Positions 1 through 64,000 are shown, counted from the stretch's first letter. The stretch: 64,000 bases of DNA from Azolla caroliniana (GCA_043228905.1 JBHGNT010000006.1:3658001-3722000), one strand, 5' to 3'. Numbers and translations are program-made. Notes: generated from the letters alone by a model not told the origin.

Positions 1-132
1 CAATACATTTCACACATGAGCTCTTTGACATATATGCTCGACATGTTCAAGCCCATCTCTCCTCCCTTGATCCCTCCCTACCTTTAGAGAGCCTTAGTAC
101 GAAACTCACACACATCCTTCACTCTGTAGCAG
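1..132 (+). mobile_element. LINE (RTE/RTEX-like) ORF2, segment 1, upstream of the DNA transposon insertion
   Basis: Reads ...SLDPSLPLESLSTKLTHILHSVA. Removing 133-10334 (element plus one TSD copy) joins it in frame to DSSFPYTKH...RWYDEDC at 10335. Confidence 0.8.
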
Positions 133-168
133 AACATGTTCGCGTTCACAAGTGGAAGGATTGCGCAT
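133..168 (+). repeat. Left terminal inverted repeat (36 bp)
   Basis: AACATGTTCGCGTTCACAAGTGGAAGGATTGCGCAT. The reverse complement of 10295-10330 differs by two transitions. Confidence 0.93.
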
Positions 169-889
169 TCCACTTGTAGAATCTTCTTAAAACGAAGCAA
201 ATACACCCTCTCTACAAAAATTGGATGCACTAGTATCACATGTTCCTCAACTTGATGAGAATTTGCAAATATAAAAATACATGATAGATCTACGAGTGGA
301 GATCATTAGAAATCATGCAAGTTTAGACACGTTGATAAGTTAATGTAGGCATAATAAAGTTCAACTATGGCTCAATATGTCACTACTGTGCGACAAGGGA
401 AACACTAACTTAAAGACTTATATTAATTAGGTAAGTTTTGCAAAAATATCAGGTGTACTTGTATCCATACTAATAAAATGAGTTATAATTTATACTTTGA
501 CCCATACGTTGTCGTGAAGATTTTCGGCAATAGTGTGAAAATCCCATTAAACGTACAAAATCGAGTATGAATCACGTAATACAATAATTGTGAAGATAAC
601 ATTTTAATATCAAAGTACAAAATGATGGAGGTTTCGAATGCACTTTATTACACGAGAAATGGACAACTAAATGTCAAGATATGAGGGTATAAAGTTTGTG
701 AAAAGAAAAGAGAAAATTGTGAGATATCCCACATAGGCACGACAAATACGGCTCTCATCATATATAAGGTGGAGCAAAAGATATTATCTTTGTGTCTATG
801 TGTGGAGCATAGAGAGTTCAAGGTAACTTGAACTTAGAGTGGAGGTGGCTAGCTACTTGAAAAGGGTTTTGGCCAACCAAAACTGGACC

Positions 890-995
890 GGAGATGGAAC
901 CGGTGATCCGACCGCAATCCGGCGGCGGCATGCGGCACCGGCGGCACCGGTATGCGGCGGCGGTATCCGGCGACGGTATTCGGCGAACCGGCGAC
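890..995. repeat. GC-rich CCGG/CGG low-complexity repeat inside the transposon
   Basis: Reiterated ccggcggc / cggcggtat motifs in otherwise AT-rich DNA. Confidence 0.7.
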
Positions 996-1033
996 TAGAT
1001 AAAATAAATATATAAATATATATACATATACAA

Positions 1034-1106
1034 GGAGGGCAAGTATGGATTCGAACCTTGCACCTCCAAGCTAGGAGTCAAATGGCTTACCATTAAGCCA
1101 TGGTAT
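1034..1106 (-). other. tRNA-derived Pol III promoter-like segment (SINE head or pseudo-tRNA)
   Basis: Minus strand shows an A-box TGGCTTAATGG (1100-1090) and a B-box GGTTCGAATCC (1057-1047) at tRNA-like spacing. No convincing acceptor stem. Confidence 0.6.
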
Positions 1107-1507
1107 TTAGTTGAAATTATATTTCTATCATTGTACTTTTACATGTAAATTCTCATACATGAGAGCTAAAATGAGTGACATGGTTAGCATGCACCACATG
1201 TAATACTTAAGCGCCAAATGGCAAACATGCAATTTATGCATGTCTTGTACCCTCACATGCATCATATGCATGAGATCATCTATAAAAGAGGGAAGGGGGA
1301 GGAGAAAAAGGACGGTTTTTTTTATGAAAATTAAGAGGAAGAAATTCGTTATCAAATTGATCGTGTAATCTCAACTTCTCTCTTTTCCAATCTATCTTAA
1401 GTACTTTCTCGCCAAAGCTTGTATCGACTCTAAATCCTTCTGGTCCAGAACCCCGGCGGTTCCGCCTCACGATCCGCGCGTAGTGACGGATCTTCACGAC
1501 AACGTGC

Positions 1508-1782
1508 ATGTATGTAATTGTGGAAAATGTAGGATAGTGCACATTAGGATAAGTGATTGGAATAACTAACTTATTAAAGTATTCAATACTTGTATTTAAA
1601 GTTGATCTAATCTATTCCTTAGTTTGTTCATATGGGATCAAACCATATGTATATAATTGTGGACAATGTAAGGCAGTGAACTTTAGGATAATGTCGTGGA
1701 AATAACAAACCTATTAGGCTTTCATACCTGTATTTAAAATTGATCTACTCTATTGCTTAGGTGATTCACACAGGATCAAACT
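1508..1782. repeat. Diverged tandem duplication, ~139 bp x2
   Basis: atgtat..aattgtgga.aatgta...ggatcaaac occurs at 1508-1644 and 1647-1782. Confidence 0.75.
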
Positions 1783-2174
1783 CCGAACGATAACGCAACT
1801 GGAACCATTATCAACACACTACACCATCTAACCAGCAATGGAATAGAAAGATAATAGTTTTAACAATAGAAGACAAAGATCCATAATAACAACATGGACA
1901 GTCATGGAAACAATTATAGGGCCATGTTCTGTTAAGGTTAGCTTGGACCAAAATCAGCCTCAATTTAAACTAATTCATGTTTCTCCATAAATTTGGTAGT
2001 CAGCTATGCACGCGGTGAAACCAATGTCATAAATCTACTAACCAAGTATATAAAAATAAAATTGAAACATATAGAAGATTATAAAGAATAGAATCCACTA
2101 GGTAAAACCCAAAATTTGTATTAATAATGTGAAATCCTAACAAATCGTCAGTGTCATTTTCTTCATAGAGTCTA

Positions 2175-5100
2175 TTACATAGCAATCAATTCATTAACAT
2201 CATTTTCTTCATCATCTTGTGTAGAACTGTCTTCGGCTATACGTGCATTGGTTTCCCCTGTTAGCCGAGCCAACAAAATATCTTCTATAAGCTCATCATC
2301 AAGCTCTATTAGCTCCCCCGGTTCGCCGGCTAACGGAGGAATAGGCTCTCGCGAAGCAAGTTGAAACCTCTCTGTATTAGCGAGGTTCTTTGCACCGACC
2401 TCCTCATCCTGGTCTGGGCACTCCCACAAAGCCTTAATCCGCATATTAATAAATATAACTTGGTCCTCGTCCTTCTCCAATGCAACTGTATTTCTAAAAA
2501 GCTTCAATGCACATGCAGATGTTGTTCCTGTGATGTAAGTAACAAGAAGATTTAGTTGTCAAACGAAAAAAAAAGGGATTGGTTATCTCAAGATCGTTAC
2601 CCTAGTTCGAGGAATACCTGTGCCAGAAAAGAGATCTAATATCCAGTCTCCTTCGACAAAAAACATCTCGATCAAGCGCATCATAAGTCGTTGAGGTTTT
2701 TGGTATGGGTTGACAAGTCCCCGTTCTGTCGTGGTGACATGTCATAATTTCTGTGTCACTACTGGATATATCAACAGATTTGAACCTCCCACTTCATTAG
2801 AATGCTCCTTGATTCTCTGTTTCTTAATTTCATCGAAGTAACCAACCGTTATGTATTCAATGGCATTAACGAACCGAAAAGTTGGCCCTCTATTTACATT
2901 GGTCTTGATCCTATAAAAAAAAAATACATCGAGTTAAGAATAGATTGAACAACCTTAAGAAATGCAATATAGTGAAAGACACCTATAAATAATCCTTACC
3001 ATGCAAGGTTCTCGATGCCATGGCAACGAGATCTCAAAGCTTGAGCTACCGAGTACCCTTGGTCCATACTATGAAAGACAACTATTCGCCACAAGGATGC
3101 AATCGTTAGCTCAGCGAAATCCTTGACCATCTTCTCCAATTGTTTAAACCTAAACGGTTCATCGTCGTATGATGACCCAGCCATTCGAAATCCGTAAGGA
3201 ATATCCGCAATCATTAGCGTATATTCCTTCTTTGGCACCTTTTGGATCAAGTCGACGACATCACCGCAAACCACATTGTAGTAAAGATCTCTCGTAATAT
3301 CTTTTTTGTGGCTAAATTTTTTAAAGGAGCCATCTTGCTCCATTTTGTACGCCTTGACTAAGCGACGATCCTTTTCTTTTCTGGCTCGCTCGAGATGTGC
3401 AAGGAAGGATGTAGGGAAATCGTGTATATCCTTAACTTCTCCTTGTTTCTTGCCTCGACATGGTTTCTAATAGAAGCAATAGGACATCAGGTATTATTAT
3501 ACAAGCTCTACATATGATGAAAGGGTAATGAAAAACCATCAATACTAACCCAATCCTTGAATGCAATAAAATACTCTGATAACGCCTTATATGAAGACGT
3601 TAGAGGATAATCCTCGGTCACTTGTTCCCAAGTTATACATCCAAGTTGTTTCATCATAACTTCTTGGATCTTCATGTACACCTTATGACTGTAAAATTAG
3701 AAATCAAGATTAGAACTTTGAATTACACCAGATAGACTACAATTTCAGTATTTGAAAGACTTACTTATTGAACTCAGTGACCATTTCTTCAAGGCTTAAA
3801 TCTTTCGCCACAACCCTTGACAAAACAAACACAAGAAGCTACTCGTCCTTAATACCTTGCATCGTTCTCCACAGAGACAGCTTCATGTCGTCTACCGCTT
3901 CTTCAATTGTCAAGTCAATTTTCTTGGCGGCTTGTGACTTTAACTCTAGTTGAGGGTCAACCTTACATTTCTTTTGTCGTTGACCCTTTACCTCCTTATT
4001 CTCCCACATTGAGAAGATTTGATCTTGTAGGTCCCATACTTCTCCATCTCTAAACGCCAATTGAAACCAAGACTCATACTTTCGAAGACCATCAGACTTA
4101 ACATTATCATCTACTACAATGCCGACTTCATGCAGACAATGACGTCGTAGGCCTGGATGTAACTTCACACCAAACTTTTGTTTCACGTCTAAATACTCGT
4201 GGTGGAAGAACCGTATACGCTCAATGGACGACATTTTCTGCCTATAGTCATTATCATTATTATGGTCCCATGCCAACAGCTTAGCCTCTTCGGTTGTGAG
4301 CCCAACATAAATTTTGCACTCGGCATACTTGAAGAAGAAAGTCGTTGGATGTTCTCTCACAAGTTGCCGACGTGCCTCTACTGAATGCGATCCACCAATG
4401 ACAAAATAATTATATTGATCATGCTTTCTAATATCAAAATCTTCAATGGTTTCACATTCTTCAGGATCTACCATAACAATAAAAGGCACCACAGTGGCAT
4501 GAGGATTAATTTTCATTTTTTTCTTGAGATTTTGAACATGCATGCGGTGTGGCTCTCTAATCTCAAGTGGTTGTCAACCTATTTTTTCATCAATAGGGGG
4601 CCGATGGATGTGTGTTATAGGCAAATTAAACACTTGCCCTTTCCTGACCAGTTTCCGTTGCATTAACTCTCTCCTTATCTTATTCTGCTCGGATGACAAA
4701 ACACCCGATGCCAGCTCAGCTCCTGGCGTCCCCTTATTATCCTCCTCTTCGTTTTCACTTGTTGAATCGGTGTCTGACATTTTGGTTGTCTTCTTCTTTG
4801 GTGGTCTTGACTGGACTTTGGATACCCTTTTTGTGGCCTTCAATTGGGAGGGCACTTCATCTCTTAGAGTTACATGGCCTTGTATATAAGGCCTCAAGGT
4901 AACAATAAGGTTTTGTGAGCTTTCAAGATCTTTTTTGAATGCTTCTGGCCCACAAGATTCCTTTACTAAAAGGTCTTCTGAAAGGAACACTTTACGTACC
5001 CCCTTGGAGCACTCTATCATTACTAGTATGTTGGCCGAATCTGCATCTTCGTAGTCAAATCGTAGAATACGGCCATACATAAATGGGGTTTCCTTTCCAA

Positions 5101-6360
5101 GCTGCCCCTCCCCCTTCTTCTTTGCTGTATACAATACGACTTTTTTCTTTGAGTCGACATATTGCATACACCATTCCTTGTCTGTTAGATCACGGTCAGG
5201 AAGGTCTTCACCTCCAGTAGCGGCGACCAGTTTCTTTTGGCTAACATCAATATGTGGCTGAGATTTTGTCTCTTCGTTGAAGAGAAGCTTTTTTCCTCTT
5301 TTCATGGTCTCAGGAGCTACCTTGGTCTGGGCTTCGATTGGAGAACCCTGTATGCGAAGCTTTATTTTCTTCACGGGTCGGTCCGACAGGTTCTCAAACG
5401 ACCTATTTAAGAAAGTATATGCAAAAACATAAGTTAGGTGGTCACGTAGATTAAGGTTGTTTATTAAAATATAAATATTAAGATGAAGAACAGTTCTCAC
5501 TAGCAGGCGATTAGTGGTGAAGTGAAAATATGAATCATGCATTCAGAGTACATGGTAGTCCTATATTCAAAAATCTATTCTAGGCAGGGCTATTCAAACT
5601 AGAAAATATATATCATAATAAGTAGACAGGGTTATATATTCTTTTAAAGAGTAGGTATGACTTATATAGATTCCAAACCTATATTGAGGAGAATTTGCTA
5701 TCGTAAAGGCAATTTGTGGATCATTTTCTACTATTTTCAGCTAAAGTAGGTCATAAAACACCTATAATTATGGCATGTTTTTTTTAAAAGTAAGGCAAGT
5801 CAACATAAAAAAGACTGATTTTGACAGACAATTTGATATCTTTTCCACACAATAATTAATTGTTACCCCAAAAACACAAATTTTCTCTTTCAGAGCCTTC
5901 TTTTATACAGGAACTCGATACGGCGTATCGAGTTCGTGTTTGAAGTTTAGGATACGCCGTATCGAGTTCCTGTGCTTTCTTTGCTTTTTAAACAGGAACT
6001 TGATACGGCCTATCGAGTTCCTGTTTAAAGTTTAGGTTTTAAACGAGAACTCGATACGGCGTATCGAGTTCCTGTTTAAAGTTTAGGTTTTAAACACGAA
6101 CTCGATACGGCGTATCGAGTTCGTGTTTAAAGTGTAGGTTTTAAACAGGAACTCGATACGCTGTATCGAGTTCCTGTTTAAAAAGCAAAAACAAATTATG
6201 AACTCGATACGCCGTATCGAGTTCCTGTATAAAGTTTGTATTGTATACAGGAACTTGATACGGCGTATCGAGTTCTTGAGCGACGAAACATATTTACAAA
6301 AATGTCCACAGTGTAAGAGGCCTACCTGGAGTCCTCGCGCTCGATTCTCTTTGAAGACAT
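2175..6360 (-). pseudogene. Six-exon gene encoding a ParB/Srx-like domain fused to a beta-class N4-cytosine/N6-adenine DNA methyltransferase (~974 aa; 3 in-frame stops)
   Basis: Exons 6360-6326, 5402-3765, 3688-3550, 3466-3000, 2910-2618, 2527-2175. All introns are GT-AG and phase-compatible; CDS is 2925 nt. MTase motifs in beta order: ADIPYG (motif IV, 3205-3194), W-IKTN, AIEYI, VNPYQKPQRLMMRLIE, GDWILDLFSGTGTTSACALKLFRNTVALEKD (SAM-binding motif I). ParB-like segment IREPHRMHVQNLKKKM..VPFIVMV..YFVIGGSHSVEARRQL at ~4560-4350. Stops: TGA 4576-4574, TAG 3841-3839, TGA 2744-2742. Confidence 0.88.
5911..6275. repeat. Array of 25-bp palindromes GAACTCGATACGnCGTATCGAGTTC with 51-bp period, in intron 1 of the MTase gene
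   Basis: Copies start at 5911, 5945 (partial, visible from 5951), 5996, 6047, 6098, 6149, 6200 and 6251. Confidence 0.95.
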
Positions 6361-6400
6361 GGTTGATCGTGTGGCAGTGGAGGCGGAGATCGCGCTTTGG

Positions 6401-6468
6401 TGCTTTGTGCTCTGTGTGCTTTGTGTGCTCTGTACGTTCTGTGTGCTTTGTACGCTCTGTACGCTCTT
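6401..6468. repeat. 9-bp minisatellite (ctYtgtRYg) in the putative 5' UTR of the MTase gene
   Basis: ctttgtgtg / ctctgtgtg / ctctgtacg reiterated about 7 times. Confidence 0.8.
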
Positions 6469-6495
6469 ATGAGTGAAATATGACGAGGTCTTCCT

Positions 6496-6503
6496 ATTTA
6501 TAG
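6496..6503 (-). promoter_or_regulatory. TATA box of the ParB-MTase gene
   Basis: TATAAATA on the minus strand ~135 bp upstream of the ATG at 6360. Confidence 0.6.
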
Positions 6504-6724
6504 GGATTGACCACATTGGTTAAAGTAACCATAGTCACCTTAACCAAGGTTGGTAAGTTTGAGGATAGTTAGTTGGTAACCACAGTCACATTAACTAGAG
6601 TAACTTATGATTGCATTAATGATTACAAAGTCAAACTAACATATTGATCAATCTTTTATAGTCATAACAACCTGCAATGACTTCAAAGGTCATGAAGGAG
6701 ACAATGATAGAGGTTCATGAATGT

Positions 6725-6902
6725 ACCAATGATTGATTACTAAAAGCAACAATTTTTATGACTCTCAAATGCTGTGTATTAAAGATGTGGGCATGAATTA
6801 ACCAATGATTGAGAAGTCTAATATTTAAAATGGTGAGCATTAAAGAACCAATGAGTGAGAGGTTCTATATCAAAATGGGTGCCATTAATTAGCCAATGAT
6901 TT
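6725..6902 (+). promoter_or_regulatory. CCAAT-box cluster in the divergent promoter between the MTase and transposase genes
   Basis: CCAATGA repeated at ~6726, 6802, 6848 and 6893. Confidence 0.45.
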
Positions 6903-7203
6903 TAACATTAATCCAACATATTCATGGCTTGTTAATGATTAGATTTATATTATACTTGATTTAACTTCATATAGATGTAGTTTATATAATAATTGATATT
7001 TTAAGTACAATTACTTTATTAAAAATAAATTTTTTATGTATTGTATTAATAGAATATTACATAATATAGACATTCTATTGATTTGGCTTTTGTTTAGAGA
7101 AAAGTTTATGTTTAGAGAGGAGTATATGTTTAGAGAGGAGCTTATTAGTTTTTTTCCTTACCTCAAGCACATAACTTACAGAGCCCTATCTAGACCTTAA
7201 GCC

Positions 7204-9973
7204 ATGAGTGAAGATTCACCGTTCTCGATTGAAGAATATTGTTTGTCATCAGACTCATCGTTTTCTACTAAAGAGTATTGTTTGTCAACAGAGTCACCAT
7301 ATTCGATTGAAGAATATTGTCTGTCGACAGACTCACCATATTCTATCGAAGAATATTGTCTGAGCTCATCTATAGGGAATGTAAATAATGACACATGTGA
7401 AGAGTTGTCTATTGAAGAATACGATATTAATGAAGATACGGAGAATGAAGGTAACATTGAATAACATTGGCGATGGTCACAACAGAGAATTAGATTGTAA
7501 CAAGGTTACACCAACCGCTACGCAGGAAGAGAAATCTGGGAGCCCTATGCATATTAGAAGAATCCCATGAAGAATTCATCTGGCTAGATTTAGCTTGGTG
7601 ACATCAGATAAACAGATTGGATTTGATGTCAAAAAAATATGTTGTGCCCGTGGTTGTATGTCTATGATTGGAAAATCAAAGTTGCGAGAATTAAGGCAAT
7701 ACTATTTTTCGATGACTGGTGATGAGCAAGACACTTACCTCGGGTCACATATGCAACTAGTATCTGACAAATGTACGGGGATCAAAGTATCATTCGAGTA
7801 TTATATCTTCCATGCGCAACAGATATGTAGAGTTGCATTCAAAATTGCGTTATGTGTTAGTAACATGCGGCTACATAGAGTACAACAACGTCTACTTAGC
7901 GGGGATCAGATGCTCAATTGTAAAGAGGTTCCAAGTATGAAAGGTGCAATTGGAAGACATGCTATTGGTTGGATGAAAACTTACTTTCAGTTAAATTGTG
8001 AAGTAATGCCCACTACAGGTAGGATGCATCTTTCTGATAATTATACACGTCGGGAAGTTTATGATGTCTATCGATCTGATATGCTGGGCTCAAGTAATAA
8101 GTTTATCACCTATAGCCAATTCACAAGATTATGGAGAGCTCGGTTTTCAAATGTTATTATTCCTCGTAAAGTACGTATGGGGTATTGCTCCATTTGTGCA
8201 AATCTTAAAAGTTTGGCTAAAGGTGCAAAGACATCAATGGAAAAGGATACGAGTAAGAAGTTACTACAAGAGCATCGTGAGGCACAATCCTTAGAACGAA
8301 AGAAGGCGATGCATCATAGAGAGAACTGTTTGAAGAGGCCCGAACAATACATGTGCTTAATGATAGATGGCATGGACCATAAGAAGACATGCTTGCCGCA
8401 TATGCGGAGGCTCCCCAAAGATGTCAATGATGAGTGCCTTGTTCAAATGCACTTGGTGCGATGCTTGGCTTATAATAGGTCTGTTCGACCTCACGTCTTC
8501 ATTACTTACCCCAATGTTCACAATGACCCTAACCTAACAGTTACAATGATTCACCAAGTTTTGATGTCTTGGGGCCAACCTTTCCCCCCTGTTTTATATA
8601 TTCAATTGGACAATACTGCTAGAGAGAACAAAAATTCAACTGTATTTGGCTATCTAAGTATGTTGGTCAACCTAGAATTGTTTAGGAAAGTGAAAGTCAA
8701 TTTCCTTTTGGTTGGCCACACACATGACCATATAGATCAGATGTTTAGCACATTCTCCAGACAGTTGTCTCGGCATGATGCTTTCACTTTACCTAAACTA
8801 TTTGATGTCATTTGTGATGCATATACACCACGCCCAAAAGTGTTACACTTGAAGGAGGTATATGACTTTAAGAGATATATATTAGATGGGGGTGGTGGGA
8901 ATGTTAAAGTGCTTGCTCAGTTAAACAATATAAGTTTCAATCACATTTTTATGATAAAGAAAAATGGAATAAGTGGTTCTACACTTTTGTATGCTAAACA
9001 ATATTCATCTTCTACAACATGGGAACCTGAAGGTGGTTGCCAGTTATTACTATGTATGCCGAGTACAATTGTCCATGGAGCTAAGCAAATGCCAATTGAG
9101 AAGAAAGGACAGTTGCAGAGCGACTTGGTATCGGAACAAAAATGGTCATGGCTCCAAGCCTTAGAAGAAAAAAGAAAGCATATTGAGGCCGCCAAGAAAT
9201 ATGCCGCACAACAAGACACGTCATGGTGGGATGTATTTTATAGTGATCAGAAAGAAATTATAGACAATTGTGTATCTGTTGATAATTGGAATTTGGAAAC
9301 GCCATTCACATGGTCACTGCAACATGATCGCGTAAATAGAACTCCGGAGCAACTAGTAAATGCGATTAATGACAGCTTAGTCCATCCACAACAAAGAGAC
9401 ATTTATGTGGGACCAAGGATGACCAAAGCAACCGAAGCTAGATGGCAAGGCAATTTGCAAGAGCTCACCGCGGGGATGTTGATTGCAACGCCGGCTGATG
9501 AGAACTCACATGGCCACCAATTTTGGGTTGGTAAAATTCTAGAAGTGCTAATGCATGAAATAGAAAACACGATCAAGTCTATAAATGTTCATTGGTACAA
9601 CACTAGAAGTGCAAATGCTTTTACAAGTAAGTATACATTGGAGATGATTGAATGCCCAACAAGAAGGGGAGGTAGGAAGAGGAAGCGAAACATTCGTAAC
9701 ACCTCGACCCTTGATATCTCTGATGTGGATATCATCGTGTACGACTTCACACTTACAAAAGCCGGACGATTAAGGAAGTCAACAATAGATATAATAAAAG
9801 AAAAATTACCAGGTCTACAAGGTGGCTCGAGTCAAAGGCAAACGAGATCTGCTACATATAATCTAGAGTCAAACCATTTGGTTTATGACGAAGATAATGC
9901 ACTGATTGGTACATCCGAGGATGATGAGGAGGAATCGTCATTGTATATTAGTTATAGTAGTGATTCTCCGTAA
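7204..9973 (+). pseudogene. Sola/DUF7869-like DDD transposase (792-aa open core 7595-9973; reconstructed ~919 aa)
   Basis: Putative catalytic motifs LMIDGMD (D at 8366), LYIQLDNTARENKN (D at 8609) and FLLVGHTHDHIDQMFS (8714-8737). Upstream Cys/His motifs CCARGC and CSIC...H. The N-terminus is broken by a 10-bp insertion at ~7460 and a TGA at 7568-7570. C-terminal FWVGKI..VHWY domain. Confidence 0.8.
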
Positions 9974-10294
9974 AGGAGTGATCATGAATGTATATTTGGC
10001 TATTAAGTGTAACTACATTCCGCTTTAACAAATCGAGTAATATAAAAGCATGTGTTTTGAATTCTTATGATTTCTAAAAAATCGTTTCTTATAAAATAAC
10101 ATTGGTTGTAAAGTTTGTGATATAAATTGATAATGTATCTTTTTGAAATTCGTCTTTTTTTAGTTACTTCTAAATCACGAAAATAGTGGATTTTTAACCT
10201 TTTTCATAGTATGTTTGAACATGTATGATACTGGTATCAATGTGTTTTGTAAAATCATTGAAAAAGCCCTAAAATTTCCCTTATCCTTCCATTT

Positions 10295-10330
10295 ATGCGC
10301 GATCCTTCCACTTGTGAATGCGAACATGTT
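10295..10330 (-). repeat. Right terminal inverted repeat (36 bp)
   Basis: ATGCGCGATCCTTCCACTTGTGAATGCGAACATGTT followed by the TSD GCAG. Confidence 0.93.
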
Positions 10331-10951
10331 GCAGATAGTAGTTTCCCCTACACGAAACACTCCAATCAAGGTAAAGTAGGATCTATGCCACAAAATAGAT
10401 GGTATGATGAGGATTGTAGGTGCTTACATAGACAACTTACAATATCACAACTCAATGGTAGTATTACCTCAGTACAAGCTCGTAAAGAAATGCGCAAGAT
10501 GACATGTCGTAAGAGACGAGCATGGGAGGCATCCCAATATTGGGAACTCTACCATATGCTCATGAGTAGCGATTGTGCCATTGCATGGAAGAGATTACGG
10601 GAACCAGGACAACAAACACCCATCGAAGATCCCGAAACTTGGCACACTTATACAGAGAGACTTTACCAAATCCCAAACCAACCACCCATTCCAATGCCTT
10701 CTACACCCCGACCTACTGTGGAGACACTCTTCACGACCTCTAGGGTCATGAAGGTCATAAAGAAATTACAACATAGGAAGTACATGGACCACACAGGATT
10801 GCGAGCAGAACACATCATATATGCGAGAGAGTGCCTAGCTCCCTTGCTAACTCTAATCTTCAATCGCGCCCTCGTAGAGGGTTTTCCACCACAATGGACC
10901 ATGAACACAGTGGCCCCCATACATAAAGGGGGGGACCCCATGGACCCAAAT
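10331..10951 (+). mobile_element. LINE (RTE/RTEX-like) ORF2, segment 2
   Basis: RWYDEDC...LIFNRALVEGFPPQW..VAPIHKGGDPMDPN is the region just before the RT domain; it joins TYRTIMIGH at 17394. Confidence 0.85.
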
Positions 10952-11406
10952 CATTAGAGATCTAGGTACTAAAGTAAGCTTAAGATAAGGATACACTAAT
11001 GATAGATAGAAAGGAGAAAGAGAAAGAAGGGTGCCGATCCACCCGACCACCCTCGAGCGAAGGGATCGAGACGGACTCTAGCCTTGATCGGTGTCCCATA
11101 CCACCGCCGTGGCGTCGAGTCGTAACTGGTGCTGGCGCGCTCGCTACAAGAGTTGACCCACCACAAGAGCAGAGTCTCGATGTAGTCAAAAGATGATCAA
11201 ATGAGGGTAGCTAGGCCTCTTATTTATAGCAATACCCAAGGCCCCCAGGCAAGTTCACACTTGACCTAATGGGTTTTCTCAATCCCGAGGATTAAAAGTA
11301 ATCCTCCCCTTCTTTACACTCTCGTTTAACCCTCACACTTATCCACGTGTATAGAATACTACGGTAAATTCTCACCACGGGATATTAAATGGTCATGCCC
11401 GTAACA
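10952..11406 (-). repeat. 3' LTR (455 bp)
   Basis: Matches 17102-17388 apart from a 168-bp segment; adjacent to the PPT. Confidence 0.9.
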
Positions 11407-14400
11407 TACTCCCCCTCTTTAAAACATTGCACTCTTGCAATGGAAAGTTAGGGAAGTTAGTTTTGAGAGTATTTTCGAGTTCCCATGTGGCATCTTTTAT
11501 TGATTTATCCATCCATTTTATTTTAAATTCTCGGATTTCTTTAGTACGTAATTTTTTTGTTTTAACATCGAGAATTCTTTCTAGTACATGTGGTTTAGAA
11601 GATAATTCTTCAAAAGTAACTAGAGTTTCAGTTGTAATTGTATTGTCACCAGAACCTAGAAGTTCTTTTAGACGACTCACATGAAAGACTGGATGAATTC
11701 CAACACCATCGGGAAGAGCGAGACGATAGGCTGATGACCCAATGCGTTTGAGGACTATAAAAGGTCCACAAAACCATGGGGCTAACTTAGCGCACTTACC
11801 CGTATTGTGAGGTACATGTAAAAATGCCTTCTGTCCAGGGTTGAATACACGAGGTTGCCTATAATGATCGGCATAAAAACGCACTCTATCTTGAGTTGTT
11901 TTTATATTATCTCGTGCAATATGCAACATATCTTGCATATCCCGAAGAAAGTTTTGCGTACTTCGCAACTCATCATGATGTATATTAACATCAATCGGGG
12001 CTCATGGCTGAAAACCATACATCAACATAAAAGGACTATATCCCGTCAACGTATGCTTGGAGCTGTTATAAGCAAACTCCAAAATTGGGAGATAACCTTC
12101 CCATTTTTTTGGTTTTGCACCAACGTATGCTCGAAGCATGTCCTCAATAATTTGATTTACTCGTTCTGTCTGCCCATCGGATTGAGGACGATCCGTGGAG
12201 CTCATGCTCAACGTAGTTTCTAACTTCTTAAAGACTTGCGTCTAGAAGTCACTAGTAACCTTTGGATCTCGATCACTCACGATATCCATCAGTAACCCAT
12301 AAAAACGAAATAATTCGTCAACGAATTGGTAAGCCAATTCAGGAACTGTTATCGTGCTTTTAGTAGCAATAAATCTGGCCATTTTAGTTAGTCGATCAAC
12401 GACAACCCAAATGGCATCATGACCTTTTTGGGTGCGAGGAAGGCTAACAGTAAAATCCATGGATATACTTTCCCACTTATTATTGGGAATGTCCAAGGGA
12501 TGTAAAAGTCCTGCGGCTTTAAGTCGCTCGACTTTGTTAACCTGACACTGGTGACATTTAGTCACATAGCTATGTATGTCAGGACGCATCTTAGGCCAAT
12601 AAAATTGAGTGGAGATGAGAACGAGTGTACGATGTATTCCAGGGTGCCCTGCTGAGGGTGCATCATGGCATTCAAAAAGAATCATTTTTTTGACCTCGGG
12701 TAAATCTAGAACACAAACCTTCCCATTACGGTAGAGCAAACCATTAGCAATGTGGAAGTATTCCTTCGAGGATGTGGTGGTGTCTGTTCCAGACTCAACT
12801 CTTGCCCAGTATTTTGCAAAATAATTGTCATTAGGATACTTTCCTCGAAGGTGATCATAAGCTCTAATGTTATTTCAGTGAAGCTAAGCATGTTAACTTC
12901 ACGGATGCGACTTAGTGCATCAGCGACAGTGTTCATGGAACCTTTACGATATCGTATGGAAAAATCAAAGTCTTGGATGAGATCAGCCCATCGTGCCTTA
13001 CGACCTTTCAGGTCTTGTTGGTCACAAAAATATTTCAAGGACTCGTGGTCCGTAGTTACCACAAAGCGATTTCCATAAAGATAATGGTGCCATGTTTTGA
13101 GCGCATGTATAACTGCAAATAATTTCTTTTTCTTGTACGGTATACCGACATTGAGCAGAATCAAGTTTCTTACTCTCGAATGCTATTAGTTTACCATGTT
13201 GATATAAGACAACACCTATAGCATAATCGCTTGCATCGGTTTGAACCTCAAAAGATTTTGAAGGATCAGGTAAAAGAAGTGAAGGAGCCTTGCAAACCAG
13301 GTCCTTGAGTTCCTTAAAGGCGAGGTCTAGTGTAGCATTCCACACAATAGGTTTTGTAGACTTACGCGTTTGACCTTTTAAAAGATCAGTAAACGGCGTC
13401 GTCAATTGGGACTAATTACAAAGAGACTTTCGCAAAAACCCGACAAAACCAAGGAATGATCGAACTTCTCGAATATTCCGAAGAGTGGGCCAAAGCTTGA
13501 TTTTCTCAATGCGAGAAGGATCAATTTCAAATCCTCGTTCGGTTATGAGATGTCCTAGATAAGTAATTGATTTCTTGAAGAACTCACATTTTGAGATCTT
13601 CGCATAAAACTGTTTGTCACACAATGTTTGTAAAACAAAGCGGACATGTTTAACATGTTCTTGTAATGTACGGCTATAAACTAAAATATCATCCAAGAAA
13701 ATAACGACAAATTTTCCAAGTTGTTCTCGGAAAATGTCATTCATTTCTTGTTGAAAAGTAGCCGGAGCATTGGTCAAACCAAAAGGCATAGCCAAAAACT
13801 CGTAATGGCCATAGCGCGTACGAAATGCCGTTTTAGGAACATCGTCCTCACTTATTCGTATTTGATGGTAGCCAGTACGGAGATCAAGTTTCATAAAATA
13901 CCGAGCTCCCTGGAGACGGTCAATTAGATCGTCAGCCCGGGGCAATGGGTACGAATTCTTGATCGTCACTTTATTCAAGCGTCGGTAATTAATACACATA
14001 CGCCATGTGCCCTCTTTCTTTTTTACCAAGAGAATTGGTGCACCCCATGGAGATTTACTATAATGTATATAACCCATTCGTAAATAGTCCTTGAGTTGCT
14101 TAGATACCTCATCTTCTTCGGATCGACTTAAGCAATACGGAGGTATACTTATTGGTGCAACACCGGGTACAATATCTATACGATGGTCTATATTACGTTT
14201 AGGAGGTAACCCATCAGGTAGTTCACTTGGAAAAACATCATGAAAATCATTTAAGATTTCATCAAGTTGTTGTTGTTCAAAATATGTTAATTGAACCGAG
14301 ACATTATCGATATTGTAAACGTGAATGTCCGGATCAAGTACACAATAAAATAACGTAGAACAAGACAACTCGGATATTGATGGACACGAGGAAACAATCG

Positions 14401-14803
14401 AGAGGGATTGTTTTTTTACACATTGAATACAATGCGTACAATCGTTCAGTACAAAAGAAATGGAATGGCGAACCCAATAAATAAATAAAGAAGAGTTTTT
14501 ATTATAAAACCAAGGATAACCCAGTATTACATCGGTGGTACAAAGATTCATTACATGGAAGTCTACTTCCTCTATATAAGTATCAATAGAAATTCCTAAT
14601 GAATGAATCGCCCCATTGATGTATTGTACTCTTCCATCAGCCAAGTGCACCGTGTAGGTGTGATCACTTACGGTGGGTTGGATTCCCCATATCTGAACCA
14701 AACGATCATTCACAAAATTGTGTGATCTTCCCGAATCAAATAAAAAATGTACGGGAGATCCATTGATATATCCGTTTGCACATAGTAAATCATTGGGACC
14801 CAA
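11393..14803 (-). pseudogene. gypsy pol (protease, RT, RNase H, integrase, chromodomain), frameshifted
   Basis: LFDSG (PR), FLDDILVYS (RT), TDASDYAIG (RH), H..GH..C..C and SMDF/SDRDP/GQTER (INT), ILDVK..FKIKW..ATWE (chromodomain). Split over several ORFs. Confidence 0.92.
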
Positions 14804-14839
14804 TACATAGTGAGGGAAAGAACATTGACAATTACTTAA

Positions 14840-15761
14840 ATGATGTGTATAGACTTGAAGGACATTAGGAATCTGACCTTTATGGTCTGCAGCTTTAGCT
14901 TTGTTGTCATGCTCTTTCCGTTGGAGCTTTCGACATTGATCTTTTGTATGACCCTTCTTTTTGTAGAATACGCAAAAAGGATGTTGTCGCTTAGAATCGT
15001 GATCCGTGAATTCGTCGGGTGTCTTGCGTTTCCCAACAAATTGCGACTGCTTAGTCCCGGGCGCTTCGTTGGGTTTGTTGTGGTCCTTCTTCGAAGTGCG
15101 TTAATAGCGAAGAACTATTTCAACAGCCTCTTCGAAGGATTTTGGATCCTTATCGTGCACTATCCAGTGATAGTCCGAATTGGGGATGCCATTGACAAAA
15201 CCAGCTATCAACCAATTGTCCCCTTCTAGACCCGATTTTTGGATTTGGGTTCTAGCATGGTGAACATAGTCTTCTAGTGAGGAAAATTTCCTGCTAGAGA
15301 GGTTCATTAAAAACCGTGACAAAATATGTCCAAGTATCGGGCAATTTCCCCGTTGTATGGAGCCCACGCCACCAGGCGGCGGCCTTACCCCCGAGTTCTC
15401 GGCCGACATATGCAATCTTCGTACTATCTGGCGTGGGATAGAGCTCAAAATGAGACTCCCATCGTCCCAACCATGTGCAGATTGCTTCTTCGGTTCTTTC
15501 CTTTTTGTCTCCCGTAAATGGCTTAACGACAAACGATGGTTCACCCTGTCGTTCATCAGGTCTATTAGTCTCACGTTGTAGACTAATGACACGTGCCTCG
15601 AGAGCACTTTGAGATTGCCGAAGTTCGGTCATCTGTTGAGCGGTGAAACTAAGGTATTGGGTTATTTGTGCCAAATACATCTCAGTGGACATTTGTCCAA
15701 GAGGATTCCCTTGAGTTCCTTCCGCTTGAGCGGATGACATCGGGTCGTTAATTTGAGCCAT
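14840..15761 (-). pseudogene. gypsy gag, frameshifted
   Basis: PFTGDK..WL.RWE.HF..LGGKAAAWW capsid-like motif located between the PBS/5' UTR and pol. Confidence 0.75.
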
Positions 15762-17101
15762 TAAAGATTATTTCTGGAAAAGAAATAGGATAAGGTCAGA
15801 GAGATAGTCATAACATCATGTCGTGATGTAAACATATCATGGGCAAACATTAATCGATATCATGATCTCACTTCAATACCCCTCTAGACGTGTGTGATGA
15901 GGTTCAAGATTAGGTTACGATGGTAACACAAAGGTGTTTTAAAAACCATGGGGGTGACAATTTAATGTCTTTACCTGATCTCTATATTGATTTTTTCACG
16001 GCGGCTCCCCGAGGCTCAACCATGTATGTTCGCGTCATGAGTAGTTTATACACAAAAAAAATGTTAACAATAAACTATGTTTCTTTGCCCACATATGTGG
16101 TTTCGGCTCTTTAAGTCCTATTACGAGGACCCCGAGGTGCACTTAGACCTTAAGTCTAAACATGTGTTATAGTCATATGTATCAAGGATGTTGTATGGTC
16201 TTGGTCATATTTGAACTCGAGACCTCGAGAACAAATATATTAAACACTTGAGCCAACCAAGTAAGTTGCTCTTCTCGAATGTTTAATGTTTGATGCGTAT
16301 AAGAGATATGCGAGGAATTTGATCATATATGTTTTTTTTTAAAAGAACATATATGTCAAGGGTCCTTATTTCGCCCTCATTTACCAAAACTATGTTGGTA
16401 CATTACCTAACCTCAAGTCTCGTAATTACGATGGCATACGCCAAAGTGCAACCTAATGGTCAAGCCAAATGAGCCCTCGTTTCGTAGTAGGCCCACGTGG
16501 CCCATCACATGGTCACGTCATTACGAATGCCTCTCGTAAGAACGAGCTCATGGTGGCATCGTATCCATGTAACGAGGGAGGGATGTTGGATACGTGTGTC
16601 ATTGGAGCGACCTCACTTGAAGTGGGTCAAGCCCTGCGTACTCATCGTAATACGCAATTGAGGTATTGACCTCTTACGCATACGAGACCAAATGCATATC
16701 CTTTACAACAAATCAAGGTATTAAACTCATACGCAAACGTAACATATGTTCGTGAACGTAATACGTAATTGAGGTATTAACCTCGTACGCATACGACACT
16801 CATCACATATTATTTATATGTCAAACGAGGTATTGACCTCGTGCACATATGTAAACATTTTAGGTAATCAATTAAAGACCACTACAACATCATTGACTTA
16901 ATGAAAAAAAATGACATATAAACTAAACACATGATTAGATGGGAGAAGAGAGAATAGAAAAAAAAAAAATTACGGAAAGAGTTACCAAAGTTTTTTGTTG
17001 ATCGTTGTCTGGATCAAGGCTGACCGCACATTGATCGATCACCATCAATCAAAAGACAAAAGACAAACAAAGAAACATTAGTACATAGCTCTGATACCAA
17101 A

Positions 17102-17388
17102 TATTAGAGATCTAGGTACTAAAGTAAGCTTAAGTTGACCCACCACAAGAGCAGAGTCTCGATGTAGTCAAAAGATGATCAAATGAGGGTAGCTAGGCCT
17201 CTTATTTATAGTGATACCCAAGACCCCCAGGCAAGTTCACACTTGACCTAATGGGTTGTCTCAATCCCGAGAATTAAAAGTAATCCTCCCCTTCTTTACA
17301 CTCTCGTTTAACCCTCACACTTATCCACATGTATAGAATACTACGGTAAATTCTCACCACTAGATATTAAATGTTCATGCCCGTAACA
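17102..17388 (-). repeat. 5' LTR (287 bp, 168-bp internal deletion)
   Basis: taag joined directly to ttgaccccaccac relative to the 3' LTR; adjacent to the PBS. Confidence 0.9.
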
Positions 17389-19645
17389 CAAATACTTATA
17401 GGACCATTATGATAGGTCATACCCTTGCTAAATTATATGGTGCAGTAATGGAGGCAAAGCTTAGCGATTATATGGAGACCTTAAATCTTTGTGCACTTGA
17501 ACAGGCTGGCTTTAGACGAGCCTTCTCCACTATTGATCATATCTTCACACTTAGATGCTTAATTGACCAGACTAAGGCTCGCAAGAAGAAACTATATTGT
17601 TGTTTTGTGGACTTCCGCAAAGCCTTTGACACGGTCCCTAGAGAGTGGTTGTTTGATAGGCTTAAGAGCTTGAGGATACCAGATGACATGATTTGGGCCA
17701 TCTACGCACTATATGAACAAGTGTTCGGGTGTGTTCAATGCCCAGGTGGCATATCCGATAGTTTCACTAGCACTATTGGTGTAAAACAAGGTTGCCCCTT
17801 ATCTTCGACTCTTTTTGGGATCTACATTGATGAGATCACAAATTTTATTGCTCGTAAGGGAGGCAATGGAGTAGTCCTTGGGGATACGCAGGTGCATATC
17901 TTGCTCTATGCAGACGACATAGTTTTGCTCTTTGAATCTGAACACGACCTACAAAGGCACCTTAATGCCTTAGATGACTTTTGCACACAACAAGGATTGG
18001 TAGTGAATCTAGGGAAAACTAAAGTCCTTATCTTCCACACGTCGGCCCAAGTTAGAGCTAAGTGTCACCTAACTATCTCCCATAGCCAAGTTGAGGTGGT
18101 TGGATCATATGTCTATCTCGGAGTCACTTTCAGTGCCCGCTCAGGTAAATTTTCGATGACACAAGCAGCGAAGGATAGACTTACAAGAGGACATGCATCC
18201 CTCTCACTCCTCGAGAGACAATGCCGCCAAGCATACTTCCAAGAGCCACGAACTAAAGGGTGGCTCTTTGACTCATTAGTGACTCCCTCTCTCATGTATG
18301 CATCAACGGTTTGGGCTCCAGGACTACCATCTTTCATGTGGACGCAATTAAGAGACCATTGTTGATGATGTTATCACGCCAACTCCAAAGCAAATCGTCG
18401 GTCCCACATGACATTATTAGGGTTGAGTTCACTCTACCCCCTATGTTAGTAGAAGCACTTTTTCAACTTGTAGTCTTTATCCACAAGATACATAACCAAC
18501 CACTTGATAGAATATCCCATCAAGCCTTTAAGGCTTCTCAAGCACTGTATGAGTCCGACTATACTAGCTCATGGTATGGCATGACGGTGAGTTGGCTTCT
18601 TGCCAACGGTCTAGACATTAATAACCTCCCCCCCCCTTAAGTACGACCACACGACTGATAACACTTTAATCTCTCATGAGGACCGTAATAAAGTAATATG
18701 CCAAGAAATATGACAAATTTATACTCGATATAAATGGATCACCCCTCTAGAGCAACTCCCATCTAAAATGTCGTACTATAAGGAACACTTTATGCACTTC
18801 TCTAAGTTAGGTTTTATTATGCAGCCAAGATATCTAGATGTATTCTTACCACATGCACTAAGGGTTGCCATTGGTCAACTTAGAATATCATCTCACCAAC
18901 TTGAGATTGAGAATGGACGTACTAATGGAGTCCCTAGGGAGGAAAGGATATGTAGGTTATGCCATATAGAGATAGAGGATGAGTACCATTTTACATGCAA
19001 ATGCCCCACCTATGCCGAGATAAGGACAAAATACCAAGACATACTTGGTTCCTCTCCCACCCTCCCTAAACTATTAGATACACTAGATATAAAGAAATTA
19101 GGTAGATACATCTTAGAATTGAAACAACATAGAGAGAATAAGTTACAAAACATTAACAATAATGTTGCTAATGTTTACCAACATGTAACAAATGAAGTTT
19201 TTCAGGAACAGGGGGAGACAATGAATGTCGACACACCTGAACCACTCGGGCTTTTCCTTGATGAAGTAGAAAATCAAAGAAGAACCAAACGCCCTTGGAT
19301 GTCGGGTTTCAAAGCAACTTGATGAGATGTAGAAGCAACAAAGAAAATAAGGGAACGTGAACTACACCGCCTAGAAGCCATGGTTAGGGCACTCTATACA
19401 CTAGGACCATGGGTCACACCCACACCAAAAACTTTTGACCTCCCACTTCTTTTTGAGAGACTTAGGTGGAAATGAGATTAGGCTTAGAGCAAAGTTTTGT
19501 ACACTACTAGAACTCTCTTAGCTTAAGCTATTTTCTTTTATTTTAGTTTTGATGATTGGATAAACACTCATTTTTGTTGTAAACCAATTGTCTCATGGGC
19601 CAACTTTGGCCTTAGAAGATGTTAATATATCTTTCTTTCTTGCTT

Positions 19646-19689
<44 letters not shown>

Positions 19690-19690
19690 A
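17389..19690 (+). mobile_element. LINE (RTE/RTEX-like) ORF2, segment 3: RT, C-terminal Cys/His motif and 3' end
   Basis: QAGFR..STIDHIFTL, FVDFRKAFD, GVKQGCPLS, LLYADDIV, YVYLGV; then ERICRLCHIEIEDEYHFTCKC. Ends in a (CTTT/CT)n microsatellite. Several frameshifts. Confidence 0.9.
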
Positions 19691-19738
19691 ATGTTTATTG
19701 CAAATGTTGTATCTTTATGGCCAACACTAATGGTTTTA

Positions 19739-19807
19739 TTTGTACATAATCGTCTCATTTGTAGAATTTTATAACTAATGGAAGGAGATTTTTTTTTTGA
19801 AAAAAAA
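19739..19807 (+). mobile_element. Extremely 5'-truncated L1-type insertion (3' tail only)
   Basis: Contains ACTAATGGAA and a poly(A) tail. Flanked by the direct repeat AACACTAATGGTTTTA at 19723-19738 and 19808-19823. Confidence 0.7.
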
Positions 19808-20402
19808 AACACTAATGGTTTTACATGTAGAAAACACAATAAAAAAATTGTGGTTGACTATATATTACTTTTTGAAGGTATCTTGGATTTTATATACAAA
19901 TTCTTAAGTGGTGAATGGATATGGGAATCTGATCCTAGGACTTTATGTATTTACTTCAAATGTCTGAAAAAATTTGTGACTGAGAAGGCCATTGAAAGGA
20001 TGAAACTACTGTATTTGATAATAAACCTTAAATGAGCATCTATGTATTTGATGATGGTTGAGGAGATGTTACAAATGACAAAGGGATACAAGATGGTGAT
20101 CCATTAAAATGTAAATGGGAGGCTTCGATGAAAGGCCAATACACCCAATTCTAGTTCCCAAAGGAGGCGGAGACTTCAATGAAACAAGTTCATGGACACC
20201 CAAAAATAGGTACTAAAGGTGCATGCGGAAGGTGGAAAATTTTTGTTGGTTTAGGGTTTGGGTTGATCATTATGATAGTGATGAAGATGGAAATGGTAGG
20301 TGTGATGATTAGCATTGTGGGGTTGATGGTGAGATTGATAAGAATTTCTGGGTGGGGGGTGGTGCCTAGAATGACTCCACCCCCCTCCCAAGAGGGTTCA
20401 AC

Positions 20403-20405
<3 letters not shown>

Positions 20406-20469
<64 letters not shown>
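20406..20469. repeat. (AG)n microsatellite
   Basis: About 32 perfect AG units. Confidence 0.95.
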
Positions 20470-20473
<4 letters not shown>

Positions 20474-20879
20474 GGAATAGGAAACAAAAAACGATGGCGT
20501 TCCAAGAATAGTGTTGAAACATGTTTCTGATGTAACTTTGTACTTAGAACTCCTTTTTTATGATTTTTGGCTCGTTGTGAAGCTTGTTCAGAGACTTTTC
20601 CAAGGATTATTTGGACGTTAAGTTTCGTTATCGTTACAAGAAGATACAAGCAAAATTGACATCGTCTCATGTTAGTTCTCTCAATCTCTATTAGGATGGC
20701 TGACACAAGAATAAGAAGCGAGTTGATGATTGTTGATGGATGTGGTAATAATGATGGTTGTGAAAATTATAAGAGGCAAAAGTGTATTGATTCTACAAAA
20801 CATGAGAAAGCATCATATGCTATTATACTTGGTGGGAAAGATGTTATTGGAGATGATTATGATATTGACAAACGTTGTG

Positions 20880-22345
20880 ATATTGTTTAGGCTTTGCTTT
20901 CCGATTTTATGGAAAAAAAATGAGAGAGATGCTAAAGATTGTGTGGAGGAGGATGTTGTCGAGGTGGTGATGGAGATAAACTCTATGTTAGCAACTTTTG
21001 ACAGGTTCTATGATCGTGGTGTTATTTTGTATTTCACTAGCAAACTTCCTTTGGTATCATGGATTAAGCAGTGGTTGAATTCATTCATAATGCCTAATTG
21101 TGTTGAGGATGTGTATGTGGGTCCAAGAGGTTTCTATGATGTAGTTTTTCGATCGTTAGAACACCGTATGGCTTTGATGGCAAAGGTACCAATCTTTTTT
21201 GATAGAAGATTAGTGCATGTGATGGAATGGGTTCCCGTGGATTATAAAGATTTATTAAAACAACAATGTCCAATTTGGGTGACCGTTGATTGTAGTAACT
21301 CATTCTTTTGGGATTTACTACCAGGATTGATGTCCCAAATTGGTAAAGTTTTGGTTGCTCCTCATGTTAATTCGTTGAACAAATGTAGATTTCGCATGTT
21401 ATGGGATACAAGTTGTAACCTTCTAGGATGGTTGAGTATAGATACATCTTGATTTGGTCGATTTCGTTTTAAGCTTCAATGGGAGACTTTTGCAAGACAT
21501 TGTTTTAAATGTGGTAAATTGGGGCATTTTATGGCTGAATGTCAATATCATGGTGAACTATCCCCAATAAATAATGTCAAAGGGAAAAACAAGGAAGATG
21601 TTGAAAAGGATATTGTCTCAATGGTTGATATGGTCATATATGAGGGAACATCTTATGGGTTAGAGTGAGATCCTAAAGTTCATGGTCATGTTAGAGGTGT
21701 TGGGGAGGAGAATGGAGTATGTATTAATGATGACCACGATGTTGAAGATAGAGAGTGGCATCAAGTGAAGCATAAGATAAAAGGGAAGGGTGTTGCCATA
21801 CAAAGGGACACAAAAAATACTAACGGTACAACATTACCAAAAGATAATTTGAGATTGAATGAGGGGTTTAAGAAAAATCCTTGGTAGAAACAAGTGCGAA
21901 ATCAAATGTTGGACCCAACCAATTACAATTTGATTCTTTAGGAAGGGTGGTGCGACCTCAATTAAATCAAGGACTTCGTTCTTGTGGAGCTAGACAATAA
22001 AACCCTAATATTGGCGGAGGGGATGTAGTACACACGAATCCTTATGCAACCCTTGAACAAGTAGTTATTACATTCATGAATACACTTGCTCATAAAGAGC
22101 AAGTTCTTACTAAAGGTGTTAAATGAAAGTGGTATCATGGAATGTGAGAGGGACATCTTCTCCTCATAAGAAATATATATTATGGAAAACTTTATTTGAT
22201 AAAGAATGGGATGTTTTATGTGTAGTTGAACATAAGTGTCATGATTTAGCAAGATCTATGTTACATTTGCGTGGATATTTCGCATATTATGCATGATTAT
22301 TCATGATTTGTTTTGTCCACATATAGTCTATAATGATCCATATGG
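20880..22345 (+). mobile_element. L1-clade LINE 5' part: ORF1 (DUF4283-like plus zinc knuckle) and start of the ORF2 endonuclease, degenerate
   Basis: GVILYF..WIKQW..GFYDVVF..PIFF..VMEW.P..PIWV; CFKCGKLGHFMAEC at ~21500-21542; WDVLCVVEHK at ~22207. Cut at 22345 by the second TIR element. Confidence 0.75.
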
Positions 22346-24187
22346 AACACGTTCACATTCACAAGTGGAAGGATCGTGCATTCCACTTATAAATTCCTTT
22401 TATAGTCTTGCGATTTCATGCAATTTTCAGAAACTTGATACACTAGTATCACATATTTTAAACAACATGTAAAATTTGCTAATTTTTTGAGATTTAACAA
22501 GTTTCAAAATGATAATTTCTAAAATTGAATAGTTTTTCAATAAATGTTTAAACGTTGATGGTCTGCAGATATGAAATGTAGTTAACTTAAAGAAAATCAC
22601 AATGGTTAACTCAAGACACAAGTTAAAATTAATGGTTCACCATCTTGAGGAGATGTAGGTTCTAGAAGTGGAAGTTACATCTATTGTTAGACTTGAAAAT
22701 GTTTTAAGTATAAGAGGTAACATTGTAATCCTTAATGCCATCATCTATAAATTTAGTGCTCATTAACATCCATCAATTCACAACTCAAGAAATGTATCCA
22801 ATATTCATAAACAATTTTGATAAATCCATAACTCCTAAAATGTAGAGGATATTCATCAACTGCCAAACTTAGATACATGTAAACATTAATATATCAATTT
22901 GAACATATCACATAGTTATCAAGCTATCCACAATGCTCTCCTCTTCTTTATTTTGATAACTCCCCTACAAAATTTGTGAAGTAAATGGCACTTGCAAGGT
23001 TCAATTACCATCAACACAATCATTAATGGTTTTTTGTTAATCAAGGAAGCACATGCTTACCATAAGGTATCTTGTTGTGCAACATACTTCTTTACAGTAT
23101 CGATATGCATCCTTTACTCTTGTAAAAACATAGATTTTAGTACAATTTGAGTTCATGTTTAAAAAACCTCTTTTATTTGAAAAAAAAGAAGATTTTTAAA
23201 CATGAACTAAAATCAGAGTTTTCATCACAATTCTATACAATATATCAAATTCATGTTCAAAGTTTTTTTTCCTAGATTTAAAAAAACAATACAATCAAGC
23301 TTGAGTTGATGAAAAAACCAGTTTTTTCACTACAATTCAATACAATGTATCGAGTTCATGTTTAAAGTTATTATTATTATTATTTTGGAAAAAAAACTTT
23401 AAACATGAATTCGATACATTGTATCGACTTGTGATGAAAACTCTAGTTTTTTCATCACTTCAAGCTCAAAATGTTTTTCTTTTTTTTTAAATTTAAAAAA
23501 AAACTTTAAACATGAACTTGATACATTGTATCAAGTTCACGTCAAAAACTTAGCTTTTCGACACGAACTCGATACATTGTATCGAGTTCATGTGAACTCT
23601 GTTTTTCAACATGGGTTCGTGTTTAAAGTTTTTTAAAAAGTTTTGATTTTTTTCTATTTATTTTGTTTTTTTTTAAAAACATTTTGAGGTTGAAGTGATG
23701 AAAAAACTAGAGTTTTCATGATAATTGAATACAATGTATCGAGTTCATGTTTAAAGTTTTTTTTTCCGTAAATAAATAAATAAATTGAAAAAAATTAAAA
23801 ACTATTACTTTAAACCATAGATTGACATATTCGCATTCGTGGGGTTTCTCATTCGAATGCAAATGAATACAAATACGAATGGGTAGTCAAGTATTCGTTT
23901 AATCCCCCCCCTCCCCCTCGAAAAAAAAAACTTTTTTAAAATTTTTTCCTAAGGTAAAAAAAAAAGAACTTAACAATAAATAGGGATAATAAAAGAGGGA
24001 CTTTGGGGTCTTGACACTACTAAATTTTTATAATAAATGTATAGTCGTTTTATTTTTAATAAATAAATAAAATAAAATAAAGGCTCGTTAATTTTTCACT
24101 TTTTATTTCCTCAAAATTTATGGATATTTTTATCTTGACATTAAAAATGGTACTTCAAACTAATCATATCTTTAAAGTTCATACTAA

Positions 24188-24214
24188 TAACCCTAAACCC
24201 TAAACCCTAAACCC
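24188..24214. repeat. Short interstitial plant telomere repeat (CCCTAAA)3+
   Basis: taaccctaaaccctaaaccctaaaccc. Confidence 0.85.
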
Positions 24215-25190
24215 ATGCAGCTATCGATTCAGTCTTCGTGGATAGAACCAGGAGCAGGATATGGAACTCATCCCTTCCCGAGCGGATCAAAGTGTTTTTC
24301 TGGTTAATCACCCATCGGGTTGTTCCAACGGGAGAGTGGCTTGGTAATAGAGGCGGCATGAGTGGTTGCAAGGCGTGTAGTGCGAGCTTGGAGGACATCG
24401 CTCATTGTTTGTGGTGCTGCCCACGAGCGCAAGAAATCTGGCTGAGGAGCTTAAGAATCTTGGCTCATTTTGGGGTTGAGGTTCATGTATCGAGCGCAGC
24501 AATCACTTGGCTGGCCACTGAATCGGCCTCGTGGTTTCAAGAGTGGAATGGAAACAGTCCTTTAATGGTGAAGCAAGGATCTGTGCAACCAGCAACGCAA
24601 GGAGGTTTATTCTGCTTATAGGAACGCTATGTGGACATATGGGTATTAGTGGTCGGCCTTACGGTCTGGCAAGTGTGGGTATCTCGGTGCAAGGAGACCC
24701 TCACAGGTAAACGAACCCCACCGGTTGAGAATTTAATGATGATCTGGTTTAATCTTATTTCTACGTTGCGAGGTGAGTTTGAAAGGCTTCAAGGGCCATT
24801 TGATGCAAGTGAAGAAGTTAGAGCTCGATTCCTTCAGAAATGGAGCAGTTCGTCAATGCTACAGATAATGGATGGTAAAGTGAAGTGGAATTATCAACCA
24901 CCGCGGTGGTTGTTCCCTCCAAGTGTTCCTAACATCTAGATGGGTGCTGCCATGAGGAGCGAATGGAGGACATCTATGCTGAAATCTGTTTTGTATGAGG
25001 CTCACGTGGAGAATATGTGTTCGAGTAATGCTATACACATAGAATGATGTGGTGTTTTGGAGTTGTTTTTTTATGTTGTTTCATCTACACATTGTTTTCC
25101 TTTGACATGTAAGATGTCTTGTAAGATATGAGTTGTAAATGATTCCTTTGTACATTCTTAACTAATGGAAGTAGATGTTTTTGGAAAAAA
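24215..25190 (+). mobile_element. 5'-truncated L1-clade LINE (zf-RVT C-terminus, 3' UTR, A tail)
   Basis: IWNSSLPERIKVFFWLI.H..C..C..EDIAHCLWCCP.A..IW, then WNYQPPRWL; ACTAATGGAA at 25161 followed by an A-rich tail. Confidence 0.85.
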
Positions 25191-26478
25191 TAATAATAAT
25201 AAATATAAAAATATTCGTTTTTAAAAAATTAAAAAAAGTTTCATAAACTCTCTTGACACTATAATCTATTAATGAATAATTGTTTATTTTGGTGAAATAC
25301 ATTTATTTTAATAAATAAGTAATTTTTTATATTTATTTTACAAAACGAATGGTTTTTTAATATTCTTGGGGCCATTTTGTATTCTCAAATATTGAGAATA
25401 TTGCACATGGAAAATATCATGAATATCACGCATGTGTCAATCTATGCTTTAAAGATGAACTCGATACATTGTATTGAATTTCGGTGAAAAACCTGGTTTT
25501 TTCATCAACTCAAGCTCGATTGTTTTAGTTTTTTAATTTCGGGGAAAAAAACTTTGAACATGAATTTGATACATCGTATGGAATTGTGATGAAAACTTTA
25601 TTTTTTACATCAACTTGATACAATGTATCAAGTTCATGTTTAGAAATCTTCTTTTTTTTCAAATAAAAGAGGTTTTTTAAACATGAACTCGATTTGTACT
25701 AAAATCTCTATTTTTACAAGAGGAAAAGATGCATATTGATACTGCAAAGAAGTATGTTACACAACAAGATACCTTATGGTGAACATATGCTTCATTGATT
25801 AACAAAAAACCATTAATAATTGTGTTGATAGTAATTGAACCTTGCAAGTGCCATTTACGTGGTCTATAAAATATTCCCGTGGTTCTTAATCACCACTTCA
25901 AGCACTTAATGTTGATCTTCATAGTTTGGTTCATCTACAACAAAGAAACATTTATGCGGAACTAAGGATGACAACACGAGCATAACTAAGATGAGAAGGA
26001 AACTTGCAAGAACTCAAGGTGGGGATATTAATAGCTACACATGTAGATGGCCATGACCTAGGGCACCAATTCTGCATTAGTAAAGTTTTGGATGTGGTGA
26101 TGCATTAAACCTTTGTAATACATCTACCATTGACATTAGTGAGGTAGATATCATTGTGTATGACTTTACATTGGCAAAAGTTGGATGTTTGTTGCCCGCC
26201 GGAATAGTAACCGACGGACAGAAGCACACAAGCATTATAATATAGTAAAGCGTTAAGAAACGCATGTAATAGTTCACGTGGGAAGCGTGAATGACTAAAA
26301 GCCCTGTGTATATAAAGGGCAGAAATCCTCTGTAAGAGGGAGCGTGTAATTTTGGTGCATAGAGCATTTTTCCTAATAGAATACTATATTCTCTGATCTC
26401 TATGCATATCTGTGGTTGTATCTGCTACATTCTTTGTTTCTCTGTTGCGTATTGTAAATCATAAGGGTGTAGGCGTAA

Positions 26479-27025
26479 GTGCGGATACTAGTGCACGTCC
26501 TAAAGAGACGAGGACTAGGGTCTGGCACTTGTTTCTTTTGCATCGTTCCATTGGAGGATAGTACACATAGGTTCATTAAATGTCCTGTAGTGTGTACCAT
26601 TTGGAAGTACTTATTGGACATTTGGCAAGTTTTAACCCGTTGTTGTTTGAGACCTCAACAATGGGTTTTTTCTCAATATGTTCAAAATGGATCAAATGAT
26701 GAGATGGAGATATTGTTCCAATTTTTACGTTATTGGGGTCTACAACACAATTGGAATATGCGTAATGCTTTCATGTTTGATAATAGACATGAGGTGAAAG
26801 CCTAAATAAAGAAGCTTAAAGGTATTCTCATGTGGAATTTTTGGATGTTAGAGCATGTGGGGATCATTTCCTGAAATGCATATTCAGGTTTTTTCGTAGC
26901 ATTACAGAACATCCCTCTCCCTACATAGGCATATGATAGGTAAAGGAAACTAAGAAGTGTTGTAACTAAGTGGATTTTACATACAATTAATATAATTGTG
27001 TGCTTTTACCAACAACAAAAAAAGA
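26479..27025 (+). mobile_element. L1-clade LINE 3' fragment (zf-RVT)
   Basis: CFFC..EDSTHRFIKCP...IW..WNMRN, ending in an A-rich stretch. Confidence 0.7.
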
Positions 27026-27405
27026 GAGGGACATCAAAGAGATAGAGAATAGAGAGGATGATGCTTTATATTTCATTCATTCCCCCATAAGGGGGTTAAA
27101 TAATACAATGCAGGGTCAGATACATAGGGGTGCATGCTCCTTTAGCCATCCACACATATCACTCGCTCACACCCTTTCCTATTTGTCCACACACATGTGC
27201 GTGTTCCCACACTTACGCATATACTCACACTCACACTTACATTTGTACTCGTGCACATTTGCACATACACAATAACAACATTCTAATCTTTCACCCTCGC
27301 TCATAAGACTCAACTCTCCATACATCTCGTACGGTAACAAAAATAACCTTCAAAAGCTCAACATCCGGTCAGATGGAGGATTCTGGAAACATGCCATCTA
27401 GTATC

Positions 27406-27878
27406 TAGAAATGGGCCCAATTCAGTTTCTTTGCCTTGAAAACAAACCGAACTGAACCAAACCGTTTGTGAACTCTCAAGCCATTTAAACCCAAACCATT
27501 TTAAGAAAAGTTGAAACCAAAACCGAACCATTTAATAAAAAATCTAAACCCAACCATTTAAGTCAAACTAATGAAAAATCTAAATAAACAAAAATACATT
27601 AAATTTAATGAGCATTTAAGTTTAATTAATTAAATAAATAAATAACCATTAATTAAACCATTAAGAGAAAAAAGAAGTTAACCAATCAACCTTTAAACCA
27701 AACCATTAAAACCTGTAAACCGATAAACCCGAGTTTTTGAACTAAACCGAACTGAAACCAAACCGTTTATAAAAATCAAAACCAAACCAAACCATTAAAT
27801 TTTTTGGGGAACCAATAAACTGTTAAACCACGACTTAACGGTTTGGTTCGGTTTGAGCCGAAACAAGGTCCACAACTA
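27406..27878. mobile_element. Degenerate hAT-type MITE with AACCG/AACCA subterminal repeats
   Basis: Many aaaccg/aaacca motifs that switch to cggtt near the right end. TAG...CTA termini. Imperfect 8-bp flanks ctagtatc / ctcgtata. Confidence 0.5.
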
Positions 27879-29558
27879 CTCGTATACATGAAGCCAAATG
27901 CTCCCATTATGTCTAAAACTGTGGGGGCCCTGCCACAGACAAAACAAAACGTAAGGGCATACCAAGACTATTAATATCCCAGTTGAAAAAAAGGTGGAGG
28001 GGTACGTCTGAGAATATTATGAAAAACATAGAGGGTATTCTTGAGAATATTGTTATTATTATTATTATTGTTGTTATTATTATTATTATTACTACTACTC
28101 TTCTGTTTTCTCTCTGTCTCTGCCATAGAGTCGCAAAAACAAAAGAATTTGGCTTCCGTGTCCCCTGCGATTCGTCTTTCAGTCAGTCTCACAGCTGCGA
28201 ATTCCTCACGCTTCTGAATCCAGGTGAGTACTCAACCAAACAGGGACGACATATTGACGAAGGATTTCTCATCCGGATCTCATCGCTTTCTAATACACCG
28301 AATCTCATTCCTGTCTTTTTCTTTCTTTCTTGAAAGTTTTTGTGCGTTAATCCGATGGTGTTTTTTCTTATTTCTTTCCTCCCATCTCTACATTTTGTGT
28401 TTCATCCAGAATCACCAAGATGTTTTGTTAAGTATTATATGCGATTGAAGCAGGTTTTCGGCATCTAGATATAGGTAGTGTGTTAAGCAAGACTACTGGG
28501 AAGTTTGGGTGCAGGGAAAGAGGCTGTACTATTTTTTATGATTAGCTGAACAAACCACCGAAAGAATACAATTTTTTCGTAACAAAATTACGATAACACC
28601 CCTCTGTAGTTCAAGATTTACAGGTACTATGAAGAGTATTCTGATAAGCTCTGGATCCTTATTCTAGCACTAAAAAAAACTGATATTAGGAAAACAAAAG
28701 TGTTAGACAATTTTAATCATCCAAAATACCCCTAACTTGTTGAGGGTTTACACAAATACCTATAATTCTACAACATACCAGGATACTATTTGTAGTCCAA
28801 GACTTATCCCTAGATTGGGAAGGGGTATTCAAGGGAGTTTTGAAGGAAAACAAGTGTTATTGTTGTTGCCGTAACCATTATTTGGAAGAAAACAAGTGTT
28901 TTCTTATTTTAATCATTATATGGGAATTTCGTCATTGATTGATCAATCCGTTTAGGTTATAAATGTATTATTAGGTATTGCATTTTCCAAACTGTATAGA
29001 TTAATAAGTTCACAAAAGTCTTAGATCTTTCAAAAATAAATAATCATTCTAAAACTCAGTCTCCCCAATATTTTATGCTCATAAACAGTACATTTTTCAA
29101 ATTACAACACTTATATTTATTAAGTATCTAAAAGGATGATCACTGGAACATGGTACATCAGAGACTTTATAGCCTTGACAGTGGGTTCACGCCCAGTAGA
29201 TGCTCCATTGTTAAAAGTAAGGTATACCCTGTACATCGTGCATGCACGTGGTAGTCTCAAAAACCATCAAATGGTCTTCTCTAGCATAAGAGAGAGCCCA
29301 AGCAAAGAATCTTTCCCAGAAGCAATATCCCAACAATTATATCATTCTTGGCTCACATATTATCCTCAATCTTCATAGGAAATATCATACGCAGCTCTCA
29401 GCCATCTCTGATAGCAATTTCTCCATCTGAGAGGATGGAATGTAAGCTTTATGACTCGGTCCCACGTCCATGCAAGAGGCAATATCTGAGAACTAATGTC
29501 TCAAATAGCCAAAGTTTTGCTTTCAGTTCCTAGAACTAGATGTAGATATGCCTACACT

Positions 29559-31349
29559 CAGAAATTTTCAAAGTGTATAACTTCCTCCATATGTCCATAA
29601 CCATCCTTATCATATATTAGCAGCCTATGAAAAATGAGTTATAGGAATGCCTATAAGATCACACCATCACTACCTCAGACATTTATTTAAATTGCTGAGC
29701 AAACCAGTGCTCCAATTTGACCTTTATAGATGGTTGTCATTGAAGATCTGATTAATGAAGAGTTTGCAAAATATTTAGATCGCCAAATTGTTACTACTAT
29801 GAAGGATAAGAGAACCTAAATTAAATGACCAGAAAAGTTGTTTATTTTATTCTTGAAATAGATAGCTTCCCCAGAGTGCTTACAAAAAATGAAGTGGTAT
29901 AAGGCACAATTACACATGAAGACAGTATTACTGCTAGAATGTTTTTCCCTCTTCGATCATGGGGCATTTTATGGTTTTAAAATGTTAAGGCAATCAATAA
30001 TGCACAAAGAATAGTAGTCTATACACCAACAAAAAGAAGGTGTACTCCAAATAAAAGCAATCAATCTTCCTTACTGGATGGCTCCAGTTCTCAGGCATAC
30101 CTAGTCACATAGATCCATGGAGTTTTATCCTTCCACTCTGCATGCCCAGTATGATAAACAGCTTCCTTAGTTATATGATCAGGACTGATGTTGTCAACAT
30201 CAGTCAGATTTTCATTACCAGATACAATCTCCACTGTACAATATGCTTGTGGTGGTTCGGACCACCCATAGCATGATTTTGTCTTGATGCAGTAAGTGTT
30301 GTAATTTGAGTTCTTCGCAGATACAATGCATAATTGCACATGTGCTGTGAAGGAAGGATGTGTTTGCAAGGGACTGTTGATGCTGGAAAGTTGTTCCAGC
30401 TCTTGTGATTTAACTTCCTCGTAGACAGAAAAGCTGTCAAACTGCTGTGGATTTATCAACTGACCGTTGTCCTTTTGCAATGCACTGACCTGAGCCTGAA
30501 CTTCTGCCAAAAGACAGAGAAGTACAGGGGGACACCACATGAAAATGAGCTTTTGATGCAGAAAATATCAAATATTTAAAAAGAGAGAAAATCTGAAAGG
30601 CATCTGGAATATCTTACAAGTGCAGAAAGATGCAGAAACTTCTTATAAGGGTAAAATGATATACAAACTTCTTATTAAAGGCTAAGATGATATGGAAACT
30701 TACGAGCACGTCTATACCATGTTGACTTTATTGCTCGAGCTCTGGCCTCCTGAAATGCAGATGCTGACAAGCAAAAGGCCCTTTTCACATTCTCAGAAAG
30801 ACTTTGCTTTTCATGGACACTGAATTCCACTGATTTGCCTTGAGCATACACACAACGCAGCATGGCTTCACAGAGGAGTGGGTTAGAATCATGAGCAACC
30901 ATTTCTTCCTTTGACTGTTCATCCTCTGGCGGTGCTCCGCGACTCAAAAAGGGCCTCAGAAGCTCAATGATCTTGGTGTCAAAGTCATCTTCTGCAGAGA
31001 AACAGATCTCTTTCATGACGTCATGTGTAGAAGAAGCATCATAAACAAGGATTTTGCAGCTGCATGAATTGGCTTGGCCTTGCATATTAGTAGGGAAGCA
31101 GATCTCACCATCAGCTGCATCTTGAGAATGAGAATCTAGAATGGAGATCAAGGGGACCTGATGATGATCATTTGGCTTTCGTGTTCCTTGTAGATATGGC
31201 TTGTTATTGTCAGATGTAAGGTGCTTGAGGTCCGAAGGAATTTTCATTTCTGATAGGCATCCATGATAAATTACTTCATGAGAAGCCGAGCCATTGTTAT
31301 GGTGAGTTACCTCATCTGAAGCCAAACCATTAATGTGTTCATGGATCAT
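29559..31349 (-). pseudogene. Spliced host-type gene or pseudogene resembling the N-terminus of a C2-domain Munc13-4/BAIAP3-like protein
   Basis: Phase-compatible GT-AG exons 31349-30704, 30503-30101 and 29624 onward. Helical LLCEAMLRCVY..VKRAFCLS segment, then C2-like VQLCIVSAKN..GWSEPPQAYCTVEIV. Exon 3 stops after ~21 codons, followed by decayed coding-like DNA. Family call is tentative. Confidence 0.45.
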
Positions 31350-32149
31350 TTTGTTTTGATGTTTTTGCTTTTGTTTAGCAACAAAGGATCATTTGATTTC
31401 TTTAATTGTCTCTTCTCAGAAGTCCATATCCCAGACGATTTATAAGAACACGAATACATCAGTTTGAGGTTAAGTTTTCAAAGTATCAATCAAATTCCCG
31501 TTTTTCACTTCGCTGGTTTTTCTTCCTCTTATTCTTCTTCCATTTACTTCTAAACAAAAAAGTTTACTTGGACCAATCAGAAAAAAGAAGTGCTGCAAAT
31601 TGAAACTTGATCAGTTAGAAAGTGCAGATTCAATCTTGCAAATTAATCAGAAGAAGAAGAAGATCAACCATATCTTCATTCATTGTTAAAGTTGATAAAA
31701 ACGGGAAGAATAGAATTTAAATAAGAAGACAAAAAAGTTGATGGAAATGGTGAAGCACAACGATTATCAATTAGGAAGTAGCTTCATTCATTCAGTCATG
31801 GTTCAGAAAACTGTGGAAAAAGCTAAAAGACTACGGTGTGGTCGATCAGAGACTACCATTTCAACCTCCGAATCACACACCATTTCATTTTTCAGTCAGT
31901 AAATCCATCAGCCATTCATTTCATTTGTTAATTTTCAACAACATAGAGCGACGAAGGGGTTCAGAAGATAGAAGACTTGATACAGATGATAATTTAGGTC
32001 AAGAAATGCACTGCACCTGGGACATTGAAGCAGAGAGCTCCTTCTGAGGGAGCAAACGTCGGAGGGGACCCGATTCCAACCAGCAGACAGAAAGGAAAAC
32101 CCTAACAATCTTCGCCAACGACGACTGTGATGCAGCAGCTTGTGAGGTA

Positions 32150-32875
32150 AACAGAATCGTGGCAGGACGGGAACGTTTAAACCTCTCGAGATGCTACTAC
32201 AAGGAGGAGGAGGAGGAGGAGGAGGAGGAAAAGGCGACCAAGAAAACGCAAAAAGCAAAACGCAAAAAGCAAAACGCAAAAACAATAAACAAAATGCAAA
32301 ATGCGAAATGCGAGAGGCAGTACGCAAAAACCGAAAAAACAAAAAGCAAAAGCCGGTCGTGGGAGTGAAGAATAAACGGCCATGTGATCCACCAGAGATC
32401 TTTTGGTACGTTTAAACCTCGAGAAGGAAAAAGCGAAAGCAAAAGGCAAAAAATGAAAAGCGACAGGCAGTAAGCAAAAACCGGAAAGACAAAAAGCAAA
32501 AGTCGGTCGTGGGGAGTGAAGAATAAACGGCCATGTGATCCACCGAAGATCTTTTGGTACGTTTAAACCTCGAGAAGAAAAAAGCAAAAGCAACAGGCAA
32601 AAAATGAAAAGCGAGAGGCAGTACGCAAAAACCGAAAAGACAAAAAAGCAAAAGCCGGTCACGGGAGTGAAGGATAAACGGTCGTGTGATTCACCGGAGA
32701 TCTTTATAATCTATTGGTACGTTTAAACCTTGAGAAGAAAAAAGCAAAAGCAAAAAGCAAAAAGCAAAAAATGAAAAGTGAGAGGCAGTAAGCCAAAAAG
32801 CAAAAGCTGGTCATGGGAGTGAGGAAAAACAATGGTCATGTGGTGCACTCGAAGAACTTTATGATCTATTGGTGC
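32150..32875. repeat. Tandem repeat, ~151-160 bp unit, about 4 copies
   Basis: GTTTAAACCT anchors at 32175, 32410, 32561 and 32721; A-rich aaaagc motifs; cggccatgtgatccacc..agatct. Confidence 0.9.
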
Positions 32876-35748
32876 GACCTCTTCCATGGACATTATGTCA
32901 CATCTGTCTGTCCCCAACAATTGCATTCGAAAACCACTTGCACTGCTTGCAAACTTAATGATCAATTGTTGTGCACATACAAGCTTTGCTCACAAACCCG
33001 TGGCACCTCCCTTTAAAACAATGTGCTCTTCAAACCACGAGTTCACTCGCCACAAATTTTTCATGAAAGTAATGTCTCTACTCAAGGTGTTTGATCAACT
33101 CCTATTCGAGATCCCCGATGCCAAACAAACAAATCAGTCACCACCGTGTCGGCTTTCACCATCTCGTGTTTCGAAACATGGTCAAAACTTCATGTCAATC
33201 AATTAGTGTATCATTGTTTTTGGGCTTTCCCATCATGTTGAAAAGGAAACGCGTTGAACCGTGCATCACCAAATATAGATGAGTCATCGGTTTGTCAAAA
33301 ACTCAACTTAGAGCCTCTGCTTTCAACATATGTTCACATTAAGCAAAAAGAAGCAAGTTTTATTCTTCTTTTTTACCTCCTCTGTGTACCCTCCAAGTTT
33401 TCTTTTGATTGATTGTGATGCATGTAGAAGAACATGAAATTTGTTATGTCAAAAGGTTTGGGACAACATTGTAGTTACATTAAACATAACACCACTATAT
33501 TGATTCTATATTCCCAATTCTCCAATATATGGTCATCTCCCCTCCATGCCCTTTATCATTCCTATATTTCAACAATGAGTTTAGAAATTGACCACCGTGT
33601 TTTTTCACATTATCACCCCCTCCATTCCATTACAATTGGTTGTTTCCTCTTTCCAAGTAGTTGTTGACTTGCCTCATCTCAACACTTGATTAGGACCTTG
33701 CATGTTTGTTATTCGTTTGAGTCTAATTAATAGTTCAACTTCTGCGATAAGACAAAAGTGGAAACATATTGTGTGCACCTGAAATTTCCCAAACAAGAAA
33801 ATTTGAAACTGATGGTTTTGAGCTTCTTGGTACTATTTCAAATGACTAACAAATGAAAATCATTGAAAGAAAAGTAAAATCAAATTTCTAAGCAACCACT
33901 TCAATTTGTTTCATAGTTAGAAACAATGCAAAATATCATGTTGGCAACTTTGGAACCTTCATGTTCTTGATAGTCAAGAGTCAAGACTCTTCAAACTCTC
34001 AAGAATATCAAGATCCATGTGGTTACATTCCTTGAAGCAATAAATTCTATGTTTCTCATACACATACTTTCACATTAATCATGTTGAGTTTGTTGGATAT
34101 TGTGACGTACAATATCCATCTCGATGCACTATAACTAACTCCCGAACATTGTGAATTTTATTTATCCAACTATACGATGATTATTGGCCATGGTTGAAAA
34201 GCAAACCTCAAATTAGTGAAACCACATTGATACATATTTTGCACTAGCGTACAGTAAGTTTATAATAGACAAATAATCCTCCCAAATTGCTTATTTGTGA
34301 TTAACATTTGCATCACGAGATGCCTTATAATGCACAATTAATACATTCGAATTGCCCATATGATCAACTTTACTATACAGAATAAGGACTCCTTAACCAA
34401 ACATTATGGGTTAAGTTTTGATCATGAACAAATATAAATAAACAATATAAAATGTAATTGATTTCTAGAAAATGATTCAACTACCAAAGCATTGGGGTAG
34501 CATGGTATTGTTAAGGTAACTATCAAGTGACGAACCAAATTATCAAAGTTGAAGCCGAAAATAAAATTGTGAGAAAATCAATTCTTATTATATATGTATA
34601 AGAGTGATTACAAATGTGTTAACGGTCAATTGTCATTGAACCATAATGGTTTGACAACATTGTAACCTTCCTAAATATAGTAGTACCCTTGTTTTATGCA
34701 TGTATGATGTTGGCCACTTACCCTTAAATTTTAATACATGCATCCCACTTGGCGCACACACATGTTTGTTATTTTACTATCGTGTGAGATTCTACAATAA
34801 TTAGCATATGAAATCGTACAATGCCACAAGTTTATACAACCACGTGTGACCAAACATCACATTAACACAATCCATAAGCGGACCTTGGAGATTTATTATA
34901 ATGGCACGAACATAACAACTTACATGTAATGATGTAAAACACATAACAATTTGAAATTTAAATTCAAATGAATAACTTTGGAATTCTACAATATTTTTTG
35001 GGGATTGAAATTGTGCACACTAGAACAAGTTTTATGATGATTCAAAGACCATGCGCCATAAATGGGATCACAAAATATGGAATACTTGATGTGAGTTTTT
35101 TTATTATGAATTGGGAACAGGATTGATGATATTGTTTCCGACTATCTTGAGTATGTGATCAAGAATCTTGTCTAAAGAGATATAATTTTTAGAATAAAAA
35201 TAGTCATGATATTTTCTAAGTAAGGATTAAGAAATTCCCTAACGTTTTCAACACCATTGGTGCCAATATGAAACTTGTTTCAAATTATGGACATGAGTTA
35301 AAGTATGTGTTAATAATTAGGTAATTAATTGGGGTTAATTAGTGATAACTATGTGAGTAGTTAAGCAACGGAAGGTTATGTGATATGTGTGTGTGTGTGT
35401 GTGTGTGTGAGGAAGAGAGAGAGAAAGATACAGTTATGAACATTAATATAAATGGGGGATGATTAACAATAGTGTATTAAAAAGCATCATCAAATGCAAA
35501 AATACCCACAATGAGGTATATATATGTACATCTCATGTGCAAATGTTCACATGTGTGAGTAGAATATAGGTACAAAGGTGTAAGTCCTATATTAAATGAA
35601 CATGGGAGTGGAGGATGTGCAATGTATCCCACTCAAGTACAAAATCCTATTTAAGGTTTTAAGGGTCAACACACTAACTAGATTCTATGTAGGTAACTAC
35701 TAGTTACGTGTGTTGACTAACTAACTAAATCTAGTTCAGCTTGATATT

Positions 35749-36468
35749 GTGAAATTCACATAAGAGATCAAAACTATCCTAGTTAGTTTCTTACTTCTTA
35801 CTCAATTCATAGTTCATACAAAGGTACCCATTTGGATTGGCTTAGCTAAAAAGGGTGTGCTAAAAGGGTGGCACCTGTTGGACACCTAGTTGAGTTGTAA
35901 CAATGTTGAGGACATTCCAGTGGAACTGGCGGCCCTGATAAGAGGATTGTTGGATGGGGCTAGTGACGGAAAACGAGCTAGCAATTGGCGGATTGAGATC
36001 AATCCCTCCCGTGGACTGATGGCCACCTAGACTTGGTTGAGGTGGGGGACAAGAGGGCTATAGGAGGATAGAGATCCATCGTTCTTGTGGAATGAGCTAA
36101 GGTGGGGGACATGAGGGCTATCGGGTCAGAGGGGGATCGGGGAAAGATCAATTAGCGGATAGAGATCAATCCCTCCTGCGGATTGAGGGCCACCTAGACT
36201 TGGCTGAGGTGGGGGACAAGAGGGCTATTGTGTAGGACGGGGATCGGGGAAACTCGTGGGAAAAGAAGCTAGTGGGCAACCTAGGTGAAGGGGAAGAGGT
36301 GGAAGCTTGGATGTGGGGGACTGGTACCCCGCATCTCCATCAATATGTGAAATTCACATAAAAGATCAAAACCAACTTAGTTAGCTTCTTACTTCTTGCT
36401 CAGTTTATAGTTTATACAAAGGTACCCATTTGGGTTGGCTTAGCTAAAAAGGGTGTGCTAAAAGGGTG
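35749..36468. repeat. ~120-bp direct repeats (35749-35871, 36346-36468) bracketing an LTR-like segment (35876-36345)
   Basis: tgtgaaattcacata...taaaagggtgg occurs twice. The inner GC-rich segment runs TGTTG...CAATA and has its own ~70-bp duplication. Confidence 0.7.
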
Positions 36469-37985
36469 GTTGGCTTAGGTACATGTATCCTAAAAAGGTG
36501 TGCTAAAAGGGTGCCACAAAGGAACACATGCACACCACAATATCTCAACAGTATGGTACTATGTATCATGGAAGATTGTCAAAATTTTATTTGTGTTATC
36601 TTGAGAAAACTCAATTTATTGTCCATTAGCATCATGGGCCTTTGCATTTTCACATGATGGAAATCTTGGCAATGTTAATATAGTTGTAACTTGTAAAACC
36701 AATCACATTGCTCTAGATTAGTTAAGTAAATTTGATTGCCAATTGTGCAAGCGTGAAGGTGACAAAGGAACAAACAATAGGGATGTCAATTCATTCTCTT
36801 GACTCTCATAGATAATACCAAAGTAAACTCCTTTCTCTAAATAGGCAAACCAACAACATGTTAAGTATGTCCAGGTTGGAAACTAATGGAAAATATAGAG
36901 TACACATGTAAGCAAGTGAGTTCATTCAATGTCCAAGATAAGGAAACGGGGATACACAATTGACAACATGTGACTCGATGATATTAAACAATAGATGTGA
37001 AATGAAAAATGAGTTAATACTAAGTCAAAAGGGTCACTTTAGAGCCTCGTGTCAATCATATGAAGGCAAGAAAGAAAGACTACAAAAAGGCAACCAACAA
37101 CAAGAGCAACAATGTGATAAGAGAAATGTTGAAGACGTTTTGGATTAACAAGAACTTCAAACACACCAACAAGGATATTAGGAATGAGTCACAAATGATG
37201 TTAAGATTTCAACCCCAATTTTATACTATGAAAATACTCATCATGTTGTGGTAAATATTGTCTTGATCAAGAAGAGAGGTTGTAAGAACATTGGAGGCAT
37301 CCCTTTGGCATTGTGATAGGATACTTTTTGTGTGATCAAAAGGCGAAATGGGAGGGGGAAGATGAATGCAATCTTGTTTCCATCATTGTGAGCGTGACAA
37401 CCAAACAACATGCATCAACCAATCCCCACCTTCGGTCAACAGTCTATCATTCTCAGTTCCACCTATGGGCAAAAAATATTGATGATCCTAAGCGGCCTAG
37501 CTATATAATTATGTCTAAAACTAGACACACTACACAAGGAGGATGGATTGATTCAAGAACGTATACACTACACCACACTTACGAAGGTGGGATATGGTGG
37601 CAAAAAATAAGACGTTACAAAGTTGAACCATAACAATCAAAGAGTACATCATGGATCCTCCCAGTTAGAAATGCAACTTGCACCGAAGCACAACCTTAGA
37701 GGAGTTTTGTGATCATTAAGGAGTACGCACGTGAAAAAGGCAATGCCTTGTACTCTAAATACTTACTATAAAAATGAGTAACAGACATAACATGCTCATA
37801 TGTAACATACCCATGTGAAAAAGGCAATGACTTGTACTCTAAATAAAATACTTACTATAAAAATGAGAAAGTTAATTGGGACCCCTCAAAATTTTTATCA
37901 GACACAAGAAAAAAAGGTAAAAAAAACTATTGTTTCAGTATACAAAAAAAATTGGCTGAAATATCATTCAACATCAGGGTTTTCA

Positions 37986-38263
37986 CAAAGTTGCACTTGG
38001 TAGTAAATGGAGGGAGGAGGGCTTAGATGACACTTGCATGTAGGCTTATTGGAGAAAGTTGTGGGTAGCTGACTTGCCTAAAAAATGCAAATCCCTTCTC
38101 TGGCTTAGCAGCCATAAAGTCCTAACAAAGTTGCACTTGGTAGTAAATGGAGGGAGGAGGGCTTAGATGACACTTGCATGTAGGCTTATTGAAGAAAGTT
38201 GTGGGTAGCTGACTTGCCTAAAAAATGCAAATCCCTTTTTTGGCTTGGCAACCATAAAGTCCT
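37986..38263. repeat. Near-identical tandem duplication, ~139 bp x2
   Basis: acaaagttgcacttggtag...ccataaagtcct occurs twice. Confidence 0.9.
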
Positions 38264-39796
38264 CATGGTTGGAAATTGTCATGGACATGAAAGTCATGTC
38301 ATGATTCGAACTCTTGACCTATTGTATTTAATTGATATGTTTTGACCAATACATCTGATACATAATCATGTCACCTTTTTAGATTATTGTAGATTATCTA
38401 TTCTACATGTAGGATTTTAGAAGCTTCCAAAAAGCTCCAAAAGCTAGAACATTCTAGAAGCTTGTGCATGAAAATGAGTCTTTGCATGGGCTACATTTAG
38501 AGCCCATAAACATCTATAAATATAGGGGTTCACCTTGGCCTTAGTCAAGGTGAACAACACCAATTACAAAATCATAATTCAGTTGTTGTTCTCTTGACTA
38601 CTTTCTCTGTCTCTTTCTTATTATCTTGTCTATGATCTCTCTCTCACTCTCTTAGTATTGAGCCTCGTCTACTTGTCCATGACAATTTTTTCACCTTCCA
38701 TCTCCAAAGCCTCATCATGTTAGATTCTACCGAGAACATAAATCAACTATTGGCAGCCGTGCATCAACTTCAACTTGAAAATGAGAATCTTTGGGAATCT
38801 CTCCAGAAACTCTTGCTAGGACTCCAATGGAATTGGAGAATGAAGAACCCAAGTGCCCTCCTACATCAAGGAATCTCCAATCTGTAGAGCTTGGCCCCTC
38901 GTCAATTCTCACTCCAATTCCTCTTCACCCCACTTCAACTATAGAACCCAATGTTAGTTTACCCGACAAGTTCGATGGCACAAGGGCGCGATTCCGGGGT
39001 TTCATAAATCAGATCAAGCTTATTATTCGGCTACAACCCCAAAGATATGCGCATGTGATGTTCAATGGGACGACCAAGCCCTTTGTGACCATTTTCGTCG
39101 GGGCCTTCGAAGTGATGTTAAGAATCTACTACTAAACTTCCCATAGCTGACTTCATTATCGCAAGCAGTTAGTTATGACAACTGCCTTTTTGAACTTCGA
39201 CAAGAGGAAGGGGCGACTTCCAAGTTGTCGCCCTTTCTCCACGTTGTTACCCGTTCCTTTGGGTGAACACCTTCGATAGATCTGCGTCTATCGGTCTTCA
39301 AGGGCGTGGTACTTGAAGGCTCGTACAGAGGCGTCGAGAGAGATACAGGGCTCAGAGAGAAAACACTAGCGAGGTTTTGATAGACGTGGCGGCGTGAAAC
39401 TCATAGGTATAGATCGAAACACAGACTCATGCAGCAAAATAGGCACAATTAAAATATATTACTATGGCAGAAAAGGATTACAGAACACGGCCTATGGCCG
39501 GTGACCTTACGAGTTTATCTAATTCGAATGACTAAGCTAGTGCTTCCGCCTATAATTTTCTTCTCTCCCTTTTTGAGGTACTGCTCCTTGTTTAAATAAC
39601 TTTTCCCCTAACACACCGCCGAGCCATCGGTGGCCTGTGATACTCGGACTCGGCGTTTGCGAATATCCTAATTTTACATTTCTGTCCTCTGGACAACACC
39701 TAGCACGCCCGTGGGATAGGACCTTGTCCGTCGGACCCACGACTTACAAAATACAAACAATATTACAAAAATTGCCTTTTAGGCGTGATCCTCGTT

Positions 39797-42700
39797 TCAT
39801 TCCTCCTTTAAGATGTCGAGGCTGCTTTCGGGGTCCGAGGTGGTGGCAGGGTGGTCTGGTTGGACTGTCGGTGCGGGGGGTTGAGTTTGGTTCGGGGGTG
39901 GCATATCTTCTCGGGCGTCCGCCTCGGGTGCGGCCGATTCTTCTGGTGGGGGTGTGGGTTCGTGGGTGCTGACCTCTCCTTCGACAGGCTCTGGTACCGT
40001 GTGGGCGTCCAAGGGATGTCTGTTGGTCGGGGCAAGTTCCTCTTGTGCCGTGTCCGTGATCTCCTCGCTGGGAGGTTCTTCTTTCTGCTCTGTGGCCGTT
40101 GGAGGGCTGGTGGGGATGGCTGCGAGTCGTTCTCGTTCGAAGGCTTCTGCTTCCAAGCGAAACAACATCTGACCGTCATTGAAGTCCATTATTTGCTCGA
40201 TTGCCGCGGTGTGAGATTTTGCCAAGGACTGGTAATCCTCGGTTAAATCTGCACGTAGGTTTTGAATGCTGGCTTCGTCCATTTTGTAGAAGCCGCGGCC
40301 CTCCTTCCGTCGGTTCTCGGCGTCGGCGCGTAAAATATGCAATTCGGCAGCTTGGGCTGCCCATTCGTCTCCTGCGCGACTTACTGTTTCCTCGACCTTT
40401 TTGGTAAGGTGTTGGCGCTGTTTCTCGAGCAGTATGCGGATGCGTGTCTCATCCATGCCGGGATGTGCTCGGATGGCTGCTAATTCCTGTTTTAAGCCGT
40501 CGACCTCAGCCTGAATCTTCTGTGTCCTTAGCTCATAGATGGTCTGACTGTTCTTTGCATCCGCGGTTACGAGCTGGAGAGCCTGCTTGTAACGCTTGGT
40601 GAGTTCTTCGGTGGCCTGCTCCCGTTCTTTCTGACACGTGGCGCGGATTTGTTCCCGTTCGACGATTCTCTCTTCTTGTAGGGCGAAGTAGGAATCCGAT
40701 AAGGCGTCTTTTTGCTCCGAAAGTAGCTTGCATTTGATGAAAAACTCGTCAGCCATCTCTTTAAGGGTCGTCCGCTGACTCTGCAGCTCGGCATTCTCCG
40801 CGTTCATCCTCTCCTCCCGTTCGCGATTTCTTTCCTCTTGCCGTTGGTTCCAGTTGCGTGCATTGTCGAGCGCGGCCTGTAGGTCTAGAACCTCCGTCTC
40901 TTTCTTCACCACTGTGGCTGCGTATTCCTCCAGCTTACTTTTGAGTTCGGCTTCCTTGGCCGTGGCTTGCGCTTGTACCCGACCCAGTGCTTCGTTCTGC
41001 TCGTGTATCCTTTGGTCGGCCTGGGCTCTTATCTCGGCCATCTGCTTGGAAGCTTCTTCTTTTAGGCGAGCCATCGCCTCTTGATGCCGTTGCTCGTGTC
41101 TCTCGGTTCGCCGTTGTACTTCTTTAAGCTCCACACGGTAATCCCGAAGCGGGGGTTCTGTCTGGGTTGCCACCTCCTTGGTTGCACGCGGTGCGGGTAG
41201 TTCGGTTTGCTCCACGACCGTGGCCGCCTCGTTTATTGTGCAGGCATCGACCATTTGTAATGAGTCTGTTTGTGTACTGGCCTGCACCTTCAGGATGGAG
41301 TCGGTGATGGTGCTTTCATCCATCATCGTTATGCGTGGAGGCGCTGGGAGGGCCTCGGTGGTCGTTACTGGAAGGCTCGGGACTTGTTGTTCCAGCCGGT
41401 TTTGCTCCCAGGCTGCCAGCTTCTGGTTCGCAGCGTGCCATAGTTCTGTAGCCATCTTAGCTTGTTTTTGGGCTACTTTTATCTTTCGGGCCATGTCTTT
41501 GGTTGCCCGCGTAGTGCGATCCAGGTCCCGATATGCCTCGATAAGGGCCGTGTTCAACTCGGGGACCTCCATGAGGAGAGCGGCCTATTTTGCGTGCTTC
41601 TTCCTCCCGATTTTTTGTAAAGCCCTGTCCTCCTGGGGCTCAATTTCACCTATTAGCGCGCGTTGAATCATTTTTGTTTCGGCGTGCTCTTCCGCCATCC
41701 GAGCGGCTGCCGCGACTTGGGCTCTGGCGAGGAAGTCGACCAGCTCGAATGACGTACCGAGGCGGAGGAGCGCACTAAATTCGTAAGCCTCCGCGGGGAG
41801 GTCCTTATACCCGAGGACTTCATCCTTCGAGATCTGTGTTGTCTGCCCATGCTCGATTGTTCCCTGGTTCAACGATGCCTCCGCAGGGGTGATGGCCAGG
41901 TTGCTTTGTCTGACCACTAAGGCTTGCTCCTGATGTGGCTCCTTCTGTTCTTCCGAGGACTCGCGGTTGAGTCATCTTCTTTTTCTTGGTTGTGTTTGGG
42001 GTTCCGGGGCCGGTAGTGTCGTTTCCTCCGCCTGCTTCCTTTTCTGGGGTCTTGGTGGTGCAGCCTGCTGTGTGTTGGAGCGTGGGCTAGGTCCTGGGGA
42101 CGTTACCGATGGGCGCAACGTTGGCTGTCGAATGGTGACGTCATCGGCCGTGTTGTCTGCCGCGGCTACCTCCCCCTCCCATTCTTGGCAGGTCTCGGAA
42201 ACTACCCTTTTTTGTTGGGGTTGGGCGGATGGTGGTGCAGATGCGGTTTTCTGGTCGGCGGCAGGGGGTGAAGGCGATATGGGCTCCTCCCATGCTTCGT
42301 GGCTGATGGCCACGAATTTCTCTCTCTGCCTCCGTGGTGGTGGTGGGGACTTGAGTGCGCGAGGGGAAGGAAGCGAAGAGGGTGGGTATAGCACCATCAA
42401 AAAGTGGGTAAGAACAGACAACATCTTCTTACCGGACTGAAATGAAGCTAAGGCGGCGCAGAGTCCTTCGCTTGTGATGATTCCCCAATCGATTTTGTTT
42501 CCTTCATAAGCGCTGATGATGATGGCTGCCTTGTTCTGCGGCATGCTCGTTGGGTTCGTATGCACGAACGCATACTCCATCAAGATACGAGCAATCTCCC
42601 CGAAAGCTTTGTTGGGCTCGCCATACGTGCGATATGCCTTCCCTGTGGTTGAGTACTCACCGAAGTACGCCTTCATCTTTGATGCCGGGGGTATGTCGAC

Positions 42701-42889
42701 CTCATGGTTCCCTCCCCGTTGCAGGTCCAAAACAGCCTGAAGCACGTTGTTGGTGATGGCTTCGGGACTTATACGTTTCGCCACAGTTTGGGCATCTGGG
42801 TGTGCGGGGGCATCGATGATCTTCAGGTAACCGCCCATTCCTCATTCCTGGAGCTAGGCGCGGGTTTCTGCTGAGGCGATAAGAGGCAT
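39797..42889 (-). pseudogene. Extra sense ORF 3' of pol (~1030 codons, 4 in-frame stops): globular N-terminus, Pro-rich linker, long coiled coil
   Basis: ORFs 41972-42838, 41585-41917 and 39797-41572 share one frame with the ATG at 42889. The C-terminal half is E/Q/K/R-rich and heptad-like. Confidence 0.75.
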
Positions 42890-43469
42890 AGTGGAGATGG
42901 AGGCTGGGTTCGACTGTGTGGAAGCGTGAAGCAAAGTGATGAGGCGAGGGCGAGCTACAACAGGAGCAGCAGGAAGTGGAAGTCTAGCAGAGAGGTTATG
43001 AGAGCGAAAGAGGGCTTGAGAGCAAGAGCGCTTCGCGTGATGAGGGCGAGATGGGGTTTCTGATCTTGATAGCAATGGAGATGGAGAGCGATAATGGTTT
43101 GTGCTGCGTTTTGGAAATGGTTTTGGTAACTTGTTCCTAGGGTTTTGTGCTTGCAGCGAATCCTGAAGATTCTGAGTCGTGGGTGCCATAATAAGTGACT
43201 AGCACCACGTGTCCTGAAGGTGAGTGGGGTGCTTCTAGTGCTTTGCATGTGGTTTGCATGTGTGAACAACTTAAATAGGTACTAACTGAGTGGTGGCGAG
43301 GGGTGGAGCATAGAGAGTTGAAGGTAACTTGAACTAAGAGTGGAAGTGAGGGGTGCTCCTAAAATTGTGGTGCCTCGGTGGGTGGTGTAGGTGTAGCTAA
43401 ACAATGGCTAAACTATTGTTAATCCTACCTACTACTACTTTTATTAATTTCAAGAAGGTGGGTGAGTCC

Positions 43470-46364
43470 TTATTCAGGGGGACACGTGGTGTCCTCCGTG
43501 GTGATCTCCCGAGTCTCGTTGGTGCCGTGTGGCTTGGTAAACGGGTTGGGTGGTATAGTCCCTCGATATGGTCTAAGCCGAAAACCATTGGCCCAACTTT
43601 TGACCGTGTCGCCGGCGAGTGTGCCGAGCTGGAACGTCCCGTTGAACTCGTTGATAATCCAGAATGGACCGGTCCACCGAAATCTTAATTTTCCCGGCAT
43701 TGACCCGAGTCGTGTTTGAAAAAGAAGAACTGGTTTGCCGATGGTGAGCTCCTTCTCCAGCCCATGTCGATGTCGATCCACGAAAGCCTTGCATTGTCGT
43801 TGGCGTTGTTCGAGCTGGGCCATACTCTCTATCCTATCTTCCCCGAGTTCGAGGAGTTGTTCCAGCCGGTATTGCTCGGATTCGGCCTCAGGGAGCCGTG
43901 CTTTGACTTGAACTCGGAGGCTCGGGACTTGGAACTTGACAGGCATTACGGCTTCTAACCCGAACGCCATTCTAAAGGGGGTCGATTGGATGCTTGTTTT
44001 GAAAGTCGTACGGTACGCCCACAACGCGCTCTGGAGTTTGTCATCCCAATCGGTCCTGTTCTCATTGACGATATTCTTCAGTATGGTTTGGAGGATTTTA
44101 TTTGTTGATTCTGCCAAGCCGTTCGCCTGCGGGTAGTATGGTGTGCTTTTCTTGTGCACCACCACGTAGTGGTGTGTAAGCTCACATATTATATGATTGA
44201 TGAAGTGCCCACCTTGGTCACTAAGGAGCTCGATTGGAAATCCGTAACGGCACCAGCGGTGCTCGTACACAAATTTAGTCGTGGATGCCGCCGTGTTATC
44301 TCGGAGTGCCTTAGCCTTGACCCATTTGGTGCAGTAATCCGTGGCAACGATAATATATCTATTCCCTGTTCGGGCCGCGGGTGGTTTGAAAGGGCCTACA
44401 AAATCCAAACCCCATTTTTGAAATGGGTCCAACGGAAGAATCGGCTGGTGTGGCATCCGTGACTGTTCCATTGGTTGCCCCAGTCGTTGGCACAAATCGC
44501 ATTGCCTGCAAAATTCGTGACCGTCTTTCTTCGTTGTTGGCCACCATAATCCACTTTGCCAAACTTTCCTTGCCGTGGAATCCCCGGCGTAGTGTCCCCC
44601 AGCTATTCCCTGGTGGGCTTCCTGAAGAATGGCGTTCTTCTCGAACTGCCGAATCGCTCGGCGCCATATGCCGTCTGAGCCTTTGTGGTAGAGAATGTCC
44701 GAGACGAGGCAAAAATTCCGACTACGCACTGCTAGGCGTTTTCTCGTGTCAAGGGTCATGTGCTTGGGAGGTACACCGGTAGTGAGAAAATGGGTAGTCT
44801 CCGTGATCCATTCATCTCCATTATCGTCTGGTACCATGGTCAAGTTAAATAGGCTGGTGTCCGGTAGCTCGTTGTACGTTGTTTTCGCCGGTTCTCCTGA
44901 TTCAAGACGGCTCAAGTAATCGGCGACGGCATGTCGTACCCCGGGTCGATGTTGAATCTGAAAATCAAACTCTTGTAGTAGGAGCATCCACCGAGCCAAC
45001 CGTCCGGTGAGGGCTTGTTTATTGACCAAATAAATAAGGGTCGAGTGATCCACGTGAAAGGTAAATTTTTGGCCCAAGAGGTAATGCCGAAATTTATTGA
45101 TGCTATAAATCATACCGAGGGCCTCCCGCTCGGTGGTGGAGTAATTCTTTTCCGCGGTCGAGAGCCGTTGGCTGGCCTAGTACACGGGCCTATACCAATT
45201 CGGGGGTGTGCATTGCATCAGAGCACTTCTGATGGCGATGTCTGAAGCATCCACGAAGACATGAAACGGTTCGGACCAAACCGGAGATTGGACCACCAGG
45301 GCATGTGACAACATTCGTTTGAGGGTCTGATAGGCCGTGTCCTCGACTGACGTCCATTGGAAAGGAAGGCGATGGACTGCCACGTGTAAGGGTGTCGTGA
45401 AATCGGCCAAGTGTCGTATCATTCGGCTGTGCCACCGGATCTGTCCCAAAAAACGGCTTAGTGCCTTAGCGTTCGAGGGTGCGGTGGCCTCCAGGATTGC
45501 CTTTACTTTATCCGGGTCCATAGCGATGCCTTCTTGACTAACAATGTGGCCGAGAAGGTTGCCGCTGGTGACTAAGAATGCGCATTTTGCTGGGTTTAAA
45601 CTCAATCGAGCTTGGCGACATTGGTCCAGGCAGAGTCGTAACTGGGTCATGTGTTCCCGTCGATGGCCATACATGGCGAAATCGTCGAGAAAAACTTGCA
45701 TGAACGCCGGGATGTAGTCATGAAAGATTTCAGTGATGATGTGTTGGAACGTAGCCGGCGCTGTTTTTAGACCGAACATCATAACTTCTGCTACAAAAAC
45801 ACCCCATTCCGTGACGAAAGCGGTTTTCTCCTGATCCTCCGGGTGCATTCTTATCTGGTTATAGCCGCTGAACCCATCGAGGAAACTGTAGCATTCGTGG
45901 TCGGCTACCGTGTCGAGGACGCTATCCATGAATGGGAGAGGGAAACCGTCGGTGACTGTTGTCGTGTTAAGCTTCCGATAGTCGACGCAGACGCGGATTT
46001 TTCCGTTCTTCTTTGGAACCACTACGATCGGGCTCAACCATGTAGCCCGTTTAACAGGGCGAATGAAGCCCACTCGGAGTAACTTGTCAATTTCCTCTTT
46101 GACTTTAGCGGCGTAGTTGGGGTTCATTCTGTAGCGCCTCTGCTGAACCGGCCGAGTGTCGGGTAAGATGTGAATTTGATGTTGGTAGTATTGAGGATCC
46201 AGCCCCTTCATATCGGTGTAAGACCAAGCGAAAACATCCTGGTAGTCAGTGAGTAATTTTACGAGGCATGCCCATTCGCCGGTTGGTAGATTATTGGCAA
46301 TTTGTACCGTACGGGGATTCTCGTCCGAACCGAGGTTTATTGTTTCCAGGGTTGATGCTTTCAC
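43470..46364 (-). pseudogene. gypsy pol: RT, RNase H, integrase
   Basis: LDGFSGYNQI, MMFGLKTAPATF, FLDDF, VDASD, LARWMLLLQEFDF, H..GH..CDLCQ, WGLDFVGP, SDQG, NGLAE, WTGPF. One TAG at 45179-45177. Confidence 0.93.
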
Positions 46365-48740
46365 TCATTGTGAAACGACGAGTTCGCGTTCGAAAGCCTC
46401 CCGAGCATGACGTAGCTCGGCAACTGTGGTTGCATCGGGTTCATCCTGGGGTGGTGACTCCTCCGTGACTTCCTCGTCTTTAGATGGCTCGATGGTTGGT
46501 AAGGCATTGATTTCGAAGAGAGGAATGATCGTGGGATGATCATCTAGGAAGTCATCGACCTCCTCATCGGCCAATCCGTCGAGCATATGGACCCCTTCCG
46601 CGTATAACGGCGAAGTGTTGAGGGCGACGGGGACTCGTTCTTCAGTGATGATCCGGACCTTTGTCTTCCCCCTTCGGAACGAGATCATGTTGTGTTGCCA
46701 ATGTTGCTTGATATTCTCTGTACGCAACCACGGTTGACCTAGTAACATTGGGTAGGCGCCTTGTGTCTCCAGTCGTAGCACGACGGCCGAGATCGTGAAC
46801 ATGTGGCCTCCAAGTGTGAAGTCGAGATGGCGGATTAAACCAATGGGGCGAACGGAGCGGGTGTCGGCCATCCGAAGCCAAAAGGGGCATGTTTCCCATT
46901 GATTCAGGCCGAGTTTGAGACACGTTGATTCGCTAATAACGTTTACGCCGGATCCGCCGTCGATGATGCATCCGTGCAGGTCTTGTCCCTTAATGATGAT
47001 TCGCACGGCTGGGTTCTGAGAATCCATGAGTGGTGGACCGGTTCCTGCTTCGGTGAGGTGTACCGGTGGTGTCACGGCCGTAGTATTGGCCTGTAGTGCC
47101 GCCAGGGTGTCCCGAAATCTCAGCATGAGTGGTAGCAATTTATGTAGGGGCAGCGAGATGCGGGAGTTGGTAAGAACATCCCATAGCTGGTTGTCCTCCT
47201 CCGACGTGGATGGTGTCGGGGTTTGTGATACTTTGCTGGGCCCGTCCTTCATGTCATTTTGCATGCGTGCGGCATTATTTTTATTGGCCGTGTCGACCCA
47301 TTCTTTTGCTGCATGTCGTACTTCATCCTGGATTTGCCACTGAGTAGTCTGTGATTTACTCCGGGTAGTGACCGTTTGAACATCGGCCATGATACTGTTT
47401 ACCGCAGGTGCCTTGCCACGGTTGGTTGTCGGACATTGCGTGGCGTAGTGGCCTGGTTGGTTACATTTAAAACATGTCACATTGGCCGAGCTGCTGGTGT
47501 CCGGTCGGTCTGTGTGTGGAAGCTGTTGTTGTTGATCCTCGGTCTCGTTTGGTGGTGGGTTGTTCCGAGGTGCATTGGAGTTGCGTTGGTCATGTTGAGG
47601 AGCGTCCCGTCGGCGGTTGTGATTAGATCTTCTGTTGTTGCGTGTGTTGCGATTGCCGTTTCGCTGATCCATGCGTGAGTTCCTTCGGTCATACCGATCA
47701 TCGCGATCGTCATCGTATCGAGCATAATCGTCGTGCCGGTCATCGCGATAATAATCACGGCGATTATCACGTTGGTAGTCGTCGTTTCGGCGCCATCGAT
47801 CCGGGGATCGCGGTTGGTCGTTATCCTGGTCGCGGTAGATATATCGCTCGTCTTGCCGAGAGTATGTATTTCGTGGCTCGATCTGGCGAACCGGTGCCGC
47901 CGTTGTACGGTTCAGCATATTATATTCGCACTGCTCGACCGTGTGAACTCAAGACTGACAGATCGGACATTGTGGTCGGTGGGGACATTCGAGGGCTAGG
48001 TGTCCTGATCCTGAACACGCAATGCATTGGAGGGCTTGGCGAAAGCGATTGTCCTCTTGGGGAAGGGCGTTTTGTAAGGATGTCATCGAGAAGACCGTGT
48101 CGTGCTAGTTCCAATCGAGGGCGAGAACGTGCGCTATGACTTGTTCGATAGTATGGTTGGCGAAATTTGTAAGTGCGAGAGTCGTTCGTAGAGGCTCTCG
48201 TAAACTGGATAGGAAAGTGTCCGGTATATGTTGTGTCGAGACATCATCGGTCACTTGTCTGTAGAGATCCTGGAACCAGATCGTGAACTGCGCGACTGTT
48301 TCGTGCGGTTCCTAGCATATAGAGAAGAATTGTTGTAGCAGTTCCCGTTTAGGCACCTCGCGATGAAAAAGTTCAAGGAACTTTGTGCGCACGATTTGGA
48401 AAGTGGTGGCCTCTCCTATTTCGAGACGAGAGTACCATCGTGCGGTCGGTCCCTCGAGGGAGAGTGTGAACTCGGCAATCTTCGATGCATCGATTTCGGC
48501 CGGTGTGAGGCGGTGCGTGGAGTGGTTAGCCTGCCACATGGATATGAAGGCACGGACGTGTGACTCCGCGTCAGGTCCGTCGGCATATCGTGGGTATGGG
48601 TACGGCATGATGTCGTACTGTGGTTCTTCTGGTAGCACCGGAAAAGGGTTTAGTTCCGGTTGGTTAACCTCCGGAGGGCTCGACGGGGGCTTTGGTGGTG
48701 AATCCACTCTCGATCGAGTGTCCGGTGGTGAGGATTGCAC
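46365..48740 (-). pseudogene. gypsy gag, zinc knuckle and protease
   Basis: LEGPTARWY..FLELF (capsid), CFKCNQPGHYATQC (CCHC), IIDGGSGVNVI (protease). Interrupted by stops. Confidence 0.88.
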
Positions 48741-50289
48741 TGGACAAGCCCCCGATTGATCGGGAAAGGATTGGTTAGTGACCGCCGAGTCGGAAGTTCC
48801 TTCGACTGGCTCAGGGCGTCGGGCAGGTGGCCGAGACCTCGTGGTGCGAGAGGGCGCCGTAACGGCGGCTGGTGGTTACCTTCAACGAAGTTCGCTGTGC
48901 ACTCACAGCTGTAACCGGGCGTGCCAAATTGTGTTACCTGTTCCTTTGGGTGAACACCTTCGATAGATCTGCGTCTATCGGTCTTCAAGGGCGTGGTACG
49001 TGAAGGCTCGTACAGAGGCGTCGAGAGAGATACAGGGCTCAGAGAGAAAACACTAGCGAGGTTTTGATAGACGTGGCGGCGTGAAACTCATAGGTATAGA
49101 TCGAAACACAGACTCATGCAGCAAAATAGGCACAATTAAAATATATTACTATGGCAGAAAAGGATTACAGAACACGGCCTATGGCCGGTGACCTTACGAG
49201 TTTATCTAATTCGAATGACTAAGCTAGTGCTTCCGCCTATAATTTTCTTCTCTCCCTTTCTGAGGTACTGCTCCTTGTTTAAATAACTTTTCCCCTAACA
49301 CACCGCCGAGCCATCGGTGGCCCGTGATACTCGGACTCGGCGTTTGCTAATTTCCTAATTTTACATTTCTGTCCTCTGGACAACACACATTAAACCTATG
49401 GTACAACCCCAAGTGACTGCGAGATCTTCTCCAACGACATCGTTCAATGATCCTATGCTGATGGAAATTGATCAAGCTCGAGCCCAACTCACCACAACCG
49501 AACGACACCATCGATGTACCAATGGGCTATGTTTATACTGCGACACCTCTACCGGATTCATAATGTCTTCCATGCCTCTCTTCTCGAACCTTATCATCCA
49601 TCCACTATTCCTGAAAGACACTCTCCACCTCCACCTCCAATTGAGCTTTCCACAGGTGAGGAGTATGAGGTGAACAAGATTCTGGACTCTCGTTGGCATC
49701 GACGACAACTTCAATACTCAGTCCTATGGAAAGGGTATCCCATTTCAGAGGCAACTTGGGAACCAGCCCAACACTTGGAGAATGCACCGGATGTTGTTCA
49801 TGCATTTCATCACCAATATCCACAAAAACCGGGGAGGCATCTTCAGAGGCGGCCTTAGCAGGGGGATAATGTCATGGACATGACAACAACCATGTCATGA
49901 ATCGAACTCTTGACCTATTATATTTAATCGATATGTTTTAACCAATACATCCGCTACATAATCATGTTACCTTACTAGATTATTGTAGATTATCTATTCT
50001 ACATGTAGGATTTTAGAAGCTTCCAGAAAACTCCAGAAGCTAGAACATTCTAGAAGCTTGTGCATGAAAATGAGTCTTTGCATGGGCTACATTTAGAGCC
50101 CATAAACATGTATAAATACAGTTCACCTTGGCCTTAGTCAAGGTGAACAACACCCGTTACGGAATCATAATTCAATTCTTGTTCTCTTGACTACTTTCTC
50201 CGTCTCTTTCTTATTATCTTGTCTATGATCTCTCTCTCTCACTCTCTTAGTATTGAGCATCGTCTACTTGTTCGTGACAGAAATGGCTA

Positions 50290-51640
50290 CAACAAAGTGC
50301 CAAAGATGGTGCATGTAAGAGCTGCAACTGCGATTCAAAATCGATTGAACATTGCTTATGGTCCTACACATACGCAAATATGATTTGGGAAAGAATTATA
50401 TGCATTTTGTTGGCATGCGGCATGGAAGGTTCGATTTCATTTGGTTATGTTATATGGTGGTATGTGCAAAAGAATGCGTGGATGTATGGAGCGCATGACT
50501 CCTCCTTAGCCCTCATAGTGCATGAACCCACTGGACATGTACAACAATTGGATGTACGCAAATTTGGGAACCAAAACATCGGGACATTTGAAACAGGTAA
50601 TATGTCACATTTTGAGAACTGTACATAAAAAAATGACACAAATTAAGGCAATTCACAAAAAGGGGTGCCGCATGCACAAAGGATTTTTAAAAATGACCCA
50701 AAAATACATTGATTTCTAACATGTACAGAAATTTAGGTGTTAAAAACAATGCCTAAATAATGGACATGCCAAACTTACAAATGAATGTCCAAAATGACTA
50801 ACACCAATATTTATAGAAATTCATGAATCCAAATCTTGATATACAATACAATATTTACAGTTAACGTATTAGAACAATCGTTTTCCAAGTTTATGCCATC
50901 ATCTTCATACCCATCAAATGAACTAGTAGGAGTTTGCATGGATGTATGGAGCGCAAGACTCCTCCTTAGCCCTCATAGTGCATAGAACCCACTGGACATG
51001 TACAACAATTGGATGTACACGAATTTGGGGATCACGCAATCTGTAGAAAAGCATGGTCAATTGTGACATCAATTGGTATGTGGAACATTTGGAAACACAG
51101 ATGTTTCAAATGGTACTTAGGAGAAACACACACAATTGCATATACCATCACAACTATATGGATTGATCTAGTGGTATCCTTGTGTCACAATTTGAAAACC
51201 TATAGGGAGATTTAGAGTCTGATCAAGAGTTGGCATGAGCACAATTTATCTCATTATGGGAAACCACATCATCGGTGGACTTTACATCAAGACATCCAAA
51301 ATGGTGCTTCCAAGCGCCTCATTGGCTCTACGCCCCTACGTAGCAAATCATCCATATTGCTTTCGGTTATATCAATGTCTAACTACCTTCAAAAGCTTGC
51401 TATTTGTGTCTTGATGCTTGTTGAATAATAACAGGCTTTGTTAGGCAGCCATTTGTTGTTATGTGGCCAACGATTGCCCCACCTTTTTTTATCTAAGGTG
51501 TCACACAACGATAACCAAATATATATGAAAGCAACCAGTAAATAGTAGAGTATCTATAGATACTTAGAGTGCACATATCCTAATTTGTATATGTGATTCA
51601 CCTAACTAATGGAAAGCAAATTTTTCTCCGAAAAAAAGAG
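50290..51640 (+). mobile_element. Decayed L1-clade 3' fragment, interrupted, with a ~90-bp duplication (50480-50568 and 50940-51029)
   Basis: AWSIVTSIGMWNIWKHRC, IWIDLV, W.FQAPHWL; ACTAATGGAA and an A tail at ~51606-51637. Confidence 0.65.
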
Positions 51641-52290
51641 AGTGACAACAAATATCACATGCTCCTATGTAACATGTATTGGCATTAGTGGATCGAATAG
51701 CATATTGGCATCTAATGACAGCCAAAAGTCCAAAGAGAGTGTCGGTAAGGTGATGAAATATAATGATTAAGGTGTAAAAGTCTATGGTTTAAAACTAAAC
51801 AAGTAGGAGGTAGAGGTAGTAAAAGCAAAATTTTTAAACCAATGGATGAGTATAAGCTTAGGACAAATATTGTTAGGGAAAATAAAATGAAGTAAAAAAT
51901 AAAAGGCATAAAAAGGATATTGTTCGAAGAGGGGTTGATCTAGGGACCGACATATATGTTTAAAGCTATAAATCTCTTGTCTCAAAATTCACAATATGAT
52001 GTGCTCAACCAATCATCACACTTGGGGCATATTTTATGGCCTTATGTCCTTAAACTTTAACAAACCCCACATGTAGCCCAACCCATGGTATACTATAGTC
52101 ATGAATAATCAATATTAAAAGCCCCAAATATTTAAACCTTGTTTATTTATTATGATTGATGACTTAATGACATCTATATTGTTCCATAAGTTTTTTAGGC
52201 CATCGACTTTTGATGCTAAATACACATTCAATCTCTTTATCATATATTTTTCCATGGATCAATAAAGAATGACTAAAGTCTCCTTTTTTA

Positions 52291-52484
52291 GGGTTTAGGG
52301 TTTCCAAACCGTGCATCCAACAAGGTTACTGCAAGAGATATGGAGTGAAATTGTAGCCAATCTAAAGAGCCAATATGATGGCCTCAAGGGCGGCTCCGAT
52401 GGAGTCGAAAGACAACGAATAGCCTTAATCCAACAATGGTCGTCCTCTCCCTTTCTTGAGTCAGTGGGAAAAATAAGAAGAAGA
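52291..52484 (+). mobile_element. Short retroposed L1 fragment with telomeric repeats at its 5' junction and a 16-bp TSD
   Basis: TSD AAAGTCTCCTTTTTTA at 52275-52290 and 52485-52500. Insert begins GGGTTTAGGGTTT. Encodes EIWSEIVANLKSQYD..QQWSSSPF, similar to 24631-24939 and 63427-63639. Confidence 0.8.
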
Positions 52485-52569
52485 AAAGTCTCCTTTTTTA
52501 TTTTCATGAATGGTGGTTGGCATGAGCCAAGACTTAATTTTAAACCCATAGATATTTCTAGGGGGTAGA

Positions 52570-52615
<46 letters not shown>

Positions 52616-55281
52616 CTTGTGGGAAAGAGCTTTACAAGGATAATAAGTAATAAACATGTGTTTCTTGTTGATGCCCATAGCCTTTGACTAAGTTGGGCAT
52701 TTGGAACCATTTAAAAATCACGCCAAATGGGAGGAACTATTTGGACTAAAGCGTAGGATAGAATATTGGGCGTCAATGCTCACAAAACAAGTTCGATGAA
52801 CCTATCACGAGCAACACTCGTGTAGAAGATTTGATTTGCTTGTGAGTGATAACACCAAGGGCCATAAATAAATAAAGGAAGGATAAGGGTAAGCATGAAC
52901 TCTCCCATAAAGGAAAAGGGAAATTAATAAATATAGAAAATAAAGTGAAACACAAGGGAAATAGGAGGTTTGCAAGTTGTATGCATGCACTATACAAGAA
53001 GGGAAACTAGTAACTCCCAAGTAAACAAAGGAAAATGAAGCAAAAAGCATTGGGAAGAGATGAATGGATTATGAGCACAAAAATACCACATTTAAATTGT
53101 TAGCATGAACTAAAGTCGTGAAAAAATGCACTTAGAACATAAATCAATAGACATTATGAAGCAAGTAGATTGACATAGGAGCTAATACATTGATGTATAA
53201 TTAGGACGTGACTTTAGTGAGGACAATTGAACAAAAATGCAAGGGATGTTATGTTCTTGCACATGGTGGAAAGGATGCAGAGAATTACGGGGTGTCAAAG
53301 AGACACCAAACAAAACTATAACAAGGACAAACAATTGTGCTAGATGCCATGGTGAAGGAAGGATGTTGTAACTCAAACTATCAACCAATTAATATGGATG
53401 AATGCCAAGCCACCACAACCCCAAAGATTTTGTAGAGAAAATAAATTGGCTTCTTGAGTATATATTACAAAGGATCTTGGGATTTTCTAGAGAAGAAAAT
53501 CCCAAGATCCTTTACATTGAGGATGGTAAAAAGACACATATACTCAATAATCGAATTTTTGCAATACAATGCAAACATACATCATGGAAGAGATGATAAA
53601 TACACAAATACATTAACATCTAAGACAATGCTAATTTCAAATCACAAACTCTTAAATCAAGCAAATTGAAGAGATTGGAATCCTCAGGATGGAGCATATA
53701 CCAAAGGTTGAGAAGTGAGATTAGAGGAAAATAATTCTAATGATGAGAGGTATCCTAATAAAGGGTAAGAAGAGTAGGAATGTTCATTTTGTCACTCTAT
53801 TCTCATTTGCAAGAAATATAGCAAAGTCCTTTCTCTAAAAGAAACACTAACAAACTTAAAGTGGGAAATCAATGCTAAGTAAAGGACAAGTATGTATTAA
53901 AGTGAGTGCATAAGAGTAAGTTACACTATTAGCAAGAAATGCTTATACTAAATGGAAATGAAGGAAAAGATCATCTAGATTATGAGAGTGAATTCTTTCG
54001 TATATTGAATAAGCAAGCAACTTACCCACATTAGAAAGGAGGTTAGTGATGAGTGGTAATATATTGCTAAGGGCTTGACTCCCATTGTGTAATAATGGTG
54101 CAACCTCATTTGTATATTGTGGTATAAGATCAAGCTTGTAGTATGGAGGGAGAGTAAGAGCATTGGATGCATCAACTCGAGAAGCTCCATCCCTTAGCAT
54201 TTCCTTGAGGAGCTCCCTTCTTGAGCTTAAAGACTATAATGCAATGCTTTTACATTGATTATCCTTTAGGACATAGTGCCAAATGTATTTGAAGTTTTAC
54301 AACCAAAGACAATGTTAACCAATATACATTTTAAAGCAATATAACGTTTCTTGTTTTTACTAAATATATTGAGATTGAAGATCATTTCATAGTGAAAAAG
54401 CACCCACTTGGGAAATACATTCGAGATATGTGAGTGGTTGGACATGGTAAGAGAATCATCGCTACCCCGACTTGGTTTACATAAGTTCAACATGAAAATA
54501 TCAAGGTTGTGTATATGTGTCCATCATAATAGATGGAAGTCCATAAGTGAAATCATCAATAGGTTACAATTATATGGGTAATGTAATATTACGAGTAAAT
54601 GGAGAATGTATAAGATAATCCTTCATTGTACTTGTTCTTATTTGTATGTGAGAGAGTGATATTGATTGAGATTTAGGGTCAAACATGATGCCATTATTTT
54701 ATCTTTATATTTCGATACTTTATCTTTAGGGATATGGGCTCGTCACTCAATGATTGCCTTTTGGTTTGCAAGACGTTATTTGCAAATAATGCATATGTTA
54801 TTGATTCTTTTATAACATCTTTGATACGTTATTGATACTCATACAACACGTTTCATGCATCATTTCTCAATGAGACAAACTTAGTGGTGTATGTTTTTTC
54901 GCCACAATGCAAAAAGAAAAATCATCGAAACACTTAGACAAAGACCTTTCTTCTGCTTACGATATCATTTCTCAATTGTTTCGCTTTCATCTCATGCTTT
55001 TCACATTTCCTTTGCATGTCTTATTATTAGAAATAGTCGGAGTGGAATATGGCCCTAAGTGTGCAAGATGATGTTTGGAACAAGACAATTTGTATGATGG
55101 GTTGGGTTGCCAAGTTGCCGGCCTCCATAAATCAACAATTAAAAATAAAAGGTGGATAAAATACAAAAAACATCCTTCTAACCACTTGAAAGTTGAAAGT
55201 GTCAAAGTACCATTATATGGTTTCTAAAATATAAATAGTATAATTAGTGTTATGGAAATTTGTGGCTTGATTTTGGGTTTT

Positions 55282-55286
<5 letters not shown>

Positions 55287-55338
<52 letters not shown>
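55287..55338. repeat. (AG)n microsatellite
   Basis: Perfect AG run. Confidence 0.95.
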
Positions 55339-55344
<6 letters not shown>

Positions 55345-56136
55345 TACAATAGGATTTCACCTCATACAATTCAGTTGTTACACTAATATATTTAAGCTTA
55401 GATAATTGTTTAAATGAGTCAACACACAATTGTGATAATAGATTAATTATACTACATAAGGATTTGTAGTTATGCCATGATATCTAAACAAAGTAATTTG
55501 TGCACGTATATAATTTTTTCTCTAAGTACGCCAAAAACTCTCTTTCATGACATTTAAACAAAGTAATTCGTGTGTGTATATACTTGTTTTCTAAGTATAA
55601 TTGTTTCTCTAAGTATGCCAACAAACTTTCTTTAATGACAATCTAGATAGATACAAAATATTTGTTAAACAAGGCATATTGTAATGCTTAAAAAACCAAT
55701 AATTGGTTGTTTTTGGTATATATGAGGATTAGAGGACTACTGTTGATCTATGAAGTAAAATCTAAGCTTGTTTTTGTCACAATTGGAGTGCCCTCTAAGC
55801 AAGCAAAAAGATGAGAGGGTCAGAGGCATGTGCAAATAAAGTTTTAAAGGTGTGAACTTTTGATTTGACTAATGTAAGAATTGCTAGATGGAGTGAACTC
55901 CTTGCTACATTCACTTCACATGTGTCCTAAATGGAAGGAGAAACATTTTCGTTATTAAAACCTAACAATTAACCAATGGCACCCTAAATAACAATCCCAT
56001 TTTCGAATGCAATGTTCACATGTTTAGACACATAACACTAACATAACCAAGTCATTTGGCTATAAACATAAAGTATACCCATTTTGATATGTATCATAAC
56101 TAGAAACCCTACCTTTTTCTACTCTAGAGTTCAGAC

Positions 56137-56295
56137 AATGTAATTACATCATGGAATGCAATGATGATAGAGCTTATAGAACATGGATGTTTCGATGAAA
56201 CACTAACTTGTTTTCACATGTTGGAGATTGACAGTATGGTTCCCGATTCTACCACCTTTATATGTGGTCTCCTAGCTTGTTGTAGCAAAGGTGTT
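56137..56295 (+). pseudogene. Isolated pentatricopeptide-repeat (PPR) gene fragment
   Basis: VITSWNAMMIELIEHGCFDETLTCFHMLEIDSMVPDSTTFICGLLAC is one PLS-type PPR motif, with no flanking ORF. Confidence 0.65.
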
Positions 56296-57117
56296 ATGGA
56301 TTATAATTATCCTTATCTTGTCAAATGCCATCACTTATATTTGGTCCTTTCTTTGATGATATATACTTGTGGAGAGGAAACAAACATTATATACTATTTG
56401 TATAATGCCTCTGGCCTTTTTAATTTTAATCCCAATGGAGCATATTTTGTATGAAAAAAAATTTACACCAAAATACTCCAACACTCCTATGGTTTCGAGG
56501 ATGAGGAGTGTTTATGTACTTTATGTTGTAGTGGAGTATTTGTCAATACTCAACGAGTTTGGGGGTATTCGATGTCCATATCTGAGAATACCCACGACAT
56601 GCAGACCTTGCTAATATGGTAGATTTTTTCGGATGCTTTTCCATGTGCAATGTGCAATGTGTGACGTGGGATGAGATCAGTGGTAGGCTCAAGGAAAACA
56701 CACGTGAGAGAGAGAGAGAGAGAGAGAGTGGACAAAAGCACATACAATATTATGATGCATGAGTGCATTGCCTGGATGAGGTGCTTGGCAATAGAGTGGA
56801 TGACACTAGATAGCAATAGGTGTGTGTGTGCATGCGAGTTTCGGTGTTGATGTGGGATCCATGCGACGCCGCACATTCCCTCTCTACAAGAAAATGAGCA
56901 TAGATAGAGAGACACACACGAACACACACACACACACACACACAGAGTGAGATGGAGATAACAATCCGATGACACGAGAAGGTTGTGCATTCAAACCCTA
57001 CATTCCACAGTGCCATGTAAAGTAAGTAAATAAAGGATAAAAAAAGTGTGATAATTGAGGCTTGAACCCAAGGCCTTAGGGTTTGTTTGGGTAAAAGGTA
57101 TGTATGTACTTACAAAA

Positions 57118-57122
<5 letters not shown>

Positions 57123-57166
<44 letters not shown>
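57123..57166. repeat. (AG)n microsatellite, with further (AC)n and (GAA)n tracts upstream of the EF-hand gene
   Basis: Perfect AG run; (CA)n at ~56922-56944; (GAA)n at 57280-57340. Confidence 0.9.
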
Positions 57167-57172
<6 letters not shown>

Positions 57173-57413
57173 ACTCCTTCTCCAATGTATGATCACAAAA
57201 AAGCAAGGATTTAATAATAAGAGTTGCAATATTATGTATATGAAGTAAATAAATAAATATAAATACATAATGCAGGAATGGAAGAAGAAGAAGAAGAAGA
57301 AGAAGAAGAAACAGGGGAATTGAAGAAGAAGAAGAAGAAACAGGGATTATCTTCTTCATTCGTTAGGTCACCTGAAATACTCGAGGCAATCTTCTTACAG
57401 CTCTTTTGGAGCC

Positions 57414-60050
57414 ATGGGCAACATCAATCGTAAGTCCTCTCCATCTCATCATTTCTCGTCGCCAATGCATCTGTCTCTGTCGCCATTTCCCTCTTGTCAA
57501 TGAATTGCATGTGTCCATATTTCTTTCTTTCTTTGGTTTCCTTCTTAGCTTTCTACGTCTTTCTCTGTTTTTTTCCTGATTCGGTTCCTGCCTCTTGTTT
57601 TCATCCGGAGGAAAAATATTAAGATTAAGTAACTGTTGTCATGCTCAGTTCAAGTTTTCCGGATTTTGTTGATGATGTAAATCTTATCGTGTCCTTAGCA
57701 CATAGTCAGTATTTTTTTTAAAACCAAAATGTTGTGTCATTAGCCAAAATCATTTGTATTTTTTATCAAAATGTTTTGTGTTTCTAGCCAAAAATATCAT
57801 GCCATTTGGTGAAAATTTCAGTAAATTTTCAAAATGTTTCTTTATTTTTAAGCAAGGTATGGCATTGGCCGATGGTAAATGGACCAAACACTTTCTAAGA
57901 AAGATTATTTATCGAAAACAAAGCCTTGTGTCTTTAACCAAAAATATTTTGTTTGCAAATTTCGTGCTTATAGCAATATGTTCTCTTTCTGTGGTACAAC
58001 TAGTGTTTCCAGAAAACTTCACTATTTTTTGCAGACGATTATTTATCAGAAACAAAGCCTCGTGTTTTTGGCCGAAAACATTTAGTTTGCAAATTTTGTG
58101 CTTATATCAATATGTTCTCTTTCTGTGGTACAACTAGTGTTTCCAGAAAATTCTTGTGTACCGTTCAGAACATCCAGTTTCCTTCTATGAGATGTGTGTA
58201 TTTGCAAAGAGAAACTCATTATGTTTGGGCAGTTGGACTTGTTATGCATTGCCATGTCCATAGTGCCCCCATGACATGAGTAGTGATTATGAATGCATAA
58301 ATGAAGATGTGATGTGTGTGCCATCCACTTTCACTTTGATGCAGCAAAAGAATTCAAGGATAAACAGATAAAGAGCATCGTGGACCGTGTTTATGACTAC
58401 TTTACCGGCCACAGTGCGAGAGATTACCTGACCTCCCAGGAGCTTTACACTGCTGTCCTGTTGGTTTACAAGTAAGAAAGCTGTCTTTTGTATGTTTATT
58501 CGTTTAGTCATTATTTCGTATGTTTCATGAAATAAATAAAATGTTATTTTCCAGCTTAATAATTTCATTCCCACACCTTAAATATAAGCAATAGAAATTA
58601 GAAAGAATGGCTTAGATTTCCTGAAACTAGTTGAGTCAATCATTTCTATATCGGTAGCATCAAGGACTCATGATTTTTAATGAAGGGAGAAATAATTAAT
58701 TATGGGAGTTAATATAGTCTGTACGGATGATATTATTTCTTATTACGTCATGATTAGCCGGAGCAAGAAATGTATTTGTAATTCAGTACCATTCACCGTG
58801 CAATTTAAGCTCACTCTCCTTGATATAAAACCCATTATTTGTTTTTCACAAGGATGTTTGAAATGATTTCTTTACTTGATTCATATGGCCATGCTTCTGT
58901 TCATCTAGTCTTATATTCATATAAACATGTAATCATGAGGTGATAGAGGTGGAAACTTGAAAGTTACTGATGTAAATACAACTTCATAATCAAGATGATG
59001 CAATTTTCTTGAATGAATTTGTTCTACTGTTTTCCGGATTTGCAAATCTTATATGAGCCTGGTTTTTTTGGACATACGGAAATGATTACTCTGATATTAT
59101 TTTGTTATTCTGCAGTGATATGAACAAGCATATTCCGGGGCCTCACTATGATCCACCAACAAAGGAGGAGGTCGAAGAGATGCTGAAGGTCAGTGAGTCT
59201 TTGTTAGGTTCTGTAATGCTTATATGGTGAAAGGTATTGAAGTACACATTCCTATGACAATTTATTGAATATTTTCTTACTATATATGAAAGCATTTGCA
59301 AAGAAATTTAAACATTGAAATGTGAGTTTGTGTGATGTGCTTTCCCCTTGGAACAAAATGGATGTTTTATATTCCTGGTGGAAAACAAGTTATTCTGAAA
59401 ACTATGGTTTCAAGATGGATGAATACATTGGTATGATCAAGATTTTTACACAGTTGTAGTACCATTCGTTTGCAAAGACATTTAAACATTGAAATGTGAG
59501 TTTGTGTGATGTGCTTTCTCCTGAGAATGAAATGGATGTTTTATTTTCCCAGAGGAAAACAAGTTTTTCTGAAAACTATGGTTTCAAGATGGATGAATAC
59601 ATTGGTATGATCAAGATTTTTACACAGTAGTAGTACCATTCATGGAAATAAGCACAACTCTTTGAGTTTGGTTGGCTGCATCAGTGCTGCCTACTCTTCG
59701 TATTTAATTGGAACAAATTTGCCTGCACATCTCAAACATACTTTAAATGCATTTTTATATCGCTGTGTGGTTTTGTGTTTCAGACATTTGATACGAACAA
59801 TAATGATATGCTGGACAGAGATGAATTCACAGCATTTATTCGGAAATTTTCATCTGAAGTGGTACAGAAAGTGGAAAAGAATCTTCTGATATTCTTGATA
59901 GCAGCCCCCACCTTAGCATTTGCGACAAAACGCGCTACTGAAGACGTACCTCATGTGGGAAAAATAGTGAAGAAGATCCCAAATGGAATATATGCAAGTA
60001 TTGTTACAGCTTTCATTCTGTTGATTCAGAAGACAACCGCAAACAGTTAG
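57414..60050 (+). CDS. Plant calcium-binding EF-hand family protein (160 aa, 4 exons, probable N-myristoylation)
   Basis: Exons 57414-57429, 58345-58471, 59116-59188 and 59784-60050 are GT-AG and in phase, 483 nt in total. MGNINP..ELYTAVLLVYNDMNKHIPGPHYDPPTKEEV..FDTNNNDMLDRDEF (EF loop)..APTLAFATKRATEDVPHVGKIV. Confidence 0.92.
57903..58151. repeat. Intronic tandem duplication, ~133-bp period
   Basis: gattatttatc...caactagtgtttccagaaaa occurs twice. Confidence 0.85.
59295..59641. repeat. Intronic tandem duplication, ~175-bp period
   Basis: tttgcaaaga.atttaaacattgaaatgtgag...gtagtaccattc occurs twice. Confidence 0.9.
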
Positions 60051-62579
60051 TGTCAAGGATTAACATATGTTGAATGTAGAACCTATATATTCATTTGAAC
60101 AGAAGCTAGTTCTCTCAATGTGACCGATTTAAGGCCTGAGGTGGTATTTTCTGTTATAGTCCTTTCATAACGCCGAAGAAAACTATGTATTATGATTTGT
60201 AAACTACCAATCGGTCATTTAATAAGATTTGTTGTATGACATGTGACATGGAAATTTGAATTAGTTTCTGTTTCTGAAAACTAACCAAATACATGGCATC
60301 CAAGGTATCACAAATCTACAGATATGTGCGAGCAATGAGTAAATTTAGATGGACTACATGCTACTGCTGGACCTATTTAGATGCACTTTCTGATTTGGGG
60401 TGCTATTTATATTTTAGGAGAATGAGTGAGATTTTGGACAATTTTTCAGAGGCAGAATATGTTAAGGATGGGCAAGGTTGATTTTGATCATGACATGTAC
60501 AAATATGCAGGAATGCATCAGATTGAGTTGCGAGTAATGACCTGTGAATGATATGTGGATGATGTGATTATGTTTTTTTGGCCATCTTAAGAAATGCACA
60601 AAGCAGCCTCAAGGTAACAAACAATGCACTATGACATGCATGTCCAAGTTCATTTATCATCGTATAATGGGTCTCCATGCATCCATATCTGTAAGAGATT
60701 CATTAGATGACTCGGGCATACATTGCTAGGTATCTATTAACAAAACAATGGACACAACTCCTTGAACGAGAGTGTATTATTAGGCCATGACCATCAAAAC
60801 ATTGGATCTAGGTTCAATGTATGTACATTGTTATCCTTAGTAATGTCAAAAGAAATTTTAGATTAAATGACGATGTATAAGAAACATATCAAATTTGCCA
60901 TCAAGGAACACTTGATGTTCTCCCAATGAAAGTCACTAACATTGAACAAGAATGTGTAAGCATTAGGCCACAACTAAGACGAACCAAACAACACGACAAT
61001 GAAATGGCATATTGAGCCTTCTCACTTAGTTTTAGTAACATAAAACTCATATTGGAAGTCTAAAATTGCTATGAGATGGTCAAATGTACAATTTTTTTGA
61101 GATTCCTTGAAGAAAAGCTTTGGGATGCTCAACGCTATGCTATGCAATACCCGTATACTTTTCAAAATTTTAAAACATGCTAAAAGTAACATAATATTAT
61201 TAGTAATAAACTTTATATGGGTAACTATATTCTATGTTGATAAATGTGAACATTAAGACCATTCAAATGAAAACACTTGAATGACGATCTTGAATGATTG
61301 ACGCCTTCATAATCACTTAAATATATGTATATACGCATATGAAAGAAGGTTTATTCACAAAAAAAACGTGCTAGATCATTAGTCAACACTATCATTTACT
61401 ACATTCATTATAATAGTAATGGTTCTCATTATTATTATGTTGTCATCAACCTTAGAACCTTAGTGACAGAAAAATCTACTATGTAGTATTTCATGATATG
61501 TTTTCATGAGTAAGTTCGTCTCAAAGTATGATGGCTAAATGTGCATCACTACTTGCTCCACCATAAATAAGGAAAATACTTGACAATGATGAGATTCTTG
61601 TGGTAATTGAACTTTTTACCATCTGAGCATCCCATAGTTACACAGTTCATAGAAAATGATCAATGAATCATCCCCAAAACTTTGCCTTGGTCAAACTTTC
61701 ACCACATTGGCCAAATAACTCCCACATAATGGTTTAAAAATTGTAGGCATGAGCACAATGAGCATGTTATGAGGTGGACATGATATATGAAAATAACTGG
61801 TTTTTGGCATTAATGCTTTGACAACACATTTCTTTATATGTGTATAGAAGTAAATATTAATATTAGGTTCTTGCTTGGTGAACGTAATAGAAATACAAAC
61901 AAAAAAGAGTGTATATACAAACATGATTATTAGAAGCCACCTTGTATAGTCAGTTTGAAAGGATATGTATGTAGTCTCATATTCTTGAACTTGGTCGGAG
62001 GGTTATTCCTTGATTTATGTATAAGCCACCTTGTATAGTCTTTCTTTAATAATCTCTCCTAGCTAATGGGAAATTAGCTTCTTTTTAGAAAAAAAATCAT
62101 GATGATTAGAAGGTGTATAATAATTTTTAGTCATGATGATATATATTGCTTGACAAATGGAAAATTTATTGTATGGATTCTTTGTAGCCTTTGGGCATCT
62201 TTTAATTGATGCCACGATGAATCTTGACTTTAAAAAAATGGAAAATTGGTATGAATAGGTAACACTTATTGCTAGTGCTAACTTACAAGTGAATCTAAAA
62301 TACAAATCAACACATTAATCGAGAGACACCTCTTTGTGACACAAAAGGATCACAAACTTGTCGAGCTACATTCATTGATTTCTAAAGCGTACAATTTGAA
62401 TCTAAAATATTTAAGTATGTTGTCATTGAATTCGTACACATAAACAAGAACACTCATGTTTGAATGAGTACAACCCATTGCTAACATCTAAAACATAGAA
62501 CATTCACAACATTATTACCTTGCTTGATGACATTGGATTTGCAAAAAAATACAAACGATCAAAATTACTCATTAAAGCA

Positions 62580-62910
62580 ATAATGCATGGAACGTCTATT
62601 TTACACAAAACCTTTGTTGAAAGTTTCACATGAGTTTCTAAATGAAAACAAACTTTCAAGAGAAACCATATTAAAAATTTTAATGACTTACGTAATCAAC
62701 AATGCATAATGTTTATTCAAAAATTGTTGAAAGTTTCACACAAGTTTTTATGTGAAAATAAACTTTCAAGAGAAAAGATATTCAAGTTTTTATGACTTAC
62801 TAAGGCAAAAATGCATGGAGCGTCTATCTTATATTATCTTTGTTGAAAGTTTCACACGAGTTTCTTCATGAAAACAAAATTTCAAGAGAAAACATCTTAA
62901 AGTTTTTAGA
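62580..62910. repeat. Diverged tandem repeat, ~110-115 bp x3
   Basis: tgttgaaagtttcaca..agttt...tttcaagagaaa at ~62615, 62725 and 62841. Confidence 0.8.
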
Positions 62911-63389
62911 ATCTCATGAGCATGACTTCCAATGATGTTTGGATTTGGTTTGTTAAGACGATTACCAATAAGATTATTTACAATGTTGTTTGAATTGGAC
63001 TCAATAGAATCATTGCCAAAAATCTAATTACAAGATGTGGTTAATGTCAAAACATTATAGGTCTATATGTTTAAATCAATCTAATTATGCTTTACCATAA
63101 TTATTTTCTTGTCTCACATACCATCATCAAAGTCGAAGTAGAAAGAAGCTTCATTGACTCTCACATGTTTAACAACGAGCAAACGAGCACAAAAATGTTG
63201 GAATGAAACATCCCTATCACAAAACATTGGAAGATGCATAGTTTTTTTTCTTCTTCAAAGATTTTCTTCATTAGTATTAAGAAAAACATGTGAATGCTAC
63301 AACTTAAGCTTATGTGCCCAAAAGCTTACAATTTTCATGTACAATGATGATATACAATAATCCTAAGACAACTAGAACTTTGTAAAAGG

Positions 63390-64000
63390 TTTTTTTTTTT
63401 TGCATTCTGCCATGCTTCACTGTTAATCAAGAAAGGGTCCAAGGAAGTTGATAGTTCCATTGAGGCCCTTGAGTTGACTCAAAGAATAGGGGTACCATTT
63501 TCCATAAGTGAAGGAGCTTCTTCTTTCTCTTGTTCACAGTCTTTGGTGAACCCTGCATGTTGTCATATTGGCCGCGGACTACTGCGACCAAGTTCTCCCA
63601 TATCTCACGCAAGACATATGAGAGACACTGATATGTCACATCATAACGTCGGTTGCATCAACATTTCCATAATGCCCATATCGTTATTGTAGTCATTGTT
63701 TTCCATATTTGGGCAGATCGCACTTGCTTTCAAGGTTGTTGAAAGGGGCTGACAAATATCAATCATCTATTATGTACCATCATTGCCTCTTGAACATCAC
63801 TTGCCTCATACAACATCAAATTGGAATGTAACACTCCCCACATTGCTGATCCCCATGAAAATAAGCAACCAACATTGATTGTTAAAAATAACGAAAGAAC
63901 TTTATTCCATACTTGTTGAGCCAAGGAACATGACCAAAGGGTATGCTTGGTAGTCTCTTGCACTTCGTGGCAAAAGTCACATTGTCGAAGATTAGGTGTT
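63390..64000 (-). mobile_element. L1-clade LINE 3' end (zf-RVT), decayed; continues beyond the window
   Basis: CDFC..QETTKHTLWSC..AQQVW, EIWENLV..RGQYD, WNYQLPW; poly(T) on the + strand at 63389-63401. Confidence 0.8.

Follow-up and report, generated by a model that had tools for sequence, protein, structure and literature searches.

The locus studied here, at positions 133–10,330 of a 64,000-nucleotide stretch of Azolla caroliniana DNA (the window), raises the question of whether a land-plant transposon carries its own prokaryote-type DNA methyltransferase (MTase) and directs it at its own sequence. A first-pass annotation had described 36-bp terminal inverted repeats (TIRs), a 4-bp target-site duplication (TSD) and a host LINE frame restored on excision, and all three were confirmed. 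The left TIR (133–168, plus strand), which starts with AACA(C/T), and the right TIR (10295–10330, minus strand) are each 36 nt long and match at 34 of 36 positions. They are flanked by GCAG at 129–132, supported by the sequence and by the spacing of an empty site, and at 10331–10334, supported by the sequence. When the element and one GCAG were taken out, a single open LINE-like frame ran from the window start to ~10950, made up of a 5' part (1–128) that is the insertion target and a 3' part (10335–10950), both on the plus strand. Furthermore, an empty-site contig (run X1) joined position 124 to 10336 with 9 letters between them, which indicates a 4-bp duplication at this one insertion, since 13 letters would be expected without it. 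The same TIR terminus was found with differing flanks at 11 loci of the family, and flanking sequences varied across about 20 family loci. The TIRs of the relatives L045 and L029 are 33–37 nt long, and both ends of these elements were present with no flanking duplication, as expected for collapsed assemblies. Without a nested insert, the element measures about 9.2 kb, and the family has three members within the window. Rfam gave no match within 1–11000.

As first annotated, the element holds two head-to-head genes. On the plus strand, an intronless DDD transposase gene (7204–9973) matched DUF7869 (E 1e-49) and carries the motifs IDGM, QLDNTARENKN and GHTHDHID, with three conserved Asp motifs; its matches in the ESM Atlas were DUF7869 clusters only. 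It is interrupted by a frameshift near 7448–7455 and a stop at 7568–7570, and uninterrupted relatives (P0031–P0039) share 73–91% identity with it. The 4-bp TSD, seen at one insertion, and the TIRs match features of Sola elements, whereas the AWWT target preference that is a Sola hallmark (PMC3845634) is matched neither by GCAG nor by the varied flanks of the family. Because AWWT is unmatched, and because the available text gives the target of Sola1-1_Ec32 itself as no more than 'biased towards ending in A' (PMC12477816), we file the element as Sola1-like, its transposase having been set beside Sola at the level of features.

On the minus strand, the ParB-MTase gene was modelled with 974 codons in six exons separated by five GT..AG introns, the five junctions being predicted from sequence and conservation. 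Contigs of runs X1 and X2 compared with 1–11000 overlapped no part of this gene, and a second comparison, on L045, gave no matches; neither outcome speaks for or against splicing and expression. For the short predicted exon 1 (6326–6360), L006, L007 and L017 have a similar counterpart upstream of their arrays, while the same pattern did not find it in 8 other loci. Exon 2 (3765–5402), which follows intron 1 (5403–6325), encodes an N-terminal region, a ParB/Srx-fold domain and then a helical, putatively helix-turn-helix (HTH)-like region (about 4620–3800). Exon 3 (3550–3688) encodes a helical linker that matches Ceratopteris and Ginkgo predicted proteins, exon 4 (3000–3466) the catalytic motif IV (DIPY), exon 5 (2618–2910) the motif X-like NPYQKP together with motif I, DLFSGT, and exon 6 (2175–2527) the end of the SAM-binding region and an acidic tail. 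Between the two genes, 6361–7203 may act as a shared divergent promoter region, with TATAAATA on the minus strand at 6495–6502 and CCAAT-containing repeats at 6691–6901. The MTase gene contains three in-frame stops, two in exon 2 (4574–4576 and 3839–3841) and one in exon 5 (2742–2744). With both genes broken, the window copy is a decayed pseudogene, and the decay, which includes the array, shows C-to-T changes at 15% of CG and 21% of CHG sites compared with 7.5% of CHH sites. The earlier description of an autonomous family thus stands in part: the family is multi-copy and conserved, but the window copy is not autonomous. Among the family gene models, 30 of 39 contain no stop and have intron phases 2,0,2,1; their contigs probably represent several copies collapsed in assembly, so an intact copy today is not proven.

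The MTase had been proposed to be cargo of the mobile unit. The ParB exon retrieved 80 contigs, and in 13 of these a transposase match was present as well, at 50–73% identity and head-to-head in 11. Trees of transposase and ParB sequences (11 rows) recovered the same three groups, and their pairwise distances correlated (r 0.91, with kin that are not independent). In Riccia, R1sor_010795 (DUF7869) and R1sor_010796 (ParB-like plus N6_N4_Mtase) bear consecutive locus tags. In addition, over 26 distinct CDS the MTase had an omega of 0.033 and the ParB part one of 0.027, rather than near 1. These sequence comparisons collectively support the view that a multi-copy family of TIR transposons carries the MTase as conserved cargo, and that the ParB-MTase gene is under strong purifying selection. 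Homologues, known from their sequences alone, occur in Chara, Ginkgo, Adiantum, sea cucumber and slime mould; no relatives were found in viral contigs or, with one query (P0149), in bacterial and archaeal genomes. An MTase tree (24 rows, one of them not of family type, with long branches) did not place the origin of the enzyme.

The MTase domain has the motif order IV (DIPY), X (NPYQKP), I (DLFSGTG) of the beta class, and DIPY and FxGxG-type motifs are invariant across the fern-type family. Single window exons gave no significant MTase match against Pfam and PDB sequences, and homologues matched PF01555 above the cut-off. The predicted structure of a Ginkgo homologue (pLDDT 93) matched CcrM (E 3e-16, TM 0.78) and also RsrI and MboIIA, which supports an N6_N4_Mtase, beta-class amino-MTase fold for the family by modelling. 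None of the three outcomes that the first-pass annotation had named as refuting it was encountered: TIR-bounded copies without the MTase gene, dN/dS near 1, or no such fold in structure searches. Motif IV of the window family, D-I-P-Y, differs from the canonical D-P-P-Y; DPPY occurs in P0186 and P0233, DAPY, DFPY or DLPY in other plants, and DMPK or DMPQ in sea-cucumber-type homologues, and with such variants some lineages look catalytically degenerate. A non-proline second residue is also found in active RNA amino-MTases. Catalytic activity of the family MTase is quite probable. In sequence and in fold alike, its closest matches are to 6mA enzymes, and an Asp-first motif IV is described as typical of N6A enzymes in the accessible part of one account (PMC8885841); 6mA would be a good deal more probable than 4mC as the mark.

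A ParB/Srx fold for the exon 2 domain is supported by structural comparison of a predicted model, with a moderate match (Z under 8). When 48,161 chains were ranked against the model of the window ParB exon, PadC came first (Z 7.7, rmsd 2.9, 83 aligned), followed among the leading chains by KorB, a ParB-N protein, sulfiredoxin and Spo0J; by title, ParB/Srx-type chains made up six of the best seven (Z 4.5–7.7). Foldseek returned ParB/Noc proteins for all of its top nine matches, weakly (best E 0.012), and a ParB-like PHROG matched at E 0.024. The HTH part alone had no strong structural match, and in whole-model alignments the helical region aligned through to Spo0J and a ParB-N protein (rmsd about 5). 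When the family profile was aligned by hhalign with the ParB+MTase fusion P0248, the MTase end alone aligned. Where bacterial ParB has the CTP-binding GERR box, the family has GGSHS(A/T/V)EA, a correspondence made by motif only. In Caulobacter ParB, R103A and R104A are described as abolishing CTP binding (PMC8367383, partial text), and with GSHS in place of GERR, ParB-style CTP-driven loading is doubtful here. The putative recognition helix, KS[DE]G[LI]RKY[ED][SP]WFQLAFR, barely varies across the family, with one R for the first K.

The phased palindrome array noted in the first-pass annotation lies at 5912–6274, inside intron 1 of the MTase gene. It consists of seven copies within two mismatches of a 23-mer (family consensus AABTCGATRC-NNN-GYATCGAVTT), the first gap being 85 nt and the rest 51 nt, and the whole window contains 15 such palindromes against 0 expected in 100 shuffles. 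Members as far apart as the window type and the L045 type retain the core CGATRC-N3-GYATCG, although the TIRs of the two types gave no mutual match at 9–10 mismatches. Fewer than three cores were present in 5 of the 13 loci that have at least 2.2 kb upstream. Variable arm positions are mirror-complementary (0.81 vs 0.32 expected; 0.88 vs 0.50). Across the family, palindrome spacings cluster at 31–33, 40–43, 50–54, 63 and 72 nt, and the palindromes recur at multiples of about 10.3–10.5 bp, with R 0.62 at 10.5 nt, a value reached by 0 of 5000 uniform nulls. It is fairly probable that the helical region after the ParB domain binds these palindromes.

The combination had been put forward as undescribed, but a comparable design is already in print. 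In the available text on Sola1-1_Ec32 of Ectocarpus (PMC12477816), a TIR DNA transposon with a 4-bp TSD and AAC...GTT termini (AACCG there, AACAC/AACAT here) carries, on the strand opposite the transposase, an accessory gene for a ParB-like protein with a 4mC/6mA MTase (1104 aa, against 974 in the present model; likened by description); its authors already propose that this protein binds and modifies its own element, and give the moss Sola1-1_PPa as the best match of the transposase. It differs in being a 21.5-kb brown-algal element with 282-bp TIRs, against about 9.2 kb and 36 bp in a land plant, and in the accessible part of the account we found neither a palindrome array nor a target site, and no analysis of selection. 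The red-algal Plavaka PAG2/PAG3 of Bostrychia (10.1101/2025.02.11.637652), as far as the text available goes, likewise have a transposon-borne ParB-like protein beside tandem inverted-repeat arrays (those of PAG3 being the other part already in print), a proposal that it binds and modifies its own element, and a PF01555 methylase in the same cassette; however, the transposase is EnSpm/Plavaka, the ParB-like part is joined to a 2OG oxygenase, and the methylase is encoded by another gene, fused to SET. According to that partial text, no transposon other than VANDAL is known to bind its own sequence and modify it; the ParB-MTase idea has so far been no more than a proposal, made for algae. The VANC proteins of Arabidopsis VANDAL are described (PMC5735166, in part) as TE-encoded accessory proteins that work through tandem target motifs within their own elements; VANDAL is a MuDR element, VANC causes 5mC loss and is not a methyltransferase, and its targets diverge fast, whereas the palindrome core here is conserved across subfamilies. 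Marchantia MpDN4MT1 (10.1101/2021.02.12.428880) and bdelloid N4CMT (PMC8885841) are also bacterial-type beta-class amino-MTases in eukaryotes, but in the portions available they are host genes with SPPY/TSPPY motifs that write 4mC without a ParB domain, and no description of them as transposon cargo was found there. Two further groups (PMC4738411, partial text), the MTases of phage ParB-terminase loci and the ParB-HTH-Dam fusions of chlorophytes, link a ParB-type domain to an N6A-MTase of prokaryotic origin and are likely the ancestral stock, although the chlorophyte fusion belongs to group 2 (EcoKI/TaqI-like) rather than the beta class and the text available gives no TIR transposon context for it. 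ParB-parS, Noc-NBS and KorB-operator systems share the ParB/Srx fold followed by a helical region, and clustered palindromic sites; unlike them, the family has its GERR arginines replaced and no ParA. The 23-bp odd-centred palindrome is also unlike parS. No land-plant report of the ParB-MTase transposon combination was found in the literature, and the element belongs to a conserved land-plant family of the design reported in algae in 2025. To the algal proposal this family adds many diverged members under strong selection, an active site that looks intact, and a defined candidate operator that is both conserved and helically phased, which together make the self-modification hypothesis directly testable.

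The reading that we prefer, at a little short of even confidence, is that the locus is a decayed copy of a cut-and-paste family whose ParB-fold amino-MTase binds its own array and methylates its own promoter region, probably keeping both genes expressible. The protein would bind the phased palindromes as a dimer, the bound protein would methylate the element's promoter region, with 6mA likelier than 4mC, and the mark would probably allow both genes to be expressed in the face of host 5mC silencing. An activating or anti-silencing outcome we regard as about as probable as not. In other eukaryotes 6mA goes with permissive chromatin, according to the available part of one account (PMC12695648). 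CpG observed/expected ratios of family CDS (0.47–0.90) were not above those of Gypsy elements in the window (0.99, 1.12), and so give no sequence sign of escape from 5mC. The C-to-T decay of the window copy at CG and CHG sites, its array included, counts against this reading as well. More tentatively, seed-free plants and gymnosperms may harbour an abundant, ancient transposon lineage with a parS-like address-and-write circuit, in which the ParB-derived MTase reads the 23-bp operator array, writes 6mA (or 4mC) on family members only and counters RdDM/CMT silencing, the module having spread to Chara, sea cucumbers and slime mould. If the self-modification hypothesis is true, land plants would have a DNA mark written by a TE, and its writer would be compact and directed to specific sites.

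Of the other readings, the one that survives best, though unlikely, is self-limiting control: once on the array, the protein would methylate either the ends or the divergent promoter and in this way repress transposition or set its timing, as Dam methylation does for IS10/Tn5. Intron 1, just downstream of the MTase gene start, is a classic place for an autoregulatory operator, and bdelloid 4mC is linked to TE silencing in the accessible text (PMC8885841); yet this reading would depend on the same steps as the anti-silencing one, and the abundance of the family fits a pro-transposition role at least equally. Slightly less likely is that the fusion catalyses little and acts by sequence-specific DNA binding or bridging, or that the palindromes have nothing to do with it and are transposase enhancers or hairpins. 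The non-canonical DIPY and GSHS motifs, the degenerate motif IV of animal homologues, mirror-symmetric arms that could fold as hairpins, and a deleted derivative (22346–26206) in which arrays persist next to what is left of a transposase and the MTase gave no match all fit such a role, but the SAM-binding DLFSGTG, NPYQKP and ADIPYGF are present in all 30 stop-free models at an omega of 0.03, the core bears no relation to the TIR and does not change as the TIR and the transposase diverge, and helical phasing points to a protein on duplex DNA. Improbable to a somewhat greater degree is that the enzyme writes N4-methylcytosine at the CGAT-core CpG or element-wide, occupying cytosines of host 5mC: the invariant core does contain a CpG, the known plant and animal amino-MTases write 4mC in the accounts available, and beta-class folds include 4mC enzymes, PvuII and rotifer N4CMT having matched the Ginkgo model at E about 1e-11; but those plant and animal enzymes carry SPPY/TSPPY where this family is Asp-first, and CcrM, a 6mA enzyme, ranked ahead. 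A one-off or neutral gene capture (Pack-type cargo), which the pseudogene state of the window copy might suggest, is refuted for practical purposes by the pairing across contigs and in Riccia, a layout kept over subfamilies at 55% transposase identity, the stop-free models, omega about 0.03 and a brown alga that shares the design.

The conserved spliceosomal introns, the LINE target and the plant homologues led us to reject contamination by bacterial or phage DNA. The left arm also contains an unrelated non-coding insertion of ~1 kb (505–1506) with 17-bp inverted ends, which we take to be EnSpm-like, and CA flanks. Judged by its sequence it is separate from the family design, being absent from the relative L002, and parts of it were covered by run X1 contigs with other flanks.

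Relatives were identified in a scan of metagenome contigs, 171 in all, of which 80 were kept for analysis; 40 of these matched all five coding pieces of the ParB-methyltransferase (MTase) gene, from the ParB exon onward. Gene models were obtained from 39 contigs; 30/39 were stop-free, with intron phases 2,0,2,1, and the motifs ADIPYGF, NPYQKP and DLFSGTG were present in these 30. The transposase was also matched in 13/80 kept contigs, 11 of them head-to-head with the ParB-MTase gene, which bears out the first-pass annotation that the MTase is cargo of the mobile unit; most contigs with no transposase match were too short to reach it. The other two contigs were L031, with the transposase downstream on the same strand, and L047, with a 31-residue fragment. 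The L031 transposase fragment (4033-5946) reflects either a nested insertion or an assembly chimera, as does an L045-type terminus (from a second subfamily with a diverged TIR) at position 3280 of contig L015, within the MTase gene of another subfamily.

Selection was estimated from 26 coding sequences, after models with stops, models shorter than 640 aa and duplicates were left out. Far from the value near 1 for which the MTase was checked, omega in the codon model was 0.033 for the MTase, 0.027 for the ParB part, 0.036 for the linker and 0.128 for the tail, and pairwise medians were 0.03-0.15 (14-34 pairs with dS 0.1-1.5). In addition, trees of 11 transposases and of their ParB partners gave the same three groups, and in Riccia sorocarpa the locus tags of the pair directly follow one another. 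ParB-like plus MTase homologues were also found in Chara, Adiantum, Ginkgo and sea cucumbers, and the ParB part in a slime mould; the closest named homologue of the window's ParB exon is from Ceratopteris (72%), followed by Ginkgo (50%) and Calypogeia (36%), an order that makes a fern-like host likely. The sea-cucumber-type ParB-like + PF01555 proteins (P0211, P0225, P0291 and P0294-P0297), of which Holothuria has several paralogues, carry a degenerate motif IV (DMPQ/DMPK).

The element (133-10330) ends in 36-nt terminal inverted repeats (TIRs), identical at 34/36 positions, with GCAG on either side. Cutting the element and one GCAG out of the window sequence results in a continuous LINE-like frame. 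Furthermore, an empty-site contig from sequencing run X1 connects 124 to 10336 with nine letters intervening, the exact spacing of a 4-bp duplication, which supports a 4-bp target-site duplication (TSD). The proposed TIRs, TSD and restoration of the LINE frame on excision thus stand. The window-type TIR is present at three places in the window and in 11/80 loci; for the L045-type TIR the counts are one in the window and nine in the loci. Both begin with AACA(C/T) and have flanks that differ from copy to copy (window and 80 loci), and the terminus was placed by this shared start amid differing flanks. No duplication is seen in either of the two contigs that span both ends (L045 and L029), as expected if these are collapsed multi-copy assemblies, so the TSD length comes from one insertion.

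The MTase fold was modelled on the Ginkgo homologue, since the window's MTase domain is split over exons. The Ginkgo domain model (pLDDT 93) matched CcrM (E 3e-16, TM 0.78), giving the N6_N4_Mtase fold whose absence was checked for; CcrM, RsrI, MboIIA and BceJIV ranked above rotifer N4CMT and PvuII, and 6mA enzymes came first in the family profile search. For the model of the window's ParB exon (pLDDT 83), the top matches were PadC, KorB, a ParB-N protein, sulfiredoxin and Spo0J (Z 7.7 to 4.7), and the best nine in Foldseek were ParB/Noc, with weak E-values. These models are consistent, at moderate confidence, with a ParB fold. The CTP-binding GERR box of ParB is replaced by GSHS; because Caulobacter ParB depends on the GERR arginines to bind CTP (PMC8367383), a CTP-gated sliding clamp is not to be assumed. 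In the ESM Atlas, the ParB-like part of protein P0001 (residues 150-320) resembled unnamed clusters from sponges, cnidarians and molluscs (0.96), as well as a fungal cluster (0.95), 31% of whose members have DUF3723. DUF3723 is a Starship-associated family, and it possibly links ParB-like cargo of different giant elements.

Intron 1 of the ParB-MTase gene holds seven full 23-bp palindromes at 51-nt intervals. Palindrome matches numbered 15 in the window (0 expected), each lying in this element or in a second member of its family. The consensus from 91 distinct sites is AABTCGATRC-NNN-GYATCGAVTT, in which variable arm positions remain mirror-complementary. Spacings are approximately 3, 4, 5, 6 and 7 helical turns, and phasing at 10.5 nt gave an R of 0.62 (46 spacings in 16 arrays, hand-picked as subfamily representatives) that 0/5000 uniform draws reached, a significance overstated by the relatedness of the arrays and by some long gaps that add up several units. 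At least three cores (CGATRC-N3-GYATCG) were present in 8/13 loci having enough upstream sequence. Divergence of the TIR and transposase leaves both the core and the putative recognition helix unchanged, suggesting that the fusion protein is the probable binder of the palindromes.

The fusion would most likely bind these phased operators as dimers and would methylate DNA nearby, probably at adenine given its Asp-first motif IV (PMC8885841), and this methylation would keep the promoter common to both genes usable. 6mA accompanies permissive chromatin in other systems (PMC12695648), and VANC would be a logical parallel to such a self-acting fusion (PMC5735166). Counting against this mechanism, the catalytic motif DIPY is non-canonical, motifs are degenerate in animal homologues, and a CpG excess looked for in the family genes was not found. 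The rivals are a binding-only role, in which the fusion would occupy the palindromes, self-repression, in which it would act against its own element, and blocking by 4mC, against which the Asp-first motif counts.

The first-pass annotation regarded the combination as undescribed, but Sola1-1_Ec32 of Ectocarpus, a transposon having AACCG termini and a TSD of 4 bp, already encodes a 1104-aa ParB-like + 4mC/6mA MTase on the strand opposite its transposase, and its authors propose self-modification of the element (PMC12477816). The window element shares the 4-bp TSD and the ParB-like + MTase gene opposite the transposase, but differs in its 974-codon model and AACA(C/T) termini. Likewise, ParB-like PAG3 of Bostrychia is adjoined by inverted-repeat arrays (bioRxiv 10.1101/2025.02.11.637652). 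No land-plant description was found in the literature searched, subscription journals and Repbase Reports lying beyond its scope, and the Repbase moss element Sola1-1_PPa may already include the ParB-MTase gene. The feature is real and well supported, and is a new land-plant example of a recently described element type; it contributes evidence of selection together with a defined candidate target, arranged in phase, through which the self-methylation hypothesis becomes testable.

The minus-strand ParB-MTase gene is predicted to have six exons (974 codons) and five GT..AG introns, with three in-frame stops at positions where relatives encode Arg or Gln, a pattern consistent with C-to-T decay in CG/CHG contexts. 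On the plus strand, the encoded protein belongs to DUF7869 (E 1e-49) and contains three conserved Asp motifs. Comparison with P0031, a relative whose frame is uninterrupted, shows that the reading frame shifts near 7448-7455 and is broken by a stop at 7568-7570. Judged from these lesions in both predicted genes, the window copy is dead, and the claim of an autonomous element does not hold for it. At the transposase N-terminus (7212-7362), 39-nt tandem repeats encode an acidic (S/P)YSIEEYCLS repeat, also seen in P0031 and a second relative, P0034. A 1-kb non-coding nested insertion (505-1506) has 17-bp inverted ends and CA flanks, and a 46-nt stretch of it has a 93% match at 43303-43348.

The second family member (22346-26206) is deleted and rearranged. 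It has a window-type TIR at 22346, palindrome clusters at 23334-23745 and 25458-25634 inside a long inverted duplication, and a transposase C-terminal remnant at 25702-26206; it gave no MTase match and, with up to 9 mismatches allowed, no second TIR. The transposase-side end of an L045-type element lies at 50575-50826, its TIR having 3 mismatches; the host therefore has at least two subfamilies and at least three copies in 64 kb. Further repeats in the window are a Gypsy-type LTR retrotransposon with a chromodomain (11393-15767), which interrupts the host LINE near 10950, a second Gypsy-type LTR retrotransposon (39797-48875) and a further LINE (17364-19322).
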